Below the pieces are notes generated by a model. The model was not told the origin of the DNA. It made no database searches and saw only the letters and a list, made by a program, of their open reading frames with translations. Both the position numbers and the translations under genes were made by a program. A stretch of 64,000 nt of DNA from an uncultured Porphyromonadaceae bacterium (GTDB lineage Bacteria > Bacteroidota > Bacteroidia > Bacteroidales > UBA12481): contig CAZJNQ010000003.1 in the NCBI GenBank assembly GCA_964547475.1, forward strand, positions 22,074 to 86,073. Reading direction: 5' to 3'. Shown here in pieces: positions 1-64,000 of the stretch. Numbering within the stretch: the stretch's first letter is position 1; each line of letters opens with the position of its first letter.

Positions 1-167
1 TTTTATTTCTCTTTGCAATGTGATTTTCTTAACACTGATATGTGAATAGCTGTGTTGAACGTGTACCCGGCCAACAGGGGACATACAGGCAGGGTAACCC
101 GTGAAAATCGCAAATTCTGCATACGATCCTCACTGGATCATTTCATAGGTTAGGTTTTAGGTTAGTG

Positions 168-194
168 AAAATCCGGACTCCCAATCCGGATTTT
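168..194 (+). terminator. Stem-loop AAAATCCGGA(168-177)/TCCGGATTTT(185-194) with a 7-nt loop, running into a T-tract. Probable intrinsic terminator of a + strand gene lying upstream of the window.
   Basis: Perfect 10-bp inverted repeat read directly from the sequence and followed by a T-rich tract. The A-tract on the 5' side means it could act in either direction. Confidence 0.45.
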
Positions 195-197
195 TCC

Positions 198-205
198 TAT
201 TTTTG
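198..205 (+). promoter_or_regulatory. Candidate Bacteroidota -7 promoter box TATTTTTG (consensus TAnnTTTG) for pheT
   Basis: Exact match to TAnnTTTG 22 nt upstream of the ATG at 227. No convincing -33 TTTG element seen. Confidence 0.35.
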
Positions 206-226
206 AGCCTCCTAATGGTATTTCCG

Positions 227-2668
227 ATGAAGATCTCCTACAATTGGCTTCGAACCTATATCAATATCGACACCGATCCGGCTGAAACTGCCGGAATACT
301 GACCAATATTGGCCTTGAGGTGGAAGGGCATTATCCGTTTGAGACCATCAGGGGGGGATTGAAAGGGCTGGTGGCAGGTGAAGTTCTTACGTGTGTCCGT
401 CACCCCCAGGCTGATAAGCTTAGCCTGGCGACCGTAAACATCGGGGAATCCCATCCTCTGACCATTGTCTGCGGCGCACCCAATGTCGCTGCCGGGCAGA
501 AAGTGATTGTGGCACCGGCAGGTTCCACTCTATTCGGATTTGACGATCCCCTGATTATCCGGAAAACGAAGATCCGGGGAGAAGTTTCAGAAGGCATGAT
601 CTGTGCTGAAGATGAAATCGGGATTGGCAAAGACCATTCCGGAATCCTGGTGCTTGATCCTTCCATTCCTCCAGGGACTCCGGTTGCTGAACTTTTTGAA
701 CCTGAATCCGATCATATCTTCGAGATCGGACTTACCCCGAACCGGATCGACAGTGCCTCTCATTACGGGGTTGCCCGTGATCTGAAGGCTGCGCTGGACC
801 GGGATAAGAACCTGCTGCTGTCAAAGCCTTCCGCAGATCTTCCTGCCAGGACCGCCGACCTGAAGATTGTTGTTGAGGTTGTCCATCCGGAAGCCTGTCT
901 CCGGTATTCCGGCATCACACTGACAGGCATCACGGTTTCCGAGTCGCCCCAGTGGCTGAAAAACAGGCTGATGGCCGTCGGGATGTCACCCATCAACAAT
1001 GTGGTCGACATGACCAACTTTGTCCTTCATGAAACCGGCCAGCCGCTTCACGCCTTTGATGTCGATCAGATTGCCGGCAGGAGGATCAAGGTTCAAACGT
1101 TACCCGAAGGAACCCTTTTCACTACGCTGGACGGAACCGAAAGGAGGCTGGGCAACCAGGACCTGATGATCTGCAATGAAAGCGAAGGAATGTGCATAGC
1201 CGGGATTTTCGGCGGACTCCATTCAGGGATCACCGGGCGGACCACCCGCTTATTCCTGGAATCGGCCTGCTTCAATCCTGTCTGGATCCGCAAAACAAGC
1301 AAAAGGCACCAGATCAACACGGATTCCTCCTTCAGGTTCGAAAGGGGCACGGATCCGAATGGTACCATTTATGCCCTCAAACGCGCCGCAGCCATGATCT
1401 GTGATCTGGCCGGCGGACAAATCGCATCTGATATCACGGATGTTTACCCGAAACCTGTAGCGCCCTATCCGGTGGAACTGAAATGGGCGAATCTTGACCG
1501 CCTGATCGGGATTACCATTGACCGTGATGAAGTGAGGCAGATCCTCAAATCACTCGAAATCGAGATCATCAGGGAAACGGAATCATCCGTTTTTGTAACG
1601 GTTCCCACTTACCGGGTCGACGTCAGACGCGAAGCCGACGTGATTGAAGAGATACTCAGGATCTATGGTTACAATAATGTCGGAACCGGCGACCAGGTAA
1701 ACTCGACTTTAACCTGGTCACCGTATCCCGATCCGGACAAGTTGGAGAACCTAGTTTCAGAGCAATTAACAGCCCAGGGGTTTAACGAGATCATGGTCAA
1801 TTCATTAACTCAATCGGCTTATTATGAGACCATACCCGGCTATGATCAGTCATCAGAAATCAGATTGCTGAACCCCCTCAGTTCGGATCTTGCCGTGCTC
1901 CGCAGGACACTCCTCTTCGGAGGTTTGGAATCTATCACATTGAACTCAAAATTCAGGAATCACGATCTCTGCTTGTATGAGTTTGGAAATACCTACGTCC
2001 TGAAACCGGAAGGAAACCGCTTGCTGGCCGATTCCTACCAGGAAACCCGGAATCTTGCATTATGGATAACGGGTAAGAATAATCCGGAGCATTGGTCACT
2101 CAAACCACAAGATACGTCCTTCTTTCGGCTCAAAGGGTATGCTGAAGCCATACTTGCGCGCCTGGGTGCGAACCAGCCTGACCTTATTTCCGAAGAACGT
2201 TTTGACCAGCGGTTTATCAGCGGACTGACTTACCGCAACGGATCAACGGACCTGATGGTTTTAGGCCAGGTAAATCCCGGCATTCTGGTTCGTTTTGACC
2301 TCGAAGAGCCGGTCTGGTTTGGCGAAATCAATTGGGATTATTTGCTGAACCTGGTAAATCCCCATGTAAAATGCCAGGAACTGCCGAAATACCCGTGGGT
2401 GCGTCGGGACCTGGCTTTAGTGGTTGACCGCTCTGTAACTTATGAACAGATACGCAGCCTGGCTTTTCTGGTGGAAAGGAAACTGATCAGGGAAATCAAT
2501 CTGTTTGATGTTTACCAAAATGAGAAACTGGGATCCGGTAAAAAATCACTGGCTGTCAGCTTTATTCTTCAGGATGAAAATAAAACCCTGACTGACAGGC
2601 AGATCGATCAGGTCATGGAAAAACTGATCAGCGCATTTGAGAAAAAACTGGGAGCAGTGCTGAGGTAA
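227..2668 (+). CDS. pheT: Phenylalanine--tRNA ligase beta subunit
   Basis: MKISYNWLRTYI... N-terminus and length (~813 aa) are typical of PheT. The ORF track begins at a TTG at 203; the ATG at 227 gives the canonical MKISYNWL start. Confidence 0.93.
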   Translation: MKISYNWLRTYINIDTDPAETAGILTNIGLEVEGHYPFETIRGGLKGLVAGEVLTCVRHPQADKLSLATVNIGESHPLTIVCGAPNVAAGQKVIVAPAGSTLFGFDDPLIIRKTKIRGEVSEGMICAEDEIGIGKDHSGILVLDPSIPPGTPVAELFEPESDHIFEIGLTPNRIDSASHYGVARDLKAALDRDKNLLLSKPSADLPARTADLKIVVEVVHPEACLRYSGITLTGITVSESPQWLKNRLMAVGMSPINNVVDMTNFVLHETGQPLHAFDVDQIAGRRIKVQTLPEGTLFTTLDGTERRLGNQDLMICNESEGMCIAGIFGGLHSGITGRTTRLFLESACFNPVWIRKTSKRHQINTDSSFRFERGTDPNGTIYALKRAAAMICDLAGGQIASDITDVYPKPVAPYPVELKWANLDRLIGITIDRDEVRQILKSLEIEIIRETESSVFVTVPTYRVDVRREADVIEEILRIYGYNNVGTGDQVNSTLTWSPYPDPDKLENLVSEQLTAQGFNEIMVNSLTQSAYYETIPGYDQSSEIRLLNPLSSDLAVLRRTLLFGGLESITLNSKFRNHDLCLYEFGNTYVLKPEGNRLLADSYQETRNLALWITGKNNPEHWSLKPQDTSFFRLKGYAEAILARLGANQPDLISEERFDQRFISGLTYRNGSTDLMVLGQVNPGILVRFDLEEPVWFGEINWDYLLNLVNPHVKCQELPKYPWVRRDLALVVDRSVTYEQIRSLAFLVERKLIREINLFDVYQNEKLGSGKKSLAVSFILQDENKTLTDRQIDQVMEKLISAFEKKLGAVLR

Positions 2669-3452
2669 ATCCGCTCTCTTCATTTCCGGATACAACCGGA
2701 TACATCCTTTTCAGCTTGTCTGCAGCATTCTTTACCACGAAGGGACGACCGACAAAAGCCAACAGGTCCGTATCGTTATAATCATTTCCGATGCCTAGTA
2801 CTTCCGAAGGCTTGATTCCCAGTCGTTTGCACAGGAATTTCGCTCCATTGGCCTTGGATACGGATGGATGATACAGCTCCATCCAGATGGACTGATGATC
2901 GAGTGGAGAAGTGGCCCGGATAACTTTGACGTCGGGGAAATGCGAACTAAGCTCTTCGAACCGTGCAGGGTCATTCGGCAGGATGATGAGGAATTGGCAG
3001 GAGTCACCGAAATTGGGTGGGGTAAAAGAAATGGGTTTCTCGAAACCCCTGTAAAACTCCATCCTGCGGATGAAATCGGGATGGAGCTCGCCATTTTCAT
3101 AATAAACATAGCGATGGTTCTCAGGTACCGGTCCCAGCACCTTGAATGAAATTCCCAATTCGAGTAGCCTTGAGGCAATATTATGCACCTGATCACCAGG
3201 CAGATTGCTGGACGTCAGGATTTCCCTCGTGCTATAATCCATAACACCGGCACCCGAACTGAATACCAGGTAATCAATCGGAAAATCCACCGGGATCACA
3301 CAATTGAACGAATAAGGTGATCGGCCGGTGGCAATCACACGAACGGTCCCCTTGCTGCCCAGCCATTCCAGCGAGCGGTAATCCGCTTCGCTGACCTTCT
3401 GATTCCCGTTCAGGAGGGTTCCATCGAGGTCGGTAACCACCATTTTTATCAT
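2628..3452 (-). CDS. HAD-IIB (Cof-type) phosphatase
   Basis: Motif I VVTDLDGTLL, ATGRS, and motif IV GIGNDYNDTDLL. The 3' end overlaps the pheT 3' end by 41 nt. Confidence 0.8.
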   Translation of the reverse strand: MIKMVVTDLDGTLLNGNQKVSEADYRSLEWLGSKGTVRVIATGRSPYSFNCVIPVDFPIDYLVFSSGAGVMDYSTREILTSSNLPGDQVHNIASRLLELGISFKVLGPVPENHRYVYYENGELHPDFIRRMEFYRGFEKPISFTPPNFGDSCQFLIILPNDPARFEELSSHFPDVKVIRATSPLDHQSIWMELYHPSVSKANGAKFLCKRLGIKPSEVLGIGNDYNDTDLLAFVGRPFVVKNAADKLKRMYPVVSGNEESGFTSALLPVFSQMR

Positions 3453-3508
3453 GGCGGCAAATGTACAAATTGCGGGACGATTACCTACATTAGCTGAAAC
3501 AACCGGAT

Positions 3509-4369
3509 ATGAAGGGGATCAAGAACTATCTTTCACTTGTCGTTTTTGCCCATACGGTTTTTGCCATGCCCTTTGCCCTGGTTGGATTCTTTCTGGCCAC
3601 GGAGTATTCTGGGTATCCTTTCCGCTGGAAGGACCTCTTACTGGTTGTGCTGTGCATGGTTCTTGCCCGGAATGCCGCCATGGGGTTCAACCGTTGGGCC
3701 GACCGATTCATTGACAGTAAGAATCCCAGAACGGCCGGGAGAGAAGTTCCCCGTGGGATAATTTCAGGCAAGTCAGCTCTGGCTTTCAGCCTGATCAATG
3801 CCGGAGCTTTCATGGCTGCCGCCGGCTTCCTCAATCCGCTTTGCCTGTGGCTCTCACCGGTTGCCCTTGCTATCATCCTGGGATACAGCTACACAAAGCG
3901 TTTTACCTGGCTGTGCCACCTGATCCTCGGGATCGGTCTTTCGCTTGCACCCATCGGGGCCTATATCGGCGTGACAGGCAAGTTCCATTGGCTACCCCTG
4001 ATGTTTTCCGGAGTGGTAATCACCTGGGTTGGCGGTTTTGATATCATCTACGCGCTTCAGGACGAGGAATTTGACAAAGCCAACAAGCTGAATTCCATTC
4101 CTTCACGCATCGGGATCAGGAATGCCCTGGTCATATCCGCACTCCTTCACTCCATCACACCGGTACTGCTTACGGTCCTCGGAATCCTGGCCCGGTTTGG
4201 TATCCTGTACTGGGTTGGAGCAGTCATTTTTACCGGCTTGCTGGTTTACCAGCATCGGGTCGTTAAACCCGACAACCTGAGCCGTGTCAACCGTGCATTT
4301 GGCACCACCAACGGAATCGCCAGCCTGATCTTTGCTGCGTTCGTTATCGCTGAACTGTTTTCCCGGTGA
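3509..4369 (+). CDS. UbiA-family aromatic prenyltransferase (4-hydroxybenzoate polyprenyltransferase-like)
   Basis: Polytopic membrane protein with NrwaDrfiD (NxxxDxxxD) and a second Asp-rich motif YALQDEEFD. Confidence 0.8.
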   Translation: MKGIKNYLSLVVFAHTVFAMPFALVGFFLATEYSGYPFRWKDLLLVVLCMVLARNAAMGFNRWADRFIDSKNPRTAGREVPRGIISGKSALAFSLINAGAFMAAAGFLNPLCLWLSPVALAIILGYSYTKRFTWLCHLILGIGLSLAPIGAYIGVTGKFHWLPLMFSGVVITWVGGFDIIYALQDEEFDKANKLNSIPSRIGIRNALVISALLHSITPVLLTVLGILARFGILYWVGAVIFTGLLVYQHRVVKPDNLSRVNRAFGTTNGIASLIFAAFVIAELFSR

Positions 4370-5962
4370 TCAGAGCAGGAACTTGAAACCGACGGCCAGC
4401 GTTTCCATGAACTGAACCCTTTTGCCTTCACCCACCAGCACTTTCTTCCCATCCTGTATCTCATAGAGTGGGATCAGCATGTCATCGTCGTAAATCAGGT
4501 TGGTCTTGATGGTGGTGGTAATAAACTTGTTCACCTTAAGGTCCAGGCTCAACCGCCAGTCGATGTCAACCTTTTCCGGATGATACAGGTAATTGGTAAA
4601 CAGGATCACCTGGTTCGACAGGTTGATGTTCTTGAAGAGAACCGTCTTGTGGTCAATATAGACCTGTGCTCCCAGTTCAGAACGGACTTTTTGCCCTTCC
4701 TTCAGTCCATACTTGGTCTGGTCGATCAGTACAGTATCGAGAATTGCAGTGAATTTTCCGGTTACCGGAGAGACCTTGATCATCATTTTGGGATTGGGCC
4801 GGTAAACCATACCCACATCGATCTGCATGGTTCCGGGGGCCATGAATGTTGACACCGGTACTGAGTCATTCGGATAGGAATAACCCTTAAACCCTTGTGT
4901 CAGCAAGCTGGCACCGATGGAATAATCAAAATTCTTGAAAGCCTTGTGCGACAGGCTGGAACGAATTTCGATCTTATCCTGGCTCTTGCGCAAGTTAAGA
5001 AGTTCGATTTTTTGAACCCCGTAGACCAGCCAGAATGAATTATCCCAACGGATGCTTCCAACTGCATAATTGGCCCTGCCTTTAACATCTGTCGTGAGGG
5101 CAATGCTGCTGTTACCCCCCTTGGCCCAGTTGGCAAAAGCGGCCTGGTTGACCATCAGGTTGAATTCGGCTCCCAGGTTCCAGGGTTTTGCAGCCTGGAC
5201 GGGGACCTTACGCCCGGTTATCCTGTATTTATTGGGACCCTGCCAGCGAATCGGGATGTTCCAGGGAGTTTCATCCTTCTTCAGTAATTGCTGAAGCATC
5301 AGGTCATCCCCGACCCACATGTAAATCGTATGCTTGTCGAGGCTTCTCATGAAAACCCGTGCAGAATCCTTATTGCTGTTCATTACATAAAAAGCCGTGG
5401 AATCGATCCGGCCGCGTTTAAGGGTGAAGGGAACCGTATCCTGCTGCGCATTGACTATCCGAAAGTGAATCGAATCGTGTGCCAGATGGCTGACCAGCCG
5501 GTCCATACTGTTCTTCAGGACTTTGGGCTTAGGCGAAAAGGCTGTGTCGTCATAGACCAGCCCGACAATATCACTGACGGCAGCCCTGACAGAATCTTCC
5601 TCTATCCCCGGAATAACCAGCTTCAGGTTTTGCCGGTTCAGGCGGTTCATCTCCCGGTTGCGGAAGTACTGGCTCATCCGGATGGCGGAATCCATCTTCC
5701 GGTCATTCTCATACCGGTGGATCACATCGTTCAACGAATCTCTTTGATCTTCAATATCCTGAAGCAGGTGTGCCAGGGCGATGGAGTCACGCCGGGCCAT
5801 GCTGAGCAAGCTATCCTTGACCCTGACCATATGAATGATCGAATCTCTCGACAGCTTGACCGTGTCCTTGTCCCTGGCCTGTCCCTGGGTCACCTGTGCA
5901 ATCAGACGCAGAGGCATGGCTACCCAGCAGGCCATTAAGAGGAATGTGGTTATTCTTCTCAT
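4370..5962 (-). CDS. Secreted or outer-membrane protein, DUF3078-like C-terminal beta-rich domain
   Basis: Signal peptide MRRITTFLLMACWVAMPLRLIAQ from the ATG at 5962 (the track start at 5992 is a TTG). FANWAKGGNSS motif and alternating beta-strand pattern resemble DUF3078. Recognition from memory only. Confidence 0.55.
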   Translation of the reverse strand: MRRITTFLLMACWVAMPLRLIAQVTQGQARDKDTVKLSRDSIIHMVRVKDSLLSMARRDSIALAHLLQDIEDQRDSLNDVIHRYENDRKMDSAIRMSQYFRNREMNRLNRQNLKLVIPGIEEDSVRAAVSDIVGLVYDDTAFSPKPKVLKNSMDRLVSHLAHDSIHFRIVNAQQDTVPFTLKRGRIDSTAFYVMNSNKDSARVFMRSLDKHTIYMWVGDDLMLQQLLKKDETPWNIPIRWQGPNKYRITGRKVPVQAAKPWNLGAEFNLMVNQAAFANWAKGGNSSIALTTDVKGRANYAVGSIRWDNSFWLVYGVQKIELLNLRKSQDKIEIRSSLSHKAFKNFDYSIGASLLTQGFKGYSYPNDSVPVSTFMAPGTMQIDVGMVYRPNPKMMIKVSPVTGKFTAILDTVLIDQTKYGLKEGQKVRSELGAQVYIDHKTVLFKNINLSNQVILFTNYLYHPEKVDIDWRLSLDLKVNKFITTTIKTNLIYDDDMLIPLYEIQDGKKVLVGEGKRVQFMETLAVGFKFLL

Positions 5963-6120
5963 TTGATTCGAAATTTTCGAGTAATCACGCAAAAATATAA
6001 ATTTGCGTTTTATGAACGTCCGGGTTCACCTGTCTTTTGCCCTGAAAGAGGTTTATCGCAATCTCAAGGAGAGGGACCGCTTCTAAACGGTTCGTTGCGA
6101 TAGATTGGGGGGATAACAAA

Positions 6121-6145
6121 GGAGGAAGGAGGAAGGAGGAAGGAG
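6121..6145. repeat. Tandem heptamer (GGAGGAA) x3.5
   Basis: ggaggaaggaggaaggaggaaggag read directly, in the divergent intergenic region between the DUF3078-like gene and the tnaA-like gene. Confidence 0.9.
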
Positions 6146-6180
6146 AAAGAAAATCCATAGCCTTGTCAACCTCCTGAATT

Positions 6181-6252
6181 TTCTCAACTTTTTCAACCGT
6201 TTCAACCATTTCAACCGTTTCAACCATTTCAACCGTTTCAACCGTTTCAACC
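6181..6252. repeat. Tandem 9-mer (R-TTTCAACC): 7 good copies plus 1 degenerate copy, ending exactly at the tnaA-like ATG
   Basis: Units at 6190, 6199, 6208, 6217, 6226, 6235 and 6244, alternating G/A at the first position. The ATG at 6253 follows the last unit directly. Confidence 0.9.
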
Positions 6253-7629
6253 ATGTTACCACCTTGCGAACCTTATAAAATCAAAATGATTGAGTCCCTC
6301 TACCGGAGTACCCGTGAAGAACGGGAACGGTGGATCAGGGAGGCCTCTTTTAATGTATTCAATCTCAAAAGCGATCAGGTTTTCATTGATTTACTGACCG
6401 ATTCCGGAACCGGTGCCATGAGCGACCGCCAATGGAGTGCCCTGATGACCGGGGACGAATCCTATGCCGGCTCCAGGTCCTTCACACAATTAAAGGATAC
6501 CATCGGGGAATTGCTGGGTTTTGAGTATGTCTTGCCGACCCACCAGGGGCGGGCTGCGGAAAATGTACTGTTTTCCGTGCTGGTCAGGGAAGGCATGCAG
6601 GTTCCGGGTAATGCCCATTTTGACACCACGAAAGGGCATATTGAATTCCGTAAGGGCATAGCGGTGGATTGCACGATAGAGGAAGCCAATAATACCGCGG
6701 TCAATCATCCCTTTAAAGGCAATGTGGATATCGGACGGCTCGAAGCAGCCCTGAAATCCGGAGGAGAAAAAGTAGCTTTTATCCTGATCACAGCAACCTG
6801 CAACACAGCCGGCGGGCAGCCGGTTTCCATCAGGAATATCCGTGAAGTGAGGAAGCTGGCCGATCGTTACGGGAAAATGCTGATCATGGATGCCGCCCGT
6901 TTTGCCGAGAACGCCTTTTTCATCAAAACACGGGAGGAGGAATTCCGGGATCATACGATCCGGCAAATTGTCAGGGAGATGTTCAGCTATTTCGATGCGG
7001 TCACCATGTCATCAAAAAAAGATGGCATTGTCAATATCGGTGGTTTCATTGCCATGAAGGACCAGGAGCTATACAGGCATGCATCGACCTTTACTATCAT
7101 GTTCGAAGGATTCCTGACCTACGGCGGACAAGCCGGCCGGGATATGGCCGCATTGGCCCAGGGACTCAGGGAGTCCACGGAATTCGATTACCTGGAATCG
7201 CGCGTTTGGCAGATCAATTGTCTGGGCAATCTGTTAAAAACGGAGGGAATTCCGGTTCAGGAGCCTTTCGGTGGCCATGCCGTCTACCTGGATGCCCTGC
7301 GTTTCTTAACGAGGGTGCCTCGTGAAGAGTTTCCTGCCCAGACACTTGTCGTCGAACTGTACAGGGAGGGGGGAATACGGTCCGCCGAGATCGGGGCTCT
7401 GATGGCTGACCGTGATCCGGTCACCCGCGAGAACCGCTTTCCGGCCCTGGAAATGGTCAGGCTTGCCATTCCCCGACGAACCTATACGTCGGATCATATG
7501 CATTATGTGGCCGCTGCTGTCGCCCAGGTTTTCCGGCGTGCCGGAGAAATCAGGTCCGGTTACCGTATCGTACGGGAAGCTCCCATCATGCGGCATTTCA
7601 CCGTAGAGCTCATGCCGGTAAACCGCTAA
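6253..7629 (+). CDS. tnaA: Tryptophanase / tyrosine phenol-lyase family beta-eliminating lyase (PLP-dependent)
   Basis: N-terminal EPYKIKMIE...TREERE...FNLKSDQVFIDLLTDSGTGAMSD and PLP-lysine region MSSKKDGIVNIGGF are typical of the TnaA/TPL family. Substrate (Trp vs Tyr) cannot be decided by eye. Confidence 0.8.
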   Translation: MLPPCEPYKIKMIESLYRSTREERERWIREASFNVFNLKSDQVFIDLLTDSGTGAMSDRQWSALMTGDESYAGSRSFTQLKDTIGELLGFEYVLPTHQGRAAENVLFSVLVREGMQVPGNAHFDTTKGHIEFRKGIAVDCTIEEANNTAVNHPFKGNVDIGRLEAALKSGGEKVAFILITATCNTAGGQPVSIRNIREVRKLADRYGKMLIMDAARFAENAFFIKTREEEFRDHTIRQIVREMFSYFDAVTMSSKKDGIVNIGGFIAMKDQELYRHASTFTIMFEGFLTYGGQAGRDMAALAQGLRESTEFDYLESRVWQINCLGNLLKTEGIPVQEPFGGHAVYLDALRFLTRVPREEFPAQTLVVELYREGGIRSAEIGALMADRDPVTRENRFPALEMVRLAIPRRTYTSDHMHYVAAAVAQVFRRAGEIRSGYRIVREAPIMRHFTVELMPVNR

Positions 7630-10600
7630 CTTCCTGCATGAATCCTGACGGAACCTGACCAAGCGCGGAATTCAGGGGCATAAAGGCATTGGATGGTCGA
7701 GTACCCACCGAAATAACGCCCGGCCTGTTCCGCAACCACTTCGTATTCAATCGTTTGCTGACCTTTAGGGATAAAAGGCAAATAAAAGACCACGCTTTCA
7801 GGTTCCCGGGCCTGGTACCACTGAAGTCCGGCCTTGTAGTGAAAACCCGACAATACCCTTACGGGAGCAAATCCGGCAGCCAGAAAATCTTTCAGCTCCA
7901 GATAGCTCAATTCACGATCGGAAGTGAGGATAATCCGGATCTTAAGCATCTGCCCCACCCTGACCTGTTGACCCTTCCGAAGTTGCCCCCAGTTCCCCTG
8001 GTCATCCTGGCATAATAATTCCCTCCTGACCTGAAGAGGACCATCAGTTGCAGACAATTGGTCAAGACTATGATTTTCACGGGTATAGAGTGTTCCCCAG
8101 GCTGGTCTTCCGCCCTGGCTGAATAATTTCAGGGATTCATCAGCCGGAACTGATTCCTGCTGATCCCAATTCATCCGGTAGTACCCGGTCGGTCCTGTGC
8201 TGCTGGTTTTGATCCTCAGGGGTGATATTTGTTCTTTCCCCCATCGGATCTCAACTTTCGCCGGTTGGACCGTCCAATCGGATCCATAAAAAAGGAGAGA
8301 CCTGGCTGCCCAGGCAGCGACCATTCCGTTGCCCCAGTCGCGGCCTCTTTTCTGATGGACCAGGTATAGCCTCAGTTGATCCAGGTCTTTCCGGCCCTCT
8401 TCAAGGGCTGCGAATAGCTCAATCATCCGGCTTTGCATCCACAGGTCCCATTGATGCCAGGATGAGGCAAAACCTTTTCTGGGCCAGTAGAATCCCATCT
8501 CGTCGGACTGCTTCATCCTTTCCCGCAAAGACTTGTATATCGGCACGGCAAACGCTGTCTTGCCCGACTGGATACATGCGATGGCCAGGATTGCCTGCAA
8601 GCCTGGTTCGTGGTACATCCATTCCTTCGGAATTCTTTCCATGAAATGGATCCAGGCAATCTCATCCTCCGGGGTAAAAATCGTTCCGGCATAGAAGCTC
8701 CTGGCGTAGAGATAGTGAATCAGTAAAGGATCCAGGTGTGTTTTCTGGCGGCCCAGCGAATCGGTTTTCATGATCTCACGGAACTGTTTCGACATCCTTC
8801 CGTCCAGTGCCGAGATAGTTTCGTTTATGATCGTTCTGCCTCTCTGGCTTGACATGATGTCCAGTATTTTCCAGGCTTTCATCTCACCCAGACCGGCCAG
8901 GATCATCTGGGTGGTGAACCAGTCAGAACCCATGCCCCTGAACCAGGGCCATGAACCGTCAGGATTCCGCATGCTGATCAGTTTCTCGAGGACAAAAGCC
9001 ATTTCCTTGTCCCTTTTGTCCCTGTCCATCCACTCGCGAATTTGCAGAACGCGGGCTTTCTCATTCCCCTCTACCCGGTTCCAGGGTGAAGATGCCCAAT
9101 CTGTCCCCTTGATTGCCTGGTTGCGCAACATAGGATGGCTGAGCGAATCGAGGATCACTTCCGGAGGATTATCAAGATAAAACCGGGACACCTCCGGCAT
9201 CCGATCAGCGATGAGGCCCGTGACGCCTGCCAGATAGAGCCTGCTGTACCAATATTCCGAGCAATCCCTTTCCTTGCCGATAATGACGGGAAGAGACTGT
9301 AGAACCTGCCATGCGGGAGTGGTGACCACCTCCAGGATGGCTTCCCTGGCCTCCCCGGTCACCTTTATTTCCTTTGAACCGGGCTCGTTCAGGTAGAAAG
9401 GCAGCGACCTCCAGAGTTCAACCTGATCGGGATAAATGTCTATCGTATCAGCAAGCCCATCCTGTACCTTCCCGTCGGAAGAAACCAGCTCATATCGCAA
9501 GTCTCCCGGCTTATCAACCGTTAATTCCCAGGTCATCAGAGCGGCATTTCCTTTTGTCAGCCGACTGGCTATGGGTTTCCAGGTTTTCAGATCCCGGCTA
9601 AGAAGGTTTCGGGCCGTAAGCAGTGACACAGGTTCAACCGTACCGTCACCGTACCAACCCAGTCGTGCAGCCAGGTTCAAGGTATCCCCGATACGGGCAA
9701 ACAGGGGAAAATGGGGTTTCAGCATCAGGTCCTTGGCAGACCGGAATCGGTGTTCAGCCAGAACAGTGGACATAGCGGAAGTGTGACCGGTCACGAGCAT
9801 TTTCCATTCCGTAAAAACTTCCGGTACCTTGAATGCCAACTCAGCAGTACCATCCGGATTTGTGACCAGGCTGCCGTTGAACAAGGCTGTCTCCCTGAAA
9901 TCCTGGCGGATTTCAATGGCTGCACCTTCTGATTTCATCGCCGCACCATCGTCTTTGCTGATTCCAGCAGCCCCTCCGGCCTCTTCTTCATTTACACTTT
10001 GCAACGCAGCATCTTCCGCAACCGGGTTTACACGGCCGGTTGCAGCCTTCATCATCGGCCTATCCATCCGGTCAATGCCGTAAAAGCCCATACCCCACCA
10101 ATTCATTTGAAGCGGTTCGGTATAGGGAACATCTACCCTTGGTGATTCGGGGGACAGCAGCAAGGAGGATGCAACCGACACAGGTGTCATCACATTGCAT
10201 ACCGGCCTTTCGGTGAAATCAGGCCATTTGGGAACCGCCCATCCGAAAGGAAGTATTTTATCAAGAGACGCATCATAGACGGTAATGCCGATGGAAGCCC
10301 GGACCGGGTTTCCGTTCTCATCTGCCAACCTCAGGAGCAGCCGGATACTGTCACCTGGCTTTACCCGGCCGACGTCATCAAATCCTTTCAAAGTCAGGTT
10401 CTTGTTTTGCCAGGGAATGATCAGGTTGAACCGCTTCTCATACACCCTGTTATCCTGAAGCATTACGAGGTGAATAACTCCGCCGCCCTGCCAGGAAGGA
10501 TCGACCTTCCAGCTCTTTTCCATAATGGTCCTCCCGGTTCTTGACCAGACCTGCTCCGTTAACCCATGCGGCAAAAGCAATTCAGTGAAAACGTAGCTTT

Positions 10601-13600
10601 TGTTTTTTGCACCGATTGTAATAACGAGTGTCTCGCCCATCCTGGGATGGTCCGAAGACAGTTCGGCACGAAAAGCTGTTCCTGCAGCCAGGGATGATCC
10701 TGCAGGTTGCCGAAGGTATATGTACTGATCCACCGTGTCAGTTAAAGCAGGATCCTCCGATGACATCCCAACCCGGTACCACCCTTCCTTCCAGGCCTTG
10801 CCGGTGATAATGGTTACAGTGGATGCAGAATCAGACTGGACCTTCATTTCCAACAACCTCGACTCAACCGGAAAATTCTTCACCAGGTGTTCGTTCCTGT
10901 AAGGTAACTGCGGTACCCGCTTGCTCCATTGCTTCTTTGTCATTATGAACCGGTCTGGTTCAGGCAACACGGGGTCGATCCAGGTGCGGCCGGGATCTTT
11001 CAGCCGGCTCAGGGTGACGGTCACCGGAAGGTTCAGCCAGCGGCCATCCGGACTGATTGTCCTGACCCTTGCTTTCAGCGTGTCCCCTATTTTTAGAATA
11101 TCGGGAAACTGTGACTCTAACCTTGCAGATCCTTTCCCGGCAAAGACAGTGACCTGTTCCTCACGAGTTTCACCGTTCCGGTCAGTGACGCGAAAGGTGA
11201 TCTGGTAATTCAGAGGCATCCCGCTGCCGTAAGGGTTGGCAGACTCCGGTATCGATTTCCATTTCCAGGTGAAATTCCCGTTTGAATCGGTGACAACCCG
11301 GGAGGAGTGAATCCTGGCCCTCCTACCCATGACAGGATACCTTCTCCAGGGGCGGTATTGCGGGAGCAGATCGGTTTCAGAAAGCACCTCCGCACCCGGA
11401 ACCGGTTCACCCGACAGTGCGGTCACCTTGCCAGTCACCTCAATCACATCACCATTCAGGTATGCCTGATGACCGCCATCGAGAACAATATCGAAGGAAG
11501 GTCTCCGGTACTGTTCCATGCTGATATTTACGGAACCATTCCTGGTAATCAGCTGGTAAGACCCTGTCAATCCTTTGGGGGGAAGGATAAAGGAACCGCT
11601 GAATACACCGAGGTCATCCACCGGTAGCCGCATTTTCTCAACAATTTGGTATCTGGGATCCTGAAGCGTCAATTCGACCGAATCCTGCCTGTGAATCATG
11701 AGTGAGTCGCCTTTCCGATCCATCAGGATTCCCCTGAAATGAAGGACATCTCCGGGTTTATAAAGTTTTCTGTCGGTATAAATCAAAGTGCTCGTCTGCA
11801 CAACTTTTTCATCCCGCATATAAACCGGGAAAAATGGTTCAGGGGTCAGGAGGGTATCTCCGCCCATGATCAGTTGAAGGCGGTAGGATTTCGGCGACCG
11901 GTCAACGCGATCCATCGCGCCGTCAGGGATTGCGAGATATCCTTCTTTTTCGGACAGATAGTTTTGGCCCCGTTCGAATTCATATCTGCGTTTCTCCGGA
12001 GAATAAGTGACAAACCAGGGAATCGCCAAAAGGCCTTGAAGGGAGGCTCCTGATTGGCGGTCGCGCAGGTAGAAAGTCCGGACTCCCTGATTCTTCTGGC
12101 TGGTTATCAAGGTTATGCGACTGACCGAAAGCGGAATGGTGAGTACTTTGGCTGTACGGAAATCCCAATCCGGTTCATTCGAAAAGCTGATCAAATAAAA
12201 TCCGGGAGCCAGTGGCCCCAGGAGGATATTCACCCGGTGTGGGTTCCTGTCCCCGTCATCGGGAATGGTTTCTGAGCCTTCCTCCTGTGGCGTGAGCAAA
12301 TCCAGTCGGGTCAGCTTTTCTGACTGGTCCATCTCATTCCACCGGGAGAAATACTCCAATGCGTTGAACCTGAATATCCTGTAATATATCCTGTGGATAT
12401 TCCTGGATTCAATGCTTGAGGGGAAAGCCCTGCCCGGTAACTGAACCGCTTCGACCTGGGCATGAAAGTCCGGTTCGAGGAGATCCGACAGCAGATTCCG
12501 GCAGTTTCTGCCGGCGGTGGTTTCATCCCACAGAATCGCTTTTCCAAGCCATCCTTCTGCCTTTTTCCTTTCTCTTTTAAACTTCAGCGTATCCTCATGG
12601 TTGATGGCGTATCTCTGTCCCATCCCCAGGTGATATTCCGCCAGGGCTTCATAGAGAATGGCGGCGTCCGCGGTTTTTTCTCTGCCGGCTGCCATTTTTT
12701 CCAGGGCTGAAGCATATAAACTGTCCCGATGGGGATGGCACGACTTTTCATAGACATATTTCAGCCTCATCAGGTCAGCCGTCAGCCGGCTATTTGAATA
12801 AAACAGCCAATCGCCGTACCACCTTAATGCCTGGTACCAGGGATTGCTGCTGTTCAGTTCCTCCTCCGGAATCGCTTTCAGAAACCGGTCGGATTCCATA
12901 AACAGCTCTTCCGAACAGAGGATGGACGGGCGCAGGGAGGCTACCGTAAAACTTTCTGATGAATTCAGGAATTCAAGGGCGCGGCGCATCAGGATATCAT
13001 ATACTGCAGGACTGTTAGCGGTATCCTTCAGGCTGCCGGTCCACAGGCCTTTGACGGAAGAGACGGGGATCTGGGAAAGCTTGCCCGGATAAGCCAGCGA
13101 TTTCCGGTAACAATCCAGGATCACACGGTAAAAATTCCCTGGCCCCCATAGCTTGAGTTGCTCTTTCAGTTCCCTTTTCTTTATCCCTTCCTCTTCAATC
13201 TTTGTCTCCGGACGCTGGCTGATATCCCAGCGATTGACCATATAATACCTTTGGTAAAGTTCTCCGAGCATGGAAAATTTCAGCGCTGTGGGAACCAGCC
13301 TGTCATCCGCGGGTTCCCTTTCCAGCAATTCGATGGCTGCTTCCTGCCCCTCCTCCTCGAGTTCCTGAGTGTATTTCAAACGGTAGATCAATGACCGGAT
13401 CTCGTTTTCCTGGTCCATATCCCTTCTTGCATCCCGGTAAACTCCATCCACGAGCGACAGAGCCGAACGATACAAGCCCTGGCCTTCCAATGAATCGATC
13501 TTTTTCCATACCAACTCTTTATCCTGCCGGATATCGAAGGTCTTTGATACAGCAGTCACCGCCACTATCGGGATAACTGTCAGGACGGATAAATACAGGA

Positions 13601-13610
13601 TTTTATTCAT
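7626..13610 (-). CDS. Alpha-2-macroglobulin family large protein (1994 aa), no CxEQ thioester motif
   Basis: Signal or anchor N-terminus. Long series of Ig-like MG-type segments and size typical of the ~1900-2000-aa Bacteroidota A2M-like proteins. The thioester position reads CSEY (9252-9263). Confidence 0.75.
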   Translation of the reverse strand: MNKILYLSVLTVIPIVAVTAVSKTFDIRQDKELVWKKIDSLEGQGLYRSALSLVDGVYRDARRDMDQENEIRSLIYRLKYTQELEEEGQEAAIELLEREPADDRLVPTALKFSMLGELYQRYYMVNRWDISQRPETKIEEEGIKKRELKEQLKLWGPGNFYRVILDCYRKSLAYPGKLSQIPVSSVKGLWTGSLKDTANSPAVYDILMRRALEFLNSSESFTVASLRPSILCSEELFMESDRFLKAIPEEELNSSNPWYQALRWYGDWLFYSNSRLTADLMRLKYVYEKSCHPHRDSLYASALEKMAAGREKTADAAILYEALAEYHLGMGQRYAINHEDTLKFKRERKKAEGWLGKAILWDETTAGRNCRNLLSDLLEPDFHAQVEAVQLPGRAFPSSIESRNIHRIYYRIFRFNALEYFSRWNEMDQSEKLTRLDLLTPQEEGSETIPDDGDRNPHRVNILLGPLAPGFYLISFSNEPDWDFRTAKVLTIPLSVSRITLITSQKNQGVRTFYLRDRQSGASLQGLLAIPWFVTYSPEKRRYEFERGQNYLSEKEGYLAIPDGAMDRVDRSPKSYRLQLIMGGDTLLTPEPFFPVYMRDEKVVQTSTLIYTDRKLYKPGDVLHFRGILMDRKGDSLMIHRQDSVELTLQDPRYQIVEKMRLPVDDLGVFSGSFILPPKGLTGSYQLITRNGSVNISMEQYRRPSFDIVLDGGHQAYLNGDVIEVTGKVTALSGEPVPGAEVLSETDLLPQYRPWRRYPVMGRRARIHSSRVVTDSNGNFTWKWKSIPESANPYGSGMPLNYQITFRVTDRNGETREEQVTVFAGKGSARLESQFPDILKIGDTLKARVRTISPDGRWLNLPVTVTLSRLKDPGRTWIDPVLPEPDRFIMTKKQWSKRVPQLPYRNEHLVKNFPVESRLLEMKVQSDSASTVTIITGKAWKEGWYRVGMSSEDPALTDTVDQYIYLRQPAGSSLAAGTAFRAELSSDHPRMGETLVITIGAKNKSYVFTELLLPHGLTEQVWSRTGRTIMEKSWKVDPSWQGGGVIHLVMLQDNRVYEKRFNLIIPWQNKNLTLKGFDDVGRVKPGDSIRLLLRLADENGNPVRASIGITVYDASLDKILPFGWAVPKWPDFTERPVCNVMTPVSVASSLLLSPESPRVDVPYTEPLQMNWWGMGFYGIDRMDRPMMKAATGRVNPVAEDAALQSVNEEEAGGAAGISKDDGAAMKSEGAAIEIRQDFRETALFNGSLVTNPDGTAELAFKVPEVFTEWKMLVTGHTSAMSTVLAEHRFRSAKDLMLKPHFPLFARIGDTLNLAARLGWYGDGTVEPVSLLTARNLLSRDLKTWKPIASRLTKGNAALMTWELTVDKPGDLRYELVSSDGKVQDGLADTIDIYPDQVELWRSLPFYLNEPGSKEIKVTGEAREAILEVVTTPAWQVLQSLPVIIGKERDCSEYWYSRLYLAGVTGLIADRMPEVSRFYLDNPPEVILDSLSHPMLRNQAIKGTDWASSPWNRVEGNEKARVLQIREWMDRDKRDKEMAFVLEKLISMRNPDGSWPWFRGMGSDWFTTQMILAGLGEMKAWKILDIMSSQRGRTIINETISALDGRMSKQFREIMKTDSLGRQKTHLDPLLIHYLYARSFYAGTIFTPEDEIAWIHFMERIPKEWMYHEPGLQAILAIACIQSGKTAFAVPIYKSLRERMKQSDEMGFYWPRKGFASSWHQWDLWMQSRMIELFAALEEGRKDLDQLRLYLVHQKRGRDWGNGMVAAWAARSLLFYGSDWTVQPAKVEIRWGKEQISPLRIKTSSTGPTGYYRMNWDQQESVPADESLKLFSQGGRPAWGTLYTRENHSLDQLSATDGPLQVRRELLCQDDQGNWGQLRKGQQVRVGQMLKIRIILTSDRELSYLELKDFLAAGFAPVRVLSGFHYKAGLQWYQAREPESVVFYLPFIPKGQQTIEYEVVAEQAGRYFGGYSTIQCLYAPEFRAWSGSVRIHAGS

Positions 13611-13686
13611 GGCCCTTTTTTTTCTGATGCAATGATCCTGCCAAAGTTAATCATCCGTCAGAATTCCGGGGATTGACCGATTCTCT

Positions 13687-13694
13687 TAACTTTG
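13687..13694 (+). promoter_or_regulatory. Candidate -7 box TAACTTTG for yicC-gmk-nadD
   Basis: Exact TAnnTTTG match 20 nt upstream of the ATG at 13714. -33 element not convincing. Confidence 0.35.
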
Positions 13695-13713
13695 CTTAAA
13701 AATCAATCTTTCT

Positions 13714-14589
13714 ATGTTACGATCCATGACCGGCTTTGGCAAGGCCACTCGTGAGATGGGCAGCCGGACCGTCAATGTCGAAATCAAAAGTCTCAACGCT
13801 AAAGGTTCCGACATTTACCTGAAACTGCCGGCTTTATACCGTGAAGGCGAGAATGAGGTGAGAAATGAGGTAAACCGGATTCTTCTGCGGGGGAAGATTG
13901 AGCTGACCGTGTGGTTTGAATCCGTCGTCACTGAAAAGAGCGTAACCCTCAACGAGGGAGTGATCCTCGACTATTTGTCCCAGTTCAGGAATCTCGAACC
14001 AGCTCTGAACGTGCCTGGGAATGAGGTTTTATTACCGGTAATCATGAGGTTGCCTGATGTGATCAGGGTCGAAAAGCAGGATTTCGATGAAGAGGAATGG
14101 AAGCAGGTAATGGAAACCATTCGTCAATGCATCAGCCAGGTCGGAAGTTTCAGGGTGCAGGAGGGCGCTGCCATTGAGCTGGACTTTAAGGAGCGGATCA
14201 GGATCATCATGGAAGGCGTCGGACGGATCCGAACGATTGAAAAAATCAGGATTGACCGCTTGAGGGAAAGGCTTGACCAGGCCATAAAGGAGATATCGGA
14301 AAAAACCAAGGTGGATTCCAACCGGTTTGAGCAGGAGCTGATCTATTACATTGAAAAACTCGATATTAACGAAGAGATGGTCAGATTAAGCAACCATTGC
14401 GACTATTTCCTTGAAACCATGGAGAAAGAGGAGAGCCAGGGACGGAAGCTTGGTTTCATTTCCCAGGAAATCGGCCGGGAGATCAATACCATCGGTTCTA
14501 AAGCCAATGATTCGGACATTCAGCGGATCGTGGTGGAAATGAAAGACGAACTGGAAAAGATCAAGGAGCAGGCGCTGAACGTGCTATAA
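13714..14589 (+). CDS. yicC: YicC/YloC family protein
   Basis: MLRSMTGFGKA start, ~290 aa, and C-terminal FISQEIGREINTIGSKAND motif. Confidence 0.88.
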   Translation: MLRSMTGFGKATREMGSRTVNVEIKSLNAKGSDIYLKLPALYREGENEVRNEVNRILLRGKIELTVWFESVVTEKSVTLNEGVILDYLSQFRNLEPALNVPGNEVLLPVIMRLPDVIRVEKQDFDEEEWKQVMETIRQCISQVGSFRVQEGAAIELDFKERIRIIMEGVGRIRTIEKIRIDRLRERLDQAIKEISEKTKVDSNRFEQELIYYIEKLDINEEMVRLSNHCDYFLETMEKEESQGRKLGFISQEIGREINTIGSKANDSDIQRIVVEMKDELEKIKEQALNVL

Positions 14590-14593
14590 ACAA

Positions 14594-14645
14594 AAGGCAG
14601 AAGGCAGAAGGCAGAAGGCAAAAGGAAAGGGTAAAGGAAAAAGAA
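14594..14645. repeat. Tandem heptamer (AAGGCAG) x4 decaying into AAAGGAA-like units
   Basis: aaggcagaaggcagaaggcagaaggcaaaaggaaagggtaaaggaaaaag read directly, between the yicC stop and the gmk start. Confidence 0.85.
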
Positions 14646-14686
14646 ATAAGTTAAAAGAGTGGGGGCTGTTGTTTACCAATGGTTTT

Positions 14687-15265
14687 ATGAAGGGTTATAA
14701 TAAGCTGATCATATTATCCGCTCCATCAGGAGCAGGGAAAACAACGATTGCCCGTCATCTGTTGGTAGCGGGGCTGGGCCTGGAGTTTTCGGTTTCAGCC
14801 TGCAGTCGGGCCAAACGGCCGGGTGAGGTCAATGGCCGGGATTACTATTTCCTCACAACCGATGAATTCAGGAAAAGCATTGAAGCTGGCTGTTTCGTTG
14901 AATGGGAAGAAGTCTATCCGGGCCAGTTCTACGGGACACTGAAATCGGAAATTGAACGGATCCACCATAAAGGTCTGTCAGTCCTTTTCGATGTGGATGT
15001 CAAAGGTGCGCTGTCACTCAAGAGGATATACGGAGAGCAGGCCCTGTCTGTTTTTATCATGCCACCTTCGCTCGAAGTGCTGAAAGAGAGATTGGAAAAA
15101 CGCGGGACTGATTCGCCGGAAAAGGTACGGATCCGGCTGGCCAAGGCGGAGATCGAGATGTTGTATGTTTCAAAATTTGATGCTGTCATAGTGAATGACC
15201 AACTAGAACCGGCTTTATCACAGGCTGAAACCCTGGTCAGGAGTTTCCTGAATGACAAAGGCTAA
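14687..15265 (+). CDS. gmk: Guanylate kinase
   Basis: P-loop SAPSGAGKTT, then RPGEVNGRDYYF. The track start at 14669 is a TTG; the first ATG is at 14687. Confidence 0.9.
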   Translation: MKGYNKLIILSAPSGAGKTTIARHLLVAGLGLEFSVSACSRAKRPGEVNGRDYYFLTTDEFRKSIEAGCFVEWEEVYPGQFYGTLKSEIERIHHKGLSVLFDVDVKGALSLKRIYGEQALSVFIMPPSLEVLKERLEKRGTDSPEKVRIRLAKAEIEMLYVSKFDAVIVNDQLEPALSQAETLVRSFLNDKG

Positions 15266-15896
15266 GCATATCGGTTTATTTTTCGGATCGTTTAATCCGA
15301 TCCATAACGGGCATCTGATGATCGCCAACTGGATGGCGGAATTCAGTGGTCTTGAGCAGGTGTGGTTTGTGATCAGCCCGCAGAGCCCTTTCAAAAGGCG
15401 ACAAAACCTGCTGGCTGGTTACCACCGGATGGAACTGGTGAACCGTGCTATTTCCGATTACCCCGGGTTCAGGGCTTCCGACATTGAAAGCAAGCTGCCA
15501 ACCCCCTCCTATACCATTGATACCCTTGTCTATCTGACCGAGCGATATCCGGATCACGTGTTTACGCTGATCATGGGTTCAGACCAACTCCCTGATTTCC
15601 ATCGGTGGAAAAATGCGGAGCATATCCTTGACCGGTACAAAGCCCTGGTTTATCCCAGGCAGGAAGGCAAGCGTAGAGCCGAGAGCGATATGAGTGACAA
15701 GGATAGAGTCAATCCTGCCGGACGCTTGACGACCCACGATCTCCTGAACCACCCGTCGATCAAGCTGGTGGAGGCGCCAATGATTGAAGTTTCATCCAGC
15801 TTTATCCGTAAATCGATCAAGCAGGGCAAAGACGTACGGTTCTTCGTACCCCCGGCAGTATGGGAGTACATGAGGGAGATGCATTTTTACGAGTGA
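15252..15896 (+). CDS. nadD: Nicotinate-nucleotide adenylyltransferase
   Basis: GLFFGSFNPIHNGHL (HxGH-type motif) and SSSFIR near the C-terminus. Overlaps gmk by 14 nt. Confidence 0.9.
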   Translation: MTKAKHIGLFFGSFNPIHNGHLMIANWMAEFSGLEQVWFVISPQSPFKRRQNLLAGYHRMELVNRAISDYPGFRASDIESKLPTPSYTIDTLVYLTERYPDHVFTLIMGSDQLPDFHRWKNAEHILDRYKALVYPRQEGKRRAESDMSDKDRVNPAGRLTTHDLLNHPSIKLVEAPMIEVSSSFIRKSIKQGKDVRFFVPPAVWEYMREMHFYE

Positions 15897-15983
15897 CTCA
15901 TGACTCGTGACTCGTGACTCGTGACTCGTGACTCGTGACTCGTGATTCGTGATTCGTGATTCGTGACTCGTGACTCGTGACTA
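15894..15983. repeat. Tandem heptamer array (TGACTCG / TGATTCG), ~13 units, filling the whole convergent spacer
   Basis: Parsed unit by unit: TGACTCA, 6x TGACTCG, 3x TGATTCG, 2x TGACTCG, TGACTA. The first unit contains the nadD TGA stop and the last contains the complement of the VOC-gene TAG stop. Confidence 0.95.
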
Positions 15984-17054
15984 ACCTTTAAAGCGATTGA
16001 AGCGGATGCCTTTAACGAGCCAGTCAGGCAGGTTCTTAAGGGGATCACGTTTTTTCATATCGACGTAAATCCCCAATTTCTTGAGGATTGGAACCCGGTG
16101 TGTCTCAACAAATTCTATCAAGGTCCCGTCGGGATCTTCGATATAGCTGAAATGTCCGGCTGCACTACCCATGCCGAAAGATTCGTCAAGTTTTTTTGCA
16201 CTGTCGACTGTGAAAGGGAATCCTTTATCCTCGCATTCTTTCTTCAGATGATGCATCCCCTGGATATCAAAACACAAATGAATGAATCCCAGGTCACCCC
16301 ACAGCCGGTTCTTAAAAATATATTCAGGTTTGCGGTTCAGAGCCTGTAATAGTTCGATCTGGCTCTCACCGAAAAGCCGGCTGAATCCGCCGGTTCGCTT
16401 TTCACTGTGGCTCAGCAGGACTCTTCTGAATTTTCCGGTTCCGCCGGGTAAGTGATAGAAATCGGCAAATTCACCCGTCTGATCGTATTCGACCCGGTCA
16501 TATCCGAGAATACCTGAATAAACCTTACTCGCACGCTCTATGTTGCTCACCCCGATGATCGCTCCGTAGGTTCCGCCTCCGTGCTTCTTGTCGTCGTGGA
16601 ACCAGGAACTTCCTTCCACAACCTCAAAAATATTGTTGAACGGGTCCTTTACGAAAAAATGTTCCTTCCCATCGGGTGTGAGCGAGATATCCCCCAGAAT
16701 CCGGGCTCCTCCCTCCAGGATAGCCTCATAGCTTTCACGAACAATCCTTGACTTGACTTTGGCGGCAAAGATGCCGAGATCGCCGGCCTGAAGGGTAAAC
16801 GCCGGAGCCTGAGGAACCCGTTTTTTGTACTGCCATATTTCAAAGCCGCCTCCACCCTGAAGGTTGACAGCGAGAGCAGCAAGTCTCTCCCGTGGCTCAC
16901 CACCGGTATAGGGCAGCATCAGTTCGGCTACGGCCTCATCCTCGAAAATGCGGATATCCATCCCAAAATTATTCCGGTACCACTTCCACGCTTCCTTCAG
17001 GTTCTCCACTCCTATCCCGATTTGCTGTATGCCCGTTATTCTTTTTTCATTCAT
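15981..17054 (-). CDS. VOC (glyoxalase/bleomycin-resistance/dioxygenase) superfamily protein, multi-domain
   Basis: GIQQIGIGVENLKEAWKWY and repeated GxxHLCF-like VOC modules. Function unknown. Confidence 0.65.
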   Translation of the reverse strand: MNEKRITGIQQIGIGVENLKEAWKWYRNNFGMDIRIFEDEAVAELMLPYTGGEPRERLAALAVNLQGGGGFEIWQYKKRVPQAPAFTLQAGDLGIFAAKVKSRIVRESYEAILEGGARILGDISLTPDGKEHFFVKDPFNNIFEVVEGSSWFHDDKKHGGGTYGAIIGVSNIERASKVYSGILGYDRVEYDQTGEFADFYHLPGGTGKFRRVLLSHSEKRTGGFSRLFGESQIELLQALNRKPEYIFKNRLWGDLGFIHLCFDIQGMHHLKKECEDKGFPFTVDSAKKLDESFGMGSAAGHFSYIEDPDGTLIEFVETHRVPILKKLGIYVDMKKRDPLKNLPDWLVKGIRFNRFKG

Positions 17055-17134
17055 ATTCTGATATTAGGTCACAAATATAAGGGTATCAACTCAGTTCCAC
17101 AGGTTTTATTATTTTCGCCATGAAAGATTAAGCC

Positions 17135-17947
17135 ATGAAAACCCTGAAAGATAAAGTCGTTTGGATCACCGGAGCTTCTTCCGGAATTGGTGAGGCGCTT
17201 GCTCAGGTGTGTGCGGGGGAGGGCGCAAGACTGGTTCTGACTGCCAGGCGTGAAGAGGAACTTCTGAGGGTGGCCAGGCAGACGCAGCTTCCTGAAGAGT
17301 CCCTGTTTATCCTGCCGGCCGACCTTTCGCAGTACGATCAGGCTGGAAACCTCGCCAGGCAGGTCATGGAACATTTCGGGCGGATCGATGTACTTTTCAA
17401 TAACGCCGGAATAAGCAGCCGGGCCATTGCGTTGGAGTCTCCGGTTGAGATCGATCGCAAGGTCATGGACCTCGACTATTTTGGCGCAATCGCCCTGACC
17501 AAGGCAGTGGCTCCTGGCATGGTGGAGCGGAAAGAAGGGCACATCGTTGTCACGTCCAGTGTGATGGGTAAGATCGGAACTCCCATGCGGTCTGCCTATT
17601 CTGCTGCCAAGCATGCGCTTCATGGTTTTTTTGAATCGCTGCGGATGGAAATTGACGGCACGGGAGTCCAGGTAACCATCCTGTGTCCCGGATATATCCA
17701 TACACAGGTATCTGTCAATGCCATTACTGCATCAGGAGCTAAGTTCAACAAGATGAGCCGCTACCAGCAGAACGGAAAAGATGCGGTCCTGTTTGCCCGT
17801 AAGGTCATCAGGGGAATGAAAAAAGGCAAGCATGAAATATCCTATGGCGGGGTTGAAATCCTTGGCCCGTTGCTCTACAGGCTATCCCCGAAAATAGTTC
17901 ACCTATACATGATGAAACAGCAGAAGAAGAGCAGTTACTCGGAATAG
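17135..17947 (+). CDS. Short-chain dehydrogenase/reductase (SDR)
   Basis: TGASSGIGEA cofactor motif, NNAG, catalytic YSAAKHAL. Confidence 0.9.
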   Translation: MKTLKDKVVWITGASSGIGEALAQVCAGEGARLVLTARREEELLRVARQTQLPEESLFILPADLSQYDQAGNLARQVMEHFGRIDVLFNNAGISSRAIALESPVEIDRKVMDLDYFGAIALTKAVAPGMVERKEGHIVVTSSVMGKIGTPMRSAYSAAKHALHGFFESLRMEIDGTGVQVTILCPGYIHTQVSVNAITASGAKFNKMSRYQQNGKDAVLFARKVIRGMKKGKHEISYGGVEILGPLLYRLSPKIVHLYMMKQQKKSSYSE

Positions 17948-17950
17948 AAT

Positions 17951-18026
17951 ATTGGATTTGGGATATTAGATTTTGGATTTGGGACATTAGGGTTTTATAG
18001 AAGGTTTTATCCCGAATCCCGAATCC
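17951..18026. repeat. Mosaic of three 2-copy tandem repeats (TTGGATTTGGGAYATTAG x2; GGTTTTAT x2; CCCGAAT x2) with inverted complementarity
   Basis: Read directly. GGATTTGGG (17954, 17975) can pair with CCCGAATCC (18011, 18018), with one G-U pair on the + strand RNA. It fills the convergent spacer between the SDR gene and the OFOR gamma gene. Confidence 0.8.
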
Positions 18027-18029
18027 ATC

Positions 18030-18572
18030 TTACACCTTCTCCACTATTTTCTGTCCTTCCCCGATCGCCTTCATGTTTTGTTCCAGAAGGTGACTGTATC
18101 TTTTCGGTATCGATTTCTCCAGTCCTTTATACACATTCTGAATCTCGACGATAGGCTTGATCTTCAGGAATGCTCCGAGAACGATCATGTTAAAAGTCTT
18201 GGTACTGCCGATCTTACCGGCAGCATCTGCAGCGTCCACCCGGTAAATCCGGATATCCTTTCTTTCAGGATGGCGTGTGATGCCATTCGAGTCATAGAGC
18301 AATATACCGCCGGGTTTCACGGATCTCTCGAATTTATCGAGCGACTGCTGATTCAGGAGAATGGCGGAATCATAGAGTTGAAGAACCGGGGAACTGATCC
18401 GGGTGTCACTCAGGATGACGGTTACATTAGCAGTTCCGCCCCGCATTTCCGGGCCATAGGAAGGGAACCAGCTGACTTCCTGATTCTGCATGATGCCTGA
18501 ATAGGCCAGGATCTTTCCCATCGAAAGGACACCTTGCCCTCCAAAACCGGCTATAATGATCTCTTCAGTCAT
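18030..18572 (-). CDS. 2-oxoacid:ferredoxin oxidoreductase, gamma subunit
   Basis: IIIAGFGGQGVLSMGKIL N-terminus typical of OFOR gamma subunits. Confidence 0.88.
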   Translation of the reverse strand: MTEEIIIAGFGGQGVLSMGKILAYSGIMQNQEVSWFPSYGPEMRGGTANVTVILSDTRISSPVLQLYDSAILLNQQSLDKFERSVKPGGILLYDSNGITRHPERKDIRIYRVDAADAAGKIGSTKTFNMIVLGAFLKIKPIVEIQNVYKGLEKSIPKRYSHLLEQNMKAIGEGQKIVEKV

Positions 18573-18586
18573 TTTTTGAGGTTAAA

Positions 18587-19369
18587 TTATTGATTAACAA
18601 CCAGTTTCCCATCCACCTTGATATCACCAAGCGGATAATAGGGAAACATATTCTGTTCCATCCATTCGTTGGCTTTAACGGGTTCCAGCTTCCAGCCCGA
18701 ATTGCAGTTGGAAACGATTTCAACCAAGGAGAGGCCTTTTTTTGCCAGTTGAACTTCAACAGCGGTACGGATGGCCTTCTTGGTCCGCCTGACATTTCTT
18801 GGAGAGTGGACTGATTGACGTGTAACATAATGCACACCAGGCAAGTGAGCAACCAGTTCAGTCATTTTGATGGGGTGACCCATGCTCTGGATCTCACGCC
18901 CGAATGGGCTGGTCGAGGTTTTCATCCCTACGAGGGTAGTCGGGGCCATCTGGCCTCCCGTCATGCCATAGATTCCGTTATTGATAAAAATTATGGTGAT
19001 GTTCTCACCCCGGTTGCAGGCATGGATGGTTTCCGCGGTTCCAATGGCAGCCAGATCTCCGTCTCCCTGATAAGTGAAAACGAATTTGTCCGGCCAGCAT
19101 CTCTTTATACCCGTTGCAACGGCGGGTGCCCGGCCATGCGCCGCACCCAGCATGTCCACATCCATGAAATCATAGGCCAGTACAGAACATCCTACCGGAG
19201 CCACACCGATTGTCTCAGACTGGAGATCCATTTCCTCGAGAACTTCCATGAGTACACGGTGAGCCGTACCGTGACCGCAACCGGGACAATAGCTCAGGGT
19301 TTTATCGGTCATCAGCCCGGTTTTCTTGTAAACCAGGTTTTCGGGTTTGATGATATCCTTTATATCCAT
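18587..19369 (-). CDS. 2-oxoacid:ferredoxin oxidoreductase, beta (TPP-binding) subunit
   Basis: CPGCGHG, then GDGD...IFINNGIYGMTGGQ TPP-binding motif. Confidence 0.9.
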   Translation of the reverse strand: MDIKDIIKPENLVYKKTGLMTDKTLSYCPGCGHGTAHRVLMEVLEEMDLQSETIGVAPVGCSVLAYDFMDVDMLGAAHGRAPAVATGIKRCWPDKFVFTYQGDGDLAAIGTAETIHACNRGENITIIFINNGIYGMTGGQMAPTTLVGMKTSTSPFGREIQSMGHPIKMTELVAHLPGVHYVTRQSVHSPRNVRRTKKAIRTAVEVQLAKKGLSLVEIVSNCNSGWKLEPVKANEWMEQNMFPYYPLGDIKVDGKLVVNQ

Positions 19370-19372
19370 AGG

Positions 19373-20446
19373 TTATTTCCTGATAAATAGTTTTTCAAAA
19401 TTTTCCAGAACTTCTTCAGGGGAAGGTATCATGCCTCCCATCCTGCCATAATGTTCGGCCTGAATCCGGCAATCAATTGCCAGCTTGACATCTTCTATCA
19501 TCTGACCTGCACTTTGCTCGACACAGAGGATGCCTTTCAATTGAGGTACCAGTTTGGCCAAAGGCACTGCAGGGAATGGCCAGAGGGTGACAGGACGAAA
19601 CAAACCGATTTTAATGCCCTTGTCTCGTGCCAGTTGCATGGCCTTCTGGCAGATCCTGGCGGAAGAACCATAAGCCACGAAAAGGTATTCTGCATCCGCC
19701 GTGCTCAATTCCTCATACCGGACTTCAGCAGCTTCAATATTCCTGTATTTCTCCTGCAGGTGCTGGTTATGCCTTTCCTGGCGGGAAGTGTCGAGATCCA
19801 GCGAGGTGATAATTTTATGAGGCCGGTCCGGGATCTTGCCGGTCGCAGTCCATGAGGGATCAAATTCAGTGGCTCGTGGTCTCTGCTCACAGAGTTCAAC
19901 TTTTTCCATCATCTGGCCGATCAGTCCATCCGACAATATCATGACAGGATTTCTGTATTTAAAAGCCAGGTCAAAGGCCAGGAATACGAAGTCGAACATT
20001 TCCTGGACAGACGCAGGGGCCAGAACAGGCATCCTGTAATCTCCATGGCCTCCACCCTTGACAGCCTGAAAATAATCGGCCTGTGACGGCTGGATGGTTC
20101 CAAGGCCAGGTCCCCCTCGCACAACATTTACTACAAGGCAGGGAAGCTCAGCACCCGCACAGTATGAGATCCCTTCCTGCATCAGGCTGATACCCGGGCT
20201 GGACGAGCTGGTCATTGCCCGTTTCCCTGTCCCCGCCGCACCGTACACCATATTGATGGCGGCCAGCTCACTCTCTGCCTGAAGCACAACCATTCCGGTA
20301 CGCTTTTCAGGCTGCTGGGCTGTCAGGTACTCCATCACCTCCGACTGGGGAGTGATGGGATAGCCAAAATAAGCATCGGCACCCGCACGGATAGCGCCTT
20401 CGGCTATCGCCTCGTTGCCTTTCATCAGACGTAATTCCTTCATCAT
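19373..20446 (-). CDS. 2-oxoacid:ferredoxin oxidoreductase, alpha subunit
   Basis: MKGNEAIAEGAIRAGADAYFGYPITPQSE N-terminus typical of OFOR alpha subunits. Confidence 0.9.
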   Translation of the reverse strand: MMKELRLMKGNEAIAEGAIRAGADAYFGYPITPQSEVMEYLTAQQPEKRTGMVVLQAESELAAINMVYGAAGTGKRAMTSSSSPGISLMQEGISYCAGAELPCLVVNVVRGGPGLGTIQPSQADYFQAVKGGGHGDYRMPVLAPASVQEMFDFVFLAFDLAFKYRNPVMILSDGLIGQMMEKVELCEQRPRATEFDPSWTATGKIPDRPHKIITSLDLDTSRQERHNQHLQEKYRNIEAAEVRYEELSTADAEYLFVAYGSSARICQKAMQLARDKGIKIGLFRPVTLWPFPAVPLAKLVPQLKGILCVEQSAGQMIEDVKLAIDCRIQAEHYGRMGGMIPSPEEVLENFEKLFIRK

Positions 20447-20462
20447 TCCTGATATTAATTAG

Positions 20463-20693
20463 TTAATCGGAGACTTTGACCCGGTATACGGTGATCACTC
20501 CGTCCGGGCAAACGACGGCACAGTTTGCGCAACCCACACAATCTTCCGGCTTAGCCTGGAAGGCGTAATGATAGCCCTTGTGGTTGACCTCCCTTGCCAT
20601 GGCGATCACCTCATTGGGACAGGCAACCCTGCAAACCTCGCAGCCCTTGCATTTCTCAATATCAACTACTATTGCTCCTCTGACTTTTGCCAT
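20463..20693 (-). CDS. 2-oxoacid:ferredoxin oxidoreductase, delta subunit (2x[4Fe-4S] ferredoxin)
   Basis: CKGCEVCRVACP and CVGCANCAVVCP cluster motifs; 76 aa. Confidence 0.88.
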   Translation of the reverse strand: MAKVRGAIVVDIEKCKGCEVCRVACPNEVIAMAREVNHKGYHYAFQAKPEDCVGCANCAVVCPDGVITVYRVKVSD

Positions 20694-20746
20694 ATGCTAC
20701 TATTTACGATTTAAATTTTTTTTGGTCATATATCACGCATCAGGCG

Positions 20747-22066
20747 TCACGTTACAAAGTCTTCATGAAACCTCCTGAGTCTTTTTTCCAGTACAGGATA
20801 CAAAGAGGAATGGATTTGTGAAACACAAGCCCTCAAACCTTCCGTCCGGGTGCTTCCGGTAATATTCAGGGAGATGGCGCTGATGCCGTAGTAGAGCAGG
20901 TTTTCAAGCAGCTCCGATCCGGACATGCCCGGATAGGAGATCGTAAAATAGAACCCGTCAGCGATCGGATCATCGATATCCTTATCGTAAACGATTGAAA
21001 AACCGTTATCGGTAAAGATCTTTTTCAGGGCGTGCGCCCTCCGGCCATATTCCTTGACGACCTCCACAAAATTGAATTCACTGTCATTGGCCGCCCTCAA
21101 CATTGCCGCCAGCCCGTACTGAGCCGAATGGCTGACACCTGATGAGAGGGCATAAAGGGCTCCGTAAACCATGGAATGCCCAAACCGGTCACTGGTGTAA
21201 TATCTTTTTAGATCGGGGTAAGTGCGGTTGAACAAAGCTTCGCTGACCACCATGCAACCCACCCGCTCCCCGGCATAGGAAAAAGCCTTTGAGCTGGATA
21301 CGAGGAGCAGCCAGTAATCACAGTAACGCGCCACCGTCGGTTGGTATGGGGGTTTTCCGGGATGAGAATAATCCTTCCGGAAATCCATTCCGAAATAGGC
21401 CAGGTCCTCAATTACAATGGCATCGTATTTCTTAGAGAGGGATCCGATAGTCTTCAGTTCATCCTCGGTAAAACAGATCCAGGAAGGATTATTCGGATTG
21501 GAGTAAAGTATGGTTGAAACGGTTCCTTTCGACAGGAAGGATTCCAGCTTGGGTCCCAGTTTATCACCCCGGTAATCATAAACATCAAAGGATTCAAAAT
21601 CGTGGCCCAGTACGCGGCATTGCTGCTTCTGCACCGGGAAACCAGGATCGATGAACAGCGTTCCCAGCTTTTTCCTGTCAGAACGGTTGGCGACCATAAA
21701 GGCGACCATCGCTCCTCCCATGGATCCTACGGCCGGTATGCAACACTCTTCCGGTATGCTGATATTGAGGAACAGGTTGATGAACCTGCTGACTTCCCTT
21801 TTTAGTTCCGGAACCCCTTCAATCAGGGGATATTTCGAAGCCACTCCCCGGCGAAGGGCAGCAACCTGCGCTTCAATACCGATCTCGGGCGGTTCGAGCC
21901 CGGGAACGCCCATTTCCATCCGGATGAATTTCTCACCCGTAAGATGCTCGATTGAATTGACCAGTTTAACGATTTCCCGAATGGAAGCAATGCCAAGGTC
22001 CGGCAATCGGGACAGTTTAATCTGTTCCCTGACGATTTTGCTGTTTATCGGAGTTGTAGGTACCAT
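20747..22066 (-). CDS. Class I/II PLP-dependent aminotransferase
   Basis: YSNPNNPS, and SSSKAFSYAGERVG (PLP lysine). Confidence 0.8.
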   Translation of the reverse strand: MVPTTPINSKIVREQIKLSRLPDLGIASIREIVKLVNSIEHLTGEKFIRMEMGVPGLEPPEIGIEAQVAALRRGVASKYPLIEGVPELKREVSRFINLFLNISIPEECCIPAVGSMGGAMVAFMVANRSDRKKLGTLFIDPGFPVQKQQCRVLGHDFESFDVYDYRGDKLGPKLESFLSKGTVSTILYSNPNNPSWICFTEDELKTIGSLSKKYDAIVIEDLAYFGMDFRKDYSHPGKPPYQPTVARYCDYWLLLVSSSKAFSYAGERVGCMVVSEALFNRTYPDLKRYYTSDRFGHSMVYGALYALSSGVSHSAQYGLAAMLRAANDSEFNFVEVVKEYGRRAHALKKIFTDNGFSIVYDKDIDDPIADGFYFTISYPGMSGSELLENLLYYGISAISLNITGSTRTEGLRACVSQIHSSLYPVLEKRLRRFHEDFVT

Positions 22067-22118
22067 CGAGCAAGATAAGATTTTTTCTGATATTCCTGAA
22101 TATTATTACTTATCTTCC

Positions 22119-23204
22119 TTAAAAATGATCAACTGCCTGACCTGAAACCAGATAATAGCCCCTCATCAAATTGGCGGTCAGGCACGCATGGACCGGCAGG
22201 AATCCTACCGTTGTACCGGGTTTGAGGGCCTGAATGACCGTCGTGGGTGCTTCCAGGATACCGTGTTCCTGTGACAAAGAAACCAGGAATCCATTCTCTG
22301 TAGGTTCAGCCCAGGATCCCGGCTGACAGGAAGCCATCTGTCCGTAAACGGTCTTTTCACCGACCAAAATCCTTTCTTTGGAAAAATGGACGGCTCCACC
22401 GTATATCACAGCCTGGTTGCGCCTGGGATGAACGGCTACGACCGGGCAAACCATCATGGCAGCTATCTGGCGACAGGAACAGGTGCCAAGCTCTTTCTGC
22501 ATCAGGTCATAAAAAATAAAATTACCGGGACGGATTTCGCCCATGCCCGGGAACCGGTCCAGAAGGCTGCAGGAAGGAGTGTCCCCTATGGACAGGAGGT
22601 GCCGGGAAGCAGGGATTCCGGCCTCCCGGGCTATATCCGTGAGGTACTGCATGGATGATTCGGCGATCCGGCGGATTTCACCGGGAGAAGAGGCACTGTA
22701 GGTGTTTCCGGCGTGCGTGATCATTCCGCGGTAGGTCAGCAATGAGCTTTTATCCAATATCTCAAGGATCCGGAGAAGCTCGGGCAGATCCCGTTTTTCC
22801 AGGCCCGTTCTGTGGTAGCCCGTATCTATCTTAATATAGACCTCAGCCGGATACTTCAGCTTCCGGAGCAGGGAGTAAGCCGTTTCGCCGTCTTCAATGA
22901 GCAGTCCCAGACGGATCTTAGCTGCGAGCTCATTGATCAGGTCTGCTTCGAGGAGGTTGACCGGAAAGGCTACCGTTATATCGTCCCACCCGTCCTGCTG
23001 AAAATAAGCCGCCATCCCCAGTGAGGATACCGTTATGCGGGTTACTCCCGCATCCCGGAACCACCGGGCAACCAGGCGGGACTGGTGGGTCTTGAAATGA
23101 GGCCGGAATATCACCCCGGCGGAGGACGCTTTAGCCGCCATGGTCCGGATATTCTCCCTGCAGATATCTTCACGGATCAGGTACCGGGGTCCTGCGGGTT
23201 CCAT
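22119..23204 (-). CDS. Alanine-racemase-fold PLP enzyme of the D-threonine aldolase / D-serine dehydratase-like (D-TA) family
   Basis: RPHFKTHQS PLP-lysine motif and ~360 aa. 3-nt gap to the upstream gene. Confidence 0.65.
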   Translation of the reverse strand: MEPAGPRYLIREDICRENIRTMAAKASSAGVIFRPHFKTHQSRLVARWFRDAGVTRITVSSLGMAAYFQQDGWDDITVAFPVNLLEADLINELAAKIRLGLLIEDGETAYSLLRKLKYPAEVYIKIDTGYHRTGLEKRDLPELLRILEILDKSSLLTYRGMITHAGNTYSASSPGEIRRIAESSMQYLTDIAREAGIPASRHLLSIGDTPSCSLLDRFPGMGEIRPGNFIFYDLMQKELGTCSCRQIAAMMVCPVVAVHPRRNQAVIYGGAVHFSKERILVGEKTVYGQMASCQPGSWAEPTENGFLVSLSQEHGILEAPTTVIQALKPGTTVGFLPVHACLTANLMRGYYLVSGQAVDHF

Positions 23205-23207
23205 CGC

Positions 23208-25268
23208 TCAAACCTTTTCAATCCGGATCCGGGCATCCACTGCAACAACGCGGTCGGGCAATCCCATCACCGGATTCAGGTCCATTTCAGCTATTTCGGG
23301 CACGGCAGATACCAGGTTCGAAACCGAGAGGATGAGTTTCGCCCATTCACCGGCATCCACCCCGTCTTGTCCCCTCACTCCGTCGAGCAGCTTCCTTCCC
23401 TTGAGCCTGCCGATCATCTCAACCACCTCCTGCCGGTTCAGCGGAGCCAGACCAACCTGGATATCCTTCATTATCTCGATAAAAATGCCACCCAGACCGA
23501 CCATGACCAGGTGCCCAAAGGTGCCTTCCTTCTTGGCTCCGACAAACAATTCACGTCCTTTCAGCATGGGCTGCACAAGCACACCGGTTGCACCCGGGAT
23601 GGCTATCAGGGAATCATAGGCAGCCGTCACTTCCTCCTGGTTGGACAGGTCCAGAAGAACCCCGCCGGCATCTGTTTTATGGAGGGGACCGACAACCTTC
23701 ATGACTACAGGAAACCCGAACGAGAGGGCTGCATTGACGGCGTCCCCGACGGAATTGACAACCCTTTCCGGTATGCGTGAAATTCCAGCGAGGTCAAGGA
23801 GTTGCTGAAGCTGTAAAGGAGGCAGGTACCCGTTGGTAAATGATGCAGCCAGGTTTCTGAGCTGGCCAAAGGAAGCCTCATTCAATTCAACCGGAGCTTC
23901 GGCGGGTTCAGAGGTGTAATAGGCTTTGACCAGAGCTTGTCCGAATAAAACCTCATCAAAAAAGTTTATCCGTCCTTTAGCCAGGAAATCCGCTATATCC
24001 TGACGGGCATTGATGGCTGAAGGAAAAATCGGGTATATCGGTTTGGTGCAACTTTTCAATTTCTCATTAATGAGGGAATACACAGGACCCGGGGATACCA
24101 AGCCCGGACTTCCGAAAATAATGCACATTCCATCAATATTGTCAAGCTGCCGGTCGACGCACTCAATCACGGCATCCATTTGTTCAACCGTGCCGGTTGC
24201 CAGGACATCGATCGGATTGGCGACCGAGGAACCGGGATGTAGTTTGGCAAGCAACCCATCAGCGGCTGGGCCGCTGATGGCCGGAACCACCACTCCGCCG
24301 TCGGACAGGATATCGGTCAGCATAACCGCCGGTCCGCCCGCGTGGGTAATGATAGCCATGCGGTTCCCATCCATTTTCTTATGCATGAACAGGCAGCCCA
24401 TGGTAACCAGCTCCGAACGGCTATTGCAGCGAACGATCCCGGCTTTACGGAACAGGGCATCAACCGCTGTATCGGGAGTGGCCATGGCGCCCGTATGGGA
24501 TGAGGCTGCCCGGCTTCCAGCCTCGGTATGGCCCGCCTTAATCGCGGCTATCCTGCACCCTTTTCGTATCAGGGAGGCAGCATGTTTCAGGAGCTTGCCG
24601 GGCTTCCTGACGCTCTCCATATAGAGAAGCTTGACCCGGCTGGATGCGACAGGATCAAAATTCAGGTCCATGTTTTCAAGGACCTCCTCTACCCCAATCT
24701 GGGCTGAATTACCTACGCTGAACACACTTGAAAAAGTGAGTCCGGTAGGATCAGCCGCTTCCATGATAAATACCGCAGTGGCTCCTGAAGCTGAAATAAA
24801 ATCAACACCTTGAGAATCCAATTTGGGAACAGGCAGCGAAAAACATCCGGCATAATTAGTGGTAATGACCCCGATACAGTTGGGCCCGATGAGGCAACTG
24901 CCGGTTTCCTCCATAATCTCAACCAGTTCATGTTCCAGACTTGCGCCTTCGGCATTCTCTTCTGAAAAACCGGCCGATATTATGATAAAAGCCTTCGTTC
25001 CTTTTTCGGTAGCTAAAACCCATGCAACCACCGTACACATCGATGCCGGTATGGCAAGGATCGCCAGGTCGACGAGGGGCAGATCCTTAACGTTTGGATA
25101 ACAAGGTATTCCCTGGACTTCAGTGGCTTTTGGATTGACGGCATATAAGGTACCCTTGTACCCGTAATCAATAATATTCTTAAGAATCTTGCCGCCGGGT
25201 TTACGGTCGTCGTCAGAAGCTCCTACAACTGCTATACTGCTGGGATTCAGTAATTGGTCATTTATCAT
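23208..25268 (-). CDS. ADP-forming acyl-CoA synthetase (fused alpha-beta; CoA-binding, succinyl-CoA-synthetase-like and ATP-grasp domains)
   Basis: N-terminal SIAVVGASDD...GG CoA-binding fold, phospho-His loop SSHTGAMA, C-terminal ATP-grasp with VVMKVVGPLHKTDAGGV. Confidence 0.85.
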   Translation of the reverse strand: MINDQLLNPSSIAVVGASDDDRKPGGKILKNIIDYGYKGTLYAVNPKATEVQGIPCYPNVKDLPLVDLAILAIPASMCTVVAWVLATEKGTKAFIIISAGFSEENAEGASLEHELVEIMEETGSCLIGPNCIGVITTNYAGCFSLPVPKLDSQGVDFISASGATAVFIMEAADPTGLTFSSVFSVGNSAQIGVEEVLENMDLNFDPVASSRVKLLYMESVRKPGKLLKHAASLIRKGCRIAAIKAGHTEAGSRAASSHTGAMATPDTAVDALFRKAGIVRCNSRSELVTMGCLFMHKKMDGNRMAIITHAGGPAVMLTDILSDGGVVVPAISGPAADGLLAKLHPGSSVANPIDVLATGTVEQMDAVIECVDRQLDNIDGMCIIFGSPGLVSPGPVYSLINEKLKSCTKPIYPIFPSAINARQDIADFLAKGRINFFDEVLFGQALVKAYYTSEPAEAPVELNEASFGQLRNLAASFTNGYLPPLQLQQLLDLAGISRIPERVVNSVGDAVNAALSFGFPVVMKVVGPLHKTDAGGVLLDLSNQEEVTAAYDSLIAIPGATGVLVQPMLKGRELFVGAKKEGTFGHLVMVGLGGIFIEIMKDIQVGLAPLNRQEVVEMIGRLKGRKLLDGVRGQDGVDAGEWAKLILSVSNLVSAVPEIAEMDLNPVMGLPDRVVAVDARIRIEKV

Positions 25269-25304
25269 ACCGTGACACTACTTGACGGCAAAATAACCAA
25301 AATA

Positions 25305-25356
25305 CATTTACGATTGATCATTTACGATTCACGAATCACTGATCGCGAATCACTAG
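25305..25356. repeat. Two adjacent 14-bp tandem duplications (CATTTACGATTSAY x2, then GAATCACTGATCGC x1.7)
   Basis: Read directly. Contains the palindrome GATTCACGAATC (25326-25337). The last unit overlaps the TAG stop (complement) of the TonB-dependent receptor. Confidence 0.85.
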
Positions 25357-27773
25357 AACGTCATCACCAGCTTCAGGAAAATATTCCGGCCCGGTTCGGA
25401 GACGATCAGTCCCCGGTTGGTGGCCAGGTGGTTGCGGTAAGAAGCATTAAAGAGGTTATCCACGCCGGTAAACAACTGAAACGAAGTGATGCCCACTTCC
25501 CAGGGTGCAGAATAGAGCGCAACATCGGTAAGGAAATAGCTGTCTGATTCCACCTCTCCTTCCGCAATTTTACGCTGAGCCGCAACCCATGCAGTGGTCC
25601 ATTCAGCAGTGAAAATGCCCGGAAGCTGATACCGGACACCCGCAGCAGATGAGAATGGCGGAATAAGGGGAAGATCAGTATCCTGCCTGAGGTTTAAACC
25701 CCTTACAAAGGATGCTTTCGCGTAGAGGACCAGATTCCGTAGAGGCTGGTAGTTCACAGATGCATCGAACCCGGCCAGCAAAGCTTGATCCACATTGGCG
25801 TTGATCAAGGCCGGGAGCGTATCGGTCAGGCCGGCTTCAGAGCCCGTATTTAAAGTGTAAACAAAAGTTCCCGGTGTTTCGACAATCATGTCATGGATAA
25901 AATGAACAAATCCGTTTACCTGTAACTGGAAACGATCTTTCCACACCCGCAAGCCCAGGTCACCGAACCATCCCTTCTCCGGTTTAAGCAATGGATCTCC
26001 CAGCCTGACTTTGGAACCCAGGTCAATATACTTGAACCTTTCCTCGAGGGAGGGACTGCGGAACGAACGGCCGGCGTTGATGGTCAGGTCGAGGTAACCT
26101 GACAGGTGATATAAACCGCTGATGTTTGCCGACCAGGAGAGGGCTCTTATTGTATCGGCAGTAAAAGTGATCCGCTGGTTAGGGACAGGATCCCGTTCGT
26201 TCCCGTCCACAGTAATGCCGACCGGATCCAGCCCGATTTCATTGGATACCCTGATTACATCCGCCCGGGCTCCGCCAGTGATCTCCAGCTTTCCGTCCAT
26301 CAGGAAGAACTCCTGCTGAACAAACAGTCCGCCGCTTCCAAAACGCGATGGCGGAACAGGATTCTCATAGCGAATGACCTCCATGGTTTGAATGGGCATT
26401 TGAAAGGCATCGAGAACCTCCTGCCGGATATACTTGGTCCGGGTCGACAGGAGTCGGCGCTGCCACAGATCAATACCTGCGACCAGTTTGCCACGGTCTC
26501 CCGTTTTCCAGTTTGTTTCAAGCACCATACCGTTTGTATTATGCTTCCCACGGGGTAAAAGCCTCAGGGCGGTTACCCGCATGCTGCCGATCATGGATGA
26601 AGGCGTGTTCGGCAGAATCTCCACGTCGCGGAGGATAAACTGGTGATAAACCCTCAGGCTCATCTCGCTCATCCCGGGTAATAAATCCTTTATGGTATAT
26701 TTTGCGGATATGAGTTGCCTTTTTTCCTCAGGATAAGTGGCTGTTGCTGCGGCACTAAAAGGAGCACCTCCAGGAATGCCAACATCACATGCCTGGTAAT
26801 GTTGCCCGTTAATCTCAAGCTCATGATTTTTAAAGGGTTTTATCCCGACAGTGGCATTTAGGTTCCGGTCATCGAATCCTGAATTTTCCATGACCCCATC
26901 GGGTGTCCGGTAGTCGCCGGCTGTTCTGTACCCTCCGCTAACCCTCATTTTCCAAGCCTTTGAACCGGATTCAAGAGCGACATGAGTTCCCCAGAGGCTG
27001 TTAACCCCTTCAAAAATTCCGGTTGCCGAACCATGGATGGTCGGCTTGTCATAATACTGTCCCTTGCGCGTCAGGATATTCACGACACCTCCCATGGCTC
27101 CCGTTCCGTAAATGGATGAGGCCGCACCCTTGATGACCTCCGTCCTTTCGATCTCATTCACGTCGAACAGGGATAAACCGGCAACCAGGTCATTGGCCGT
27201 CTCGATACGGTCACCGTCAACCAGGGTCACCAGCCGTGATTCCCCAAGGCCCCTTATACTCACTGATGTACCCCATCCACCATCTCGCACCAGGGCAATG
27301 CCAGGTTCGCTTGACAAGACATCGGACAGCGTTGTTGCCGCCTGTTTCGGAAAATTCTCGCGGGGGACTACGGTCAGCGGAAGTGCAACATCACGCTCCA
27401 GCTTGTCATATCTTAAGCTGGATACGTGGACTTCACCCAGAGGAATGAGGGCCGGCAGAAGTTCAAACAATACGGTGGCGGTTTCATCCCGGTCAAGTTC
27501 GACTTGCTGGTTTTTTGAGTAATAACCAAGATAGCTGACAGAGACCTGGTAACTGCCCGCTGCCAGGCCGGTTATTTTGAACTTTCCACTCTCATCGGTC
27601 AGGCTGCTGACGGTTTCCGTTCCAGTGGCATTGGCAGCCTGAACATGCACATAGGCGAGTCCCCGTTGCGTTTGGGCATCGGTAACCCCGCCCGTAATGG
27701 CCTGGCCCATAGAAAGAAAGGGAATGGCCAATAAAAAGCCTGCAAAGAGGAAGTGACTAATGTTTTTCATCAT
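25353..27773 (-). CDS. TonB-dependent receptor with carboxypeptidase-regulatory-like N-terminal domain
   Basis: Signal peptide MMKNISHFLFAGFLLAIPFLSMGQ. YVHV...DESGKFKITGLAAGSYQVSVSYLGY (CarbopepD_reg-like). Plug region, and a C-terminal beta-barrel ending ...LKLVMTF. Start moved to the ATG at 27773. Confidence 0.88.
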   Translation of the reverse strand: MMKNISHFLFAGFLLAIPFLSMGQAITGGVTDAQTQRGLAYVHVQAANATGTETVSSLTDESGKFKITGLAAGSYQVSVSYLGYYSKNQQVELDRDETATVLFELLPALIPLGEVHVSSLRYDKLERDVALPLTVVPRENFPKQAATTLSDVLSSEPGIALVRDGGWGTSVSIRGLGESRLVTLVDGDRIETANDLVAGLSLFDVNEIERTEVIKGAASSIYGTGAMGGVVNILTRKGQYYDKPTIHGSATGIFEGVNSLWGTHVALESGSKAWKMRVSGGYRTAGDYRTPDGVMENSGFDDRNLNATVGIKPFKNHELEINGQHYQACDVGIPGGAPFSAAATATYPEEKRQLISAKYTIKDLLPGMSEMSLRVYHQFILRDVEILPNTPSSMIGSMRVTALRLLPRGKHNTNGMVLETNWKTGDRGKLVAGIDLWQRRLLSTRTKYIRQEVLDAFQMPIQTMEVIRYENPVPPSRFGSGGLFVQQEFFLMDGKLEITGGARADVIRVSNEIGLDPVGITVDGNERDPVPNQRITFTADTIRALSWSANISGLYHLSGYLDLTINAGRSFRSPSLEERFKYIDLGSKVRLGDPLLKPEKGWFGDLGLRVWKDRFQLQVNGFVHFIHDMIVETPGTFVYTLNTGSEAGLTDTLPALINANVDQALLAGFDASVNYQPLRNLVLYAKASFVRGLNLRQDTDLPLIPPFSSAAGVRYQLPGIFTAEWTTAWVAAQRKIAEGEVESDSYFLTDVALYSAPWEVGITSFQLFTGVDNLFNASYRNHLATNRGLIVSEPGRNIFLKLVMTF

Positions 27774-28023
27774 GATCCTTGATTTTAAGTACAACCGATT
27801 TGACATCGACACCGCTGAGGCGACCGAGCTGGCCGGTCAGTGAGCCGATCTGATCCGTTGTTCCCTCAAGAACCAGGGAGATGATGGCGCTGTCAGAGTT
27901 TTGAGCAGGCAAACCCTGACGTCCGATAATGATAGGCGAATGGCTGGAGATGATCGAATTGACCTGGGGTGAGATCTTTTTATCCTTGAGCAGGATAAGC
28001 ACGCTTCCAATTCTCTTTTCCAT
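27757..28023 (-). CDS. Small ACT/NikR-C-like protein of the TM1266 family ('putative iron-only hydrogenase system regulator' type)
   Basis: MEKRIGSVLILLKDKK...IIGRQGLP...AIISLVLEGTTDQIGSLTGQLGRLSGVDVKS matches my memory of the TM1266/TIGR03959 pattern. First ATG at 28023. Its stop lies 17 nt inside the TonB-dependent receptor ORF. Confidence 0.6.
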   Translation of the reverse strand: MEKRIGSVLILLKDKKISPQVNSIISSHSPIIIGRQGLPAQNSDSAIISLVLEGTTDQIGSLTGQLGRLSGVDVKSVVLKIKDHDEKH

Positions 28024-28161
28024 CAGCAATCCTCCGGATCAGATTGATTATAAACACCTTGGGACCAGAATACCGGTCACTCAGCAAATTGTTGTCACGG
28101 CGGTAAAGTTAGGAGGTTTATTTCAGATTTTTATGACTGATTGATGTATTTTCGCCACAAA

Positions 28162-29154
28162 ATGGAGGGATTCGTGAAGCGGTTCTGTTTTGCCATCTTG
28201 TCTTTTCTGGCCGTCCTGATCCTGAACGGGTGCCGGAATCCCGGAGAGGGACCGGGAACGGTCACTATCCTGGCCCTCAAAGGCCCGTCCGCGATGGGTA
28301 TGGTCGTTCTTATGGATTCCCTGAAGACAGTGGATGGAAAAGGGGTCAATATCGAGGTCCTGGAGGAGCCGATGCAGGTCAGGGCCCGGATGCTTGTTGA
28401 CAAACCCGAGATAGCCCTGCTTCCGCTCAATATGGCGTCTATCCTCTATAACAAGGGTCTGAAATACCAGTTGCTGGCTGTGCCTATTTGGGGCACCCTG
28501 TACCTGTTCGGGACCGATACGCTGATATCGGCGTGGCAGGACCTGAAGGGGAAAACGGTTTATATGATGGGAAAGGGAGCCACTCCGGACATCCTTTTCC
28601 GTTACCTTCTGGAGAAAAACGGGCTGGTCCCTGGCCAGGATGTAATACTGGATTACTCCTTCCCCACCCATCTGGATCTCGCCAATGCGGTCATTGCCGG
28701 GCAGGCGGATCTCGCGGTTCTCTCCGAACCGGAAGGCAGCCTGGCGCAGGAACGCAACGGTGCTGTCCGCTTGATCATGGACCTGAACCGTGAATGGGCC
28801 GAAGCCGTTCCTGAGAATCCGGGATTGCCACAGACGGCCCTGCTGGTCAGGAGTGATTTTGCCCGGGATCATGCATCCGGAATACTGGGAATTGCTGAAT
28901 CCTGGAAGCAATCGACGGAATGGGTGACACTGCATCCAACGCAGGCTGCCCGCCTGATCGTAGATCATCGTATATTACCCGACTCCTCAACGGCAGCCCG
29001 ATCCATACCCAGATCCAACCTCCAGTTCAAGTACGCTGAAGATGTACGCTCCTGCATTAACGGTTACCTTAAAGTTTTTTTTACTTTTAATCCTGATGCG
29101 GTGGGCGGCCACATGCCAGATGAAAAATTTATTTACACGAAACCGGATCATTAG
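28162..29154 (+). CDS. ABC transporter substrate-binding lipoprotein, NMT1/THI5-like (NitT/TauT family)
   Basis: Lipoprotein signal KRFCFAILSFLAVLILNGC. Periplasmic-binding-protein pattern. Alternative starts at 28144 (ATG) and 28174 (GTG). Confidence 0.75.
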   Translation: MEGFVKRFCFAILSFLAVLILNGCRNPGEGPGTVTILALKGPSAMGMVVLMDSLKTVDGKGVNIEVLEEPMQVRARMLVDKPEIALLPLNMASILYNKGLKYQLLAVPIWGTLYLFGTDTLISAWQDLKGKTVYMMGKGATPDILFRYLLEKNGLVPGQDVILDYSFPTHLDLANAVIAGQADLAVLSEPEGSLAQERNGAVRLIMDLNREWAEAVPENPGLPQTALLVRSDFARDHASGILGIAESWKQSTEWVTLHPTQAARLIVDHRILPDSSTAARSIPRSNLQFKYAEDVRSCINGYLKVFFTFNPDAVGGHMPDEKFIYTKPDH

Positions 29155-29875
29155 CCTTTCAGCAGTCGTCCTGCTACTGATCCTGTGGGAAATACTTTCG
29201 GTAACATCCGGATCGGACCAGATCCTGCCGGGACCTGACGATACTCTTGTCACCCTGGCCAGGATGGCCGGCACAACTGCTTTTTATCATTCCCTCCTGG
29301 CAACTCTGCTGAGGGGTTTGCTGGGTTTCGCCCTGGCTTTGGCCGTGGCGCTGGCCTTAGGCATCCCGGCCGGACTGAATTCGAGTTTTGAGGCGGCCAT
29401 CCGGCCTGTCATTGTCATCTTCCGTTCGACTCCGGTCATTTCCATCATCCTCCTGGCGCTGATCTGGTTCCAGGTAAACCAGGTTCCGGTTTTCATTGGT
29501 TTCCTGACCATGTTCCCCATCCTGACTACCAATATCTCACAGGGGATCCGCCATACCGAACCTTCCTACATCCAAATGGCGCGTCTGTATTCGGTGTCCG
29601 ATTCGCGTATCCTGCGTGAAATTTACCTTCCTTCCATCCTGCCCTGGCTGGTGTCGGGGATCTCCACTGCCGTGGGTTTTGGCTGGCGGTCAGTGATCAT
29701 CGGAGAGGTTTTGAGCCAGCCGCGATACGGAATCGGAGCCCTCATGCAGGATGCCCAGAGTTTCCTCCTGGTTTCCGAAGTGATCGCCTGGACGCTGGTG
29801 GCCATCCTGGTCGGATCCCTGTTCGAGTGGCTGATTCACCGTGGAGAAAAACGAATCATCCGATGGAAGCCATGA
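29120..29875 (+). CDS. ABC transporter permease (NitT/TauT family)
   Basis: About 6 TM segments. The segment ARLYSVSDSRILREIYLPSILP looks like the conserved cytoplasmic loop of binding-protein-dependent ABC permeases. Start taken at ATG 29120 (MKNLFTRNR...), which overlaps the substrate-binding-protein gene. Confidence 0.8.
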   Translation: MKNLFTRNRIISLSAVVLLLILWEILSVTSGSDQILPGPDDTLVTLARMAGTTAFYHSLLATLLRGLLGFALALAVALALGIPAGLNSSFEAAIRPVIVIFRSTPVISIILLALIWFQVNQVPVFIGFLTMFPILTTNISQGIRHTEPSYIQMARLYSVSDSRILREIYLPSILPWLVSGISTAVGFGWRSVIIGEVLSQPRYGIGALMQDAQSFLLVSEVIAWTLVAILVGSLFEWLIHRGEKRIIRWKP

Positions 29876-30543
29876 GCCTTGATCTAATAAATATTTCCAA
29901 ATCCTTTGGCGACCGGACCATTCTCGATGGCTTCAGCCTTTCGGTCCGGCCCGGTTCCGTCACCTGTCTGTTCGGACCATCGGGTTGTGGCAAAACGACT
30001 CTCTTGAACATCATGGGGGGGATCCTGGTGCCGGATTCAGGCATGGTGACCGGTTTTCCGGAAGAACAAAAGTCCTATATCTTCCAGGAAACCCGCATCC
30101 TGCCGTGGAAAACCGTCCTGGGCAATGTCCTGTTTCCGCTGGTTGACAGGATGCCCAGGCAGGAGGCTTTGGATCATGCTCGCGCGATGATCCGGATGGT
30201 CGGCCTGGAAAAAGAAGAGAAACTGTACCCCGGTCAGTTGAGCGGAGGGATGAAACAACGGGTGTCGATTGCCCGTGCATTCGCATTCCCGGGCACCCTG
30301 ATCCTGATGGATGAAGCTTTCCAGAACCTCGACAAAACCTTGAAGTACAACATACTGAATTCTTTTATGGAGATCTGGAAAAAGGACGGCCGGACCGTGG
30401 TATTTGTAACCCATGACATGGAAGAGGCCCTTTACATGGGACAACAAATCGTCCTGCTGGATGACCGACCCCTCCGGATCAGCAGGATCCTGGGCGAAGG
30501 CGACGAAAAAAACAGGGAAACTTTAATCCCCAAGCAGTTTTAA
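29863..30543 (+). CDS. ABC transporter ATP-binding protein (NitT/TauT family)
   Basis: Walker A GPSGCGKTT, signature LSGGMKQRVSIARA, Walker B LILMDEAF. An alternative ATG at 29872 forms an ATGA overlap with the permease stop. Confidence 0.88.
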   Translation: MEAMSLDLINISKSFGDRTILDGFSLSVRPGSVTCLFGPSGCGKTTLLNIMGGILVPDSGMVTGFPEEQKSYIFQETRILPWKTVLGNVLFPLVDRMPRQEALDHARAMIRMVGLEKEEKLYPGQLSGGMKQRVSIARAFAFPGTLILMDEAFQNLDKTLKYNILNSFMEIWKKDGRTVVFVTHDMEEALYMGQQIVLLDDRPLRISRILGEGDEKNRETLIPKQF

Positions 30544-33465
30544 GGAGAACATCAGCCCGTCGGTGCCCGTCGCATCGGGATTAAATCTCCGGGCATAACC
30601 GGCCGACCAGGTGGTTTTAAGATAGGAAAAAAGCACCAACTGGATATCAACCTGGGCTCCCAGGTTAAAGATGTGAGATATCTCTTCAGGCCTGTCAAAG
30701 TTCGTCATGATGTGGGTTCCGAAAAGGGAGGATTTGATGAATGTCGGATAAAGCCAGCTGGTTCCCACATCCCTCAGCCTGATGGGACGGAGGTTAATTT
30801 CTGCCATCGTTTTCACGTAATTATACGCCGGTATCTCGTCAATCTGGGCACCCGGGAAAGCCAGTGTTTTCCTGTAGTGTTCCGAAGGCTGCCAGTCGAG
30901 ATAATTGTTCCTGAATCCACCGAAATAAAAACTGGCCAGGCTCGATTCGCGGTCCCCGAAAGATTGGCCGACACTGTTCCGGATCCAGAAGCTGGTATTT
31001 TTTACGAATGGGACCATAACCCCGAAATCCTGGTTGGAAACGACCGAAGGGTAAAATTTTCCCAGTGCCAGGTAAGAGGTGGTGATCAGGTTCCAGGTAT
31101 ATCCGCATTCATCTTCCACGCCACCCAGGGTTTTTCTGAGCTTTGAAATGCCGATGGAGGCTGTCGCGGCCTGCATGCTCCTGATCGGTGAAGTCACGTT
31201 CTGGTAATCGGGTAAAACCTCCAGGTCACCATAATGGTAAACGCCGAAATCGTAGTTCCATTTGAAAGGCGACTTAAGTGTATATTGCCTTTCATGGGCG
31301 ATTCCCAGGGTATATCCCGCGCGGCTTCTCCGTGTCGGACCGAAAAGGTCATAAAAATGGGTTGGATTGTAGTTAGCCTTCAAACTCCAGCTCCAGAATT
31401 TCCATTGAAGCTGGGCATGGATCTTTTGCTTGTTGTCATCGGAGCTCCAGGGTGAAGCGGCCAGGAAAAGGTCAATGTCACTCAGGCCCAGCGGATCCCT
31501 CCAGTTCAGCCGGTAACCGACAGCCACCGTTTTCTTGAACCCGGCCAGATCGGGATAGGCGTTGGCAAGCCTCATCTGGGCGATGGGCCTGTAAGCCTCC
31601 ACTTTCAGGGAATCAGCGCTGGGGCCTGATTGGGAGGCAGGCGGCAGAGACCACTCTTCAACCACAGGATTACTTTGATGCACCAGGTTCCCCAGGTAAA
31701 TGATCGAATTGGCATCTTCCAGCACCTTGACCGGTATGATCCCCGGAGTCATCCCATCGCGATGGAACTTCAAGACCAGCAAGGAATCACTGTTCATCTG
31801 CAAGGGCATGAAAAGACCCGTTTCCGTATTGGACATCAGTTCAAAACTGTTGTCCTCCAGCCTGATCCGCCAGACATTGGATACGCCCGTATAATAAGAA
31901 GTCCCGATCAGGTACCGGTCATCCAAAGAAAATTTGAACTGGGTCAGGGTATTGTCCTCAAGCGTCAGAACGCTATGGTATCTGATCATTCCCTGGTCCA
32001 ATTCATTAATATCAAACAAGATAACCGATTGTTCACCCCGGATTCCCGACAGGGAGGCACAGAGCCGGTCACCCCGGTTGGAGACAGCCAGGTCAAAAAT
32101 GGCCTTGCCGAACGGAGCCGTGTAAATCGGGATCACACGGTCATAAGGCTCCGGGATTTTAACCAGGATGGAATAACCGTTATCGTTCCTTATTCCCCAC
32201 AGGCTTCTGTCAACCGGATTGTAAACCAGGTCGCCCGCCCGGGTCATGCGGTTGATTATTCTCTTCCTTCCGGACTTAACGTCTATTTCCACCAGGTTGC
32301 GGTATTTCTGGTTATGTTCGCTGATAAAAATCTTTTCCCGTGCCGGGTCATAGGCCAAACTGGTCGAGAAATACATCTGCGGTGAATCCAGGGTGGCTAC
32401 CTTCCGCATTTTTCCGGTCCGGACATCGATTTCGGCAATTTGCGAGACAATGCCGGGATAATTGACCGCTGCATAGATTTTACCGGTCGCGGGATTATAT
32501 CCGTAATTGGAAACATTGCCCAGCGGCTTGGTCGTAATGGCAGAGAACGGTGTAAGTGGAAACTCCTTGATCCGTCCTATGTTCTCCTGCTGAAAACGGA
32601 TTTCCCACCGGGTCCAGTCGTCCCATGCCTTCTTGAGAGGCATCTGGTATACATTCCGGAACTGGCCGGCAAAGAAGGATCTGCTGCTGTCTGTCCGCGT
32701 ATAGAATGCTTTCAGTTTGTCAATCCCGTACTGGTTGGCCAGATAGGTGACGAAACGGGTTCCGTAGAGGTAGGAGTTGGCGCCAACCTGAAAATCAATG
32801 GTCGTGCCTTCGGTCTCCAATCCGACAAGGGAATAGATGCGCTTGTTTTCATTGACGATGCTGCGGAAATACATCTCGTCATAAGTTCCCATCGTCCGGC
32901 CCAGGCCACCCGACATCCATGTTTCCATGAAGCACGCAATCCCTTCATGGTACCAGCGGGGAGTGTACCAGCGGGGAACGGTGACATAACTCCACAGCGC
33001 AGACACAGGCTTTTCCTCATTCCTCCTGACTTTGCCGTAAATGGCATTGCGGAATACTTGATCGGTCCGGTTGGCCTTATCGGCCATGACGACATGGGTG
33101 AGTTCGTGGTTGAAGAGCCACTGAAACCGTTCGTTTGACGGAATGATGCTGAAGGCAAATCCATAGGGTTCGATCCCGATCTGCACCTGGCTGAAAGGCA
33201 TGACCAGTGCCCCGGCATGACCCATGTCCTCGAAATCATTCAGGATAACGTACAGGGTTGTATCCTCGTAATTCCAGAGATTATGGTGAAAAGCCATGGC
33301 GTTGGCATAGGTCTGGGAAACATGAGGCAAGAGGTATGAATAACGTTTCCCGAAAAAGATCAGGTCGAGATTGTCAATCTTAACATGGTTGATCCTTTGG
33401 GCGAACAGCCCTGCACCTCCTGACCATAACAGACCGGATAGCAGAACAGGCAGCAGGCACCTCAT
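30523..33465 (-). CDS. Secreted 980-aa protein: N-terminal HExxH (HELTH...HEG) metallopeptidase-like domain, central beta-propeller-like repeats, beta-rich C-terminal region
   Basis: Signal peptide MRCLLPVLLSGLLWSGGAGLFAQ; FNHELTHVV plus downstream WYHEGIACFMETW. Repetitive strand-turn segments in the middle (...YNPATGKIYAAV..., ...YDPAREKIFISE..., ...YNPVDRSLWGIR...). No family name recognised with confidence. Confidence 0.6.
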   Translation of the reverse strand: MRCLLPVLLSGLLWSGGAGLFAQRINHVKIDNLDLIFFGKRYSYLLPHVSQTYANAMAFHHNLWNYEDTTLYVILNDFEDMGHAGALVMPFSQVQIGIEPYGFAFSIIPSNERFQWLFNHELTHVVMADKANRTDQVFRNAIYGKVRRNEEKPVSALWSYVTVPRWYTPRWYHEGIACFMETWMSGGLGRTMGTYDEMYFRSIVNENKRIYSLVGLETEGTTIDFQVGANSYLYGTRFVTYLANQYGIDKLKAFYTRTDSSRSFFAGQFRNVYQMPLKKAWDDWTRWEIRFQQENIGRIKEFPLTPFSAITTKPLGNVSNYGYNPATGKIYAAVNYPGIVSQIAEIDVRTGKMRKVATLDSPQMYFSTSLAYDPAREKIFISEHNQKYRNLVEIDVKSGRKRIINRMTRAGDLVYNPVDRSLWGIRNDNGYSILVKIPEPYDRVIPIYTAPFGKAIFDLAVSNRGDRLCASLSGIRGEQSVILFDINELDQGMIRYHSVLTLEDNTLTQFKFSLDDRYLIGTSYYTGVSNVWRIRLEDNSFELMSNTETGLFMPLQMNSDSLLVLKFHRDGMTPGIIPVKVLEDANSIIYLGNLVHQSNPVVEEWSLPPASQSGPSADSLKVEAYRPIAQMRLANAYPDLAGFKKTVAVGYRLNWRDPLGLSDIDLFLAASPWSSDDNKQKIHAQLQWKFWSWSLKANYNPTHFYDLFGPTRRSRAGYTLGIAHERQYTLKSPFKWNYDFGVYHYGDLEVLPDYQNVTSPIRSMQAATASIGISKLRKTLGGVEDECGYTWNLITTSYLALGKFYPSVVSNQDFGVMVPFVKNTSFWIRNSVGQSFGDRESSLASFYFGGFRNNYLDWQPSEHYRKTLAFPGAQIDEIPAYNYVKTMAEINLRPIRLRDVGTSWLYPTFIKSSLFGTHIMTNFDRPEEISHIFNLGAQVDIQLVLFSYLKTTWSAGYARRFNPDATGTDGLMFSLKLLGD

Positions 33466-33479
33466 CCGGAAGAAATGTT

Positions 33480-34709
33480 TTATCTGATGGTACCCAGTTT
33501 GTCGGCGTCGAGGATGGCCATACCCATCTTATCTGCGTCCATGAATATACCCAGCTTGTCTGCATCCAGGACATAGCCCATCTTTTCCGCGTCACGAATA
33601 ATGCCCATCTTTTCGGCGTCCAGGATAGTGCCCATCTTTTCGGCATCCACTATTATGGTTCCCATTTTTTCGGCATCCAGATACGTGCCCATCTTTTCAG
33701 CGTCCGCTACCAAAAACCCTATTAATTCCGCATCGAAATAGACCTCTCCCAGTTTATCCGCATCGGTGATGATGAAAGGCCCGAGTTTTTCAGTGTCAAA
33801 AATCGCCAGTTGTTCAATATTCCCTATTAGACCGAGCTGTTGTGCATCCAGATAATAATCACCCATTTTCTCCGCATCGGCGGCCATTCCCATTTTTTCA
33901 GCATCCATGGCACCCAGCTTTTCAGCATCAACGATCCGGAGCTTTTCAGATTCGCTCCAGGCGCCCATTTGTTCAACGTCATGTTGTACCTGCTTCATTG
34001 TAGCCGCATGGTCATACCAGCGGAGTTTGCGGTAATCCGTCAGCAGGGTCTTTTTGCCAAGGAATTTTTGCATGACCTTGTCTCCTGTGACCAGTGAAGC
34101 GTTAGCCATATTCACCGCCAGGATGTCATGAGCCTGTTTGAGCCCCTCATAATCACCTGATTGATTGGAAGACAGGAAGGATTCCGCCTGGTTGATGAAA
34201 TCCACGACCACCCGGCAGCGATAGTTCTTTTGTGCGATCACGTTGTTGACCTGGTTAAGGGAGTTCCGGATCAGGGCCGGATCCGTGTTTTTAGGATCCT
34301 GCACGGCAGCCAGGGCAGCCAGGAAATAACCTCTCGTGGATGCCAGGTAGGTCCCATAACTGTTTAATTCCTTGATCTGTCTGGTCCCAAATGCCTTGAA
34401 AGCTTCGGCTCCATTCGCTTCAGTCACGGCCTTGCTGATGTTCCCCGCTACCTGGATCGCATCCAGGTAATGGTACGTGATGTAATTACGGAGTACCCTT
34501 AGACCAGCAGTGTCTGACACCAGGTCATTCTGAAGCCGGATATCGGCTTCGGAAACCTTGATGTTGCGGTATTTGTCCACCTTGGTTATGGTTCCGGCCA
34601 GTTCTTCATCCTCCACTTTCGGATAATCGACCGTAATGCCCACCAGGAAACCAATGATCAGCCCGGCTACAACACCGGCTACGATCATAAGGATGCTCGA
34701 CTTTTTCAT
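33480..34709 (-). CDS. Signal-anchored protein A (409 aa) with a conserved ~210-aa domain and a C-terminal DAEK[LM]G repeat array
   Basis: MKKSSILMIVAGVVAGLIIGFLVG N-terminal anchor. Residues 1-250 align without gaps to the neighbouring paralog. C-terminus holds ~16 repeats. 14-nt gap to the downstream 980-aa gene. Confidence 0.85.
   Translation of the reverse strand: MKKSSILMIVAGVVAGLIIGFLVGITVDYPKVEDEELAGTITKVDKYRNIKVSEADIRLQNDLVSDTAGLRVLRNYITYHYLDAIQVAGNISKAVTEANGAEAFKAFGTRQIKELNSYGTYLASTRGYFLAALAAVQDPKNTDPALIRNSLNQVNNVIAQKNYRCRVVVDFINQAESFLSSNQSGDYEGLKQAHDILAVNMANASLVTGDKVMQKFLGKKTLLTDYRKLRWYDHAATMKQVQHDVEQMGAWSESEKLRIVDAEKLGAMDAEKMGMAADAEKMGDYYLDAQQLGLIGNIEQLAIFDTEKLGPFIITDADKLGEVYFDAELIGFLVADAEKMGTYLDAEKMGTIIVDAEKMGTILDAEKMGIIRDAEKMGYVLDADKLGIFMDADKMGMAILDADKLGTIR
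33483..33983 (-). repeat. Coding tandem repeat, ~16 units of 9-11 codons (hh-D-A-E/D-K-L/M-G-x-h)
   Basis: ...VDAEKLGAMDAEKMGMAADAEKMG...DAEKMGTYLDAEKMGTIIVDAEKMGTILDAEKMGIIRDAEKMGYVLDADKLGIFMDADKMGMAILDADKLGTIR. The DNA shows a recurring cccatcttttcggcrtcc. Confidence 0.9.
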
Positions 34710-34835
34710 ACAATGAGTTTTAGGTTGATACCAATAATCAGGTCAATAAAGATAACATGTGCTCAAAACAATTGCAAACATCCAGCTTAAGTATAGCTAA
34801 AATAACCAAGATTTAATGAGGGGCCGGTCCTGATT

Positions 34836-35924
34836 CTATTCCACGCCCAGTTTTTCGACATCCAGTAAAGTCGCCAACCTTTCAGCGTCAAAAAAACCAA
34901 ACTTTTCGGCATCCAGTAAAGTCGCCAACCTTTCAGCGTCAAAAAAACCAAGTTTTTCAGCATCGAAGAAGATATCCAGTTTGTTTGCATCGTAAAACCG
35001 CCCACCCAGCTTTTCAGCGTCCGCAATGATAGTGCCCACCCTATCCGCATCCAGGAACGCTATAGCCATTTTCTCAGCATCACCGAAAAAAACCCCTCTT
35101 TTGTCGCTATCCCGGACAATGGCATAACCCAGCTTTTCCGCATCGATAAACTGATATTTCTCTACATCATCCATTGCACCGAGTTTCTCAGCATCCTGGC
35201 GCACCTGTTTCACCGTCTTACCCTGATCGTACCAGGCCAATTTCCGGTAATCGGTCAGCAAAGCCTTGTTACCCAGCAATTTCTGCAAGACTTTATCACC
35301 TGTCTTGACAGAGGCGTTAACCAAATCCAAGGCGAGGATGTCATGCGCCTCCCTGAGTCCCGGAAACTCACCCGGTTTGACTGATACCATGAAGGATCCG
35401 GTCTTGTCGATAAAATTGAGGACCGTGCGGATGCGATAGTTCTTTTGTGCAATGATGTTATTCGCAAGGTTCAGTGAATTCCGGATCATTTCAGCATTCG
35501 TGTTTTCGGGGTCGCGGATGGCAGCCAGGGCAGCCAGATAATAGAGGCGCGTAGAGTTCAGGTACAGGCCGAAATTATTCATGCCGTCAATCTGGTTTTC
35601 CGCTGAAGACCTGAAAGCTTCTGCAGAATTGGCTTCCGCAACTGCCTTCTCTATGTCCCCTGCCAACTTGATGGCATCCAGGTAGTGAAATGTGAGATAG
35701 CGCCTTAGCATGCCTAAGCTCGCTGTATCCGAAACCAGGTTATTCTGGAGCCTGATTTCAGCTTCTGTCACCTTGGTGTTCCGGTATTTTTTCACCTTGG
35801 TTATGGTTCCTGCCACCGAATCATCCGGGACAACGGATTCTTTCACCACGATGCCGACCAGGAAGCCGATGATCATGCCTGCGACTGTACCGCCTGCGAT
35901 TATAAGAGCAAGTGATTTTTTCAT
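34836..35924 (-). CDS. Signal-anchored protein B (362 aa), paralog of protein A, with C-terminal DAEKLG/DAERLA repeat array
   Basis: MKKSLALIIAGGTVAGMIIGFLVG anchor from the ATG at 35924. 40 of the first 60 residues are identical to protein A by manual count. ~13 C-terminal repeats. Confidence 0.85.
   Translation of the reverse strand: MKKSLALIIAGGTVAGMIIGFLVGIVVKESVVPDDSVAGTITKVKKYRNTKVTEAEIRLQNNLVSDTASLGMLRRYLTFHYLDAIKLAGDIEKAVAEANSAEAFRSSAENQIDGMNNFGLYLNSTRLYYLAALAAIRDPENTNAEMIRNSLNLANNIIAQKNYRIRTVLNFIDKTGSFMVSVKPGEFPGLREAHDILALDLVNASVKTGDKVLQKLLGNKALLTDYRKLAWYDQGKTVKQVRQDAEKLGAMDDVEKYQFIDAEKLGYAIVRDSDKRGVFFGDAEKMAIAFLDADRVGTIIADAEKLGGRFYDANKLDIFFDAEKLGFFDAERLATLLDAEKFGFFDAERLATLLDVEKLGVE
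34839..35198 (-). repeat. Coding tandem repeat, ~13 units of 8-11 codons (DAEKLG / DAERLA variants)
   Basis: QDAEKLGAMDDVEKYQFIDAEKLGYAIVRDSDKRGVFFGDAEKMAIAFLDADRVGTIIADAEKLGGRFYDANKLDIFFDAEKLGFFDAERLATLLDAEKFGFFDAERLATLLDVEKLGVE. Confidence 0.9.
34861..34962. repeat. Near-perfect 51-bp direct duplication inside the protein B repeat array
   Basis: tccagtaaagtcgccaacctttcagcgtcaaaaaaaccaa occurs identically at 34861-34900 and 34912-34951. The flanking 11 bp differ at a few positions. Confidence 0.92.
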
Positions 35925-35957
35925 TGATGAAGGTTTAAGCAATTGCCTTAATATAAA

Positions 35958-35965
35958 CAAAAATA
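35958..35965 (-). promoter_or_regulatory. Candidate -7 box TATTTTTG (minus strand) for the protein B / protein A / 980-aa operon
   Basis: Reverse complement of caaaaata at 35958-35965, 34 nt upstream of the ATG at 35924. Possible -33 TTGC about 22 nt further upstream. Confidence 0.35.
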
Positions 35966-36083
35966 TGACCGTTCAGCAGCTTGATGGCAACAATTCTGTT
36001 TGCGGAACCCTTGTATCATCCCGCACCCCGCCCAATCCTTATTAAAAGAAATTACCGGTTCTTGGTGTTTTAGAGAGATTATC

Positions 36084-36091
36084 TAACTTTA
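36084..36091 (+). promoter_or_regulatory. Candidate -7 box TAACTTTA (one mismatch to TAnnTTTG) for the kinase / STAS / PrsW-like operon
   Basis: 38 nt upstream of the ATG at 36129. TTG at 36062-36064 sits at plausible -33 spacing. Confidence 0.3.
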
Positions 36092-36128
36092 AAGTCACTG
36101 ATCTGACCTTGTTGAACAGAGGATTTAC

Positions 36129-36563
36129 ATGGGGAGCAACCAAAAATATAAAAGACTGGACATCAGGAATGACATCCAGGAGCTCAACCGGGTCGTTCCC
36201 TTCCTGGATCAGTTGCAGGAAGAATGGGATCTGCCTGTCAGCGTAATCCCGGCAATAAACCTGGCGTTGGAAGAAGCCCTCTCAAACATTATTTTTTATG
36301 GCATTGATCCCGGGATTGAAGAAGAGATCAGCATCGAGTTCAAAGCAGAAGGAAATTGCCTGAACATAATATTATCAGACACCGGAAAGGCTTTTGACCC
36401 GACGCAAAACTCGGAACCGGATCTGGATCTTCCGGCCGAGGTAAGACCGATAGGCGGCCTGGGTATTTTCCTGATCCGCAAAATGATGGATGAAGTCAGT
36501 TACGAGCGGATCAACGGCACCAACCGCCTTGTGATGGTCAAACATTGGGATATCAACAAATGA
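36129..36563 (+). CDS. RsbW/SpoIIAB-like anti-sigma regulatory factor (HATPase_c Ser/Thr kinase)
   Basis: N-box LEEALSNIIFYG, then DTGKAFDP, then G-box PIGGLGIFLIRKMMDEV. 144 aa. Confidence 0.85.
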   Translation: MGSNQKYKRLDIRNDIQELNRVVPFLDQLQEEWDLPVSVIPAINLALEEALSNIIFYGIDPGIEEEISIEFKAEGNCLNIILSDTGKAFDPTQNSEPDLDLPAEVRPIGGLGIFLIRKMMDEVSYERINGTNRLVMVKHWDINK

Positions 36564-36579
36564 CAAATAACCTTAACAC

Positions 36580-36909
36580 ATGAAAATCACAACACAAACC
36601 AAAGGGAACGACATTTATGTTCAGGTTGAGGGACGTATAGACACGACCAACTCAATTGATTTTGAAAATACAGTCAGTCAGGCATTGACGAACGAAGTGA
36701 AGCAAATTTATCTCGACTGCAGCGAGCTGAACTATATCAGCAGCTCCGGGCTGCGCGTATTGCTTACTTTTCTTAAAAAAATGATGGCTGCCGGGGGAAC
36801 CCTCAAACTCTATTCGCTTCAACCGGCCATAAAAGAGATATTCGACATTTCCGGATTTTCCACCATCTTCCCGATCTTTCCTGATCTGGTGGCAGCACAG
36901 GAAAATTAA
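36580..36909 (+). CDS. STAS-domain anti-sigma-factor antagonist (SpoIIAA/RsbV-like)
   Basis: 109 aa. ...LDCSELNYISSSGLRVLL... carries the conserved phosphorylatable Ser context, followed by IFDISGF. Confidence 0.85.
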   Translation: MKITTQTKGNDIYVQVEGRIDTTNSIDFENTVSQALTNEVKQIYLDCSELNYISSSGLRVLLTFLKKMMAAGGTLKLYSLQPAIKEIFDISGFSTIFPIFPDLVAAQEN

Positions 36910-36967
36910 ACCCATTGATCCGTATGCCGTAAGCGGCCCGGAAACGCAGAATAAGAAAGACAACCGA

Positions 36968-37957
36968 ATGGAAATTGTTGTCAGCATATTTCCGGTTTTT
37001 CTTTTCACCGCTTTTCTCTTTCTGCTCGACAGTTTCAAGCTGGTCATCAAAAAATACCTCGCCTTCGCTCTCCTTTGGGGTATCGCCAGTGCCGTGCTGG
37101 CTTATTTCTGCAACAATTTCATCCTTGATGTGGCGCGGATGAAACCGGTGACTTACTCCCGGTACTTGGCTCCGGCTATCGAGGAAGCCATCAAACTCTT
37201 GTTTATCTTTCTGATATTATCCAGAAAACGGATCGGCTTCATGACGGATGCCGCCATCTACGGATTTGCCGTCGGAGCCGGATTTGCCCTTGCCGAGAAC
37301 ATTTTTTTCCTGAAAACTGCAGGTAATTCAAACCTCCTGGTCTGGATCATCCGCGGCTTGGGAACGGCAACCATGCACGGAACCTGCACTTCGCTGGCTT
37401 CGATCATCCTGATTGGCGGTAAAAGCCGGAACACCTCGTTTCTTCTTTCCATCACCCTGGCCGTTGCCACCGCCTACGTGATCCATTCCGCTTTCAACCA
37501 TTTCTATGTCAACCCGATATGGCAGACCATCGCTATCATCATTCTTGCCCCTATCCTGTTTATCCTGATCTTTAAGCTGACCGAAACGCAGCTCCAGAAA
37601 TGGCTTGAAATTGAATTCTCGAGCGAAATAGAATTACTCAAGATGATCAACCAGGGTCGGTTTTTATCCACCCGGTCGGGTCAATTCCTGGCCTCCCTGC
37701 AATCACGTTTCGTCGGGGAAACCATCCTGGATATGTATTGTTTTATCAGCCTCTACCTGGAATTGTCAGTCAAGGCCAAAAGAAATGTCATGCTCAGGGA
37801 AAATGGCTTTCCGGTGATGGCTGAAAAAGACACGGGCGATAAGATCCTGGAGCTGAAACAACTCAGAAAGAGGATCGGGAAGGTCGGGGAGTTGACGTTG
37901 GCGCCCCTCATCCGGATGAACTACCGCAGCCTGTGGAAACTGACTTATCTGGAATAA
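36968..37957 (+). CDS. PrsW-family intramembrane protease with ~120-aa C-terminal soluble extension
   Basis: Polytopic. PAIEEAIKLLF (EExxK), GFALAENIFF, TATMHGTCT and IHSAFNH match the PrsW signature as I recall it. Residues ~205-329 are non-membrane. Confidence 0.7.
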   Translation: MEIVVSIFPVFLFTAFLFLLDSFKLVIKKYLAFALLWGIASAVLAYFCNNFILDVARMKPVTYSRYLAPAIEEAIKLLFIFLILSRKRIGFMTDAAIYGFAVGAGFALAENIFFLKTAGNSNLLVWIIRGLGTATMHGTCTSLASIILIGGKSRNTSFLLSITLAVATAYVIHSAFNHFYVNPIWQTIAIIILAPILFILIFKLTETQLQKWLEIEFSSEIELLKMINQGRFLSTRSGQFLASLQSRFVGETILDMYCFISLYLELSVKAKRNVMLRENGFPVMAEKDTGDKILELKQLRKRIGKVGELTLAPLIRMNYRSLWKLTYLE

Positions 37958-37984
37958 CCTGAGCCTTTCAGGCTATGAGATATT

Positions 37985-38608
37985 TTACTCCCGGTGGTAT
38001 TTCACGTAAAAAGCCACTTTCTCCAGGGAAGTGATCATGTCATATTCCTCAAGAAAGATATGCGGCGGCATATTGAGCGGAACGGTTGTAAAATTCATGA
38101 TCCCGCGTATGCCCGTGTCTGACAGCCGGTCAGCGATCTTCTTGGCATTCTCAGGAGGTACTGTAAGAATGGCAATGGATATCTGAAGGTCCCTGATGAG
38201 TTGTTCCAGCGAATCCATGGAGTAGCATTTGACACCGGCAATCACATGGCCAATCTTATCCGGATCCACATCAAAAGTCGCTGTGATTTTGAGCTTCGAA
38301 CGTTTACCCCTGAAATAGCCCGTAACAGCGCGACCGAGGTTACCGGCCCCGATCACGGCCACGTTCAGGCCTTCATCCGTATCAATCAAATTCCCTATTG
38401 CTGCAATCAGTTCACTGATATCATAACCTTTGCGCTGCATGCTCGTGAAACCCATGAGCATCATGTCCCTGCGAACCTGAACCGCCGTAATATGGTTCAA
38501 AGCCGCCAGCTCGTGGGAATAAATATGGGTTTTCCCACCGGTCAGGCAAACCAGCAGAATCCGCCTGTAAGCACTGAGTCTTTCGACCGTTTTCTCAGGT
38601 AAGTTCAT
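37985..38608 (-). CDS. rex: Redox-sensing transcriptional repressor Rex
   Basis: N-terminal TVERLSAYRRIL winged helix, Rossmann VIGAGNLGRAV, ~207 aa. Confidence 0.9.
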   Translation of the reverse strand: MNLPEKTVERLSAYRRILLVCLTGGKTHIYSHELAALNHITAVQVRRDMMLMGFTSMQRKGYDISELIAAIGNLIDTDEGLNVAVIGAGNLGRAVTGYFRGKRSKLKITATFDVDPDKIGHVIAGVKCYSMDSLEQLIRDLQISIAILTVPPENAKKIADRLSDTGIRGIMNFTTVPLNMPPHIFLEEYDMITSLEKVAFYVKYHRE

Positions 38609-38712
38609 GGTTTTCAGGAATTAATTAATCAAAAATAATAAATCAGCCCAATACAGGCAACAACAACCTGAAGGCCTTGTCCTGCAAATGGCTTATACCA
38701 TTAATATACGCA

Positions 38713-38748
38713 AAAGGGAGGCTTTCCAATGGATGAGTCTCCCTTTTT
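38713..38748 (-). terminator. Stem-loop AAAGGGAGGCT / AGTCTCCCTTT (one G-U pair) flanked by A/T runs; probable intrinsic terminator after hydA
   Basis: Inverted repeat read directly, 23 nt downstream of the hydA stop on the minus strand and followed there by TTTTG. It lies between hydA and rex. Confidence 0.55.
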
Positions 38749-38770
38749 ACAGACGGTGGTCCCGAAAGGT

Positions 38771-40564
38771 CTAATAGCGTTTTCTCGGAACGTAATGGGT
38801 ATGCAGCAACGCGTGGGACTTATGGCTATTGGGAGTTCCCAGGAACTCCTCATAGATCAGCTTGACCTCAGGATTTTCATGCGATTTCCGTATAGGCAAG
38901 CCTTCATCTTCCTGATAAATGGCCGCTGCACGTTTTTCGCGGATCTCCTGGCTGGTGGGAATCGGTTGGCCGCCACCGCCCAGGCAACCGCCGGGGCAGG
39001 CCATGACCTCGATGAAATGATAATGGGCGGTGCCATCCTTGACGGCCTGCATCAGCCGGCGCGCGTTAACCAGGCTATGAGCCACGGCACAGGATACTTC
39101 TACGCCTTCAAGGAATTTCCAGTCGGGCAGGCAGCCTTCGATTTTGATTTTGGCTTCCCTGACTCCTTCCATTCCCCTTACTGGGGTTATTTTCAGGTCA
39201 GTGAAGGGCACTTCCCGTCCGGTGACCACTTCATAAACGGTTCTTAAGGCGGCTTCCATCACACCACCGGTGACTCCGAAGATCACCGCTGCTCCGGTCG
39301 AATCGCCCATGATGCTGTCATAAGGGCTTTCTTCAAGGTTCTGGAAATGAATTCCAGCCTGCTTGATCATCATCCCCAGTTCACGGGTGGTCAACACATA
39401 ATCCACATCCTTGTATCCGCTCGACCGCATTTCCGGACGATTGGCTTCATATTTCTTTGCCGTGCACGGCATGATGGACACCACGCAGATATCCTGGGCC
39501 TTTAATCCCTTCTTCTGGGCATAATAGGTTTTAGCCAGTGCACCGAACATTTGCTGGGGCGATTTGCAAGTCGAAACATTGGGTAAAAATTCCGGGAAAG
39601 TGTGTTCGATGAACTTGATCCAGCCCGGCGAACAGGAAGTAGTCATGGGCAGGGCGACGGTCGTGTCTTTCTCCACCAGGGCTCTCTTCAGGCGTGTAAG
39701 AAGTTCGGTCCCCTCTTCCAGAATGGTGAGGTCGGCTGTAAAATCTGTGTCAAGCACGGAATCAAAACCCAAGCGCCTCAGGGCCGTGACCATTTTACCG
39801 GTCAGCCTTTCACCCGGATCGTAACCGAGTTCTTCTCCGATCGCCACCCTGACGGCAGGGGCGGTCTGAACCACGACATGCACGTTCGGATTGTTGATCG
39901 CGTCCCAGACCTCTTCAACATAGGTTTTTTCAACCAGGGCTCCCACCGGGCAACGGTTGACGCATTGGCCGCAGTTGGTGCAGACTACTTCAACCAAAGG
40001 CCGGTTAAGGAAGGTGGATATCTTCATTCGATCGCCCTTGTAAGCGACATCCAGGGCGGAAACACCCTGTAACTCGGCACAGGTCCTGACGCAGCGCTGG
40101 CACCGGATGCATTTGCTGTCGTCCTTTATGATTGAAGGTGACAGATCATCGATTCCCCTCTTTTTGGTGCCCAACAGATCGATGAACACGTGATCCCCGA
40201 CCCTGTACTCATAAGCCAGGCTCTGAAGCTCGCAATTGCCATTCTTGTAACATTTCGTGCAATCTGCATTGTGCTCAGACAAAAGAAGTTCAATGATGGT
40301 TTTCCGGGCTGTCCGGACCTTGGCGCTATTGGTGTGGATCTGCATCCCTTCAGAAACCGGTGTGGCACAGGCCGCGATCAGTGTTTTACCTGCGATCTGT
40401 TCCACGACACAAACCCGGCAATTGCCGGCCACGCAGAGATCCTGATGGTAGCAAAGGGTCGGAATCCTGAAATCAAGTTTCTTGGCAGCATCCAGGATCG
40501 TTGTTCCTTCGGGAACAGAAACCGGTATATCGTTTATTGTCAGATTGACCAGATATTTCTTCAT
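38771..40564 (-). CDS. hydA: [FeFe]-hydrogenase catalytic subunit (2Fe-2S + His-ligated 4Fe-4S + 2x4Fe-4S + H-cluster domain)
   Basis: H-cluster motifs TSCSPGW (L1 variant), MPCTAKKYE (L2) and EVMACPGGCLGGGGQP (L3). N-terminal CYHQDLCVAGNCRVCVVE. Start at ATG 40564 (MKKYLVNLTINDI). Confidence 0.9.
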   Translation of the reverse strand: MKKYLVNLTINDIPVSVPEGTTILDAAKKLDFRIPTLCYHQDLCVAGNCRVCVVEQIAGKTLIAACATPVSEGMQIHTNSAKVRTARKTIIELLLSEHNADCTKCYKNGNCELQSLAYEYRVGDHVFIDLLGTKKRGIDDLSPSIIKDDSKCIRCQRCVRTCAELQGVSALDVAYKGDRMKISTFLNRPLVEVVCTNCGQCVNRCPVGALVEKTYVEEVWDAINNPNVHVVVQTAPAVRVAIGEELGYDPGERLTGKMVTALRRLGFDSVLDTDFTADLTILEEGTELLTRLKRALVEKDTTVALPMTTSCSPGWIKFIEHTFPEFLPNVSTCKSPQQMFGALAKTYYAQKKGLKAQDICVVSIMPCTAKKYEANRPEMRSSGYKDVDYVLTTRELGMMIKQAGIHFQNLEESPYDSIMGDSTGAAVIFGVTGGVMEAALRTVYEVVTGREVPFTDLKITPVRGMEGVREAKIKIEGCLPDWKFLEGVEVSCAVAHSLVNARRLMQAVKDGTAHYHFIEVMACPGGCLGGGGQPIPTSQEIREKRAAAIYQEDEGLPIRKSHENPEVKLIYEEFLGTPNSHKSHALLHTHYVPRKRY

Positions 40565-40581
40565 GATATCCGCTGTTTTGC

Positions 40582-41748
40582 TTAGTAAATGATTTCCTCT
40601 TTGAAATTCGTAACGATGGAGATGAACGGATTGGCAACTGACTGGCCCAGGCCGCATTTAGCGGCGATCTTCATGGTTTTGGCCAGTTTTTTCAGGTCCT
40701 CGAGGTACACAGGAGGCCTTTCACCCCGCTTGACCGCTTCGATTCCTTTCAGCAACTGCTGGCATCCCACCCGGCAAGGCGTGCATTGTCCGCAGGATTC
40801 TTCAGTGAAGAACTCCAGGTAATCGTGCAGGACATTGTACATCGACCGTGAGCTGTTGAACAGCATCATGGATCCGCCCGTAGGAATGCCTTCGTACCCG
40901 ATGATCATGTCCTTGAAGAGTTTTCTCGGGACACATCCGCCGGACGCTCCTCCCACCTGGACAGCCTTCGTGTCCCCATCACCGAATTCATCGACAAATT
41001 GCTGAACAGTCATGCCGAGTTCCAGTTCATGTATCCCGGCTTTCGGGGTGTCGCCCGAAACTGAAAAGACTTTGGATCCCCGGGAGTCCTTGGTTCCTAA
41101 TTCCTTGAATTTCTCCACGCCGATCCGGCTGATCATGAAAGCGTACACCAGCGTTTCGACGTTGTTGATCGCGGTAGGCTTGCCCAGATACCCCGCAACC
41201 GTCGGATACGGAGGCTTGTTCCTGGGTTCACCCCTCTTGCCTTCCATGGATTCGAACAATGCACTCTCTTCCCCGCAGATGTAGGCTCCGCTTCCCGAAC
41301 GCACCTGGATAAAGAAATCCAGGCCAATCTTCTTCAGCCCCTCATTGAATTTTTTCAGTTTCTCGGTCAGTTTGGGTAGGAGAAAATTATACTCACCCCT
41401 GAGGTAAATAAAACCTTCGCGAGCCCCGATCGTGTAACCGCAAATTGCCAATCCGGCAAAAACCTTCTCGGGAACCCGATCCAGGATCTCCCGATCTTTG
41501 AACGTCCCGGGCTCGCCTTCATCAGCGTTGCAAATAACGTATTTTTCCACACTGTCTTCATTCCGGGTGAATTTCCATTTCAGCCCGGTCGGGAAACCGG
41601 CACCACCCCTTCCCTTGAGCCCCGAATCAATCATTTCCAAAATGATGTCATCCGGATTTTTCTTGATGGTTTTCTCAACAACCAGAAGGGGATCAATCCC
41701 TTCCATGGTAAAAATGATATCGACCCTTTTCGGTCTGTTGCTTTCCAT
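40582..41748 (-). CDS. hydB: NuoF-like flavoprotein subunit of the hydrogenase (NADH/FMN-binding, one 4Fe-4S); core-only form
   Basis: GRGGAGFPTGLKWKF, NADEGEPGTFKDR, CGQCTPCRVG...CGLGQ. 388 aa from the ATG at 41748, with no extra N- or C-terminal Cys-rich domains. Confidence 0.88.
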   Translation of the reverse strand: MESNRPKRVDIIFTMEGIDPLLVVEKTIKKNPDDIILEMIDSGLKGRGGAGFPTGLKWKFTRNEDSVEKYVICNADEGEPGTFKDREILDRVPEKVFAGLAICGYTIGAREGFIYLRGEYNFLLPKLTEKLKKFNEGLKKIGLDFFIQVRSGSGAYICGEESALFESMEGKRGEPRNKPPYPTVAGYLGKPTAINNVETLVYAFMISRIGVEKFKELGTKDSRGSKVFSVSGDTPKAGIHELELGMTVQQFVDEFGDGDTKAVQVGGASGGCVPRKLFKDMIIGYEGIPTGGSMMLFNSSRSMYNVLHDYLEFFTEESCGQCTPCRVGCQQLLKGIEAVKRGERPPVYLEDLKKLAKTMKIAAKCGLGQSVANPFISIVTNFKEEIIY

Positions 41749-41773
41749 TGTTTTCAGCTTATAGATTCGACAG

Positions 41774-42244
41774 TCAATCCAATTCCACCTTATACCTGTT
41801 GATGATCTCCACGGCCTTTTGAGGCGTGAGTTCAGGAAAAACCTCATCATTGACCAGCATTACCGGTCCTTTGTGGCACCAGCCCAGGCAGTTCGCCGTC
41901 AGCAAGGTGAATTGCCTGTCGAGAGTGGTTTCGCCGATCTTGATTTTCAGGGCTCCTTCGATCGCTTTGATGATCTCATCTTTCCCGGCCATATGGCAGG
42001 AAATGGTCTTGCATACGCGTATAACGTACTTGCCCCTGGGAACCGTGTCGAGAAAGGTATAGAAACTTGCAGTCCCGAACACTTCAGCAGCGGATAGATC
42101 CAGTACCTTGGCAATGGCAACCAGATCCTGGTCATCGAGATAATTTTTTGCCTTGACAACCGCTTGCAATATCGGCATCAAAGCTTTTCTCTCTATACCG
42201 TGAATCTTGGTTGCATCCTTAATAATTTGTTGAACATCAGCCAT
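41774..42244 (-). CDS. hydC: NuoE-like thioredoxin-fold [2Fe-2S] subunit of the hydrogenase
   Basis: CKTISCHMAG ... ANCLGWCHKGP cluster ligands; 156 aa. Confidence 0.88.
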   Translation of the reverse strand: MADVQQIIKDATKIHGIERKALMPILQAVVKAKNYLDDQDLVAIAKVLDLSAAEVFGTASFYTFLDTVPRGKYVIRVCKTISCHMAGKDEIIKAIEGALKIKIGETTLDRQFTLLTANCLGWCHKGPVMLVNDEVFPELTPQKAVEIINRYKVELD

Positions 42245-42306
42245 TTTAATACTCCTTATGATTGGGTCGTCGGTTAACCGGCTAAAAAAAAAGTTTTTTG
42301 ATTAAA

Positions 42307-42324
42307 CGGTCAAAAGTATCACAA
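42307..42324 (-). promoter_or_regulatory. Candidate promoter and operator: -7 box TACTTTTG (42311-42318, minus strand) overlapped by the Rex-like half-palindrome TTGTGATACTTTTGACCG
   Basis: Exact TAnnTTTG match 67 nt upstream of the hydC ATG. The left half TTGTGA is perfect and the right half is degenerate relative to TTGTGAAnnnnTTCACAA. Confidence 0.3.
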
Positions 42325-42384
42325 TCTAAAAAACAGAAACATGACGATTATTAGTCGTAAATATGACAAAAGTCAGGAACGGTT

Positions 42385-42402
42385 TTGTGAAAACTGTCAC
42401 TT
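42385..42402. promoter_or_regulatory. Candidate Rex operator TTGTGAAAACTGTCACTT
   Basis: 11 of 14 specified positions match TTGTGAAnnnnTTCACAA, with correct GTGA-N6-TCAC spacing. ~140 nt upstream of hydC. Overlaps the S46 peptidase stop codon. Confidence 0.35.
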
Positions 42403-44554
42403 AACGGATGAGCTCCATTTCATCAATCAGGTGTGAAGCTCCCGCAAACTTGTCAATAATGAACAGCGCGTAACGGATATCCAGGCTGATATTTCTGCAC
42501 AGGTCAGGGTCATACATGATATCGCTCATGGTCCCTTCCCAGTTCCGGTCGAAGTTGATCCCGATCAGTTGGCCATCCGCATTGATCACCGGGCTCCCTG
42601 AATTACCGCCGGAAGTATGGTTTGAGGCTATAAAACAGACCGGCACCGTCCCGTTATACTCATACGGTCCGAAATCCTTCGTTTCGTAAAGTTTCTTGAG
42701 CTTATCCGGTACCCGGTAATCGTAGATCTCAGGATTATCTTTCTGGATGATGCCGTCGAGGGTGGTCAGATGACGGTATTTGACACCGTCAGCCGGCTGG
42801 AAATCATCCACCTGGCCAAAAGTGACGCGGATAGTCGAATTGGCATCCGGGTAAAAGAGCTTTTCCGGCTGCATTTCCATCTGGGCTTTCATATACAGCC
42901 GTTGCAGATTGGGCAGAATGTCCTGCCCCAGGGCCAATACAGGCGTAATAAGGTTCTTTTGCAAATCGACCAGGCTTGCGGACATAGCCAAGGCAGGATC
43001 ATTCAGAGTCTTTTTTGCCTTGGAGGGTGTCATCCCGTTCAACAGCCGAAGAACGGTCTCTTCACGGCAAAAGATGGTTTTGGCGAATACGTGATCAGCA
43101 TACGCATCGAAATCACCCTTAAACTGCTGGTTCATCCTGACCAGCAACTCCGGCTGATAAACCGGACCTATGCCGGTTGCATAGGCTTGCATCAGGGAAG
43201 CCAGCAGTTTTTTATCGGTCGACGCATCATAATCCTTGAAAAAAGAAGCGATGCCCGATCGCAACTGTTCAATGATCCTGGCAGCTTCCTCCATCTTACC
43301 GGCAGCCGCCTGTTCGAGACAGGGACGGAAACGCCCCGCAAATCCGATAATTTCCGCAGCTCCTCCCGCTTCCCTGGCATAAGTGCCAGCCAGTTCATAG
43401 GGGGCCTGGGCTGTCACAAGGCTTCGGTATTGCTCAAGGATTGAACCGTATTGCAGGTTGCGTTGCGGATCGGATTCAGCCCATTGCTGGAAGCGCGCTT
43501 CAAACTTTTTCTTGCGCTCGATGGCTTTGATCCTTTTCAACCCAAGCAGCACGCCCTGGTTCTTCTTCCACGAATTGGCGATGCCTGACTTCTTGGCCGA
43601 GTACTGTATCCGGGTTAACGGGCTTTTTTCCATCGCGGCATCAATGATCTCCAGGCGTTTGGTCCTTAATTGAATGGAAGCGGGGATGGTATAATTGACC
43701 TGGTTCTCGATGACAAATGACGGTACATATTCGGTGGTCTGGCCGGGGTATCCAAAAACCATGGTAAAATCTCCCTTTTCGACACCTTTCAGGCTGACGG
43801 GCATGAACTTCCTGGGTTTATAAGGCACATTGGACGGAGAATAAGGGGCTGGCTTGTTATCCGGACCGGCATAGATCCTGAACAGGGAGAAATCACCTGT
43901 ATGGCGCGGCCAGATCCAGTTATCGGTTTCTCCTCCGAACTTGCCGATTGCGCTGGGCGGGGCTCCCACTAACCGGACATCATTGTAAACCTCGTTCAGG
44001 AAGAGGAAGAACTGGTTTCCGCTGAAAAAAGAGGAGACGCGGGCTTTCAGGTTAGTGCCCTTGACAGCATCAGACTCTATTTTCCGGATGTTTTCCCTGA
44101 GGATCCTGTCGCGGTCAGATGGCTTGGTCTCTTCGGTGATCCCAACGAGGCAGGCATCAGTCACTTCTTCGATGCGGACGAGGAAGGTCACCGTCAGCCC
44201 GGGATTTGGCAATTCTTCTTCCCGGGTCATGGCCCAGAATCCATCTGTCAGGTAGTCATGTTCAACCGTGCTGTGACGCTGGATGGTACCGTATCCGCAA
44301 TGATGGTTGGTGATCAGGAGCCCCTGATCGGAGATGAGTTCTCCCGTACATCCTCCGCCAAAGATCACGATGGCATCCTTGAGGCAAGCCTGGTTGACTG
44401 AATAGATGTCATCAGCCGTCAGCCGGAAGCCGGCTTTCTGCATATCCTCGATCTTGTATTTTTTCAGCAACAGGGGTATCCACATCCCCTCATCCGCCCT
44501 TAGCAGCTGGCCACAAACCAGTGCGAAAATCAGGATAAAAGAAATTTTCTTCAT
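42401..44554 (-). CDS. S46 family dipeptidyl-peptidase (DPP7/DPP11-like)
   Basis: Signal peptide followed by ADEGMWIP. Catalytic ITNHHCG (His) and SGGNSGSPV (Ser). ~717 aa. Confidence 0.88.
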   Translation of the reverse strand: MKKISFILIFALVCGQLLRADEGMWIPLLLKKYKIEDMQKAGFRLTADDIYSVNQACLKDAIVIFGGGCTGELISDQGLLITNHHCGYGTIQRHSTVEHDYLTDGFWAMTREEELPNPGLTVTFLVRIEEVTDACLVGITEETKPSDRDRILRENIRKIESDAVKGTNLKARVSSFFSGNQFFLFLNEVYNDVRLVGAPPSAIGKFGGETDNWIWPRHTGDFSLFRIYAGPDNKPAPYSPSNVPYKPRKFMPVSLKGVEKGDFTMVFGYPGQTTEYVPSFVIENQVNYTIPASIQLRTKRLEIIDAAMEKSPLTRIQYSAKKSGIANSWKKNQGVLLGLKRIKAIERKKKFEARFQQWAESDPQRNLQYGSILEQYRSLVTAQAPYELAGTYAREAGGAAEIIGFAGRFRPCLEQAAAGKMEEAARIIEQLRSGIASFFKDYDASTDKKLLASLMQAYATGIGPVYQPELLVRMNQQFKGDFDAYADHVFAKTIFCREETVLRLLNGMTPSKAKKTLNDPALAMSASLVDLQKNLITPVLALGQDILPNLQRLYMKAQMEMQPEKLFYPDANSTIRVTFGQVDDFQPADGVKYRHLTTLDGIIQKDNPEIYDYRVPDKLKKLYETKDFGPYEYNGTVPVCFIASNHTSGGNSGSPVINADGQLIGINFDRNWEGTMSDIMYDPDLCRNISLDIRYALFIIDKFAGASHLIDEMELIR

Positions 44555-44566
44555 GGTATGAACTCG

Positions 44567-45178
44567 TTATTGATTCGGTTGATAGCCGGTAAAAGTTCTT
44601 AATTCCTTATAGAGCCGTTGAACAGGCAAGCCCATGACGTTGAAATAGGAGCCCTCGATCCGGTGGATACCGATAAAGCCGATCCATTCCTGGATACCAT
44701 AGGCTCCTGCTTTATCATAAGGTTGATATTCATCAATATACTCACGAATCTCGGCTGGATCGAGGTTATCGAACCAGACCGACGTAGTGGCTGTAAAAGT
44801 TGATTCTCGGTTGAGTGAGGCCAGGCAAACCCCGGTGATGACCTCATGATGCCGGTTGGAAAGGTCGGCAAGGATCCGGAAAGCATCTTCCCGGTCAACC
44901 GGCTTGCCTATGATCCTGTCACCCAGTACGACCACCGTATCGGCAGTAATGAGGATATCCGTTTCTTTCAGCTCGTCAGCAAAGGGTTTGGCTTTCATCC
45001 TGGCCAGATAGAGGGCAATCTCCTCCGGTGTAAGGCCGGAAGGATATTCTTCGGGAAGCTCTTCCTTCAGCCAGACCTGGTAAGGTATTCCGGCCAGGCT
45101 CAGGAGTGTTTGCCTCCTCGGGGAACGTGAAGCCAGGAAAATCCTGTATTTCTTCAGATGATCCAGAAAATGCTTCAT
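44567..45178 (-). CDS. maf: Maf-like nucleoside triphosphate pyrophosphatase
   Basis: LASRSPRRQTLL, ITADTVV and DKAGAYGIQ motifs. The ATG at 45178 forms an ATGA overlap with the upstream stop. Confidence 0.88.
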   Translation of the reverse strand: MKHFLDHLKKYRIFLASRSPRRQTLLSLAGIPYQVWLKEELPEEYPSGLTPEEIALYLARMKAKPFADELKETDILITADTVVVLGDRIIGKPVDREDAFRILADLSNRHHEVITGVCLASLNRESTFTATTSVWFDNLDPAEIREYIDEYQPYDKAGAYGIQEWIGFIGIHRIEGSYFNVMGLPVQRLYKELRTFTGYQPNQ

Positions 45179-46137
45179 GAACCGGCAATGAGCTTGATTA
45201 TATAATGGGCCAGCGGTGCATACAGGAGGCCCAGCAGCATGATGATCTTGGAGAGCTGGCTGAGTATATGGTAATCCCTTGAATTCTTGGCGGTTACCAT
45301 TCTCACCGTAAGTACCAGGAACGGAATGACCAGTCCGATGAAATAGTAACCCAGACTCAACCAATCGGTCAGGTGCCATATGAAGAAATATCCCAGTATG
45401 ATCAGTGTCAGGAGGGACAAGGCTACAACGAGGACCTTGGTGTTTTTGAATCCGAAACAGATCGGGAAGGTCCTGCTGCCCGATTCCTTGTCGCCGGCAA
45501 AATCCTCAGCGTCCTTGATGATTTCACGGATCAGGTTGATGATAAAAGCGAAAAAACTGAAAAGGCCTACCCAGAACAGCAAGGCATTGATACCCTGAGG
45601 GAAAAAGTCGGTATGGGATTGGTAGTTTCTTGAGAGCAGAGGATATTCAAAAAGGATGACCAGCAGAGGAACGGTCCCGGTCAGCAGGGAAACAACCAGG
45701 TTCCCTATCAGAAGTTTGTGCTTAAGATTGACTGAATAAAGCCACAGGAGCAAGGGTGCACCGGCAAAGATCAGGATCATCCAGGGTACCCTGTAAAGAA
45801 CTGAAAAGACAACTCCTAGGAACACGCCTGCAACGTTCATGAGCCAATGCAGGAGCAGGGCCGTGCGGCGGCTGACCTGATCATCAATGACCACGCGCCT
45901 GGGCTGGTTGATCCGGTCGGCCTTGACATCATGATAATCATTGATGACATATCCGGCGGCAGTGATCAACACCGTCGACAGGGCCAGGCAGAAAAAAGCC
46001 AGCTCCGAAACCTGAAGGTCAATATCATACAGTCCCAGGATGGGCCGGATGATGGACCAGCGCATGAGATACATGGTTGCCGCCACCATCAGCAGGTTGG
46101 GCATCCTGACGATCCGCACGAATCCGGCAACTTTCAT
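45175..46137 (-). CDS. UbiA-family prenyltransferase (the type annotated as (di)geranylgeranylglyceryl-phosphate synthase-like in Bacteroidota)
   Basis: Polytopic. YVINDYHDVKADRIN (NDxxDxxxD) and IIKDAEDFAGD as the second Asp-rich motif. Start at ATG 46137 (MKVAGFVRIVRMPNLL). Confidence 0.75.
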   Translation of the reverse strand: MKVAGFVRIVRMPNLLMVAATMYLMRWSIIRPILGLYDIDLQVSELAFFCLALSTVLITAAGYVINDYHDVKADRINQPRRVVIDDQVSRRTALLLHWLMNVAGVFLGVVFSVLYRVPWMILIFAGAPLLLWLYSVNLKHKLLIGNLVVSLLTGTVPLLVILFEYPLLSRNYQSHTDFFPQGINALLFWVGLFSFFAFIINLIREIIKDAEDFAGDKESGSRTFPICFGFKNTKVLVVALSLLTLIILGYFFIWHLTDWLSLGYYFIGLVIPFLVLTVRMVTAKNSRDYHILSQLSKIIMLLGLLYAPLAHYIIKLIAGS

Positions 46138-46148
46138 ATCTGGCAATA

Positions 46149-46655
46149 TTACGAGAAATTCCAGAATCCCCGGGCACGCAAAGCCTGTTCTATGACATCG
46201 CGAACACATCCGTGCCCGCCGGGATAGGTAGAAATATACCTGGCCACCGCCTGGATTTCCGCAGTCGCATCCGACGGGCAGGTTGGCATTCCAACCCTTT
46301 TCATGACCTCGAGATCCGGGATGTCGTCTCCCATATAAAGGACGTGTGCAGGATCGATCTTGCACTTTGCGGTCCAGTCCAGCAGGTCTTTGACTTTATC
46401 AACGGATCCAAGATAGACATCCCGGGTCCCGAGGTCGGCAAACCGTTTCCTGATGGATTCCGAGCGGGCGCCTGACAGGATGGCAACCCGGAATCCTGAA
46501 TCCAAAGCGGTCTTAATGGCAAAGCCATCACGGGTGTTAACGCTGCGCAGCAGATCGCCTCCCGGATGCAGGATCAGTTCGTTGGGCGACAAGACTCCGT
46601 CCATGTCAAAGGCAAAAGCCCTGATTAAGCGAAGATCTTCTTTGAAGAAACTCAT
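46149..46655 (-). CDS. kdsC: KDO 8-phosphate phosphatase (HAD-IIIA, KdsC type)
   Basis: FAFDMDGVLS, then RDGFAIK, then YMGDDIPDLEVM. 168 aa. Confidence 0.8.
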   Translation of the reverse strand: MSFFKEDLRLIRAFAFDMDGVLSPNELILHPGGDLLRSVNTRDGFAIKTALDSGFRVAILSGARSESIRKRFADLGTRDVYLGSVDKVKDLLDWTAKCKIDPAHVLYMGDDIPDLEVMKRVGMPTCPSDATAEIQAVARYISTYPGGHGCVRDVIEQALRARGFWNFS

Positions 46656-46676
46656 TTTTTCTTTCCTCCTTGCCGG

Positions 46677-47438
46677 TTATAAACCAATGGATTCACTGAT
46701 CTCCCGGTATAAATCCTGCATGCCAGTTTCCTCCGCCAGCATCTCAAGATGTTTCCGGATAGTGATACGATCCATCCGGATGGCGGGACCGGTCTGTGAT
46801 TTCACCGGGCCGATATCAAGCGCTTTCTGAAAAGTTTCCCGGATCAAAGGTTCCAGGATTTCAGGCTGAAGGCCTCTTTTTTCCAATACCTTGTAAGCCT
46901 GGGCCAGCATATGGTTGGAAAAATTGTTCGCCCAGACTGCTGCGAGGTGTATCCAGCGCTTTTCCTCGAATGAAATTTCCTGGACCTTGCTGGTAAAACC
47001 TTCGGCCAGGCTCCGGATGGTCCGGGTGACTGACGGCTCGCTACCCTCGATGAACACGGGAACCTGGCTCATGTCCACGGCTCTCCCGATGGTGAAAGTC
47101 TGAAGCGGGTACAATGCGCCATATTTATATTTCTGGCAGGCAAAGCGTAACGGCGAGAAGGTCCCGCTTGTGTGCACTGCAATGCCGCGGTAATCACTGA
47201 TTTCATTAATGATCTCGACCAGCGAATGATCGGGAACGGTAAGGAATATGACCTGCAGTTCCTTGTCAAGTTCGCTGATCCGGTCGGAAAAACCACAATT
47301 CAGCCTGCCTGCCAGTTTCTGGGCACTCATCGGTGACCGGCTGATAACCTGGGCGACCCGGTTTCCCGACTGCTGCAGCGCGGGAGCCAGATGCCAGGCC
47401 ACTTTTCCTGCGCCGATGAAACCAATCCTGTAGCCCAT
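46677..47438 (-). CDS. Rossmann-fold NAD(P)-binding protein with DUF2520-type C-terminal domain
   Basis: IGFIGAGKVAWHLAPAL dinucleotide fold. Start placed at ATG 47438; the alternative ATG at 47468 would overlap the ACAD gene. Confidence 0.6.
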   Translation of the reverse strand: MGYRIGFIGAGKVAWHLAPALQQSGNRVAQVISRSPMSAQKLAGRLNCGFSDRISELDKELQVIFLTVPDHSLVEIINEISDYRGIAVHTSGTFSPLRFACQKYKYGALYPLQTFTIGRAVDMSQVPVFIEGSEPSVTRTIRSLAEGFTSKVQEISFEEKRWIHLAAVWANNFSNHMLAQAYKVLEKRGLQPEILEPLIRETFQKALDIGPVKSQTGPAIRMDRITIRKHLEMLAEETGMQDLYREISESIGL

Positions 47439-47445
47439 GCGGTAA

Positions 47446-49227
47446 TCAGAAGGGGTAACGGTTATCATCGATCAAAACGGCAGCAATTCTTCTGCGGGCT
47501 TCCTTAACATTGACTGGATCAGATATGGTCCAATGCTTCATGCCTTTAACAAGCCGGATCAGTTCATCACCCTCGGCGAAACTGTTGGCAGCTTCCAGGG
47601 CCGACCGATGCACCGAAGCTACGGTATCGAACAGGTTTACATCCAATATATCACGGAAAACGGTTCCGGCGGGAACACCTTTGAGGAGTTCAATTTTCTG
47701 CACTCTCAGCAGGGTGGATTCAGAGACGTAAAGGTTCATGATCATATCGGAGAGGTTGCAGAGGATCTCCTGCTCCCAGATCAGGTTTTTCTGATGCTTC
47801 ACTGAGGCAGCATGGATCAGGCACAGCGCCAGTTTTTTAAGATTGGCGATGATCAGGCTTTTTCTCTGGAAGTAATCTTCCGGCAGACCGATGAAATCGT
47901 CCAGGTCATCAATGGATCGATAAGCCGCTTCACCCTGTCCGTACAGGTCTATGTCTTTTTTCTGTCCTCTTTTAAGCAAAGTGTCGATGACCAGGATCCT
48001 GTTGATCTCGTTTGTTCCCTCGAATATCCGGTTAATGCGCGAATCACGGTAACAGCGGTCCACCGGCATTTCTGCCGAATAGCCCATACCCCCGAAAACC
48101 TGGACGGCTTCATCTACCACATAATCAAGTGCTTCTGATCCGTATACTTTCAGGATGGCAGCCTCGATGGCCATATGTGCAAAAGCCGTAATGGTCGGGT
48201 TCTCGTTCAGGCAAACGGTTTTATATTCCTCCGACAGGAGATCCACATCATGTGCTGCGCGGTAAACCGCAGATTCGGTTGTAAAGGTCCGGATCACCTG
48301 TTCTGCCAGCTTGTACCGTATGGCACCGAAGGCTGAGATCTTCTCACCAAACTGTTTTCGCTCATTGGCATACCGGACGGAATGACTGGTTGCCATCTTG
48401 GCCGCCCCGATAACGTTCCCTCCCAGCTTAAGCCGTCCCATGTGCAGGATACTCAGCGCTATGCGGAATCCCTGTCCCCTGCCGGCAAGCAGGTTTTCGA
48501 CCGGGATCCGTACATCATTGAAAAAAATCTGGCGCGTGGAGGAACCCTTGATCCCCATTTTCTTCTCTTCGGGATTAAAGACTATGCCAGGGAAACTGCG
48601 CTCAACAATGAAAGCACTCAGGACACGGTCATTGTCTATCTTGGCAAAAACGGTCATGATATCGGCAAAACCGGCGTTGGTAATCCACATCTTCTGACCG
48701 TTGAGGATGTAATGCGTACCGTCGTCCGACAGGATTGCCTGGGTCTTACCCGAGTTGGCATCCGATCCGGCCCCGGGTTCCGTAAGGCAATAGGCGCCCT
48801 TCCACTCTCCGGTGGCCAGCTTGGGCAGGTATTTTGTTTTCTGAAACTCATTTCCATAATAAGCGATCGGCAACGAACCGATCCCTGTATGGCAGGAATA
48901 AGCAACGGCAAACGAGTGTGCAGCGCCCATAACCTCGCTGGCCAGCATGCTGGTAACCACCGACTGGCCAAAACCCAGGTACTCTTCGGGCAGCGAAATT
49001 CCCAGCAGCCCCAGTTCTCCCGCCTTGGAGAGGAGTGCTTGCATGAGACCCTCTTCCTGGCTGTCGATGCGATCCAGGACCGGCATCACCTCTGTATCAA
49101 TGAAATCCCTGCAGGTTTGGGCAATCATGCGCTGTTCTTCGGAAAACTCCTCCGGAATGAAAATATCGGCAGGCAGGGTCTCTTCGACCATGAACCTTCC
49201 GCCCCTGACTGTGGTTTTGATTTGCAT
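47446..49227 (-). CDS. Acyl-CoA dehydrogenase, long form (593 aa)
   Basis: YCLTEPGAGSD and IFEGTNEINRIL motifs, plus a C-terminal ~180-aa extension. Confidence 0.85.
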   Translation of the reverse strand: MQIKTTVRGGRFMVEETLPADIFIPEEFSEEQRMIAQTCRDFIDTEVMPVLDRIDSQEEGLMQALLSKAGELGLLGISLPEEYLGFGQSVVTSMLASEVMGAAHSFAVAYSCHTGIGSLPIAYYGNEFQKTKYLPKLATGEWKGAYCLTEPGAGSDANSGKTQAILSDDGTHYILNGQKMWITNAGFADIMTVFAKIDNDRVLSAFIVERSFPGIVFNPEEKKMGIKGSSTRQIFFNDVRIPVENLLAGRGQGFRIALSILHMGRLKLGGNVIGAAKMATSHSVRYANERKQFGEKISAFGAIRYKLAEQVIRTFTTESAVYRAAHDVDLLSEEYKTVCLNENPTITAFAHMAIEAAILKVYGSEALDYVVDEAVQVFGGMGYSAEMPVDRCYRDSRINRIFEGTNEINRILVIDTLLKRGQKKDIDLYGQGEAAYRSIDDLDDFIGLPEDYFQRKSLIIANLKKLALCLIHAASVKHQKNLIWEQEILCNLSDMIMNLYVSESTLLRVQKIELLKGVPAGTVFRDILDVNLFDTVASVHRSALEAANSFAEGDELIRLVKGMKHWTISDPVNVKEARRRIAAVLIDDNRYPF

Positions 49228-49257
49228 CTCTTTCGTTTTTAATTCTTTACTGATCTC

Positions 49258-51342
49258 TTAAAGATGTAAGGACCGGGCTGTGATTTCAGCCAGGTCAAGA
49301 GCCTTGACATCCCCTTCCCTGTTATGGTACTTGATCCCGTCGGTCATCATGACCAGGCAATAGGGACAGGCAGTCACGATGATGTCTGCACCGGTTTTCA
49401 GGGCATCATCCGTGCGTAACTGGAAAACTTCACGGTCTCCCTTTTCGGCCTCCTTGAACATCTGGCCCCCGCCAGCTCCGCAACACAAGGCGAAACTGCG
49501 GTTCCGGTCCATTTCTCTGAAACCGCCTGCCAGAGCCCGGATCACCGAGCGGGGTGCTGAATATTCCCTGTTGGCCCGGCCCAGATAACATGGATCGTGA
49601 TAGGTCAGGACCTGGTCACGAAAAACTTCAGGATCGGGTTTCAGGGTTCCTGACCTGATCAAGGATTCAAGAAACCGTGAATGATGGATCACCTCGAATG
49701 TCCCCCCCAGGTCGGGGTATTCGTTTTTGAAGGTATTGTAGGCATGGGGATCGCACGTCAGGATACGTGTTACCCCGTAATTATTCAATAACCCGATATT
49801 CATCAGTGCCTGCATCTGGAACAGCATTTCATTGCCGGCCCTGCGAGCCACATCGCCTGAACTGGACTCTTCAGTGCCCAGAACTCCAAAATCAATATCG
49901 AGATAATTTAAGATCCTGACGAAGGAACGGATTACCTGCTTATAGCGGTCGTCAAAGGCTCCCGCGCTGCCGATCCACAGCAGGTATTCGGGTTTTCGTC
50001 CTTGTGCGTTCAGCTCCGATATCAGGGGAACCTTCAGGTTTGCCCCGTCCGCCCATTTCATGCGGTCCAGCATCGAGAACTGCCAGGGTGCGCCATTGTT
50101 GCCGATATTGGCAAAGACCGCATTTAGCCCGGCGGGTGCAGCAGACTCCTCCATCACCAGGAACCTCCTCATATCAACGATCAGCGATGGTTGGTTGATG
50201 TTGACCGGACACTCCCGGGCACAGGCATTGCAGGTAGTGCAGGCCCACAGCTCTTCAACGGCCACGTAATCCCTCAGCAGGGACTTGTTATCAGAGAATC
50301 CTGGTCCCTGCCGTATGAGCCCAGGAGCTTTTTCCTTCATCCGGGCCCTGACGTCCATCATGATCTTGCGAGGGGACAGTTTTTTGCCGGTGAGGCTGGC
50401 CGGGCAAACAGAGGTACATCGCCCGCACTGGGTACATGATAAGGAATCAAGGTAATTCTTCCAGGTGATATCCTCTATATCCAGTACGCCGAACCTGGGA
50501 ACGACGGAAGTTGATGCAGGAGCCGCAAAGGCAGCCGGGGGGTCCATCATCAATCTGACTTCTGACGTTACATGCTCCAGGGTCTTCAGTTTTCCAAGCG
50601 GTTCGAAGTTGGAGAGGAAAACATTCGGGATGGACAGGAAAACATGGAAATGCTTTGAATAAGGCAGGTAGTTGGCAAAGATGAATATCAGGAGAATATG
50701 GATCCACCAGTTGATTTCATGACCCGTATGCAATTGTCCCGGCGTCAGTTCCGGAAACAGGCCGGCCAGCCGGCTGCTCACCGGAAACCATGCTGTTCCT
50801 GCCTGACCGGAGATTTCGTTCAGCTTGCAGGTGAATGTATTCATACCCAGCAGACTGACCATCAGGAAAAAGATCAGCGACAGGGCCACTGCGGCATCGA
50901 GATGATTCCGGCGGGTTAGTTCTGGTCCGTGAAACCGCTTGATTTTCAGGAGCGACCTGCGTCCCAGAAAGGCCAGGATCAGGAACAGGATGAGGATGGC
51001 AAAGATATCTCCGGAGGCAATGAAAACCCGGTACAGGATGCCCAGCGCACGGAATGAGCCCTCGCCAGCGGTCAATCCGTCAATCACCATTTCCATGCTG
51101 CCAAAGAGGATTACGCAGAAACCCCAGAAAACCAGGGCATGCATCAGGCCCACCACCGGCCGGCGTAGAATCCTTGTCTGTACGAAAGCCACTTTGATAG
51201 TCAGAAGCAGTCGGCGGAAGATATTCCGGATGGGAAAGGCCTTGCAGGTCAGGCGGAAACGGGCGGAAAGCCGGACCACGGTGTAAGAAAAAACCGCCAG
51301 TGTCAGCACAAGGGCAATAGCAAAGAGAACCTGCTTAATCAT
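49258..51342 (-). CDS. Membrane-bound Fe-S oxidoreductase (N-terminal polytopic domain + 2x[4Fe-4S] + two CCG domains; HdrD/GlpC-like). Probable ETF:quinone oxidoreductase.
   Basis: About 6 TM helices at the N-terminus. CTQCGRCTSVCP and CTTCNACARECP. CCG-type CDPH... and FALCCGAGGG. Adjacent to etfAB and the ACAD gene. Confidence 0.75.
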   Translation of the reverse strand: MIKQVLFAIALVLTLAVFSYTVVRLSARFRLTCKAFPIRNIFRRLLLTIKVAFVQTRILRRPVVGLMHALVFWGFCVILFGSMEMVIDGLTAGEGSFRALGILYRVFIASGDIFAILILFLILAFLGRRSLLKIKRFHGPELTRRNHLDAAVALSLIFFLMVSLLGMNTFTCKLNEISGQAGTAWFPVSSRLAGLFPELTPGQLHTGHEINWWIHILLIFIFANYLPYSKHFHVFLSIPNVFLSNFEPLGKLKTLEHVTSEVRLMMDPPAAFAAPASTSVVPRFGVLDIEDITWKNYLDSLSCTQCGRCTSVCPASLTGKKLSPRKIMMDVRARMKEKAPGLIRQGPGFSDNKSLLRDYVAVEELWACTTCNACARECPVNINQPSLIVDMRRFLVMEESAAPAGLNAVFANIGNNGAPWQFSMLDRMKWADGANLKVPLISELNAQGRKPEYLLWIGSAGAFDDRYKQVIRSFVRILNYLDIDFGVLGTEESSSGDVARRAGNEMLFQMQALMNIGLLNNYGVTRILTCDPHAYNTFKNEYPDLGGTFEVIHHSRFLESLIRSGTLKPDPEVFRDQVLTYHDPCYLGRANREYSAPRSVIRALAGGFREMDRNRSFALCCGAGGGQMFKEAEKGDREVFQLRTDDALKTGADIIVTACPYCLVMMTDGIKYHNREGDVKALDLAEITARSLHL

Positions 51343-51370
51343 TTCTTCTGATATCGGTCCTTGTAATCAT

Positions 51371-52339
51371 TCAGGCGCCTTTAGCTTCCTTCACTGCCTC
51401 TATCAGGGCAGGGAGCACTTTTTGGGCATCTCCGACGATTCCGTAATCGGCTGCCTCGAAAATGGGAGCATCCGGATCAGGATTAATGGCCACAATGAAT
51501 TTGGAAGAACTGACCCCTGCAAGGTGCTGGATGGCTCCTGAAATCCCGACTGCAATATATAAGGTTGGAGCAATGATCTTGCCCGTCTGACCGGTATGTT
51601 CTTCATGGGGTCTCCACCCTTCGTCCGATACGGGCCTGGAACAGGCTGTGGCCGCTCCGAGAAGGGCCGCCAACTCCTCCAGGGGACCCCAATTATCGGG
51701 TGATTTCATCCCACGCCCCCCGGAAACGACAATATCTGCATCGGTCAACAGGATCTTGCCGGTTTGTCTGAATACTTCCCGGACGTGCGTAGATACGGCC
51801 TCTGTCGAAACCGGATCAAAACCGTTGATTGCCACCTGTATCTCCTTCTCAACCAGTTTGAATGAATTTTGGGCCAGGGTCAGTATTTGTTTTTCCGTCC
51901 TTATTTCAGCCAGGGCAAAAGCTTTGCCGCTAAAGGATTTCTTGACAACCGTAAAGGGATTGATCGATTTCGGCAAGCCGGTAACGGCCGTGACCAGGCC
52001 GGCTTTTAGCCTGACCGACAACCGGGGAGCCAACGCCTTGCCGGTAACATTATGGGCAAGGACCACGGCAGAGGCCTTCACAACATCCGCAACCTCTGAA
52101 ATGACCCTTGTATACGCACGGGTATCGAGATGTGCCAGACGCTCATCCTCCACCCGGATAACCTGACCGATGCCGTGCCGGCCGAGTTTCCTGAGTTCGG
52201 ATTCCTCCACACGTCCGATCGAAAGAGCAACTGGTTCGGTTCCGGTCATCTCCGCCAACTGAGCGGCATAGGAAACCAATTCAAATGAGGCTTTTTTAAA
52301 GTGACCGTCCCAGTTTTCGACATATACCAATACTGACAT
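51371..52339 (-). CDS. etfA: Electron transfer flavoprotein alpha subunit
   Basis: IVVSGGRG and [15 protein letters not shown] motifs. Confidence 0.9.
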
Positions 52340-52364
52340 GATTCTGTTTGTTAATTAACTGAAT

Positions 52365-53114
52365 TTAAAGGACTTTTGCTTCTTCCTGCAATAATCTGAC
52401 GAGCTCCCTGACATGATCCGGATCGACTTTTTTGCAGGGTGGCTTGGATGCCGGCAGTTCAAAACTGATCATTTTGACGTACTCGGCGGTTTCAGAGGGC
52501 TGGATCACGGTCAGCGGTTTGGTGCGGGCCATCATGATACCGCGCATGGCAGGGATGCGGGGCTCCTTGGCGATACCTTTCTGAACCACGGCAACGACCG
52601 GGAGGTCCTGACTGACCATCTCTTTTCCCCCGTCAATATCGCGTGAAAAAACCAGTGCGCCGTCAACCGGATTAATGCCTGAAACGGCAGAGAGAGAAGG
52701 ATAATCCAGCAATTCCGCCAGCATGCCTCCGACCGAATTACCGTTATAATCACAGGATTCGATGCCGCATATGATCAGGTCAAACGGTTCCCTTTTTATT
52801 AACTCCGATATTTGGACTGCCACCTGGTAAGGCTCCATGGGTTCAAGGTTGATCCGGAAACCCGAATCCGCCCCGATGGCCAAAGCCTTGCGGATCGTAG
52901 GTTCCGCTTCAGCAGACCCGACCGTCACCACTGAAATGGTTTCAACGGGTAATTGTCCGCTTTCCCTCAGTTCAACCGCCCGTGTCAGGGCAAATTCATC
53001 CCATGGATTGATCACCCACTGGACACCGGACTGATCAAAACGGGTTCCCTGATCGGTGAAACGGATTTTCGTGGTAGTATCCGGTACATGTCCCAGACAC
53101 ACAAGAATTTTCAT
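52365..53114 (-). CDS. etfB: Electron transfer flavoprotein beta subunit
   Basis: MKILVCLGHVPDTTTKIRF N-terminus and DLIICGIESCDYNGNSVGGMLAE. Confidence 0.9.
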   Translation of the reverse strand: MKILVCLGHVPDTTTKIRFTDQGTRFDQSGVQWVINPWDEFALTRAVELRESGQLPVETISVVTVGSAEAEPTIRKALAIGADSGFRINLEPMEPYQVAVQISELIKREPFDLIICGIESCDYNGNSVGGMLAELLDYPSLSAVSGINPVDGALVFSRDIDGGKEMVSQDLPVVAVVQKGIAKEPRIPAMRGIMMARTKPLTVIQPSETAEYVKMISFELPASKPPCKKVDPDHVRELVRLLQEEAKVL

Positions 53115-53170
53115 TGACCTGTTATTTAGTTTATAAGTTTAGTCATCAAACGGATGGGGGCAAATATATA

Positions 53171-53195
53171 AAAAAAACCCCGCTGTCGGGCGGGG
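53171..53195 (-). terminator. Intrinsic terminator after the DUF3467 gene: CCCCGC / GCGGGG stem followed (on the minus strand) by T8
   Basis: Stem at 53178-53183 / 53190-53195. The A-run at 53171-53177 on the + strand gives a U-tract on the minus transcript. 8 nt past the stop at 53203. Confidence 0.7.
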
Positions 53196-53202
53196 CTGAT
53201 TT

Positions 53203-53526
53203 CTAAGCTTCGGCGGTCGGGCCGCCAAATGTCATCGGTATAATGGGTCCTCCCTGCCTTTCAATATGCTTGATCGGGCCATGCACGGATTCATATTTTG
53301 AAATATTGTCCTGAAGGGCCAGCAGAAGCCGCTTGGCATGTTCCGGGGTCAGAATGACCCGGCTTTTGACATTGGCTTTCGGCAGGCCCGGCATGATCCT
53401 GACAAAGTCAAGGACAAACTCGGAACTGGAATGGGTGATGATAGCCAGGTTGGAATAAATGCCCTGTGCCACTTCTTCACTCAGCTCAATATTGATCTGA
53501 TTACCTTTTGGTTGCTGATCTGACAT
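53203..53526 (-). CDS. DUF3467 domain protein
   Basis: INIELSEEVAQGIYSNLAIITHSSSEFVLDF pattern. Sits immediately downstream of rpoC. Confidence 0.7.
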   Translation of the reverse strand: MSDQQPKGNQINIELSEEVAQGIYSNLAIITHSSSEFVLDFVRIMPGLPKANVKSRVILTPEHAKRLLLALQDNISKYESVHGPIKHIERQGGPIIPMTFGGPTAEA

Positions 53527-53543
53527 CTTGTTTTGTTTTATGA

Positions 53544-56500
53544 TTATTCCGTATCGGTTGCATCACCCGGTTCGCCGGTCTTCCCCTGCATCAGGGCCTG
53601 ATAGTCCTCGAGTGAGCCAACAACGATTTTTTCATACAGCCGGTTACCGGTTCCTGCAGGGATCAGGTGCCCGACAATGACGTTTTCCTTAAGTCCTCTC
53701 AGGTCATCCACCTTGCCCAGGATGGCTGCCTCGTTAAGCACTTTGGTGGTTTCCTGGAACGAAGCGGCTGACAGCCAGCTGTTCGTTTGCAGAGCCGCAC
53801 GGGTAATGCCCTGAAGGATCTGGCTTGATGTGGCCGGAACGGCCTCCCTGGCTTCGATCGTACGCATGTCTTTCCTCTTCAGGACAGAGTTTTCATCCCG
53901 GAGTTTGCGGGCCGATACAATCTGGCCCGGTCTGAGTGTCTGGGAATCCCCTGCTTCGGTGATCACCTTCTTGCCATAAATCCAATCATTTTCCTCCATC
54001 ACCTCAATCTTATCAACAATCTGTTTTTCAAGGAATTTTGTGTCACCCGGATCTTCCACCACCACCTTGCGCATCATCTGGCGCACGATGACCTCGAAAT
54101 GCTTGTCATTGATCTTAACTCCCTGCATCCTGTAAACTTCCTGAACTTCGTTCACGATATATTCCTGCACTGCCGTCGGGCCTTTGATTGCCAGGATATC
54201 GGAAGGTGTGATGGAACCGTCGGAGAGAGGTGTCCCGGCCCTCACGTAGTCGTTGGGCTGCACGAGAATCTGTTTTGACAGTGAAACCAGGTATTTTTTT
54301 ATTTCGCTTGATTTAGAGGTGATCACGATTTCACGGTTGCCCCTTTTAACCTTACCGTAGGAGATTTCTCCGTCAATCTCAGCTACTACTGCCGGATTGG
54401 AAGGATTACGGGCTTCAAACAATTCCGTTACGCGGGGCAGACCACCGGTGATGTCACCGGCTTTACTGGCTGAGCGCGGGATCTTGACCAGAGTTTCGCC
54501 GGCTTTTACTTTGTCACCCTCGTTAACGCTGATATGCGATCCGACCGGAAGGTTATAGATCTTGAGCGGCTCGCCATTCTTGGCGAGGATCTTGATCTCG
54601 GGATTCTTGGTCTTATCCTTGGTCTCGGTGATCACTTTTTCCCTGAAACCAGTCTGCTCGTCCGATTCATCCCTGTAAGTAATCCCCTCGATCACGCTGT
54701 CGAACGAAACCTTGCCCGCCGCTTCAGAAACAATGACGGCGTTGAAGGCATCCCATTCACAAAGCAGATCCCCTTTCACCACATCGTCCCCTTCATGGCG
54801 GTATACTTTCGCTCCATATGGAATGCTCTGGGTGGTCAGGGTGATGCCGGTATTTTTGTCGACGATCCGCATCTCAGCCAGACGGCCGATGACAACCTTG
54901 GCCTTGATTCCTTCATTCTGGTAATCAACCGTACGAAGCTCATCGAACTCGAGTCGTCCGTCGTACCGGGCATAAATGCTGGATTCAATGGCGATGTTGG
55001 AAGCGGTACCCCCGACGTGGAAGGTACGCAGGGTCAGCTGCGTGCCAGGTTCGCCGATGGACTGTGCAGCGATCACGCCGACGGCATCACCGTTCTGCGC
55101 CAACCGGCCGGTAGCCAGGCTGCGCCCGTAACATTTAGCGCAAACCCCGAATTTGGATTCACAAGTCAGCACCGAGCGAATCTCCACCTGTTCGATGGGA
55201 GAAACTTCAATGGCCAGGGCTATCTCTTCAGTGATCTCTTCGCCCGACTGGACGATCAGTTCGCCGGAAGTGGGGTGATAGATGTCATGCAGGGTGACAC
55301 GCCCGAGAATCCTGTCATAAAGTGACTCGACTACTTCCTCATTGTTTTTGAGAGCGGTGGCGATCAGCCCGCGCAGGGTTCCGCAGTCTTCTTCCGAAAC
55401 AACCACGTCCTGCGAAACATCCACCAGGCGGCGTGTCAGGTAACCGGCATCAGCGGTTTTCAGGGCGGTATCGGCCAAACCCTTGCGTGCACCATGCGTT
55501 GAAATGAAGTATTCGAGAACCGACAAACCCTCTTTAAAGTTTGAAAGGATCGGGTTTTCGATGATCTCGGCACTGGTGGAACCCGATTTCTGGGGTTTGG
55601 CCATCAGTCCCCTCATCCCGCAGAGCTGGCGGATCTGCTCCTTGGAACCACGGGCACCCGAGTCAAGCATCATATAGATGGAATTGAATCCCTGACGGTC
55701 AGTGCTCAGTTTGTTCAGCACAGTCTGTGTCAGACGGGCATTCGTATGGGTCCAGATGTCAATGATCTGGTTATATCTTTCATTATTGGTAATGAAACCC
55801 ATGTTGTAGTTGCCCACCACCTCGTCAACCAGGTCATAGCCTTCACGGATCATGTCATCTTTCTCTTCCGGGATGATGACATCTTCGAGGTTGAAGGACA
55901 ACCCGCCGTTGAAAGCCGACATGAAACCGATCTCCTTGATGTCATCCAGGAACCTGGCCGTTTTGGCCGTGCCGCATTCCTTAAGAACACGTCCGATGAT
56001 CTCGCGCAGCGATTTCTTGGTCAGCAGAGTATTGATATAACCCACTTCTTCCGGGACCACCTCATTAAAAAGGACCCTGCCGACAGTGGTTTCGATGATC
56101 CTGAAAACCTGCTGACCTTCCACCATGTCCCGTGTTTTTACCCGGATGTTGGCGTGCAGGTCAACGGCCCCTTCATTATAGGCAATGATCACTTCTTCAG
56201 GAGAATAGAAAACCAGGCCATCGCCCTTGACGTGTTCGGTTGAAGTGCTGATGCGGCCTTTGGTAATGTAATAGAGCCCGAGAACCATGTCTTGCGAAGG
56301 CACGGTTACCGGCGCGCCGTTAGCCGGATTCAGGATGTTATGCGAAGCCAGCATGAGCATCTGGGCTTCAAGGATTGCAGCATTTCCAAGCGGAAGATGC
56401 ACGGCCATCTGGTCTCCGTCAAAGTCGGCGTTGAATGCCGTACACACGAGCGGGTGAAGCTGGATGGCTTTCCCTTCGATCATTTTAGGCTGGAATGCCT

Positions 56501-57839
56501 GTATCCCTAACCGGTGCAAAGTAGGAGCACGGTTCAGGAGTACCGGATGGCCTTTCATCACGTTTTCAAGAATGTCCCACACCACCGGATCCCTGCGGTC
56601 CACAATCTTCTTGGCGGTTTTGACGGTCTTGACAATACCCCTTTCAATCAGTTTCCTGATTATGAAAGGCTTGTAAAGCTCAGCAGCCATGTCTTTGGGC
56701 AGTCCGCATTCATGCAGTTTAAGCTCCGGGCCGACCACGATTACCGAACGGGCCGAGTAGTCGACCCTTTTACCGAGCAGGTTCTGGCGGAACCGTCCCT
56801 GTTTCCCTTTCAGGCTATCGCTGAGCGATTTCAAGGGCCTGTTTGCATCGGTTTTGACTGCATTGGACTTGCGTGAATTATCAAACAGGGAATCCACGGC
56901 CTCCTGCAGCATCCTTTTCTCATTCCTGAGGATCACCTCGGGAGCTTTAATTTCAATCAGCCTTTTCAGGCGATTGTTCCGGATGATCACCCTGCGGTAA
57001 AGATCATTGAGATCGGAGGTGGCAAACCGTCCCCCGTCCAGCGGGACCAGAGGCCTCAGTTCAGGGGGGATGACGGGCACAACCTTGACGATCATCCACT
57101 CGGGGCGGTTCACATTCTTGGAAGCCCTGAAGGATTCCACGACCTGCAAACGCTTGAGAGCTTCGCTTTTTCGCTGCTGCGAAGATTCGCTGTCGGCGCG
57201 GTGGCGCAGGTCGTAGGATAATTCATCCAGGTCGATCCGCTCCAGCATTTTATAGAGCGCTTCGGCGCCCATGCCGGCTATGAATTTCCGCGGATCGGTA
57301 TCGTCAAGCAAATGATTGTCTTTCGGAAGTGATTCAAGAATATCCAGGTACTCCTCTTCACTCAGGAAATCATAGAGCTTGATCCCGTCAGCTTCTTTCA
57401 TGCCCGGGTTAATGACCACGTATTTTTCATAATAGATGATGGAGTCCAGCTTCTTGCTGGGCATTCCCAGAAGATACCCGATCTTGTTCGGCAAGGAACG
57501 GAAGTACCAGATATGGGCTACCGGAACGGTAAGGGAGATATGTCCCATCCTTTCCCTCCGGACTTTCTTTTCAGTGACTTCCACGCCGCACCGGTCACAG
57601 ATTATACCCTTGTACCGGATCCTTTTGTATTTCCCGCAGTGACACTCATAATCCTTGACCGGACCGAATATCCTCTCGCAGAAAAGTCCGTCACGCTCGG
57701 GCTTGTAAGTACGGTAATTGATGGTTTCGGGTTTCAGCACTTCTCCACTCGATCTTTCGAGGATCTCTTCGGGGGAAGCCAAACCCAGAGCCATTTTGGT
57801 AAAAACGATTTTTACCTTGGTTTCTTTCCTGAACGCCAT
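53544..57839 (-). CDS. rpoC: DNA-directed RNA polymerase subunit beta'
   Basis: [12 protein letters not shown] catalytic motif and Zn-binding [23 protein letters not shown]. 1431 aa. Confidence 0.97.
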
Positions 57840-57873
57840 GTTATTACAGAGTTCTTGATTTAACTATTCAGAA

Positions 57874-60800
57874 TCAGATTAACTTAACACTGAGCCCAAG
57901 ACCCCTCAATTCGTGCAACAGAACGTTGAGGGATTCCGGAATGCCCGGAATCGGCAGGGGCTCACCCTTGACAATGGCCTCATAAGCCTTGGCACGGCCA
58001 ATCACGTCATCCGATTTTACGGTCAGAATTTCCTGGAGGATGTGCGCAGCACCGAAGGCTTCCAGTGCCCAGACCTCCATTTCCCCGAACCGCTGCCCGC
58101 CGAACTGGGCCTTGCCACCCAGCGGTTGCTGCGTTATCAGTGAATAGGGCCCTATGGAACGGGCATGCATTTTATCCTCGACCATATGACCGAGTTTCAA
58201 CATATAGATCACACCAACCGTCGCCGGCTGGTCGAACCGTTCGCCGGTCCCCCCGTCAAACAGGTAGGTTCTGCCGTATTTTGGTACACCGGCCTTGTTG
58301 GTCAGCTCGGTGATCTCATCCAGAGTGGCTCCGTCAAAAATCGGGCTTGAAAAGGTCATTCCCAATTCGGATCCCGCCCATCCCAGCACCGTTTCATAGA
58401 TCTGGCCCAGGTTCATGCGGGAAGGCACACCCAGCGGGTTGAGAACGATATCCACGGGAGTACCGTCTTCAAGGAAAGGCATATCCTCCTCCCTGACGAT
58501 CTTGGCTACGATACCCTTGTTCCCGTGACGGCCCGCCATCTTGTCCCCAACTGTCAGCTTGCGCTTCTTGGCGATATAAACCTTGGCCAGCTGTACAATG
58601 CCTGCGGGAAGTTCATCTCCGATCGTGACATTGTATTTCTTGCGCCGGTAATCACCTTCGAGTTCCTTGTACTTGATAAGGTAATTCTGCAGCAGTTCCC
58701 TGATGGTATCGTTCTTGTCCTTGTCAGTAGTCCACTTATTAGGATTAACCATCAGATAATCAATGCTCTGAAGAATTCTCTGGGAGAACTTGGTACCTTT
58801 GGGAACAACATCCTCATTGAGGTAATTCTTAACCCCCTGGGAGGCTTTACCGTTGACCAGGGTGAACAGCTTGTCGACCAGGATACCGGTAAGGTCGTCA
58901 ACCTGCCGCTTGAATTCCTGATCGAACTTGTCAATCAGGGTTTTTTCGGCTGCACGGATCTTCCGGTCCTTCATGCTTTTCGAGAAGAGCTTTTTATCAA
59001 TGACCACGCCGCTGAGCGAAGGCCCCGCCTTAAGGCTGGCATCCTTGACATCACCGGCTTTATCACCGAAGATAGCCCGCAGCAGTTTTTCCTCTGGTGA
59101 AGGATCAGATTCTCCTTTCGGTGTGATTTTCCCGATCAGGATATCCTGGGGCCTGACTTCAGCACCGATGCGGATCAGGCCGTTTTCATCCAGGTTCCGC
59201 GTGGCTTCTTCGCTCACGTTCGGAATGTCGGCCGTGAGTTCCTCAAGGCCCCGCTTGGTATCCCGGACTTCGAGAAGGTACTCATCGATATGGATCGAAC
59301 TGAACAGATCCTCCCTGACCACTTTTTCGGAAACCACGATGGCATCTTCAAAATTGTATCCTTTCCAGGGCATGAAGGCAACCTTCAGGTTTCGTCCCAG
59401 CGCCAATTCTCCGTTATTGGTCGAATAACCTCCGGTGAGGATCTGGCCCTTGGTGACCCGGTCGCCCTTGCTGACCACCGGTCTCAGGTTGATCGTTGTA
59501 TTCTGGTTGGTCTTGTTGAATTTCGGGAGAATATAGGTTTTAACCTCGTTGTCAAACCGGACAAACTTCTGATAGTCATCGCGGTCATACCGGATCACGA
59601 TTCTTTCGGCATCGGCATATTCAACCAGGCCGTCGCTTTCAGCCGTAAAATGAATGCGGCTGTCGCGGATCACTTCTCCTTCGATGCCGGTTCCCACAAT
59701 GGGGGCATCGGGGTTGACCAGCGGAACAGCCTGGCGCATCATGTTTGATCCCATGAGGGCCCGGTTGGCATCGTCATGTTCCAGGAAAGGGATCAGCGAA
59801 GCGGCGATGGAAGCGATCTGGTTCGGGGCCACGTCCATGAGCTTGACCTCTTCAGGAGTGGCAATCGGGAAATCGCCTTCGTAGCGCGACTTGATCCTTT
59901 TGTTGATGAAAGTGCCGTCGTCGTTCAGTTCCGCATTGGCCTGGGCAATAATATTCCCTTCTTCTTCTTCGGCGGTCAGGTACAGGATCCCTTCGTCAGA
60001 CAGGTCTACCTTTCCGTTTTCCACTTTGCGGTAAGGAGTTTCGATAAAACCCAGTTCATTGACCGTGGCATAAACGCACAGTGAAGAGATCAGACCGATG
60101 TTCGGACCTTCAGGGGTTTCAATCGGGCAAAGACGCCCGTAATGAGTATAGTGAACGTCACGGACTTCGAATCCGGCCCGTTCTCTCGACAAACCTCCGG
60201 GTCCCAGTGCCGACATACGGCGTTTGTGGGTCATTTCGGCCAGCGGATTGGTCTGGTCCATGAATTGGGACAGCGCATTGGTGCCGAAGAACGAGTTAAT
60301 GACCGAAGAGAGTGTTTTGGAATTGATCAGGTCGATGGGTGTAAACACCTCATTATCCCTTACATTCATACGCTCCCGGATGGTTCTTGACATACGGGCG
60401 AGGCCGACTCCGAACTGGCCGAAAAGCTGTTCGCCGACGGTCCTTACCCGGCGGTTGCTCAAATGGTCGATATCATCGACATCGGCCTTTGAATTGATCA
60501 GCTGGATCAGATACTTGATAATGCTGATGATGTCTTCCTTGGTCAGGACCTTGACACCCATATCGATCTGGAGTCCGAGCTTCTTATTGATCCTGTATCG
60601 GCCCACGTTGCCAAGATCGTACCGTTTTTCCGAGAAGAACAGTTTGTCGATCACATCCCTGGCGGTGGAGTTATCCGGCGGATCGGCATTTCTGAGCTGC
60701 CTGTAGATATGGATAACAGCTTCTTTTTCCGAGTTGCAGGGGTCCTTTTGCAGGGTATTGTAAATGATCGCAAAATCAGAAAGGTTGGTATCATCCTTAT

Positions 60801-61683
60801 GCAGGAGGATCGATTTGGTGCCTGATTCGACAATGGCATCCACATGTTCGTTTTCCAGAACGGTTTCACGGTCGACGATGATTTCGTTCCTTTCGATCGA
60901 AACGACTTCACCCGTATCCTCATCCACAAAATCCTCGATCCATGATTTCAGGACGCGGGCTGCAAGTTTCCGGCCGATCACCTTTTTCAGTGCGGCTTTG
61001 GAAACCTTGATCTCATCGGCCAGGTCAAAGATTTCAAGAATGTCCCTGTCACTTTCAAATCCGATGGCCCTGAGCAGGGTGGTCACGGGTAATTTCTTTT
61101 TACGGTCGATGTAGGCATACATCACATTGTTGATGTCGGTCGCAAATTCAATCCAGGATCCCCGGAACGGGATCACCCGGGCTGAATACAGTTTACTTCC
61201 GTTGGCATGTATGCTCTGTCCGAAAAAAACGCCCGGTGAGCGGTGCAACTGCGATACTACGACGCGTTCGGCACCGTTGATCACAAAGGTGCCCCTGGGT
61301 GTCATATACGGAACGGTACCCAGGTAAACATCCTGGATGACCATGTCAAAATCTTCGTGCTCGGGATCGGTGCAATAGAGTTTGAGCTTGGCTTTCAGCG
61401 GCACGCTGAAAGTCAGTCCCCGCTCGATACATTCCTCAATGGTGTACCGGGGCGGATCGATGTAATAATCAAGAAATTCCAGAACGAAATTATTCCGGGT
61501 ATCGGTAATCGGGAAGTTCTCCTGGAAAACTTTGTAGAGGCCCTCATTTTTTCGTTGTTCCGGGGTGGTTTCCAGCTGGAAGAATTCCGTGAAGGATTTC
61601 ACCTGGACCTCAAGAAAATCCGGATAGTTTAACTGGCTTTTTGTGGAACCAAAATTGATTCGCTGTGTGCTTGTCTGTGTCAT
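57874..61683 (-). CDS. rpoB: DNA-directed RNA polymerase subunit beta
   Basis: Characteristic RpoB regions (…[13 protein letters not shown]…, …MNVGQ-like [12 protein letters not shown]…). 1269 aa. Confidence 0.97.
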
Positions 61684-61737
61684 CGACCAGGAAGGTGTTT
61701 ATTAAAACAGGAAATCAAAACAACAGCAAAAAGGCTT

Positions 61738-61761
61738 AGAACCCCGGAAAACCGGGATTCT
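61738..61761 (-). terminator. Stem-loop in the rplL-rpoB spacer (possible attenuator)
   Basis: The minus-strand RNA AGAATCCCGG-TTTT-CCGGGGTTCT forms a 10-bp stem with one G-U pair. A T5 run follows 5 nt later. Confidence 0.4.
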
Positions 61762-61793
61762 AAACCTTGAGAAATGGGTATGAAAGATTCGTC

Positions 61794-62174
61794 TTATTTA
61801 ATTTCAACTTCAGCTCCTGCTTCAACAAGTTGATTTTTCAAGGCTTCAGCTTCTTCCTTCGAGACTTTCTCCTTCACGGCTTTAGGAGCAGCATCTACCA
61901 ATTCTTTTGCTTCTTTCAGTCCGAGGCCGGTGAGTTCCTTAACCAGTTTCACAATCTGGAGTTTGGCGCCGCCCGGGGCTTTCAGAATTACATCAAATTC
62001 GGTCTGTACAGCGGCTGCAGGGCCTTCAGCCCCGCTGGCAGCCGGGCCGGCAACTGCAACTGCAGCGGCAGCCGGTTCAATTCCATAGTCATTCTTAAGG
62101 ATATCACCCAGTTCGTTGACTTCCTTAACGGTAAGGTTAACCAGTTCTTCAGCGAGCTTTTTTAAATCAGCCAT
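61794..62174 (-). CDS. rplL: 50S ribosomal protein L7/L12
   Basis: [22 protein letters not shown]..., Ala-rich hinge, ...LKEAKELVD.... Confidence 0.96.
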
Positions 62175-62213
62175 TTTCTTATGATTTTACAAATGGATTC
62201 AACAATAAAATAC

Positions 62214-62729
62214 TTATCTGTCAGACAGGGTCTTGACGACTCCTGCCAAAATCTGTTTACCGGAATTGAGTTGTGTCATCACGTTCCGCATCGGTGATTG
62301 CAGCAAAGCAATGACGTCAGCAAGAAGTTCTTCACGACTTTTCACGGAGATTAATGTATCGATGAGGTTTGCACCCACATAGATACATTCTTCAACATAG
62401 GCGCCTTTGAGTTCGGGCTTGTCATGATTCTTGCGGAAGCTTTGAATCATTCTGGCCGGCTTGTTACCCGTATCCGTGATCATCACGGACGTGGGTCCAT
62501 TCAGGACCGGGTAGAGTTCCTCATAGTCGCCTCGGGCGCGTTCCAATGCTTTTTTCAGAAGGGTGTTTTTCACTACCAGCAACTTCACATCCTCTTTAAA
62601 ACAGATCCTCCTTAAAGCAACCGTATCACCAGCATCGAGTCCACCGATATCAGTTATGTAAAAATGTTTCGCCTGATTTATCTCTTCGGTGAGTTGATCG
62701 ATGATGGCGTTTTTATCTTCCCGTTTCAT
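62214..62729 (-). CDS. rplJ: 50S ribosomal protein L10
   Basis: Position between rplA and rplL, 171 aa, typical MKREDK... N-terminus. Confidence 0.93.
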   Translation of the reverse strand: MKREDKNAIIDQLTEEINQAKHFYITDIGGLDAGDTVALRRICFKEDVKLLVVKNTLLKKALERARGDYEELYPVLNGPTSVMITDTGNKPARMIQSFRKNHDKPELKGAYVEECIYVGANLIDTLISVKSREELLADVIALLQSPMRNVMTQLNSGKQILAGVVKTLSDR

Positions 62730-62755
62730 GATTTGTACAATCTCATTTTAGGGTT

Positions 62756-63451
62756 TTACGCTTCAATTGACCTTGGGTCGATCGGAATACCTGCGCTCAT
62801 GGTACTTGACATATAGACGCTTCTAACGTAAGTGCCTTTGGCAGCCGATGGTTTCAGCTTGACGATGGACGTAAGCAGCTCGCGGGCATTGTCCGCGATC
62901 TTGTCAGCATCAAAGGAAACCTTTCCGATGGCCGCATGGACGATACCGAATTTATCCACCTTGAAGTCGATCTTACCTTTTTTCACATCGGTAATAGCTT
63001 TCCCGACTTCCATGGTAACCGTTCCGGTTTTTGGGTTCGGCATCAAACCGCGCGGACCCAGTATACGGCCCAACGGTCCGATTTTAGCCATACAGGAAGG
63101 CATCGTAATGATCACGTCGACGTCGGTCCAGCCGCCCTTGATCTTCTCGACGAATTCGTCGAGTCCGACAAAGTCGGCACCTGCATCCCTGGCTTCGGTT
63201 TCTTTATCCGGTGTTACCAACGCAAGCACCCGGATCTCTTTACCCGTACCGTGAGGCAGTGTGACCACGCCGCGAACCATTTGATTGGCTTTCCTGGGAT
63301 CAACCCCGAGGCGCACATCCAGATCCACCGAAGCGTTGAACTTGGTGGTTGTGACCTGTTTTACCAGGGCGGATGCTTCGTTCAGGGTATACAACTTATT
63401 CGCCTCGATCTTGTCGATGACGAGTTTTCTGTTCTTGGTCAATTTAGCCAT
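62756..63451 (-). CDS. rplA: 50S ribosomal protein L1
   Basis: MAKLTKNRK..., ...[20 protein letters not shown]..., ...LPHGTGK.... Confidence 0.96.
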
Positions 63452-63463
63452 GATTCTCCTTAA

Positions 63464-63901
63464 TTAAAAGGGTGCATCACCTTTGATTGTTATTCCCATG
63501 CTCCGTGCTGTACCTGCAACCATCCTCATGGCCGATTCGACGGTGAACGCATTCAGGTCGTCCATCTTGTCCTCGGCAATGTGACGGATCTGTTCCCAGG
63601 TAACCTGGCCGACTTTTGACCGGTTTGGTTCTGAAGAGCCCTTTTTTATTTTTGACGCTTCAATCAGTTGAACAGCGGCAGGCGGGGTTTTAGTGACAAA
63701 GTCGAATGATTTGTCGCCGTAAACCGTTATCACCACGGGAATAATTTTTCCGGATTTGTCCTGTGTGCGGGCATTGAACTGCTTACAGAAGTCCATGATG
63801 TTGACTCCCTTGGAGCCCAACGCCGGCCCAACGGGAGGCGAAGGGTTCGCACCCCCGCCCCGGATCTGCAATTTGATGATTCCCGTTACCTCTTTTGCCA
63901 T
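63464..63901 (-). CDS. rplK: 50S ribosomal protein L11
   Basis: [29 protein letters not shown] from the ATG at 63901. The track ORF carries a 10-codon upstream extension. Confidence 0.96.
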
Positions 63902-64000
63902 ACGATTAAAATCAAAGTTTATAATGAACACTCATACAGGTTGCCTTAGTAACAATGTCAGGCGAAGAACCGAAACAGGAGGAAGCTTTGGGTCGACCGG

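What the first reader, a model, noticed from the sequence alone, without database searches (positions are those of the whole stretch)
15894..15983. Thirteen-unit heptanucleotide array (TGACTCG/TGATTCG) forms the entire spacer between convergent genes and embeds both stop codons
- The 90-bp spacer between nadD (+) and the VOC gene (-) is nothing but tandem 7-mers.
- The nadD TGA is the first three bases of unit 1. The complement of the VOC TAG lies in the last unit.
- A block of three TGATTCG variants sits inside the TGACTCG run, consistent with local slippage.
- The array has no self-complementarity, so it cannot act as a hairpin terminator.
- Heptamer tandem arrays in intergenic DNA are the hallmark of cyanobacterial STRR elements and are not something I associate with Bacteroidota.
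- This window contains several other spacers built the same way with different units: 6121-6252, 14594-14645, 17951-18026 and 25305-25356. That argues for a genome-wide process.
Basis: seen in the sequence. Interest (0 to 1): 0.6.

Follow-up and report, generated by a model that had tools for sequence, protein, structure and literature searches.

The report
Strain-variable heptamer microsatellite between two genes
The 90-base gap between the nadD and glyoxalase-family genes is a real seven-base tandem repeat that gains and loses whole units between strains. It is one of about 600 such arrays in this uncultured Bacteroidales genome, and it belongs to a repeat class already described in cyanobacteria, Xanthomonas and some Bacteroidetes whose function is still unknown.

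Summary
Window 15894-15983 reads TGACTCA, TGACTCG x6, TGATTCG x3, TGACTCG x2, TGACTA. This fills the whole gap between the nadD stop (TGA, first three bases of unit 1) and the VOC stop (CTA at 15981-15983).

- **Not an artefact.** Two other metagenome assemblies carry the identical array.
- **Strain variation.** A third strain (2.3% SNPs) has 6.7 units instead of 12.9, and one TGATTCG instead of three. All four heptamer arrays in the 7.1-kb overlap differ by multiples of 7 nt.
- **Genome-wide excess.** There are 599 period-7 arrays (329 TRF rows at score >=50, against 0 in a shuffled genome).
- **Family context.** GTGACTC arrays (about 85 loci) are often the first module of an ordered mosaic: (GTGACTC)n, a REP hairpin CCCCAGACTGAAGTCTGGGG, (CTTTTTC)n, then (CTTYTGC)n.
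- **Same spacer, other units.** In genus relatives the same nadD-VOC spacer holds different heptamers, palindromes or nothing.

It has no hairpin or terminator character. MutS and MutL are intact.

Verdict: a slippage-prone heptanucleotide simple-sequence repeat of the LSSR/STRR type, a new member of a known kind. Function is unproven.

The parts
15894..15983 (+). Heptanucleotide array: TGACTCA, TGACTCG x6, TGATTCG x3, TGACTCG x2, TGACTA. It forms the whole nadD-VOC spacer.
   Evidence: Identical in two other assemblies. Six units shorter in a strain with 2.3% SNPs.
15943..15963 (+). Block of three variant units, TGATTCG. The other strain has a single TGATTCG.
15252..15896 (+). nadD (nicotinate-nucleotide adenylyltransferase-like). 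Its TGA stop (15894-15896) is the start of unit 1. The C-terminus ...EMHFYE* is conserved in the genus, so the stop is older than the array.
15981..17054 (-). VOC / glyoxalase-superfamily gene (357 aa, two domains). Its TAG stop is CTA at 15981-15983, at the last truncated unit. The C-terminus ...FNRFKG* and the CTA are conserved in G012 and G017.
14591..14643 (+). (AAGGCAG)n decaying into AAAGGxx units between yicC and gmk. This is the reverse complement of the (CTTTTTC)n-(CTTYTGC)n modules of the mosaic. It differs by +7 nt in the other strain.
17952..18026 (.). TTGGATT-type array (17952-17984) and ATCCCGA array (18009-18026) in the SDR / POR-gamma convergent spacer. They differ by -21 and +7 nt in the other strain.
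6119..6252 (+). (AAGGAGG) x4.4 followed by a 9-mer array (TTTCAACCG x6.9) that runs up to an ATG.
25324..25353 (.). Weak, degenerate ACGAATC-type array (69% matches). It is a decayed relative of the GTGATTC family.

Best explanation
This is a heptanucleotide simple-sequence repeat of the prokaryotic LSSR type, the class that includes cyanobacterial STRR. It occupies the short, unconstrained gap between the two ancestral stop codons of convergent nadD and VOC.

**How it changes.** Whole 7-nt units are gained and lost, most likely by strand slippage at replication. Unequal exchange between units is the alternative. Variant units are born by point mutation and then amplified locally. Coding sequence on both sides limits the array's extent, which is why it fills the spacer exactly.

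**Family.** It belongs to a family of about 85 loci, GTGACTC with variants GTGATTC, GTGAATC and GTGACTG. Elsewhere in the genome this family is the first module of a dispersed mosaic: (GTGACTC)n, a REP hairpin, (CTTTTTC)n, (CTTYTGC)n. This copy is a solo module.

**Orientation.** The strand facing nadD carries TGA in all three frames. That is the only orientation tolerated when an array touches or overlaps a stop codon.

**What it is not.** It is not a hairpin terminator and not a phase-variation switch.

**Shown versus inferred.** Shown here: the anatomy, the unit-wise polymorphism, the genome-wide and genus-wide excess, and the mosaic order. Inferred: slippage as the mechanism, and that the array is tolerated 3'-spacer DNA rather than a selected device.
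For: **Anatomy and non-randomness**
- for the array; for the shuffled genome (0 period-7 rows at score >=50, against 329 real).

**Unit-wise change between strains**
- The window and metagenome contig Ga0172368_10000369 differ by 164 SNPs and 5 indels in 7.1 kb. Four indels are +7, -42, -21 and +7 nt, and they lie exactly in the four heptamer arrays.
- Two assemblies at 99.8-99.9% identity carry the same array. The change is therefore slow, not of phase-variation speed.

**Genome-wide and genus-wide**
- 599 merged period-7 arrays cover 23.5 kb.
- Sampled genus relatives have 0-16 arrays of score >=50 per 100 kb, with other units. One of the 12 sampled genomes outside the genus had a single such array.

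**The same spacer in relatives**
- G012: CCGGCAA x12. G017: the same unit, about x5. G007: CCNCTAA x7.
- G009 and G011: palindromes. G008: about 0 nt. G004: a short spacer without repeats.
- The flanking stops and C-termini are conserved.

**Mosaic order**
- Near a hairpin, 22 of 23 GACTCGT arrays lie upstream, 23 of 23 CCTTTTT arrays lie downstream, and 32 of 37 CTGCCTT/GCCTTTT arrays lie downstream.

**Stop-codon filter**
- 52 long ORFs end inside GTGAC-oriented arrays.
- When the stop lies before the array, orientation is 16:11, which is unbiased.

**Other checks**
- No hairpin or terminator. No Rfam hit.
- Published precedent for the same placement and the same between-species turnover: Rehm 2015 and MacGregor 2015.
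Against: - Slippage itself was not observed. Raw reads were unavailable, so within-population heterogeneity is unknown.
- Pure in-situ slippage does not explain why about 85 loci share one unit and the same variant units. It also does not explain why mosaic copies share non-repeat junctions (TACGAAAGT..., TTAGTCATA). Some copying between loci must occur.
- The purine-rich families show a strong polarity that a stop-codon filter cannot explain. Purine is on the mRNA-like strand next to stops in 99 cases against 10, and in 45 against 2 in convergent spacers. These units carry no stop codon in either orientation. Selection or a transcription-linked bias therefore acts on at least part of the system.
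- The preference for period 7 itself remains unexplained. MutS and MutL are intact.
Confidence: 0.8

Rival explanations
1. The array is a selected, orientation-dependent 3'-end element. Transcribed as (GUGACUC)n in the nadD 3' UTR, or read as single-stranded DNA or RNA by a protein that binds one heptad per monomer (Csp- or S1-like OB folds), it would set mRNA 3'-end stability or insulate the two convergent transcription units from each other.
For: - 47% of arrays (196 of 419) have a long-ORF stop inside them or within 10 nt.
- The purine-rich families show strong strand polarity next to stops, including in convergent spacers (45:2).
- AAGGCAG and CGTGAC-type arrays sit in the same orientation after stops in genus relatives, though the sample is small.
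- The same spacer is occupied again and again in different species.
- The same placement rule is reported in Xanthomonas and Nostoc.
Against: - For the GTGACTC family, polarity disappears once stops inside the array are set aside (16:11).
- The unit sequence is not conserved between species, and 0 of 40 relatives carry 4 x GACTCGT.
- Copy number halves between strains.
- The spacer is empty or holds a palindrome in other relatives that have the same two genes.
- The RNA has no structure beyond shuffles.
Confidence: 0.12
2. The array did not arise in place. It would be a solo remnant, or a directly copied module, of the mobile mosaic element (heptamer arrays plus REP hairpin) that spreads with a RAYT-type single-strand transposase or by recombination between arrays. 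Slippage would only have remodelled it afterwards.
For: - The identical unit and the same variant units occur at about 85 loci.
- Mosaic copies share non-repeat junction sequences and a fixed module order.
- The hairpin has 130 copies here and 1-26 copies in 11 of 18 genus genomes, with compensatory stem changes.
- In G014 the hairpin flanks a Y1_Tnp gene on both sides in inverted orientation, and in G006 it lies 143 nt upstream of one.
- In G012/G017 and G007 the spacer's arrays have different units and the opposite strand sense, which argues for independent colonisations.
Against: - This locus has no hairpin, no conserved flank and no target duplication.
- 62 of 85 GACTCGT arrays lie more than 150 nt from any hairpin.
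- The only Y1_Tnp gene in this genome (C34:1380-1826) is flanked by different palindromes.
- No transposition mechanism is known to carry tandem heptamers.
Confidence: 0.3
3. The array is an assembly artefact: collapsed or chimeric short reads.
For: About 106 period-7 arrays lie at contig ends, so long arrays do break this assembly.
Against: - This 90-nt array lies inside a 97-kb contig.
- It is identical in two independent metagenome assemblies, and present with six fewer units in a third.
Confidence: 0.01
4. The array is a contingency (phase-variation) repeat whose copy number switches expression of nadD or VOC.
For: Copy number differs between strains in whole units.
Against: - It lies between two stop codons. 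It is not in a promoter, a 5' UTR or a reading frame, so unit changes cannot shift a frame or alter promoter spacing.
- It is unchanged in near-identical strains.
- Both genes are housekeeping-type.
Confidence: 0.02

Closest known systems
Prokaryotic long simple-sequence repeats with 5-11-nt units, heptanucleotide class (Mrazek, Guo & Shah 2007, as summarised in PMC4679880 and PMC4692102)
   Same: - Head-to-tail 7-nt units, mostly intergenic.
- A genome-wide excess of period 7 over periods 6 and 8.
- A scattered, lineage-specific distribution.
- Polymerase slippage is the proposed source.
   Different: - The density here is very high: 599 arrays, 0.74% of a 3.17-Mb genome.
- The main unit families occur in a fixed order around a REP hairpin.
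- A Bacteroidales genus is not among the genomes named in the summaries of that survey read here.
G-rich heptamer repeats GGGAATC (Xanthomonas) and GGGGA(T/C)T (Nostoc PCC 7120, the STRR type), Rehm et al. 2015, PMC4692102
   Same: - They sit 0-50 nt after stop codons or overlap them.
[quoted passage not shown]
- They are dispersed on both chromosome strands.
   Different: - GTGACTC has no G-run, so it has no G-quadruplex potential.
- For this unit family the polarity is explained by its TGA content.
- The phylum is different.
TAACTGA heptamer repeats of Beggiatoaceae, cyanobacteria and five Bacteroidetes (MacGregor 2015, PMC4679880)
   Same: - Intergenic heptamer arrays.
- Long arrays, and several different heptamers in one spacer, are reported in Gramella forsetii, Aequorivita and Elizabethkingia.
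- Close relatives lack the repeats at the same spacer.
- The arrays break assemblies.
   Different: - The unit sequence differs.
- In Beggiatoa the TAACTGA sets lie mainly just upstream of start codons in the forward orientation. This array lies between two stops.
REP / BIME mosaic elements with RAYT transposases of Proteobacteria (own knowledge: Nunvar 2010; Bertels & Rainey 2011; Ton-Hoang 2012)
   Same: - Elsewhere in this genome, arrays of the same family abut a 20-nt palindrome with more than 100 copies.
- In relatives this palindrome flanks a Y1 (IS200-like) transposase gene in inverted orientation.
- The elements sit at gene 3' ends.
   Different: - The array at 15894-15983 has no palindrome.
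- BIMEs are not known to include tandem heptamer modules.
- No RAYT gene flanked by this hairpin was found in this assembly.

Membership tests
Heptanucleotide LSSR (Mrazek 2007 sense) | Tandem head-to-tail repeat of a 5-11-nt unit, longer than chance allows | tested here: met
   12.9 copies, 95% matches, TRF score 152. The shuffled genome gives no period-7 row at score >=50.
Heptanucleotide LSSR (Mrazek 2007 sense) | Genome-wide excess of period 7 over neighbouring periods, mostly outside genes | tested here: met
   At score >=50 there are 329 rows of period 7, against 5 of period 6 and 53 of period 8. Most arrays lie between crude ORFs. At least 14 lie in frame inside long ORFs.
Heptanucleotide LSSR (Mrazek 2007 sense) | Copy number varies in whole units between strains | tested here: met
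   A 42-nt difference (6 units) at this array, and 7-, 21- and 7-nt differences at the three other arrays in the overlap.
Cyanobacterial STRR (Mazel 1990; own knowledge) | Unit is one of the STRR sequences (CCCCAGT, TTGGTCA, CAACAGT and relatives) in a heterocystous cyanobacterium | tested here: not met
   The unit is GTGACTC. The same-genus genomes are titled Bacteroidales and Porphyromonadaceae MAGs.
G4-forming heptamer SSR (Rehm 2015) | A G-run in each unit, giving quadruplex potential | tested here: not met
   No GG dinucleotide occurs in TGACTCG or TGATTCG.
G4-forming heptamer SSR (Rehm 2015) | Placed within 0-50 nt of a stop codon or overlapping it; same spacer in related species with a different length and sequence | tested here: met
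Intrinsic (hairpin) terminator | G+C-rich inverted repeat followed by a T-run | tested here: not met
   No terminator-like site in the spacer. No inverted repeat beyond 9-nt imperfect arms. Folding z = -0.54 and +2.25.
Contingency / phase-variation SSR | The repeat lies in a reading frame or between promoter elements, so that unit changes switch expression | tested here: not met
   It lies between two stop codons of convergent genes.
REP / BIME | An imperfect palindrome of about 20-40 nt present in many copies | tested here: not met
   There is no palindrome at this locus, and none of the CCCCAGACT-type hairpins in the whole of contig C3, which holds the window. This is met at other loci of the same array family.
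REP / BIME | A cognate RAYT (Y1 transposase) gene flanked by the palindromes | tested here: inconclusive
   Met in relative G014 (hairpins on both sides, inverted) and in G006 (143 nt upstream; the contig ends inside the gene). The single Y1_Tnp in this genome is flanked by other palindromes.
CRISPR array | Repeats of 24-48 nt separated by unique spacers | tested here: not met
   The 7-nt units are contiguous, with no spacers.

The most novel reading that the evidence does not exclude
The heptamer arrays and the REP hairpin together would form a modular, two-sided 3'-end device that Bacteroidales use in place of classical terminators.

- Each gene end receives an array in a fixed sense.
- The centre is a bidirectional hairpin.
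- A heptad-periodic single-strand-binding protein, or Rho acting on the C/U-rich antisense strand, reads the arrays to stop convergent and antisense transcription.
- A RAYT-like enzyme spreads the modules.

The nadD-VOC array would then be a minimal one-module insulator, not debris.
Probability: 0.1. Interest if true: 0.7.

Novelty: new member of a known kind. Interest (0 to 1): 0.35.

Why it matters
Heptamer arrays have been known since the cyanobacterial STRR work of 1990 and still have no demonstrated origin or function.

This genome is an unusually dense and tractable case:
- about 600 arrays in 3.2 Mb;
- a small vocabulary of units in a fixed order round a REP hairpin;
- strain pairs that show unit-wise change;
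- a genus in which the same spacer has been colonised several times by different units.

That makes two questions testable. Why 7 nt? And are the arrays selected 3'-end elements or tolerated slippage products?

Practically, these arrays fragment short-read assemblies (about 106 lie at contig ends) and create spurious ORFs and start extensions in annotation.

Tried and rejected
- **Mismatch-repair loss as the cause.** Rejected. MutS (973-aa frame) and MutL (600-aa frame) are intact here, MutS is found in all 19 genus genomes and MutL in 15 of them.
- **Known RNA family.** No Rfam match in window 13000-19000. Only sub-threshold chance hits appear on mosaic loci.
- **Hairpin terminator or promoter in the spacer.** None found.
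- **Same unit in relatives.** 4 x GACTCGT occurs in 0 of 40 related genomes, so the unit is species-specific although the phenomenon is not.
- **Sense/antisense bias of GTGACTC arrays.**
  - The first crude test on tandem gene pairs showed none (19:17).
  - A later test seemed to show strong polarity (40:6).
  - This is traced to ORFs that end on the array's own TGA. With the stop before the array the ratio is 16:11. I do not claim an RNA-level polarity for this family.
- **First crude gene caller.** It put 233 arrays "in coding" because stop-free arrays extend ORFs. This was corrected by masking the arrays.
- **Cognate RAYT for the CCCCAGACT hairpin in this genome.** Not found.
- **More of the second strain's contig.** The record is not held by the genome search.
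- **53-aa minus-strand ORF 15887-16048.** It reads through the array (HESRVTS repeats). It is a by-product of the stop-free strand, not a gene.

Full report
**1. The observation**

Window 15894-15983 reads TGACTCA, TGACTCG x6, TGATTCG x3, TGACTCG x2, TGACTA. TRF scores it as period 7, 12.9 copies, 95% matches, score 152.

- nadD (15252-15896, +) matches Pfam CTP_transf_like at 2.9e-21.
- A 357-aa protein with two glyoxalase/VOC domains lies on the minus strand at 15981-17054.
- The nadD TGA is bases 1-3 of unit 1.
- The VOC TAG is CTA at 15981-15983. Its C and T are repeat bases. The A is where the last unit departs from the consensus.

The spacer holds nothing else. It has no inverted repeat beyond 9-nt imperfect arms that involve nadD's last codons and no terminator-like site. 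As RNA it folds no better than shuffles (z = -0.54 on the + strand, +2.25 on the - strand).

**2. Not chance, not an artefact**

On the whole 3.17-Mb, 168-contig assembly, TRF gives 631 period-7 rows. This compares with 86 of period 6 and 215 of period 8. At score >=50 the counts are 329, 5 and 53, with further peaks at periods 14 and 21. A locally shuffled genome gives 55 period-7 rows at score >=30 and none at >=50.

Merged, there are 599 arrays covering 23.5 kb.

The commonest units, rotated and strand-collapsed, are AAAAAGG (87), ACGAGTC which equals GACTCGT (86), AAGGCAG (42), AAAGGAG (34), AAGGAGG (33) and AAAAGGC (31).

The array is identical in two independent JGI metagenome assemblies (Ga0209610_1001828 and Ga0136653_10001210). 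These match the window at 99.9% and 99.8% over 5.6 and 3.7 kb, with no gaps.

**3. Unit-wise change between strains**

A third metagenome contig (Ga0172368_10000369) aligns to window 11472-18572 with 164 SNPs (2.3%) and five indels. Four of the five indels are multiples of seven, and they fall exactly in the four heptamer arrays of the overlap.

| Window position | Difference in the other strain |
|---|---|
| 14626 | +7 nt |
| 15912 (this array) | -42 nt |
| 17952 | -21 nt |
| 18009 | +7 nt |

At this array the other strain has 6.7 units instead of 12.9. It has one TGATTCG instead of three, and TGACTCG instead of TGACTCA as the first unit.

So all four arrays changed at 2.3% divergence and none changed at 0.1-0.2%. 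This is microsatellite-type instability, far slower than phase variation.

**4. The same spacer in relatives**

Same-genus genomes carry titles such as "Bacteroidales bacterium" and "uncultured Porphyromonadaceae bacterium". Their nadD is 56-68% identical to this one by tblastn.

The nadD C-terminus ...EMHFYE* and the VOC C-terminus ...FNRFKG* with its CTA are conserved, so both stops are older than the array. Between them the spacer differs from species to species.

| Genome | Content of the nadD-VOC spacer |
|---|---|
| G000 (this one) | (TGACTCG) x13 |
| G012 | (CCGGCAA/CTGGTAA) x12 |
| G017 | the same unit, about x5 |
| G007 | (CCNCTAA) x7 |
| G009, G011 | palindromic hairpins |
| G008 | essentially no spacer |
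| G004 | short spacer, no repeats |

The exact unit (4 x GACTCGT) is absent from 40 related genomes. Sampled genus members nevertheless have 0-16 period-7 arrays of score >=50 per 100 kb, against about 10 here, and they use other units. Of the 12 sampled genomes outside the genus, one had a single such array.

The trait therefore belongs to part of a genus. The units turn over quickly, and this spacer has been occupied more than once.

**5.

Aligning the flanks of GTGACTC-type arrays shows a recurring composite:

(GTGACTC)n - TACGAAAGT - [CCCCAGACTGAAGTCTGGGG TTAGTCATA + about 17 nt] x1-8 - (CTTTTTC)n - (CTTYTGC)n.

Within 150 nt of a hairpin the order is nearly invariant.
- 22 of 23 GACTCGT arrays lie upstream.
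- 23 of 23 CCTTTTT arrays lie downstream.
- 32 of 37 CTGCCTT/GCCTTTT arrays lie downstream.

The hairpin has 130 copies here (at most one mismatch), 1-26 copies in 11 of 18 genus genomes, and two matches on one contig of a single genome among the 22 sampled outside the genus. Its stem shows compensatory variants: AGAC/GTCT, GGAC/GTCC and AGGC/GCCT.

In G014 the hairpin flanks a Y1_Tnp (IS200-like) gene on both sides in inverted orientation. In G006 it lies 143 nt upstream of one. It therefore behaves as a REP with a RAYT-type transposase. The one Y1_Tnp gene in this genome (C34:1380-1826; Pfam 4.9e-21) is flanked by different palindromes.

Most arrays (470 of 599) are not near a hairpin, and contig C3, which holds the window, has none. 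The nadD-VOC array is a solo first module. The array at 14591-14643 is the reverse complement of the last two modules.

**6. Position and polarity**

Of 419 arrays with score >=40, 196 have the stop of a long ORF inside them or within 10 nt. Nine, like this one, have converging stops on both sides.

Purine-rich arrays next to a stop have the purine strand on the mRNA-like strand in 99 cases against 10, and in 45 against 2 in convergent spacers. These units have no stop codon in either orientation, so this polarity is real and unexplained.

For the GTGACTC family an apparent 40:6 polarity is largely a filter effect.
- 52 long ORFs end on the array's own TGA, which exists in only one orientation.
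- With the stop before the array the ratio is 16:11.
- In the stop-free orientation, 14 arrays are read through by long ORFs.

My first crude test on tandem gene pairs had shown no bias. I therefore claim only that an array touching a stop must face the gene with its TGA-bearing strand, as it does for nadD.

**7. What it most likely is**

It is a slippage-prone heptanucleotide simple-sequence repeat that has filled an unconstrained 3' gap.

Mismatch-repair loss is not the cause. No Rfam family matches.

Slippage alone does not explain the shared units, the shared variants or the conserved junctions among loci. Copying between loci, whether by recombination or by REP-linked mobility, must contribute. 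Whether this particular copy was imported or grew in place cannot be decided.

**8. Comparison with what is known**

- Heptamers are the commonest class of 5-11-nt repeat in prokaryotes, and polymerase slippage is the proposed cause (Mrazek 2007, as summarised).
- Rehm et al. 2015 (PMC4692102) report that the Xanthomonas and Nostoc heptamers lie 0-50 nt after stops on the coding strand or overlap them. They also sit between the same genes in related species with large variation in length and sequence.
- MacGregor 2015 (PMC4679880) reports long heptamer arrays, several kinds per spacer, in Gramella, Aequorivita and Elizabethkingia. Close relatives lack them and assemblies break at them.

Earlier notes of this scan on this genome and on other uncultured Bacteroidales reach the same classification. 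I treated them as leads. I tested the copy-number, placement and REP claims on my own loci.

**9. Verdict**

This is a new member of a known kind. The mosaic with a REP hairpin and the repeated colonisation of one spacer are the parts worth carrying forward.

Noticed in passing
window 15660-15740 (nadD residues 137-163); L018-L028: nadD has a hypervariable insertion after the conserved LVYPR motif, 0 to about 50 residues long across the genus. It is built of translated short repeats: CGTGACG-type heptamers giving VTRD/SRVTRH in G012, G017, G008 and G002, and a 15-nt repeat giving LLTPN x4 in G011. In this genome it is a degenerate 27-residue remnant.
   Followed up: partly
G000:C67:10282-10319; G000:C63:13720-13794; G000:C26:8607-8681; also C80, C75 and C76: Heptamer arrays in their stop-free orientation lie in frame inside long ORFs and encode HESRVTS-type peptide repeats. 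Pfam confirmed two hosts: Mfd/TRCF, between the UvrB-interaction and RID domains, with a second RPGDQETK x3 insert before the TRCF domain; and a GH3 beta-glucosidase, inside the C-terminal domain. The other host proteins were not scanned.
   Followed up: partly
G000 genome-wide (for example C74:12056, C7:35451, C54:3800-4000); L112 (G014:C623): REP-type hairpin CCCCAGACTGAAGTCTGGGG followed by TTAGTCATA. It has 130 copies here, sometimes as 2-8 tandem units of about 45 nt, and 1-26 copies in 11 of 18 genus genomes. In G014 it flanks a Y1_Tnp (RAYT-like) gene on both sides in inverted orientation. No RAYT gene flanked by this hairpin was found in this assembly.
   Followed up: partly
G000:C1:135650-135760; C129:1220-1280; C48:9410; C60:10880: A second palindrome family with a 5' GTAG tag (GTAGCCCCGCATGATTATGCGGGG and variants) is flanked on both sides by GCGTGAT/GCGTGAC heptamers. 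Related GTAG-type palindromes fill the nadD-VOC spacer in G009 and G011.
   Followed up: no
G000, contig ends: About 106 of 599 period-7 arrays touch a contig end, against 336 ends in all. Long arrays and tandem hairpin units are a main cause of fragmentation of this assembly, and several are interrupted by runs of N.
   Followed up: no
G000 genome-wide; window 14591-14643: Purine-rich heptamer arrays (AAAAAGG, AAGGCAG, AAAAGGC) next to stop codons have the purine strand on the mRNA-like strand in 99 cases against 10, and in 45 against 2 in convergent spacers. These units have no stop codon in either orientation. AAGGCAG arrays sit the same way in relative G018.
   Followed up: partly
window 6191-6252: A 9-mer array (TTTCAACCG x6.9, with a 27-nt super-period) runs up to the ATG at 6253, directly after an AAGGAGG x4.4 array.
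   Followed up: no
window 15887-16048 (-): The stop-free strand of the array creates a spurious 53-aa ORF (…HESRVTNHESRITSHESRVTSHESRVMSHS). Across the genome such arrays extend ORFs and start codons and mislead simple gene callers.
   Followed up: yes

What the first reader, a model, noticed from the sequence alone, without database searches (positions are those of the whole stretch)
30523..37957. Candidate envelope system: repeat proteins B and A plus a 980-aa HExxH/propeller protein, divergent from a kinase / STAS / PrsW-like protease operon
Arrangement seen in the sequence:
- On the minus strand, protein B, protein A (126-bp gap) and the 980-aa secreted protein (14-bp gap after A) are co-oriented and probably co-transcribed.
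- 204 bp upstream and divergent lies a compact operon (16- and 58-bp gaps). It encodes an RsbW-like kinase/anti-sigma factor, a STAS antagonist and a PrsW-type intramembrane protease.
- Both sides have TAnnTTTG-like -7 boxes in the shared spacer.

Background and hypothesis:
- PrsW is known as a site-1 protease that cleaves a single-pass membrane protein (RsiW) in response to envelope stress.
- Here two single-pass membrane proteins with unusual ectodomains sit next to a PrsW homolog and a partner-switching pair.
- One hypothesis is that the DAEKLG proteins are the sensors or substrates of the protease, and that the kinase/STAS pair relays the signal.
- That functional link is inference from adjacency only.
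Basis: inference. Interest (0 to 1): 0.75.

Follow-up and report, generated by a model that had tools for sequence, protein, structure and literature searches.

The report
Conserved PrsW envelope proteolysis gene cluster
These six genes belong to an undescribed gene cluster found in hundreds of Bacteroidota-type genomes, which links a PrsW membrane protease, repeat-tailed membrane proteins, a novel 980-residue outer-membrane metalloprotease and a kinase/STAS switch; most relatives also carry a stress sigma factor that this copy lacks.

Summary

- Starting from the 980-aa protein ("P980"; 80 genome loci), an A-like gene lies directly upstream in 59/67 loci. A PrsW gene lies upstream in 48/56.
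- Starting from PrsW (80 metagenome loci, GC 31-70%), P980 is present in 65/80. It is often translationally coupled to PrsW.

Four new points:
1. More than half of the clusters carry an ECF sigma factor plus an anti-sigma whose best solved-structure match is B. subtilis RsiW, the known PrsW substrate.
2. In at least eight loci that anti-sigma domain is fused to the A-type membrane-proximal motif and repeats.
3. One promoter-like motif (CCAACTTTT-N-TGTAtTT) precedes both the sigma gene and the A genes.
4. Kinase, STAS and often a PP2C phosphatase recur inside the clusters.

P980 models as zincin, TolB-like propeller and 16-strand barrel.

The window holds a sigma-less, rewired variant. The proteolytic mechanism is inferred, not shown. 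I rate it a new variant of sigma-W/RsiW/PrsW-type signalling with two unannotated protein families.

The parts
30523..33465 (-). P980: 980-aa outer-membrane protein with a signal peptide, a zincin-like domain (HELTH), a TolB-like beta-propeller and a 16-strand barrel
   Evidence: ORF. AF2 model: pLDDT 82.9, pTM 0.82. Family of at least 3417 clusters, the top 120 at 60% identity or more and about 980 aa long, with no Pfam family above threshold.
32566..33393 (-). P980 residues ~25-300: helical zincin-like protease domain. HELTH is at residues 120-124 (33094-33108). E174, E181, T182 and W183 are invariant.
   Evidence: Invariant columns in 56 sequences and in 40 sequences spanning 34-71% identity. 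Sub-threshold Peptidase_MA_2 hits in 6/14 members.
31726..32553 (-). P980 residues ~305-580: beta-propeller
   Evidence: AF2 strands. Foldseek best hits are TolB: 2w8b E 1.3e-9, TM 0.52 normalised to the target.
30538..31572 (-). P980 residues ~632-976: 16-strand beta-barrel. A long loop between strands 11 and 12 carries the invariant F[YF]FGGF[RG]NN[YW] motif.
   Evidence: DSSP strand count of the AF2 model. Sub-threshold Omp85_2 hit at residues 802-892. Motif conservation.
33480..34709 (-). Protein A (409 aa): N-terminal TM anchor (residues 3-26), conserved membrane-proximal motif GTItKVDKYRN...DIrLQN (residues 39-66; 34512-34595), helical bundle (~50-250) and acidic DAEKLG nonapeptide repeats (residues 244-409; 33483-33980)
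   Evidence: AF2 model: bundle pLDDT ~90, repeats below 30. No fold match. Family of 387 representatives.
34836..35924 (-). Protein B (362 aa from ATG 35924): paralogue of A (56% identity) with 9 repeat units (residues 244-362; 34839-35195)
   Evidence: A 51-nt unit is repeated 2.2 times at 93% identity.
35925..36128 (.). Divergent 204-bp spacer. A housekeeping-type -7 box, TATTTTTG (35958-35965, minus strand), precedes B. The ECF-type CCAACTTTT motif is absent.
36129..36563 (+). RsbW-like serine kinase / anti-sigma-type HATPase_c_2 protein (144 aa)
   Evidence: Pfam 4.7e-22. NCBIfam RsbW and SpoIIAB models match far below their cut-offs.
36580..36909 (+). STAS anti-sigma-antagonist-type protein (109 aa). 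The ISSSGL segment holds the candidate phospho-serine.
   Evidence: Pfam STAS 3.7e-21. TIGR00377 scores 82.8 bits against a cut-off of 53.45.
36968..37957 (+). PrsW-family intramembrane protease (residues 1-200; E72-E73-x-x-K, E110, H137, H173-x3-N177) with a conserved ~130-aa C-terminal cytoplasmic domain of unknown fold (residues 201-329; 37568-37954)
   Evidence: Pfam 1.4e-21. Motifs are conserved in 61 orthologues, in alignment A6 and in 53-59 of 61 metagenome homologues. The C-terminal domain has no Pfam or PDB match.
30513..30532 (-). Terminator-like hairpin plus T-run at the P980 stop codon
   Evidence: This is a consensus scan only, and the number of such sites is not above chance for the region.

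Best explanation
The six genes are one functional unit. They form a sigma-less derivative of a widespread, undescribed envelope-spanning regulated-proteolysis system.

The complete form of the system contains:
- a PrsW-family inner-membrane protease with a conserved cytoplasmic C-terminal domain;
- an ECF sigma factor;
- an RsiW-like single-pass anti-sigma factor;
- one to four single-pass 'A-type' proteins, whose periplasmic part has a conserved membrane-proximal motif followed by a variable short-repeat tail;
- P980, an outer-membrane 16-strand barrel carrying a zincin protease and a TolB-like propeller;
- a partner-switching set of PP2C phosphatase, RsbW-like kinase and STAS protein.

Proposed mechanism (inferred):
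1. A-type proteins are anchored in the inner membrane and reach across the periplasm with a flexible repeat tail.
2. The P980 propeller and zincin engage or trim that tail.
3. This licenses PrsW to cut the membrane-proximal segment, as a site-1 cleavage like that of RsiW.
4. Where the A-type ectodomain is fused to, or accompanied by, the anti-sigma factor, the cut leads to sigma release.
5. The sigma factor then drives its own gene and the A-P980 genes from the CCAACTTTT-N-TGTAtTT promoter.
6. The kinase/STAS(/PP2C) module adds a second, cytoplasmic control. It acts either on the sigma factor or on the PrsW C-terminal domain.

In this window the sigma/anti-sigma pair and the ECF-type promoter are gone. 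B-A-P980 is read from a housekeeping-type promoter, and kinase-STAS-PrsW has been inverted. A and B are therefore most likely still PrsW/P980 substrates or regulators. The downstream output here is either encoded elsewhere or reduced to turnover of A and B.
For: Shown:
- Gene-neighbourhood conservation seen from P980. An A-like gene is directly upstream in 59/67 loci. PrsW is upstream on the same strand in 48/56 loci. The sigma/anti-sigma pair lies between them in 30-32/56 loci.
- Reciprocal test from PrsW. P980 is present in 65/80 metagenome loci with GC 0.31-0.70, and 13 of the other 15 are too short to tell. P980 and PrsW ORFs overlap by 4 nt in several loci.
- The genes stay together through rearrangements. 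These include the inverted PrsW arm here and in L001-L003/L010, order 2 (kinase-STAS-sigma-antisigma-X-P980-PrsW), and A downstream of P980 in L066/L075.
- The ~250-aa partner of the sigma factor matches the cytoplasmic domain of B. subtilis RsiW (PDB 5wuq_C, E 4.4e-7). The sigma is an ECF type.
- Rosetta-stone fusions exist. L110, L144, L146, L147, L148 and L158 combine the anti-sigma N-domain (E 1e-9 to 2e-5) with a TM segment, the A/X membrane-proximal motif (50-82 bits) and repeats. L161 and L167 also carry the motif at an internal position, but are cut at the contig end.
- A-family N-terminal profiles and X-family N-terminal profiles find each other.
- A bipartite promoter-like motif lies upstream of the sigma gene in 29 loci and upstream of the first A gene in 26 loci. 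It is also upstream of sigma in order-2 loci of very different GC content.
- Catalytic motifs are invariant. This holds for HExxH, E174, E181 and the barrel-loop motif in P980 down to 34% identity, and for the PrsW motifs.
- Partner-switch genes are integrated. STAS lies directly upstream of PrsW in 11 loci and directly after P980 in 4. STAS and kinase flank the whole cluster in L038/L041. NMT1-PP2C-kinase-STAS arrays occur in about 20 loci. STAS and/or kinase sits next to sigma in 21/22 order-2 loci.
- Structure: P980 model pLDDT 82.9 with a TolB-like propeller. A has a TM anchor, a helical bundle and a low-confidence tail.

Direct from sequence: A and B have a KK-TM-acidic flank, which predicts N-in/C-out topology, and essentially no cytoplasmic residues.
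Against: - No cleavage, binding or expression data exist. Every mechanistic step is inference.
- The window itself has no sigma, anti-sigma or PP2C gene and no ECF-type promoter, so the signalling output here is undefined.
- The nearest relatives (L002, L003, L010) have lost the kinase but keep STAS.
- The side of the outer membrane on which the P980 zincin and propeller sit is not established.
- The AF2 model of the repeat tail is uninformative (pLDDT below 30).
- The strict DAEKLG motif occurs in only 44 of 101 A-like ORFs, so the repeat sequence itself is not the conserved feature.
- The known PrsW cut in RsiW is recalled to lie about 60 residues beyond the membrane, not right next to it (own knowledge, not checked here).
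- Both locus sets are the 80 best matches per scan, so they are biased toward closer relatives.
Confidence: 0.5

Rival explanations
1. Secretion or release system. P980 is an Omp85/TpsB-like outer-membrane transporter. PrsW clips the membrane anchor of the A/B proteins and releases them into the periplasm. The unfolded repeat tails are then exported through, or processed by, P980 and displayed on or shed from the cell surface. The sigma factor and the partner switch only regulate expression.
For: - A 16-strand barrel with an L6-like conserved loop, plus sub-threshold Omp85_2 hits.
- Cargo-like, fast-evolving repeat proteins in 1-4 copies are encoded directly next to the barrel gene.
- PrsW domains have been proposed as releasing peptidases of exported proteins (PMC3482391).
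- Hairpins between the X and P980 genes in order-2 loci would allow cargo to be made in excess over transporter.
Against: - P980 has no POTRA domain, and A has no TPS-type secretion domain or any Pfam match.
- A protease plus propeller in place of POTRA is not a known transporter layout.
- Fusion of the A-type ectodomain to an anti-sigma domain fits signalling better than cargo.
- P980 is far more conserved than typical dedicated transporters of variable cargo.
Confidence: 0.2
2. Regulon-only link. PrsW acts solely on the RsiW-like anti-sigma factor. A-type proteins and P980 are merely the genes that the sigma factor switches on, for example envelope repair or a periplasmic spacer plus a quality-control protease. 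They have no direct PrsW-A or P980-A proteolytic relation. In the window the genes remain adjacent only by inheritance.
For: - The shared promoter motif upstream of sigma and of A shows that A and P980 are sigma targets in the long-form clusters.
- The separate ~250-aa anti-sigma has its own beta-rich ectodomain.
- The window's operon has been rewired to a housekeeping-type promoter.
Against: - PrsW stays adjacent to A and P980 in at least 16 sigma-less loci. It is then often co-transcribed with gaps of 19-90 bp.
- PrsW is translationally coupled to P980 in order 2.
- The anti-sigma/A-type fusions place the A-type ectodomain on the presumed PrsW substrate itself.
Confidence: 0.2
3. Chance adjacency of unrelated genes in this genome.
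Against: The genes co-occur in about 120 independent loci across a GC range of 31-70%, with several gene orders and with gene fusions.
Confidence: 0.02

Closest known systems
Bacillus subtilis sigma-W / RsiW / PrsW / RasP regulated intramembrane proteolysis
   Same: - It has a PrsW-family protease with the same conserved motifs.
- In most related clusters it has an ECF sigma factor and a single-pass anti-sigma whose N-domain's best PDB match is RsiW.
- Its second extracytoplasmic protease (P980) parallels the trimming peptidases needed after the PrsW cut (own knowledge of the RsiW pathway).
   Different: - It is a Gram-negative system with a dedicated outer-membrane component.
- PrsW carries an extra ~130-aa cytoplasmic domain and fails the PrsW equivalog cut-off.
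- PrsW is genetically linked to its presumed substrate.
- A-type repeat proteins and partner-switch genes are part of the cluster.
- The window copy has no sigma or anti-sigma gene.
Trans-envelope (cell-surface) signalling of the FecA-FecR-FecI type, and the sigma-E RseA/DegS/RseP pathway
   Same: An outer-membrane protein, an inner-membrane single-pass anti-sigma factor and an ECF sigma factor are encoded together. Signalling is presumed to be proteolytic.
   Different: - There is no TonB-dependent transducer, no FecR domain and no DegS/PDZ protease.
- The outer-membrane partner is itself a metalloprotease with a propeller.
- The site-1 candidate is a PrsW-type intramembrane enzyme.
RsbU/RsbV/RsbW (SpoIIE/SpoIIAA/SpoIIAB) partner-switching modules
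   Same: A HATPase_c_2 kinase and a STAS protein are adjacent to each other. In about 20 related loci a dCache-PP2C phosphatase is encoded upstream of them.
   Different: - No sigma-B- or sigma-F-type target is present.
- The module is embedded in an ECF sigma/PrsW cluster.
- The phosphatase is absent from the window.
- The kinase is absent in the nearest relatives, while STAS is kept.
Omp85 superfamily (BamA, TamA, TpsB, PlpD)
   Same: The barrel has 16 predicted strands. A conserved motif sits on the loop between strands 11 and 12. Omp85_2 profile hits are weak but recurrent.
   Different: - There are no POTRA domains.
- The N-terminal part is a zincin plus a TolB-like propeller.
- The loop motif is GGF[RG]NN[YW], not [VI]RG[FY].
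- The Pfam threshold is not reached.
- The C-terminus ends in LLGD/N rather than an aromatic residue.
TolB, and propeller-gated peptidases (tricorn, prolyl oligopeptidase/S9)
   Same: The P980 propeller's best structural matches are TolB. Tricorn and S9 peptidases also appear in the hit list. TolB binds intrinsically disordered peptide epitopes (own knowledge), which gives a precedent for binding repeat tails.
   Different: Sequence identity is only 13-15%. There is no TolB N-terminal domain. The propeller is fused to a zincin and a barrel.

Membership tests
PrsW family of intramembrane proteases (Pfam PF13367) | Profile match above the curated threshold | tested here: met
   77.3 bits against a cut-off of 23.5, covering residues 29-198.
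PrsW family of intramembrane proteases (Pfam PF13367) | Conserved catalytic motifs: EExx[KR], FxxxE, a conserved His, and HxxxN/D | tested here: met
   E72, E73, K76, E110, H137, H173 and N177 are invariant in alignment A6. They are conserved in 61 orthologues and present in 53-59 of 61 metagenome homologues.
PrsW family of intramembrane proteases (Pfam PF13367) | Orthology to B. subtilis PrsW (NCBIfam NF033739 equivalog) | tested here: not met
   29.6 bits against a cut-off of 225. The protein also has an extra C-terminal domain with no known family.
Sigma-W/RsiW/PrsW-type regulated proteolysis | ECF sigma factor and single-pass RsiW-like anti-sigma factor encoded with, or for, the protease | tested here: not met
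   None found anywhere in the 64-kb window. The feature is met in relatives: 30-32 of 56 genome loci and most order-2 loci. The anti-sigma profile hits RsiW (5wuq_C) at E 4.4e-7.
Sigma-W/RsiW/PrsW-type regulated proteolysis | PrsW-dependent site-1 cleavage followed by RasP/RseP site-2 cleavage | not testable with these tools
   Needs biochemistry or genetics. A site-2 protease gene was not searched for.
RsbV/RsbW-type partner switching | HATPase_c_2 serine kinase adjacent to a STAS antagonist | tested here: met
   Pfam 4.7e-22 and 3.7e-21. TIGR00377 is above its cut-off. The gap between the two genes is 16 bp.
RsbV/RsbW-type partner switching | Phosphorylatable serine in the STAS DSSG-type motif | tested here: inconclusive
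   The window STAS reads Y-I-S-S-S-G-L at residues 52-58. Aligning Ser55 to SpoIIAA Ser58 rests on my recollection of the SpoIIAA sequence.
RsbV/RsbW-type partner switching | Cognate PP2C (SpoIIE/RsbU-type) phosphatase | tested here: not met
   None in the window. A dCache-SpoIIE protein is present next to kinase-STAS in about 20 genome loci and many metagenome loci.
RsbV/RsbW-type partner switching | A defined switch target (a sigma factor bound by the kinase) | not testable with these tools
   The candidates are the cluster's ECF sigma factor and the PrsW C-terminal domain. Neither was tested.
Omp85 superfamily | 16-strand C-terminal barrel | tested here: met
   Sixteen long strands between residues 632 and 976 in the AF2 model (pLDDT mostly 80-95). 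This is a prediction only.
Omp85 superfamily | Profile match above threshold | tested here: not met
   Omp85_2 scores 18.3 bits against 23.1. Hits are sub-threshold in 6/14 members. The profile has no PDB sequence match.
Omp85 superfamily | N-terminal POTRA domain(s) | tested here: not met
   The N-terminal 600 residues model as a helical zincin plus a propeller. There is no POTRA hit.
Omp85 superfamily | Conserved L6 loop motif [VI]RG[FY] | tested here: inconclusive
   The loop between strands 11 and 12 carries an invariant but different motif, F[YF]FGGF[RG]NN[YW].
Zincin / Peptidase MA metalloproteases | HExxH zinc-binding and catalytic motif | tested here: met
   H120, E121 and H124 are invariant in 56 sequences and in 40 further sequences down to 34% identity.
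Zincin / Peptidase MA metalloproteases | Profile match above threshold, and an identified third zinc ligand | tested here: inconclusive
   Peptidase_MA_2 scores 13.7-16.8 bits against 32.4 in the window protein; the best E-value among members is 1.2e-5. E174 and E181 are invariant candidates, but the ligand is not assigned.
Two-partner secretion (TpsA/TpsB) | TPS secretion domain in the cargo and POTRA domains in the transporter | tested here: not met
   A and B have no Pfam domain except a low-complexity DUF1118 hit. P980 has no POTRA domain.

The most novel reading that the evidence does not exclude
A previously unrecognised envelope-spanning proteolytic sensor. The conserved membrane-proximal motif GT[IV]x..[KR]Y[RQ]...DVxL is proposed to be the PrsW recognition site. 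Cleavage there is gated from the outer membrane by P980, a new Omp85-like zincin/propeller protein, which reads the state of a periplasm-spanning disordered repeat tail. From the cytoplasm, a STAS/RsbW/PP2C partner switch docks on PrsW's C-terminal domain. That would make this the first system in which the long-unknown activation step of a PrsW protease has dedicated, identifiable partners.
Probability: 0.2. Interest if true: 0.88.

Novelty: new variant of a known kind. Interest (0 to 1): 0.75.

Why it matters
- How PrsW-type site-1 proteases sense envelope damage is an open question in the sigma-W field. Here PrsW is genetically tied to candidate substrates and to two candidate regulators, an outer-membrane protease and a STAS switch. 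That makes the question testable.
- The cluster exposes two sizeable unannotated protein families. P980 has at least 3417 clusters at 90% identity, no Pfam family and a new zincin-propeller-barrel architecture. The A-type repeat proteins number 387 representatives at 50% identity.
- It also reveals an ECF sigma group with combined anti-sigma, PrsW and partner-switch control, plus a recognisable promoter motif.
- No such system was found in the searchable literature.

Tried and rejected
- The helical bundle of A has no structural relative in the PDB (Foldseek best E 0.48), and the P980 profile has no PDB sequence match.
- The PrsW C-terminal domain has no Pfam hit. Full-length PrsW has no PDB hit. 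A profile of the C-terminal domain gives only NusG at E 0.03, which I treat as noise. hhalign against the anti-sigma family gives probability 0.1%.
- The DUF1118 and ArdA hits to A are low-complexity repeat matches and are not meaningful.
- I searched the window for sigma, anti-sigma, PP2C and extra copies of the cluster genes and found none.
- I searched the window for the ECF-type promoter motif and found none. The near-match CTAACTTTA upstream of the kinase lacks the downstream TGTAtTT element.
- The polymorphic-toxin reading of PrsW (PMC3482391) was considered. There is no toxin or immunity domain here, and the PrsW C-terminal domain is conserved, not polymorphic.
- Sigma-70-type promoter and terminator scans are not above chance.
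- The first three context look-ups (L001-L003) were uninformative, because the whole neighbourhood is syntenic with the window.
Full report
**1. Observation**

- Minus strand: B, then A (33480-34709; 409 aa) after a 126-bp gap, then a 980-aa protein ("P980"; 30523-33465) after a 14-bp gap. B is listed from a TTG at 35960, but its likely start is ATG 35924, giving MKKS... and 362 aa.
- Plus strand, across a 204-bp spacer: a 144-aa HATPase_c_2 protein (36129-36563), a 109-aa STAS protein (36580-36909) and a 329-aa PrsW-family protein (36968-37957).
- Pfam scores are 4.7e-22, 3.7e-21 and 1.4e-21. NCBIfam places the first two near RsbW/SpoIIAB and the anti-sigma antagonists. It does not accept the third as a PrsW equivalog (29.6 vs 225 bits).
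- A and B have no family, and P980 has none above threshold.
- The repeats are real. A has 16 D-A-E-K-[LM]-G-like units and B has 9, with 27/54-nt and 51-nt tandem DNA periods.
- Only one perfect Bacteroidota-type -7 box lies in the spacer: TATTTTTG at 35958-35965 on the minus strand, 34 nt before B's ATG. The kinase side has a 7-of-8 match.

**2. Is the adjacency meaningful?**

*A's homologues.* A word-index search found only 27 clusters, all from Bacteroidota MAGs or metagenomes. An exhaustive profile search found 387 representatives.

The closest contigs share the whole neighbourhood with the window and so say little (L001-L003). Two of them lack the kinase but keep STAS.

More distant contigs have unrelated flanks yet keep PrsW, A-like gene(s) and a ~980-aa gene together, usually on one strand (L004-L009).

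*P980's family.* P980 belongs to a very large and strongly conserved family. At least 3417 clusters score E below 1e-3, and the top 120 are all about 980 aa long and at least 60% identical.

A scan of one genome per species found 219 carriers, and I surveyed the 80 best loci with phmmer:
- An A-like gene lies directly upstream of P980 in 59 of 67 loci with enough flank.
- A PrsW homologue lies upstream on the same strand in 48 of 56 loci, and on the opposite strand in two more.
- There are 1-4 tandem A copies per locus.
- Kinase and/or small STAS genes lie within 8 kb in 25 of 56 loci.

*Reciprocal test.* A scan anchored on PrsW in metagenome contigs returned 80 loci spanning GC 0.31-0.70.
- P980 is present in 65 of them, and 13 of the other 15 are too short to tell.
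- Forty-six loci show a second gene order: [PP2C]-kinase-STAS-sigma-antisigma-X-P980-PrsW.
- In that order the P980 and PrsW ORFs often overlap by 4 nt.

**3. What the comparison adds**

*(a) A sigma/anti-sigma pair sits in most clusters.*
- In 30-32 of 56 loci of the window's clade, two genes sit between PrsW and A. One is an ECF sigma factor (Sigma70_r2/r4_2). The other is a ~250-aa single-pass protein without a Pfam family.
- A profile of that protein hits the cytoplasmic domain of B. subtilis anti-sigma-W RsiW (PDB 5wuq_C; E 4.4e-7). RsiW is the textbook PrsW substrate.
- The window has neither gene anywhere in its 64 kb.

*(b) X proteins are relatives of A, and some are fused to the anti-sigma domain.*
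- In order-2 loci, the gene between the anti-sigma and P980 ("X") encodes a single-pass protein.
- It has a membrane-proximal motif, GT[IV]x..[KR]Y[RQ]xxQ[IM]xxxDVxL, followed by long arrays of 8-12-residue repeats of many sequence types.
- The N-terminal profile of family A finds these proteins (E 2e-7 to 5e-4).
- A profile of the X N-termini finds window-type A proteins (E 1e-14 to 3e-7).
- The same X profile also finds proteins in which the motif sits at residues ~100-200, behind an N-terminal anti-sigma domain. These are L110, L144, L146, L147, L148 and L158. L161 and L167 also carry the motif at an internal position, but are cut at the contig end.
- So the A-type ectodomain can be the extracytoplasmic half of an RsiW-like anti-sigma factor.

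*(c) A shared promoter-like motif.*
- A bipartite motif, aCCAACTTTT-N13-14-TGTAtTT, precedes the sigma gene in 29 loci and the first A gene in 26 loci of the long-form clusters.
- It also precedes the sigma gene in order-2 loci of very different GC content.
- It looks like an autoregulated ECF promoter that also drives A and P980.
- It is absent from the window.

*(d) The partner-switch genes are part of the cluster.*
- STAS lies immediately upstream of PrsW in 11 loci and immediately after P980 in 4.
- STAS and kinase bracket the whole cluster in L038 and L041.
- An array of NMT1-like binding protein, dCache-PP2C, kinase and STAS occurs in about 20 loci. It lies either after P980 or before PrsW.
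- In order 2, STAS and/or kinase adjoins the sigma gene in 21 of 22 informative loci.

**4. The proteins**

*P980.* The AF2 model has pLDDT 82.9 and pTM 0.82. It shows:
- a signal peptide;
- a helical zincin-like domain, with HELTH at residues 120-124;
- a beta-propeller whose best PDB matches are TolB (E 1.3e-9, TM 0.52);
- a short helical linker;
- a 16-strand barrel whose strand 11-12 loop carries an invariant F[YF]FGGF[RG]NN[YW] motif.

HExxH, E174, E181 and the loop motif are invariant down to 34% identity. Sub-threshold Peptidase_MA_2 and Omp85_2 hits recur in 6 of 14 members each.

*A.* The model shows a TM helix (residues 3-26), a confident helical bundle (~50-250) with no PDB relative, and a tail with pLDDT below 30. 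The KK-TM-acidic flank predicts N-in/C-out topology. A and B therefore have essentially no cytoplasmic part. The strict DAEKLG motif occurs in only 44 of 101 A-like ORFs, and other tails use other repeats. The conserved elements are the anchor and the membrane-proximal motif.

*PrsW.* The EExxK, E110, H137 and HxxxN motifs are kept. The protein also has a conserved ~130-aa C-terminal domain with no detectable relatives.

**5. Interpretation**

The best-supported reading is a conserved envelope-spanning regulated-proteolysis system related in logic to sigma-W/RsiW/PrsW, with three additions: an outer-membrane zincin/propeller/barrel protein, periplasm-spanning repeat proteins, and a partner-switching module.

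The following are shown:
- the gene linkage, the fusions, the catalytic conservation and the shared promoter motif.

The following are inferred:
- P980 engages or trims the repeat tails;
- PrsW cuts at the membrane-proximal motif;
- the cut releases the sigma factor;
- the partner switch acts on the sigma factor or on the PrsW C-terminal domain.

The window holds a derived variant. It has no sigma, anti-sigma or PP2C gene and no ECF-type promoter. A housekeeping-type -7 box sits before B, and the kinase-STAS-PrsW arm is inverted. Its output is therefore unclear.

Rivals:
- a TpsB-like export or release system for the repeat proteins;
- a pure regulon relationship, with no direct PrsW-A or P980-A chemistry;
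- chance adjacency, which is excluded.

**6. Comparison with the known, and novelty**

Full-text searches found no paper linking PrsW with STAS or partner switching, with Bacteroidota ECF systems, or with a P980-like protein. The ECF reclassification paper does not mention PrsW, STAS or RsbW. A 2012 survey notes PrsW fusions to signalling domains and to toxins, but not this system.

I rate it a new variant of a known kind: anti-sigma regulated proteolysis built from two unannotated families and an unprecedented combination of controls.

**Limits**
- No expression or biochemical data are available.
- The metagenome loci carry no taxonomy.
- Both locus sets are the best 80 matches of their scans.
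- The membrane orientation of P980's N-terminal domains is unknown.

Noticed in passing
related loci L011-L089 and L107-L169 (e.g. L044:4800-4835 and L044:6230-6300; L123:~2090-2130): A conserved bipartite promoter-like motif, aCCAACTTTT-N13-14-TGTAtTT, lies upstream of the cluster's ECF sigma gene (29 loci). In the window's clade it also lies upstream of the first A gene (26 loci). It is conserved across loci with GC 0.34-0.63 and is absent from the window.
   Followed up: yes
L110:3396-4883, L144:1643-2788, L146:3840-4961, L147:3575-4837, L148:2587-3915, L158:2730-3851: Single proteins fuse an RsiW-like anti-sigma N-domain, a TM segment, the A-type membrane-proximal motif and 8-9-residue tandem repeats (SDAFRQVMA, LDGKTIAALQT and others).
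   Followed up: yes
L118, L123, L144, L146, L148, L158 (about 60-120 nt upstream of the P980 start): GC-rich hairpins (e.g. GATCCCGGCTCGC...GAGCCGGGATC) sit between the repeat-protein gene and P980 in order-2 loci. They may be attenuators or terminators that set the repeat-protein to P980 ratio.
   Followed up: no
L016:4199-18928 and L082:4147-18291: Two complete clusters lie in tandem in one genome. One has sigma/anti-sigma and two A copies. The other has STAS(-kinase)-PrsW-A-P980.
   Followed up: partly
L013, L014, L017, L035, L037, L056, L060, L061, L071 (directly downstream of P980): A 284-aa protein of no family and a 1007-aa ABCG-like ABC transporter follow P980 in Prolixibacteraceae-type loci. 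The 284-aa gene was found in 13 loci.
   Followed up: partly
window 34852-34964: A 51-nt unit is repeated 2.2 times at 93% identity inside B's repeat region. This suggests recent repeat expansion and fits the 1-4 copy number and variable tails of the family.
   Followed up: partly
window 35925-35960: The mechanically listed B ORF starts at TTG 35960. The -7 box (35958-35965) lies inside that extension, and A's N-terminus (MKKS) parallels ATG 35924. The shorter 362-aa form is therefore likely the real one.
   Followed up: yes
window 30523-30543: P980's last codons overlap the 3' end of the convergent ABC-transporter ATPase gene (29827-30543) by 21 nt. A terminator-like hairpin lies at 30513-30532 on the minus strand.
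   Followed up: no
window 7626-13610 (-): A 1994-aa bacterial alpha-2-macroglobulin homologue (MG2, A2M and bMG10 domains).
   Followed up: no
window 37985-42244 (-): A Rex redox repressor is followed by a NuoE/NuoF/Fe-hydrogenase-like trio. This block is syntenic with the cluster in L001-L003 but not in more distant loci, so it is probably unrelated to the system.
   Followed up: partly
P980 genes in loci L010-L089: The string CCAACTTTT also occurs 20 times inside P980 genes, because it encodes the invariant Y-P-T-F (residues 906-909). These coding hits must be excluded when counting promoter motifs.
   Followed up: yes

What the first reader, a model, noticed from the sequence alone, without database searches (positions are those of the whole stretch)
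33480..35924. Two tandem paralogs of a signal-anchored protein ending in long arrays of an unrecognised 9-11-residue 'hh-D-A-E-K-[LM]-G' repeat
What the sequence shows:
- Both proteins start with MKKS followed by a ~20-residue hydrophobic helix, so almost nothing would lie in the cytoplasm and the rest is predicted to be periplasmic.
- They share a ~210-residue non-repetitive domain that aligns without gaps. 40 of the first 60 residues are identical by my count, and LTDYRKL falls at 223-229 in both.
- From about residue 243 both dissolve into ~16 (protein A) and ~13 (protein B) consecutive short repeats: DAEKMGTIL, DAEKMGIIR, DADKLGIFM, DAERLATLL and so on.
- The last repeats of protein A are nearly uniform, which suggests homogenisation.

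Interpretation:
- I cannot place either the repeat or the upstream domain in any family I know.
- A nonapeptide period with invariant Asp and Gly superficially recalls RTX beta-roll repeats (GGxGxDxUx), but the motif is different.
- D-AEK[LM]-G also reads like an N-capped single helical turn closed by Gly.
- Either way this would be a new short-period solenoid-type repeat exposed in the cell envelope.
Basis: partly seen in the sequence, partly recalled or inferred. Interest (0 to 1): 0.82.

Follow-up and report, generated by a model that had tools for sequence, protein, structure and literature searches.

The report
Repeat-tailed envelope proteins beside PrsW protease
Two adjacent genes encode inner-membrane-anchored proteins of an undescribed Bacteroidota family that end in 13-18 copies of a short 'DAEKLG' motif; the family nearly always sits next to a PrsW membrane protease and a large outer-membrane protease-like protein, which suggests an uncharted envelope signalling or proteolysis device.

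Summary
Two minus-strand ORFs, A (33480-34709, 409 aa) and B (34836-35924, 362 aa), are paralogs. Each has a 4-residue cytoplasmic stub, one TM helix, a ~200-residue helical domain and a tail of hh-D-A-E-K-[LM]-G units spaced 8-11 residues apart.

- **Reading frame:** it is the translated one. Homologs at 27-56% identity keep the motif, the core units use all synonymous codons, and dN/dS is below 1.
- **Known families:** neither part belongs to one. The only Pfam hit, DUF1118, is reproduced by a synthetic repeat. RTX criteria fail.
- **Structure:** AlphaFold gives a confident helical bundle with no significant PDB match, and no solenoid for the tail (pLDDT 25-30). The tail's fold stays unresolved.
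- **Context (new):** in 61 of 66 genome loci, 1-4 tandem copies sit directly upstream of a highly conserved 980-aa protein. That protein has an HExxH domain, a TolB-like beta-propeller and an Omp85-like barrel.
- **Neighbours:** 59 of 66 loci carry a PrsW protease, often with an ECF sigma/anti-sigma pair and RsbW/STAS.
- **Shared segment:** the family and the co-located anti-sigma factors share a GxxxG TM helix followed by a juxtamembrane '[SA]-G-T-[IM]' motif.

Best reading: a PrsW-coupled inner-membrane protein whose multivalent tail engages the outer-membrane protein. The mechanism is inferred.

The parts
34836..35924 (-). Gene B: 362-aa member of the new family, called 'X' here. It is the upstream paralog.
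   Evidence: ORF. 56% identical to A. Exact protein present in public collections. dN/dS against a close relative is 0.13 for the N-part and 0.36 for the tail.
33480..34709 (-). Gene A: 409-aa member of the same family. It is the downstream paralog, and its stop lies 14 nt before the start of the 980-aa ORF.
   Evidence: 27 homolog clusters; 387 representatives at E<=1e-3. dN/dS is 0.23 for the N-part and 0.66 for the tail.
34629..34694 (-). A residues 6-27: signal-anchor TM helix with a GxxxGxxxG glycine zipper (G16, G20, G24).
   Evidence: G20 and G24 are invariant in 28 sequences and at least 90% conserved in 104. AlphaFold helix 3-26.
35844..35909 (-). B residues 6-27: signal-anchor TM helix with the same glycine zipper.
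34563..34601 (-). A residues 37-49: juxtamembrane motif L-A-G-T-I-T-K-V-D-K-Y-R-N. This is the best-conserved segment of the family, and its 'h-[SA]-G-T-[IM]' core is shared with the co-located anti-sigma factors of related loci.
   Evidence: G39 and R48 are invariant, and T40, I41, K43, Y47 and N49 are at least 90% conserved. Consensus of 104 sequences. hhalign against anti-sigma TM-plus-linker segments gives P 1.7e-6 (reversed control 1.3e-3). The juxtamembrane part alone gives 7.9e-4 against 0.12. AlphaFold pLDDT is 42-44 here, so the segment is not part of the bundle.
35778..35816 (-). B residues 37-49: the same juxtamembrane motif (V-A-G-T-I-T-K-V-K-K-Y-R-N).
33981..34562 (-). A residues 50-243: all-helical bundle domain with no known family.
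   Evidence: AlphaFold block-mean pLDDT 77-97 with 8-9 helices. Foldseek against PDB gives a best E of 0.48. No Pfam hit.
35196..35777 (-). B residues 50-243: the same helical domain.
   Evidence: Ungapped 61.7% identity to A over residues 1-243.
33483..33980 (-). A residues 244-409: tail of 17 strict units plus 1 degenerate unit, D-A-E-K-[LM]-G followed by 2-5 mostly hydrophobic residues. Net charge -19.
   Evidence: TRF periods of 27 and 54 nt. AlphaFold pLDDT 25-30.
34839..35195 (-). B residues 244-362: tail of 10 strict units plus 3 degenerate units. Net charge -12. It contains one recent 51-nt duplication.
30523..33465 (-). 980-aa partner gene, co-oriented with A and B. Domain order: signal peptide; HExxH (H120-E-L-T-H124) peptidase-MA-like domain at ~25-300; TolB-like beta-propeller at ~317-578; ~16-strand Omp85-like barrel at ~632-978.
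   Evidence: AlphaFold model, pLDDT 71.8. Foldseek hits TolB at E 4e-10. Pfam Peptidase_MA_2 hits 10 of 20 homologs and Omp85_2 hits 8 of 20, all weakly. Homologs are 60-90% identical. An X gene lies directly upstream in 61 of 66 loci.
36968..37957 (+). PrsW-family membrane metalloprotease (329 aa) with EExxK, FxxxEN and HxxxN motifs and a ~130-aa C-terminal extension that has no family. It is transcribed divergently from B.
   Evidence: Pfam PF13367 at E 1.4e-21. Sequence. Present in 59 of 66 related loci, usually immediately upstream of X on the same strand.
36129..36909 (+). RsbW-like anti-sigma kinase (36129-36563) and STAS anti-sigma antagonist (36580-36909), in one operon-like run with prsW.
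   Evidence: Pfam HATPase_c_2 at 4.7e-22 and STAS at 3.7e-21. RsbW/STAS occur in 35 of 66 related loci.
35958..35965 (-). TATTTTTG, a match to the Bacteroidetes -7 promoter consensus TAnnTTTG, lying 34 nt upstream of the ATG of B.
   Evidence: Read from the sequence. The consensus comes from my own knowledge. A single short match is weak evidence.
30513..30532 (-). Terminator-like hairpin plus T-run immediately after the stop of the 980-aa ORF. No such site lies between B, A and the 980-aa gene on this strand.
   Evidence: This is a consensus scan, and the number of sites found is not above the shuffled controls, so the evidence is weak.

Best explanation
A and B are tandem paralogs of an undescribed Bacteroidota protein family, called X here.

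Architecture (shown by sequence and model):
- A 4-residue cytoplasmic stub.
- One glycine-zipper TM helix.
- A highly conserved extended juxtamembrane motif ([LV]-[AS]-G-T-I-x-K-V-x-x-Y-R-N).
- A helical-bundle domain of ~200 residues.
- A fast-evolving acidic tail of 8-11-residue units built on D-[AS]-E-K-[LM]-G plus hydrophobic spacers.

Context (shown by synteny): X is one part of a conserved module with the order [RsbW-STAS]-PrsW-(ECF sigma - anti-sigma)-X(1-4 copies)-980-aa protein. The 980-aa protein is a predicted outer-membrane barrel. By the usual topology of even-stranded outer-membrane proteins, its HExxH peptidase-like domain and TolB-like beta-propeller should face the periplasm.

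Mechanism (inferred):
- X is anchored in the inner membrane next to PrsW. Its TM helix and juxtamembrane motif resemble those of the neighbouring anti-sigma factor and act as the docking or cleavage determinant for PrsW.
- The repeat tail is a multivalent array of one short motif that reaches the periplasmic propeller or peptidase domains of the 980-aa protein, as ligand or substrate.
- X would then couple the state of the outer-membrane protein to PrsW-dependent proteolysis. In sigma-containing loci the outcome is ECF sigma activation. In sigma-less loci such as this window, the outcome is shedding or turnover of X itself.

Each repeat unit most likely forms an Asp-capped, Gly-terminated single helical turn followed by a short hydrophobic linker. 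Whether the array folds on its own is unknown.
For: Family and architecture:
- The family is real and translated in this frame.

Synteny over 66 non-redundant loci:
- X lies directly upstream of the 980-aa gene in 61.
- PrsW is present in 59, a sigma factor in 38, an anti-sigma factor in 27.
- In sigma-less loci PrsW, X and the 980-aa gene are separated by 0-20 nt or overlap. The conserved core is therefore PrsW-X-980, not PrsW-anti-sigma.
- PrsW in the window keeps its catalytic motifs.

Shared TM and juxtamembrane module between X and the anti-sigma factors:
- hhalign gives P 1.7e-6 against 1.3e-3 for the reversed control.
- The juxtamembrane part alone gives 7.9e-4 against 0.12.

The 980-aa protein:
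- The model shows an HExxH domain, a TolB-like propeller and a barrel.
- TolB propellers are solved in complex with the short TolB-box peptides of colicins E9 and A (entries listed). That those colicin segments are natively disordered is from my own knowledge.

Tail properties expected of a motif array rather than a fixed fold:
- Spacing varies from 8 to 11 residues, and strict-motif copy number runs from 0 to 15 among the 104 full-length X ORFs of the genome loci, and up to 17 in gene A.
- Two-unit indels separate close relatives.
- The motif is kept across synonymous codons.
- dN/dS is higher in the tail than in the N-domain but still below 1.

Rate of evolution: X evolves much faster than its partners in the same 55 genomes. 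Median identity is 34% for X, 53% for PrsW and 65% for the 980-aa protein.
Against: - No direct evidence of any physical interaction or cleavage exists. Everything rests on gene neighbourhood.
- X has no cytoplasmic domain, so cleaving it cannot release a regulator in the way RsiW cleavage does.
- The shared juxtamembrane motif is short. Its P value comes from a single hand-picked comparison, and the TM-to-motif spacing differs by about 5 residues between the two families.
- The tail is too hydrophobic for a typical disordered region. It falls on the folded side of the Uversky boundary (H 0.496 against 0.454).
- The low pLDDT may only reflect a shallow 28-sequence alignment in which repeats are misaligned.
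- In sigma-containing loci a simpler reading is available: PrsW cleaves the anti-sigma factor, and X and the 980-aa protein are merely regulon members.
- A few genomes carry the 980-aa gene without an adjacent X (L033, L080, L088).
Confidence: 0.42

Rival explanations
1. The tail is an autonomously folding new short-period solenoid, possibly stabilised by divalent cations in the way RTX beta-rolls are. It would serve as a rigid periplasm-spanning spacer or scaffold.
For: - The motif has near-invariant Asp and Gly with a regular hydrophobic pattern.
- The tail is strongly acidic: D+E is 21.6% and net charge is -19.
- Its hydropathy lies on the 'folded' side of the Uversky boundary.
- TRF finds double-unit DNA periods of 54 and 51 nt, reminiscent of two units per coil.
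- The low AlphaFold confidence could be an artefact of a shallow, repeat-misaligned alignment.
Against: - No model shows a solenoid, and pLDDT is 25-30 over the whole tail.
- Unit length varies from 8 to 11 residues within one protein, and longer irregular gaps occur.
- The dominant hydrophobic periodicities are ~40 and ~120 degrees, not the alpha or beta values.
- Family members swap the motif for degenerate or unrelated low-complexity repeats while keeping the N-domain.
- The units lack the GGxGxD Ca-binding turn, and position 5 is hydrophobic where Ca-binding DxDxDG loops need a ligand residue.
Confidence: 0.2
2. X and the 980-aa protein are simply co-transcribed output genes of the ECF sigma / PrsW stress pathway, for example envelope maintenance proteins. 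X has no direct contact with PrsW, and its tail is a tolerant low-complexity spacer.
For: - In 38 of 66 loci an ECF sigma factor lies between prsW and X, and in 27 an anti-sigma factor as well. ECF operons often carry their target genes (own knowledge).
- The tail has relaxed constraint, with dN/dS of 0.36-0.66.
- The tail can be replaced by other repeats.
Against: - About 20 loci, including this window, lack the sigma/anti-sigma pair yet keep an intact PrsW tightly linked to X and the 980-aa gene.
- The best-conserved part of X is a juxtamembrane motif shared with the anti-sigma factor.
- The motif core is held by selection across synonymous codons.
Confidence: 0.2
3. The tail is a multi-copy peptide precursor. 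The HExxH domain of the 980-aa protein, or another protease, cuts between units and releases many 8-11-residue peptides that act as signals or are exported through the barrel.
For: - The same short unit is repeated 13-18 times up to within 2-4 residues of the C-terminus.
- An HExxH protein with a propeller, a fold that gates peptide access in prolyl oligopeptidases, is encoded immediately downstream.
Against: - No dibasic or other obvious inter-unit cleavage signal is present.
- Spacers are variable and hydrophobic.
- No modification enzymes or peptide exporter lie in the locus.
- Distant members lack a uniform unit.
Confidence: 0.07
4. The repeats form amphipathic helices that lie on a membrane surface, like the 11-mer repeats of apolipoproteins, synucleins and LEA proteins.
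For: The tail mixes charged and hydrophobic residues. Units of 10-11 residues would fit a 3.3-3.67 residue-per-turn helix.
Against: - The commonest unit is 9 residues, followed by 10 and 8.
- Hydrophobic periodicity shows no peak near 100 degrees.
- A near-invariant Gly interrupts every unit.
Confidence: 0.05
5. The repeat frame is not translated, and the array is a non-coding or out-of-frame DNA repeat.
For: Other frames of the array also give short repetitive ORFs, for example 33380..33646 on the minus strand.
Against: - The motif is conserved at the protein level down to 27% identity.
- Synonymous codon diversity occurs within units.
- dN/dS is below 1.
- The reading frame is continuous with a well-conserved N-domain.
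Confidence: 0.01

Closest known systems
RsiW / PrsW site-1 proteolysis of a single-pass anti-sigma factor (Bacillus subtilis sigma-W pathway; similar prsW-sigma-anti-sigma loci in Clostridioides difficile)
   Same: - A PrsW-family protease is encoded beside a single-pass N-in membrane protein with an extracytoplasmic domain.
- Many related loci also hold an ECF sigma/anti-sigma pair.
- X shares its TM-plus-juxtamembrane segment with those anti-sigma factors.
- PrsW is known to cut RsiW in its extracytoplasmic part, at Ala168/Ser169 (PMC8767453).
   Different: - X has only about 4 cytoplasmic residues and therefore no anti-sigma domain.
- Its outer part is a helical bundle plus repeat tail.
- It is always paired with a 980-aa outer-membrane protein, which has no counterpart in the Gram-positive systems.
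- Cleavage of X is untested.
RTX nonapeptide beta-roll repeats (GGxGxDxUx, Pfam HemolysinCabind)
   Same: Both have a short (~9-residue) tandem unit with conserved Asp, Gly and a hydrophobic position, are acidic, and lie outside the cytoplasm.
   Different: - X units have a different consensus with no GG.
- The unit length is variable.
- There is no Pfam hit and no beta-roll in the model.
- There are no type I secretion neighbours.
TonB / TolA: N-terminally anchored periplasm-spanning proteins with repetitive spacers
   Same: - A minimal cytoplasmic N-terminus with a single TM anchor.
- A repetitive charged region long enough to cross the periplasm.
- A genetic link to an outer-membrane barrel protein. 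Here that partner also carries a TolB-like propeller.
   Different: - No SHLS-type TM motif and no ExbBD/TolQR genes in the locus.
- No globular C-terminal domain.
- The repeat chemistry is unrelated to the Pro-rich or Ala/Lys/Glu-rich spacers of TonB and TolA.
Pfam DUF1118 (PF06549; cited only in plant papers)
   Same: The tail of A scores 32-37 bits, above the gathering threshold. A few close homologs carry the same precomputed label.
   Different: - Only profile positions ~8-51 of 115 are matched.
- A synthetic (DAEKMGTIL)x12 scores 31.9 bits on the same positions.
- B and most family members do not hit, and the N-domain never hits.
- This is a local motif coincidence, not homology of the protein.
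TolB-box peptides of colicins binding the TolB propeller; propeller-gated peptidases (prolyl oligopeptidase family)
   Same: A short peptide segment is proposed to engage a TolB-like propeller that sits next to a peptidase domain.
   Different: - This is an analogy only.
- The motif sequences are unrelated.
- The peptidase here is an HExxH type fused to an outer-membrane barrel.

Membership tests
RTX / HemolysinCabind beta-roll repeats | Nonapeptide consensus GGxGxDxUx | tested here: not met
   The unit consensus is hh-D-[AS]-E-K-[LM]-G-hh, with no GG pair and Asp at a different position.
RTX / HemolysinCabind beta-roll repeats | Strict 9-residue register giving 18 residues per beta-roll turn | tested here: not met
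   Spacings of 8, 9, 10 and 11 residues occur 111, 176, 145 and 74 times across the family. A mixes 8 to 11 within one array.
RTX / HemolysinCabind beta-roll repeats | Match to the Pfam model; predicted beta-roll | tested here: not met
   No HemolysinCabind hit at E<=1. AlphaFold shows no strands in the tail, with pLDDT 25-30.
RTX / HemolysinCabind beta-roll repeats | Ca2+-dependent folding | not testable with these tools
   This needs CD, NMR or ITC on recombinant tail. Only the acidity is known (net charge -19).
Pfam DUF1118 (PF06549) | Match over most of the 115-position model, present in paralogs and orthologs | tested here: not met
   Only positions 7-51 are matched. B has no hit, and only 5 of 27 homolog clusters carry the label.
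Pfam DUF1118 (PF06549) | The score reflects homology rather than the repeat motif alone | tested here: not met
   Synthetic (DAEKMGTIL)x12 scores 31.9 bits on positions 9-50. A residue-shuffled tail scores nothing.
PrsW substrates of the RsiW type (single-pass anti-sigma factors) | N-terminal cytoplasmic anti-sigma domain that binds an ECF sigma factor | tested here: not met
   Only MKKS precedes the TM helix.
PrsW substrates of the RsiW type (single-pass anti-sigma factors) | Single TM, N-in, with an extracytoplasmic C-terminal part | tested here: met
   One hydrophobic helix at 3-26. Lys-Lys lies on the N side and an acidic stretch on the C side. Topology is inferred from the positive-inside rule.
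PrsW substrates of the RsiW type (single-pass anti-sigma factors) | Genetic linkage to a PrsW-family protease | tested here: met
   PrsW lies within the locus in 59 of 66 cases and is often directly adjacent or overlapping. In the window it is at 36968-37957.
PrsW substrates of the RsiW type (single-pass anti-sigma factors) | Similarity to the bona fide neighbouring anti-sigma factors around the TM and juxtamembrane segment | tested here: inconclusive
   hhalign gives P 1.7e-6 (reversed control 1.3e-3). The juxtamembrane part alone gives 7.9e-4 (control 0.12). The motif is short and the comparison is a single one.
PrsW substrates of the RsiW type (single-pass anti-sigma factors) | PrsW-dependent cleavage | not testable with these tools
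   Needs genetics or biochemistry.
TonB/TolA-type periplasm-spanning energy transducers | N-terminal TM anchor plus a repetitive periplasmic spacer | tested here: met
TonB/TolA-type periplasm-spanning energy transducers | Conserved S-H-L-S-type TM motif and ExbBD/TolQR partner genes | tested here: not met
   The TM motif is GxxxGxxxG. No ExbB/ExbD/TolQ/TolR genes were seen in the gene lists of about 10 loci.
TonB/TolA-type periplasm-spanning energy transducers | Globular C-terminal domain that binds the outer-membrane partner | tested here: not met
   Repeats run to within 2-4 residues of the C-terminus.
Intrinsically disordered arrays of short linear motifs | Low hydropathy and high net charge; low predicted order | tested here: inconclusive
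   pLDDT 25-30, but hydropathy of 0.496 lies above the Uversky boundary of 0.454.

The most novel reading that the evidence does not exclude
The PrsW-X-980 triad is a previously unrecognised trans-envelope device of Bacteroidota. A new kind of short-period repeat array, made of Asp-capped, Gly-closed helical turns, physically bridges an inner-membrane PrsW protease and an outer-membrane protein that combines an HExxH peptidase domain, a TolB-like propeller and an Omp85-like barrel. Capture or cleavage of the repeat tail at the outer membrane would control PrsW proteolysis at the inner membrane. PrsW would then have a second, non-anti-sigma class of substrate.
Probability: 0.18. Interest if true: 0.8.

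Novelty: new variant of a known kind. Interest (0 to 1): 0.6.

Why it matters
How PrsW-type site-1 proteases are switched on is still unclear, even in Bacillus. Envelope-stress sensing in Bacteroidota is also poorly mapped beyond the SusC/FecR-type transducers.

This locus defines a compact, strongly syntenic set of genes:
- PrsW;
- a single-pass repeat-tailed protein;
- an outer-membrane protein combining a peptidase domain, a TolB-like propeller and a barrel;
- often an ECF sigma/anti-sigma pair and an RsbW/STAS pair.

A scan of one genome per GTDB species found 245 stretches encoding a relative of the 980-aa protein, and nearly all of the 80 loci kept carry Bacteroidota titles. The proposed links can be tested directly by genetics and pull-downs.

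The locus also adds two unannotated protein families (X and the 980-aa protein) and a new short repeat motif whose structure and possible cation binding are unknown. It gives a concrete case in which a repeat motif is held by selection rather than by DNA homogenisation.

Tried and rejected
- **Pfam and NCBIfam on A and B.** Only DUF1118 hit. I rejected it as a motif artefact after the control with a synthetic repeat and a shuffled tail.
- **PDB sequence profile search with the family alignment and Foldseek of the A model.** Nothing significant. Weak resemblances to chemoreceptor, TorS and BAR helical bundles (probability <=0.2) were not pursued.
- **PADLOC defence models on all six proteins.** No hits, so there is no support for a defence system.
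- **Rfam and tRNA scans of the window.** Nothing found.
- **The search for related loci with the X alignment.** It failed because no conserved 7-10-column stretch exists. I used the 980-aa protein as the handle instead.
- **Tail-only protein search.** It returned one fragment of the same family, so no other architecture carrying the repeat was found that way. The profile search found one unrelated Holosporales protein with AITxEKLGT 9-mers and one eukaryotic low-complexity hit.
- **Literature searches on PrsW in Bacteroidetes, PrsW with ECF context, and DUF1118.** No description of this module. The PrsW-toxin fusions of polymorphic toxin systems (PMC3482391) have a different architecture.
- **EF-hand or DxDxDG-like Ca loop.** Considered and rejected because position 5 of the unit is Leu/Met.
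- **Mimicry of the 980-aa protein's C-terminal strand (SLKLLGD).** The match is only 'LG', which is too weak.
- **Resemblance to the RsiW cleavage-site sequence.** I recalled one from memory but could not verify the RsiW sequence with the tools, so I did not use it.

Full report
**1. What is there**

The minus strand carries two ORFs:
- B at 34836..35924 (362 aa from MKKS);
- A at 33480..34709 (409 aa).

They are followed, 14 nt after A's stop, by a 980-aa ORF at 30523..33465.

A and B are 56% identical (E 7e-142). Residues 1-243 align without gaps at 61.7% identity. 40 of the first 60 residues are identical, and LTDYRKL sits at 223-229 in both.

Each begins MKKS followed by a ~22-residue hydrophobic helix (AlphaFold helix 3-26). 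There is no lipobox and no AxA site, so each is a signal anchor with about 4 cytoplasmic residues. The topology is inferred from the positive-inside rule.

From residue 244 both proteins become tandem units of D-A-E-K-[LM]-G plus 2-5 mostly hydrophobic residues. A has 17 strict units and 1 degenerate unit. B has 10 strict and 3 degenerate units. Unit length is 8-11 residues.

**2. The frame is translated and the motif is selected**

- A word-indexed search of 5.8 billion proteins found 27 clusters, those with a source name being Bacteroidota MAGs.
- An exhaustive profile search found 387 representatives at E<=1e-3, of which 115 are at <=1e-30.
- Homologs down to 27% identity keep the same architecture and the motif.
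- Over 232 members and 1029 units the logo is hh(h)-D(75%)-[AS]-E(79%)-K(51%)-L(78%)/M-G-hh. Spacings of 8, 9, 10 and 11 residues occur 111, 176, 145 and 74 times.

Within A, the 17 core units use all synonymous codons: Ala 3/4/3/4 and Gly 5/6/3/2 over the four codons, with Asp and Lys split between both codons. The DNA array shows only 77-78% matches. The near-uniform peptide units are therefore kept by purifying selection, not by recent homogenisation.

Some turnover of units does occur:
- B carries one recent 51-nt duplication (93% matches);
- A differs from a 91%-identical relative by an indel of two units.

Against a close relative (L091), dN/dS is as follows:

| Gene | N-part | Tail |
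|---|---|---|
| A | 0.23 | 0.66 |
| B | 0.13 | 0.36 |

The tail is less constrained than the N-part but is still under purifying selection.

**3. Known families**

- Pfam and NCBIfam give nothing for the N-domain.
- A PDB sequence profile search finds nothing.
- AlphaFold (28-sequence alignment) gives a confident helical bundle for residues ~50-250, with block-mean pLDDT of 77-97. Foldseek against PDB finds no match better than E 0.48.

The only formal hit is DUF1118 (32-37 bits). I do not accept it as membership, for these reasons:
- it covers only profile positions ~8-51 of 115;
- it is absent from B and from most homologs;
- a synthetic (DAEKMGTIL)x12 reproduces it at 31.9 bits, whereas a residue-shuffled tail scores nothing.

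RTX membership fails on consensus, register, Pfam hit and model.

**4. Structure of the tail: unresolved**

- AlphaFold gives pLDDT 25-30 and no strands. The scattered short helices start right after the Asp of several units.
- The sequence grammar fits a capped single helical turn plus a hydrophobic linker: hydrophobic N', Asp as N-cap, A-E-K, Leu at N4, Gly as C-cap.
- The tail is nevertheless not a typical disordered sequence. D+E is 21.6% and net charge is -19 (A) and -12 (B). Mean hydropathy of 0.496 lies above the Uversky boundary of 0.454.
- Hydrophobic periodicities fall at ~40 and ~120 degrees, not 100 or 160-180. Continuous amphipathic helices or strands are therefore unlikely.
- More distant members keep the N-domain but carry degenerate [DNS]x[EQ]xL[GQN] units, FNTDLID heptads, GSNTV pentads or a non-repeat C-domain.

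Together this argues for a tolerant motif array rather than a fixed fold. It does not exclude a cation-induced fold.

**5. Context: the main new result**

Gene lists around homologs and 80 genome loci fetched through the 980-aa protein show one module: [RsbW-STAS]-PrsW-(ECF sigma - ~250-aa anti-sigma)-X(1-4 tandem copies)-980-aa protein.

Counts over 66 non-redundant loci with at least 2.5 kb of upstream sequence:

| Feature | Loci |
|---|---|
| X directly upstream of the 980-aa gene, same strand | 61 |
| PrsW | 59 |
| ECF sigma | 38 |
| Anti-sigma | 27 |
| RsbW/STAS | 35 |

X copy number is 1, 2, 3 or 4 in 39, 14, 4 and 4 loci.

In about 20 loci the sigma/anti-sigma pair is absent and prsW, X and the 980-aa gene abut or overlap. 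In the window, RsbW (36129-36563), STAS (36580-36909) and PrsW (36968-37957) are transcribed divergently from B, and PrsW has EExxK, FxxxEN and HxxxN motifs. There is no sigma/anti-sigma pair in the window locus. The conserved core of the module is therefore PrsW-X-980.

The 980-aa protein is far better conserved than X. Median identity to the window proteins in the same 55 genomes is 65% for the 980-aa protein, 53% for PrsW and 34% for the X N-domain.

Its AlphaFold model (pLDDT 71.8) shows, in order:
- a signal peptide;
- an alpha/beta domain carrying the invariant HELTH helix;
- a beta-propeller whose best PDB matches are TolB (E 4e-10, probability 1.00);
- a C-terminal barrel of about 16 strands.

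Pfam support is weak: Peptidase_MA_2 hits 10 of 20 homologs and Omp85_2 hits 8 of 20. By the usual topology of even-stranded outer-membrane barrels, the soluble domains should face the periplasm, where the X tail also lies. This is an inference.

**6. A link between X and the anti-sigma factors**

The most conserved part of X is not the bundle. It is the TM glycine zipper (G20 and G24 invariant) and an extended juxtamembrane motif, [LV]-[AS]-G-T-I-x-K-V-x-x-Y-R-N (G39 and R48 invariant). AlphaFold leaves this motif outside the bundle (pLDDT 42-44).

The anti-sigma factors encoded between prsW and X in related loci have a GxxxG TM helix and, 12-20 residues later, h-[SA]-G-[TS]-[MIL].

| Profile-profile comparison | Forward P | Reversed control P |
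|---|---|---|
| TM plus linker | 1.7e-6 (probability 90%) | 1.3e-3 |
| Juxtamembrane part alone | 7.9e-4 | 0.12 |

PrsW is known to cut the extracytoplasmic part of RsiW (PMC8767453). The similarity suggests, but does not prove, that X and the anti-sigma factor are recognised by the same partner.

**7. Mechanism proposed (inferred)**

- X sits beside PrsW through its TM and juxtamembrane module.
- Its tail presents 13-18 copies of one short motif to the periplasmic propeller and peptidase domains of the outer-membrane protein.
- Engagement or degradation of the tail would set whether PrsW acts on X or on the anti-sigma factor.

The rivals and their weights are listed separately: a folded cation-dependent solenoid spacer, a mere regulon member, a multi-copy peptide precursor, and a membrane-binding amphipathic repeat.

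**8. Novelty**

I found no Pfam or NCBIfam model, no structure and no paper describing X, the 980-aa protein or the module. The kind of system, regulated envelope proteolysis around an ECF sigma and PrsW, is known. These components and the repeat are new. I therefore rate it a new variant of a known kind, of moderate to high interest, with the mechanism still inferential.

Noticed in passing
window 30523-33465 (-): The 980-aa protein is itself an unannotated but very conserved family, at 60-90% identity across more than 100 clusters. It combines an invariant HExxH domain, a TolB-like beta-propeller and an Omp85-like barrel. A scan of one genome per species (185,579 species) found 245 matching stretches, and nearly all of the 80 loci kept carry Bacteroidota titles (two contigs carry Elusimicrobia and Thioalkalivibrio titles).
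   Followed up: partly
window 36129-37957 (+): RsbW-like kinase, STAS protein and PrsW form one co-oriented run. PrsW carries a ~130-residue C-terminal extension with no Pfam match. A partner-switching pair controlling a membrane protease would be unusual.
   Followed up: no
L002 9177-9935, L010 5809-6546 and 26 other loci: The ~250-aa anti-sigma factors encoded between prsW and X share a GxxxG TM helix and a juxtamembrane h-[SA]-G-[TS]-[MIL] motif with the X family.
   Followed up: yes
L017 13057-16928; L082 11502-16919: Some genomes carry a second, paralogous module next to the first: RsbW/STAS-PrsW-X(436-448 aa)-980 paralog. Its X protein has a Ser/Gln/Leu-rich degenerate tail instead of DAEKLG units.
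   Followed up: no
proteins P0161, P0105; L041 5076-6095: Some family members keep the N-domain but carry unrelated tails: about 35 GSNTV pentads, FNTD[LN][IT][DG] heptads, or a non-repetitive ~180-residue C-domain.
   Followed up: partly
protein P0130 (Holosporales MAG, MDR0640820.1): An unrelated 990-aa protein holds about 55 near-perfect 9-mers AITxEKLGT. It scores above the Pfam RTX_C threshold (32.7 bits). This is probably an independent invention of an xEKLG nonapeptide.
   Followed up: partly
window 37985-41850 (-): A Rex-type redox repressor gene sits beside [FeFe]-hydrogenase and NuoF-like genes. This neighbourhood to the X locus is conserved in relatives (L001, L005, L091), which points to a strict anaerobe.
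   Followed up: no
window 25353-30543: A TonB-dependent receptor (819 aa) and a three-gene ABC transporter (NMT1/phosphonate-type binding protein, permease, ATPase) lie downstream of the 980-aa gene. They are syntenic in L001 and L005.
   Followed up: no
window 33380-33646 (-) and 34787-35050 (-): Out-of-frame ORFs across the repeat arrays translate to repetitive 'RWAL / KSWV'-type peptides. They are by-products of the DNA periodicity, not genes.
   Followed up: partly
window 30523-30555 (-), C-terminus of the 980-aa protein: The last barrel strand ends in a near-invariant S-L-K-L-L-G-[DE] rather than an aromatic residue. It faintly echoes the '-K-L-G' of the X units, but the match is too short to interpret.
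   Followed up: no
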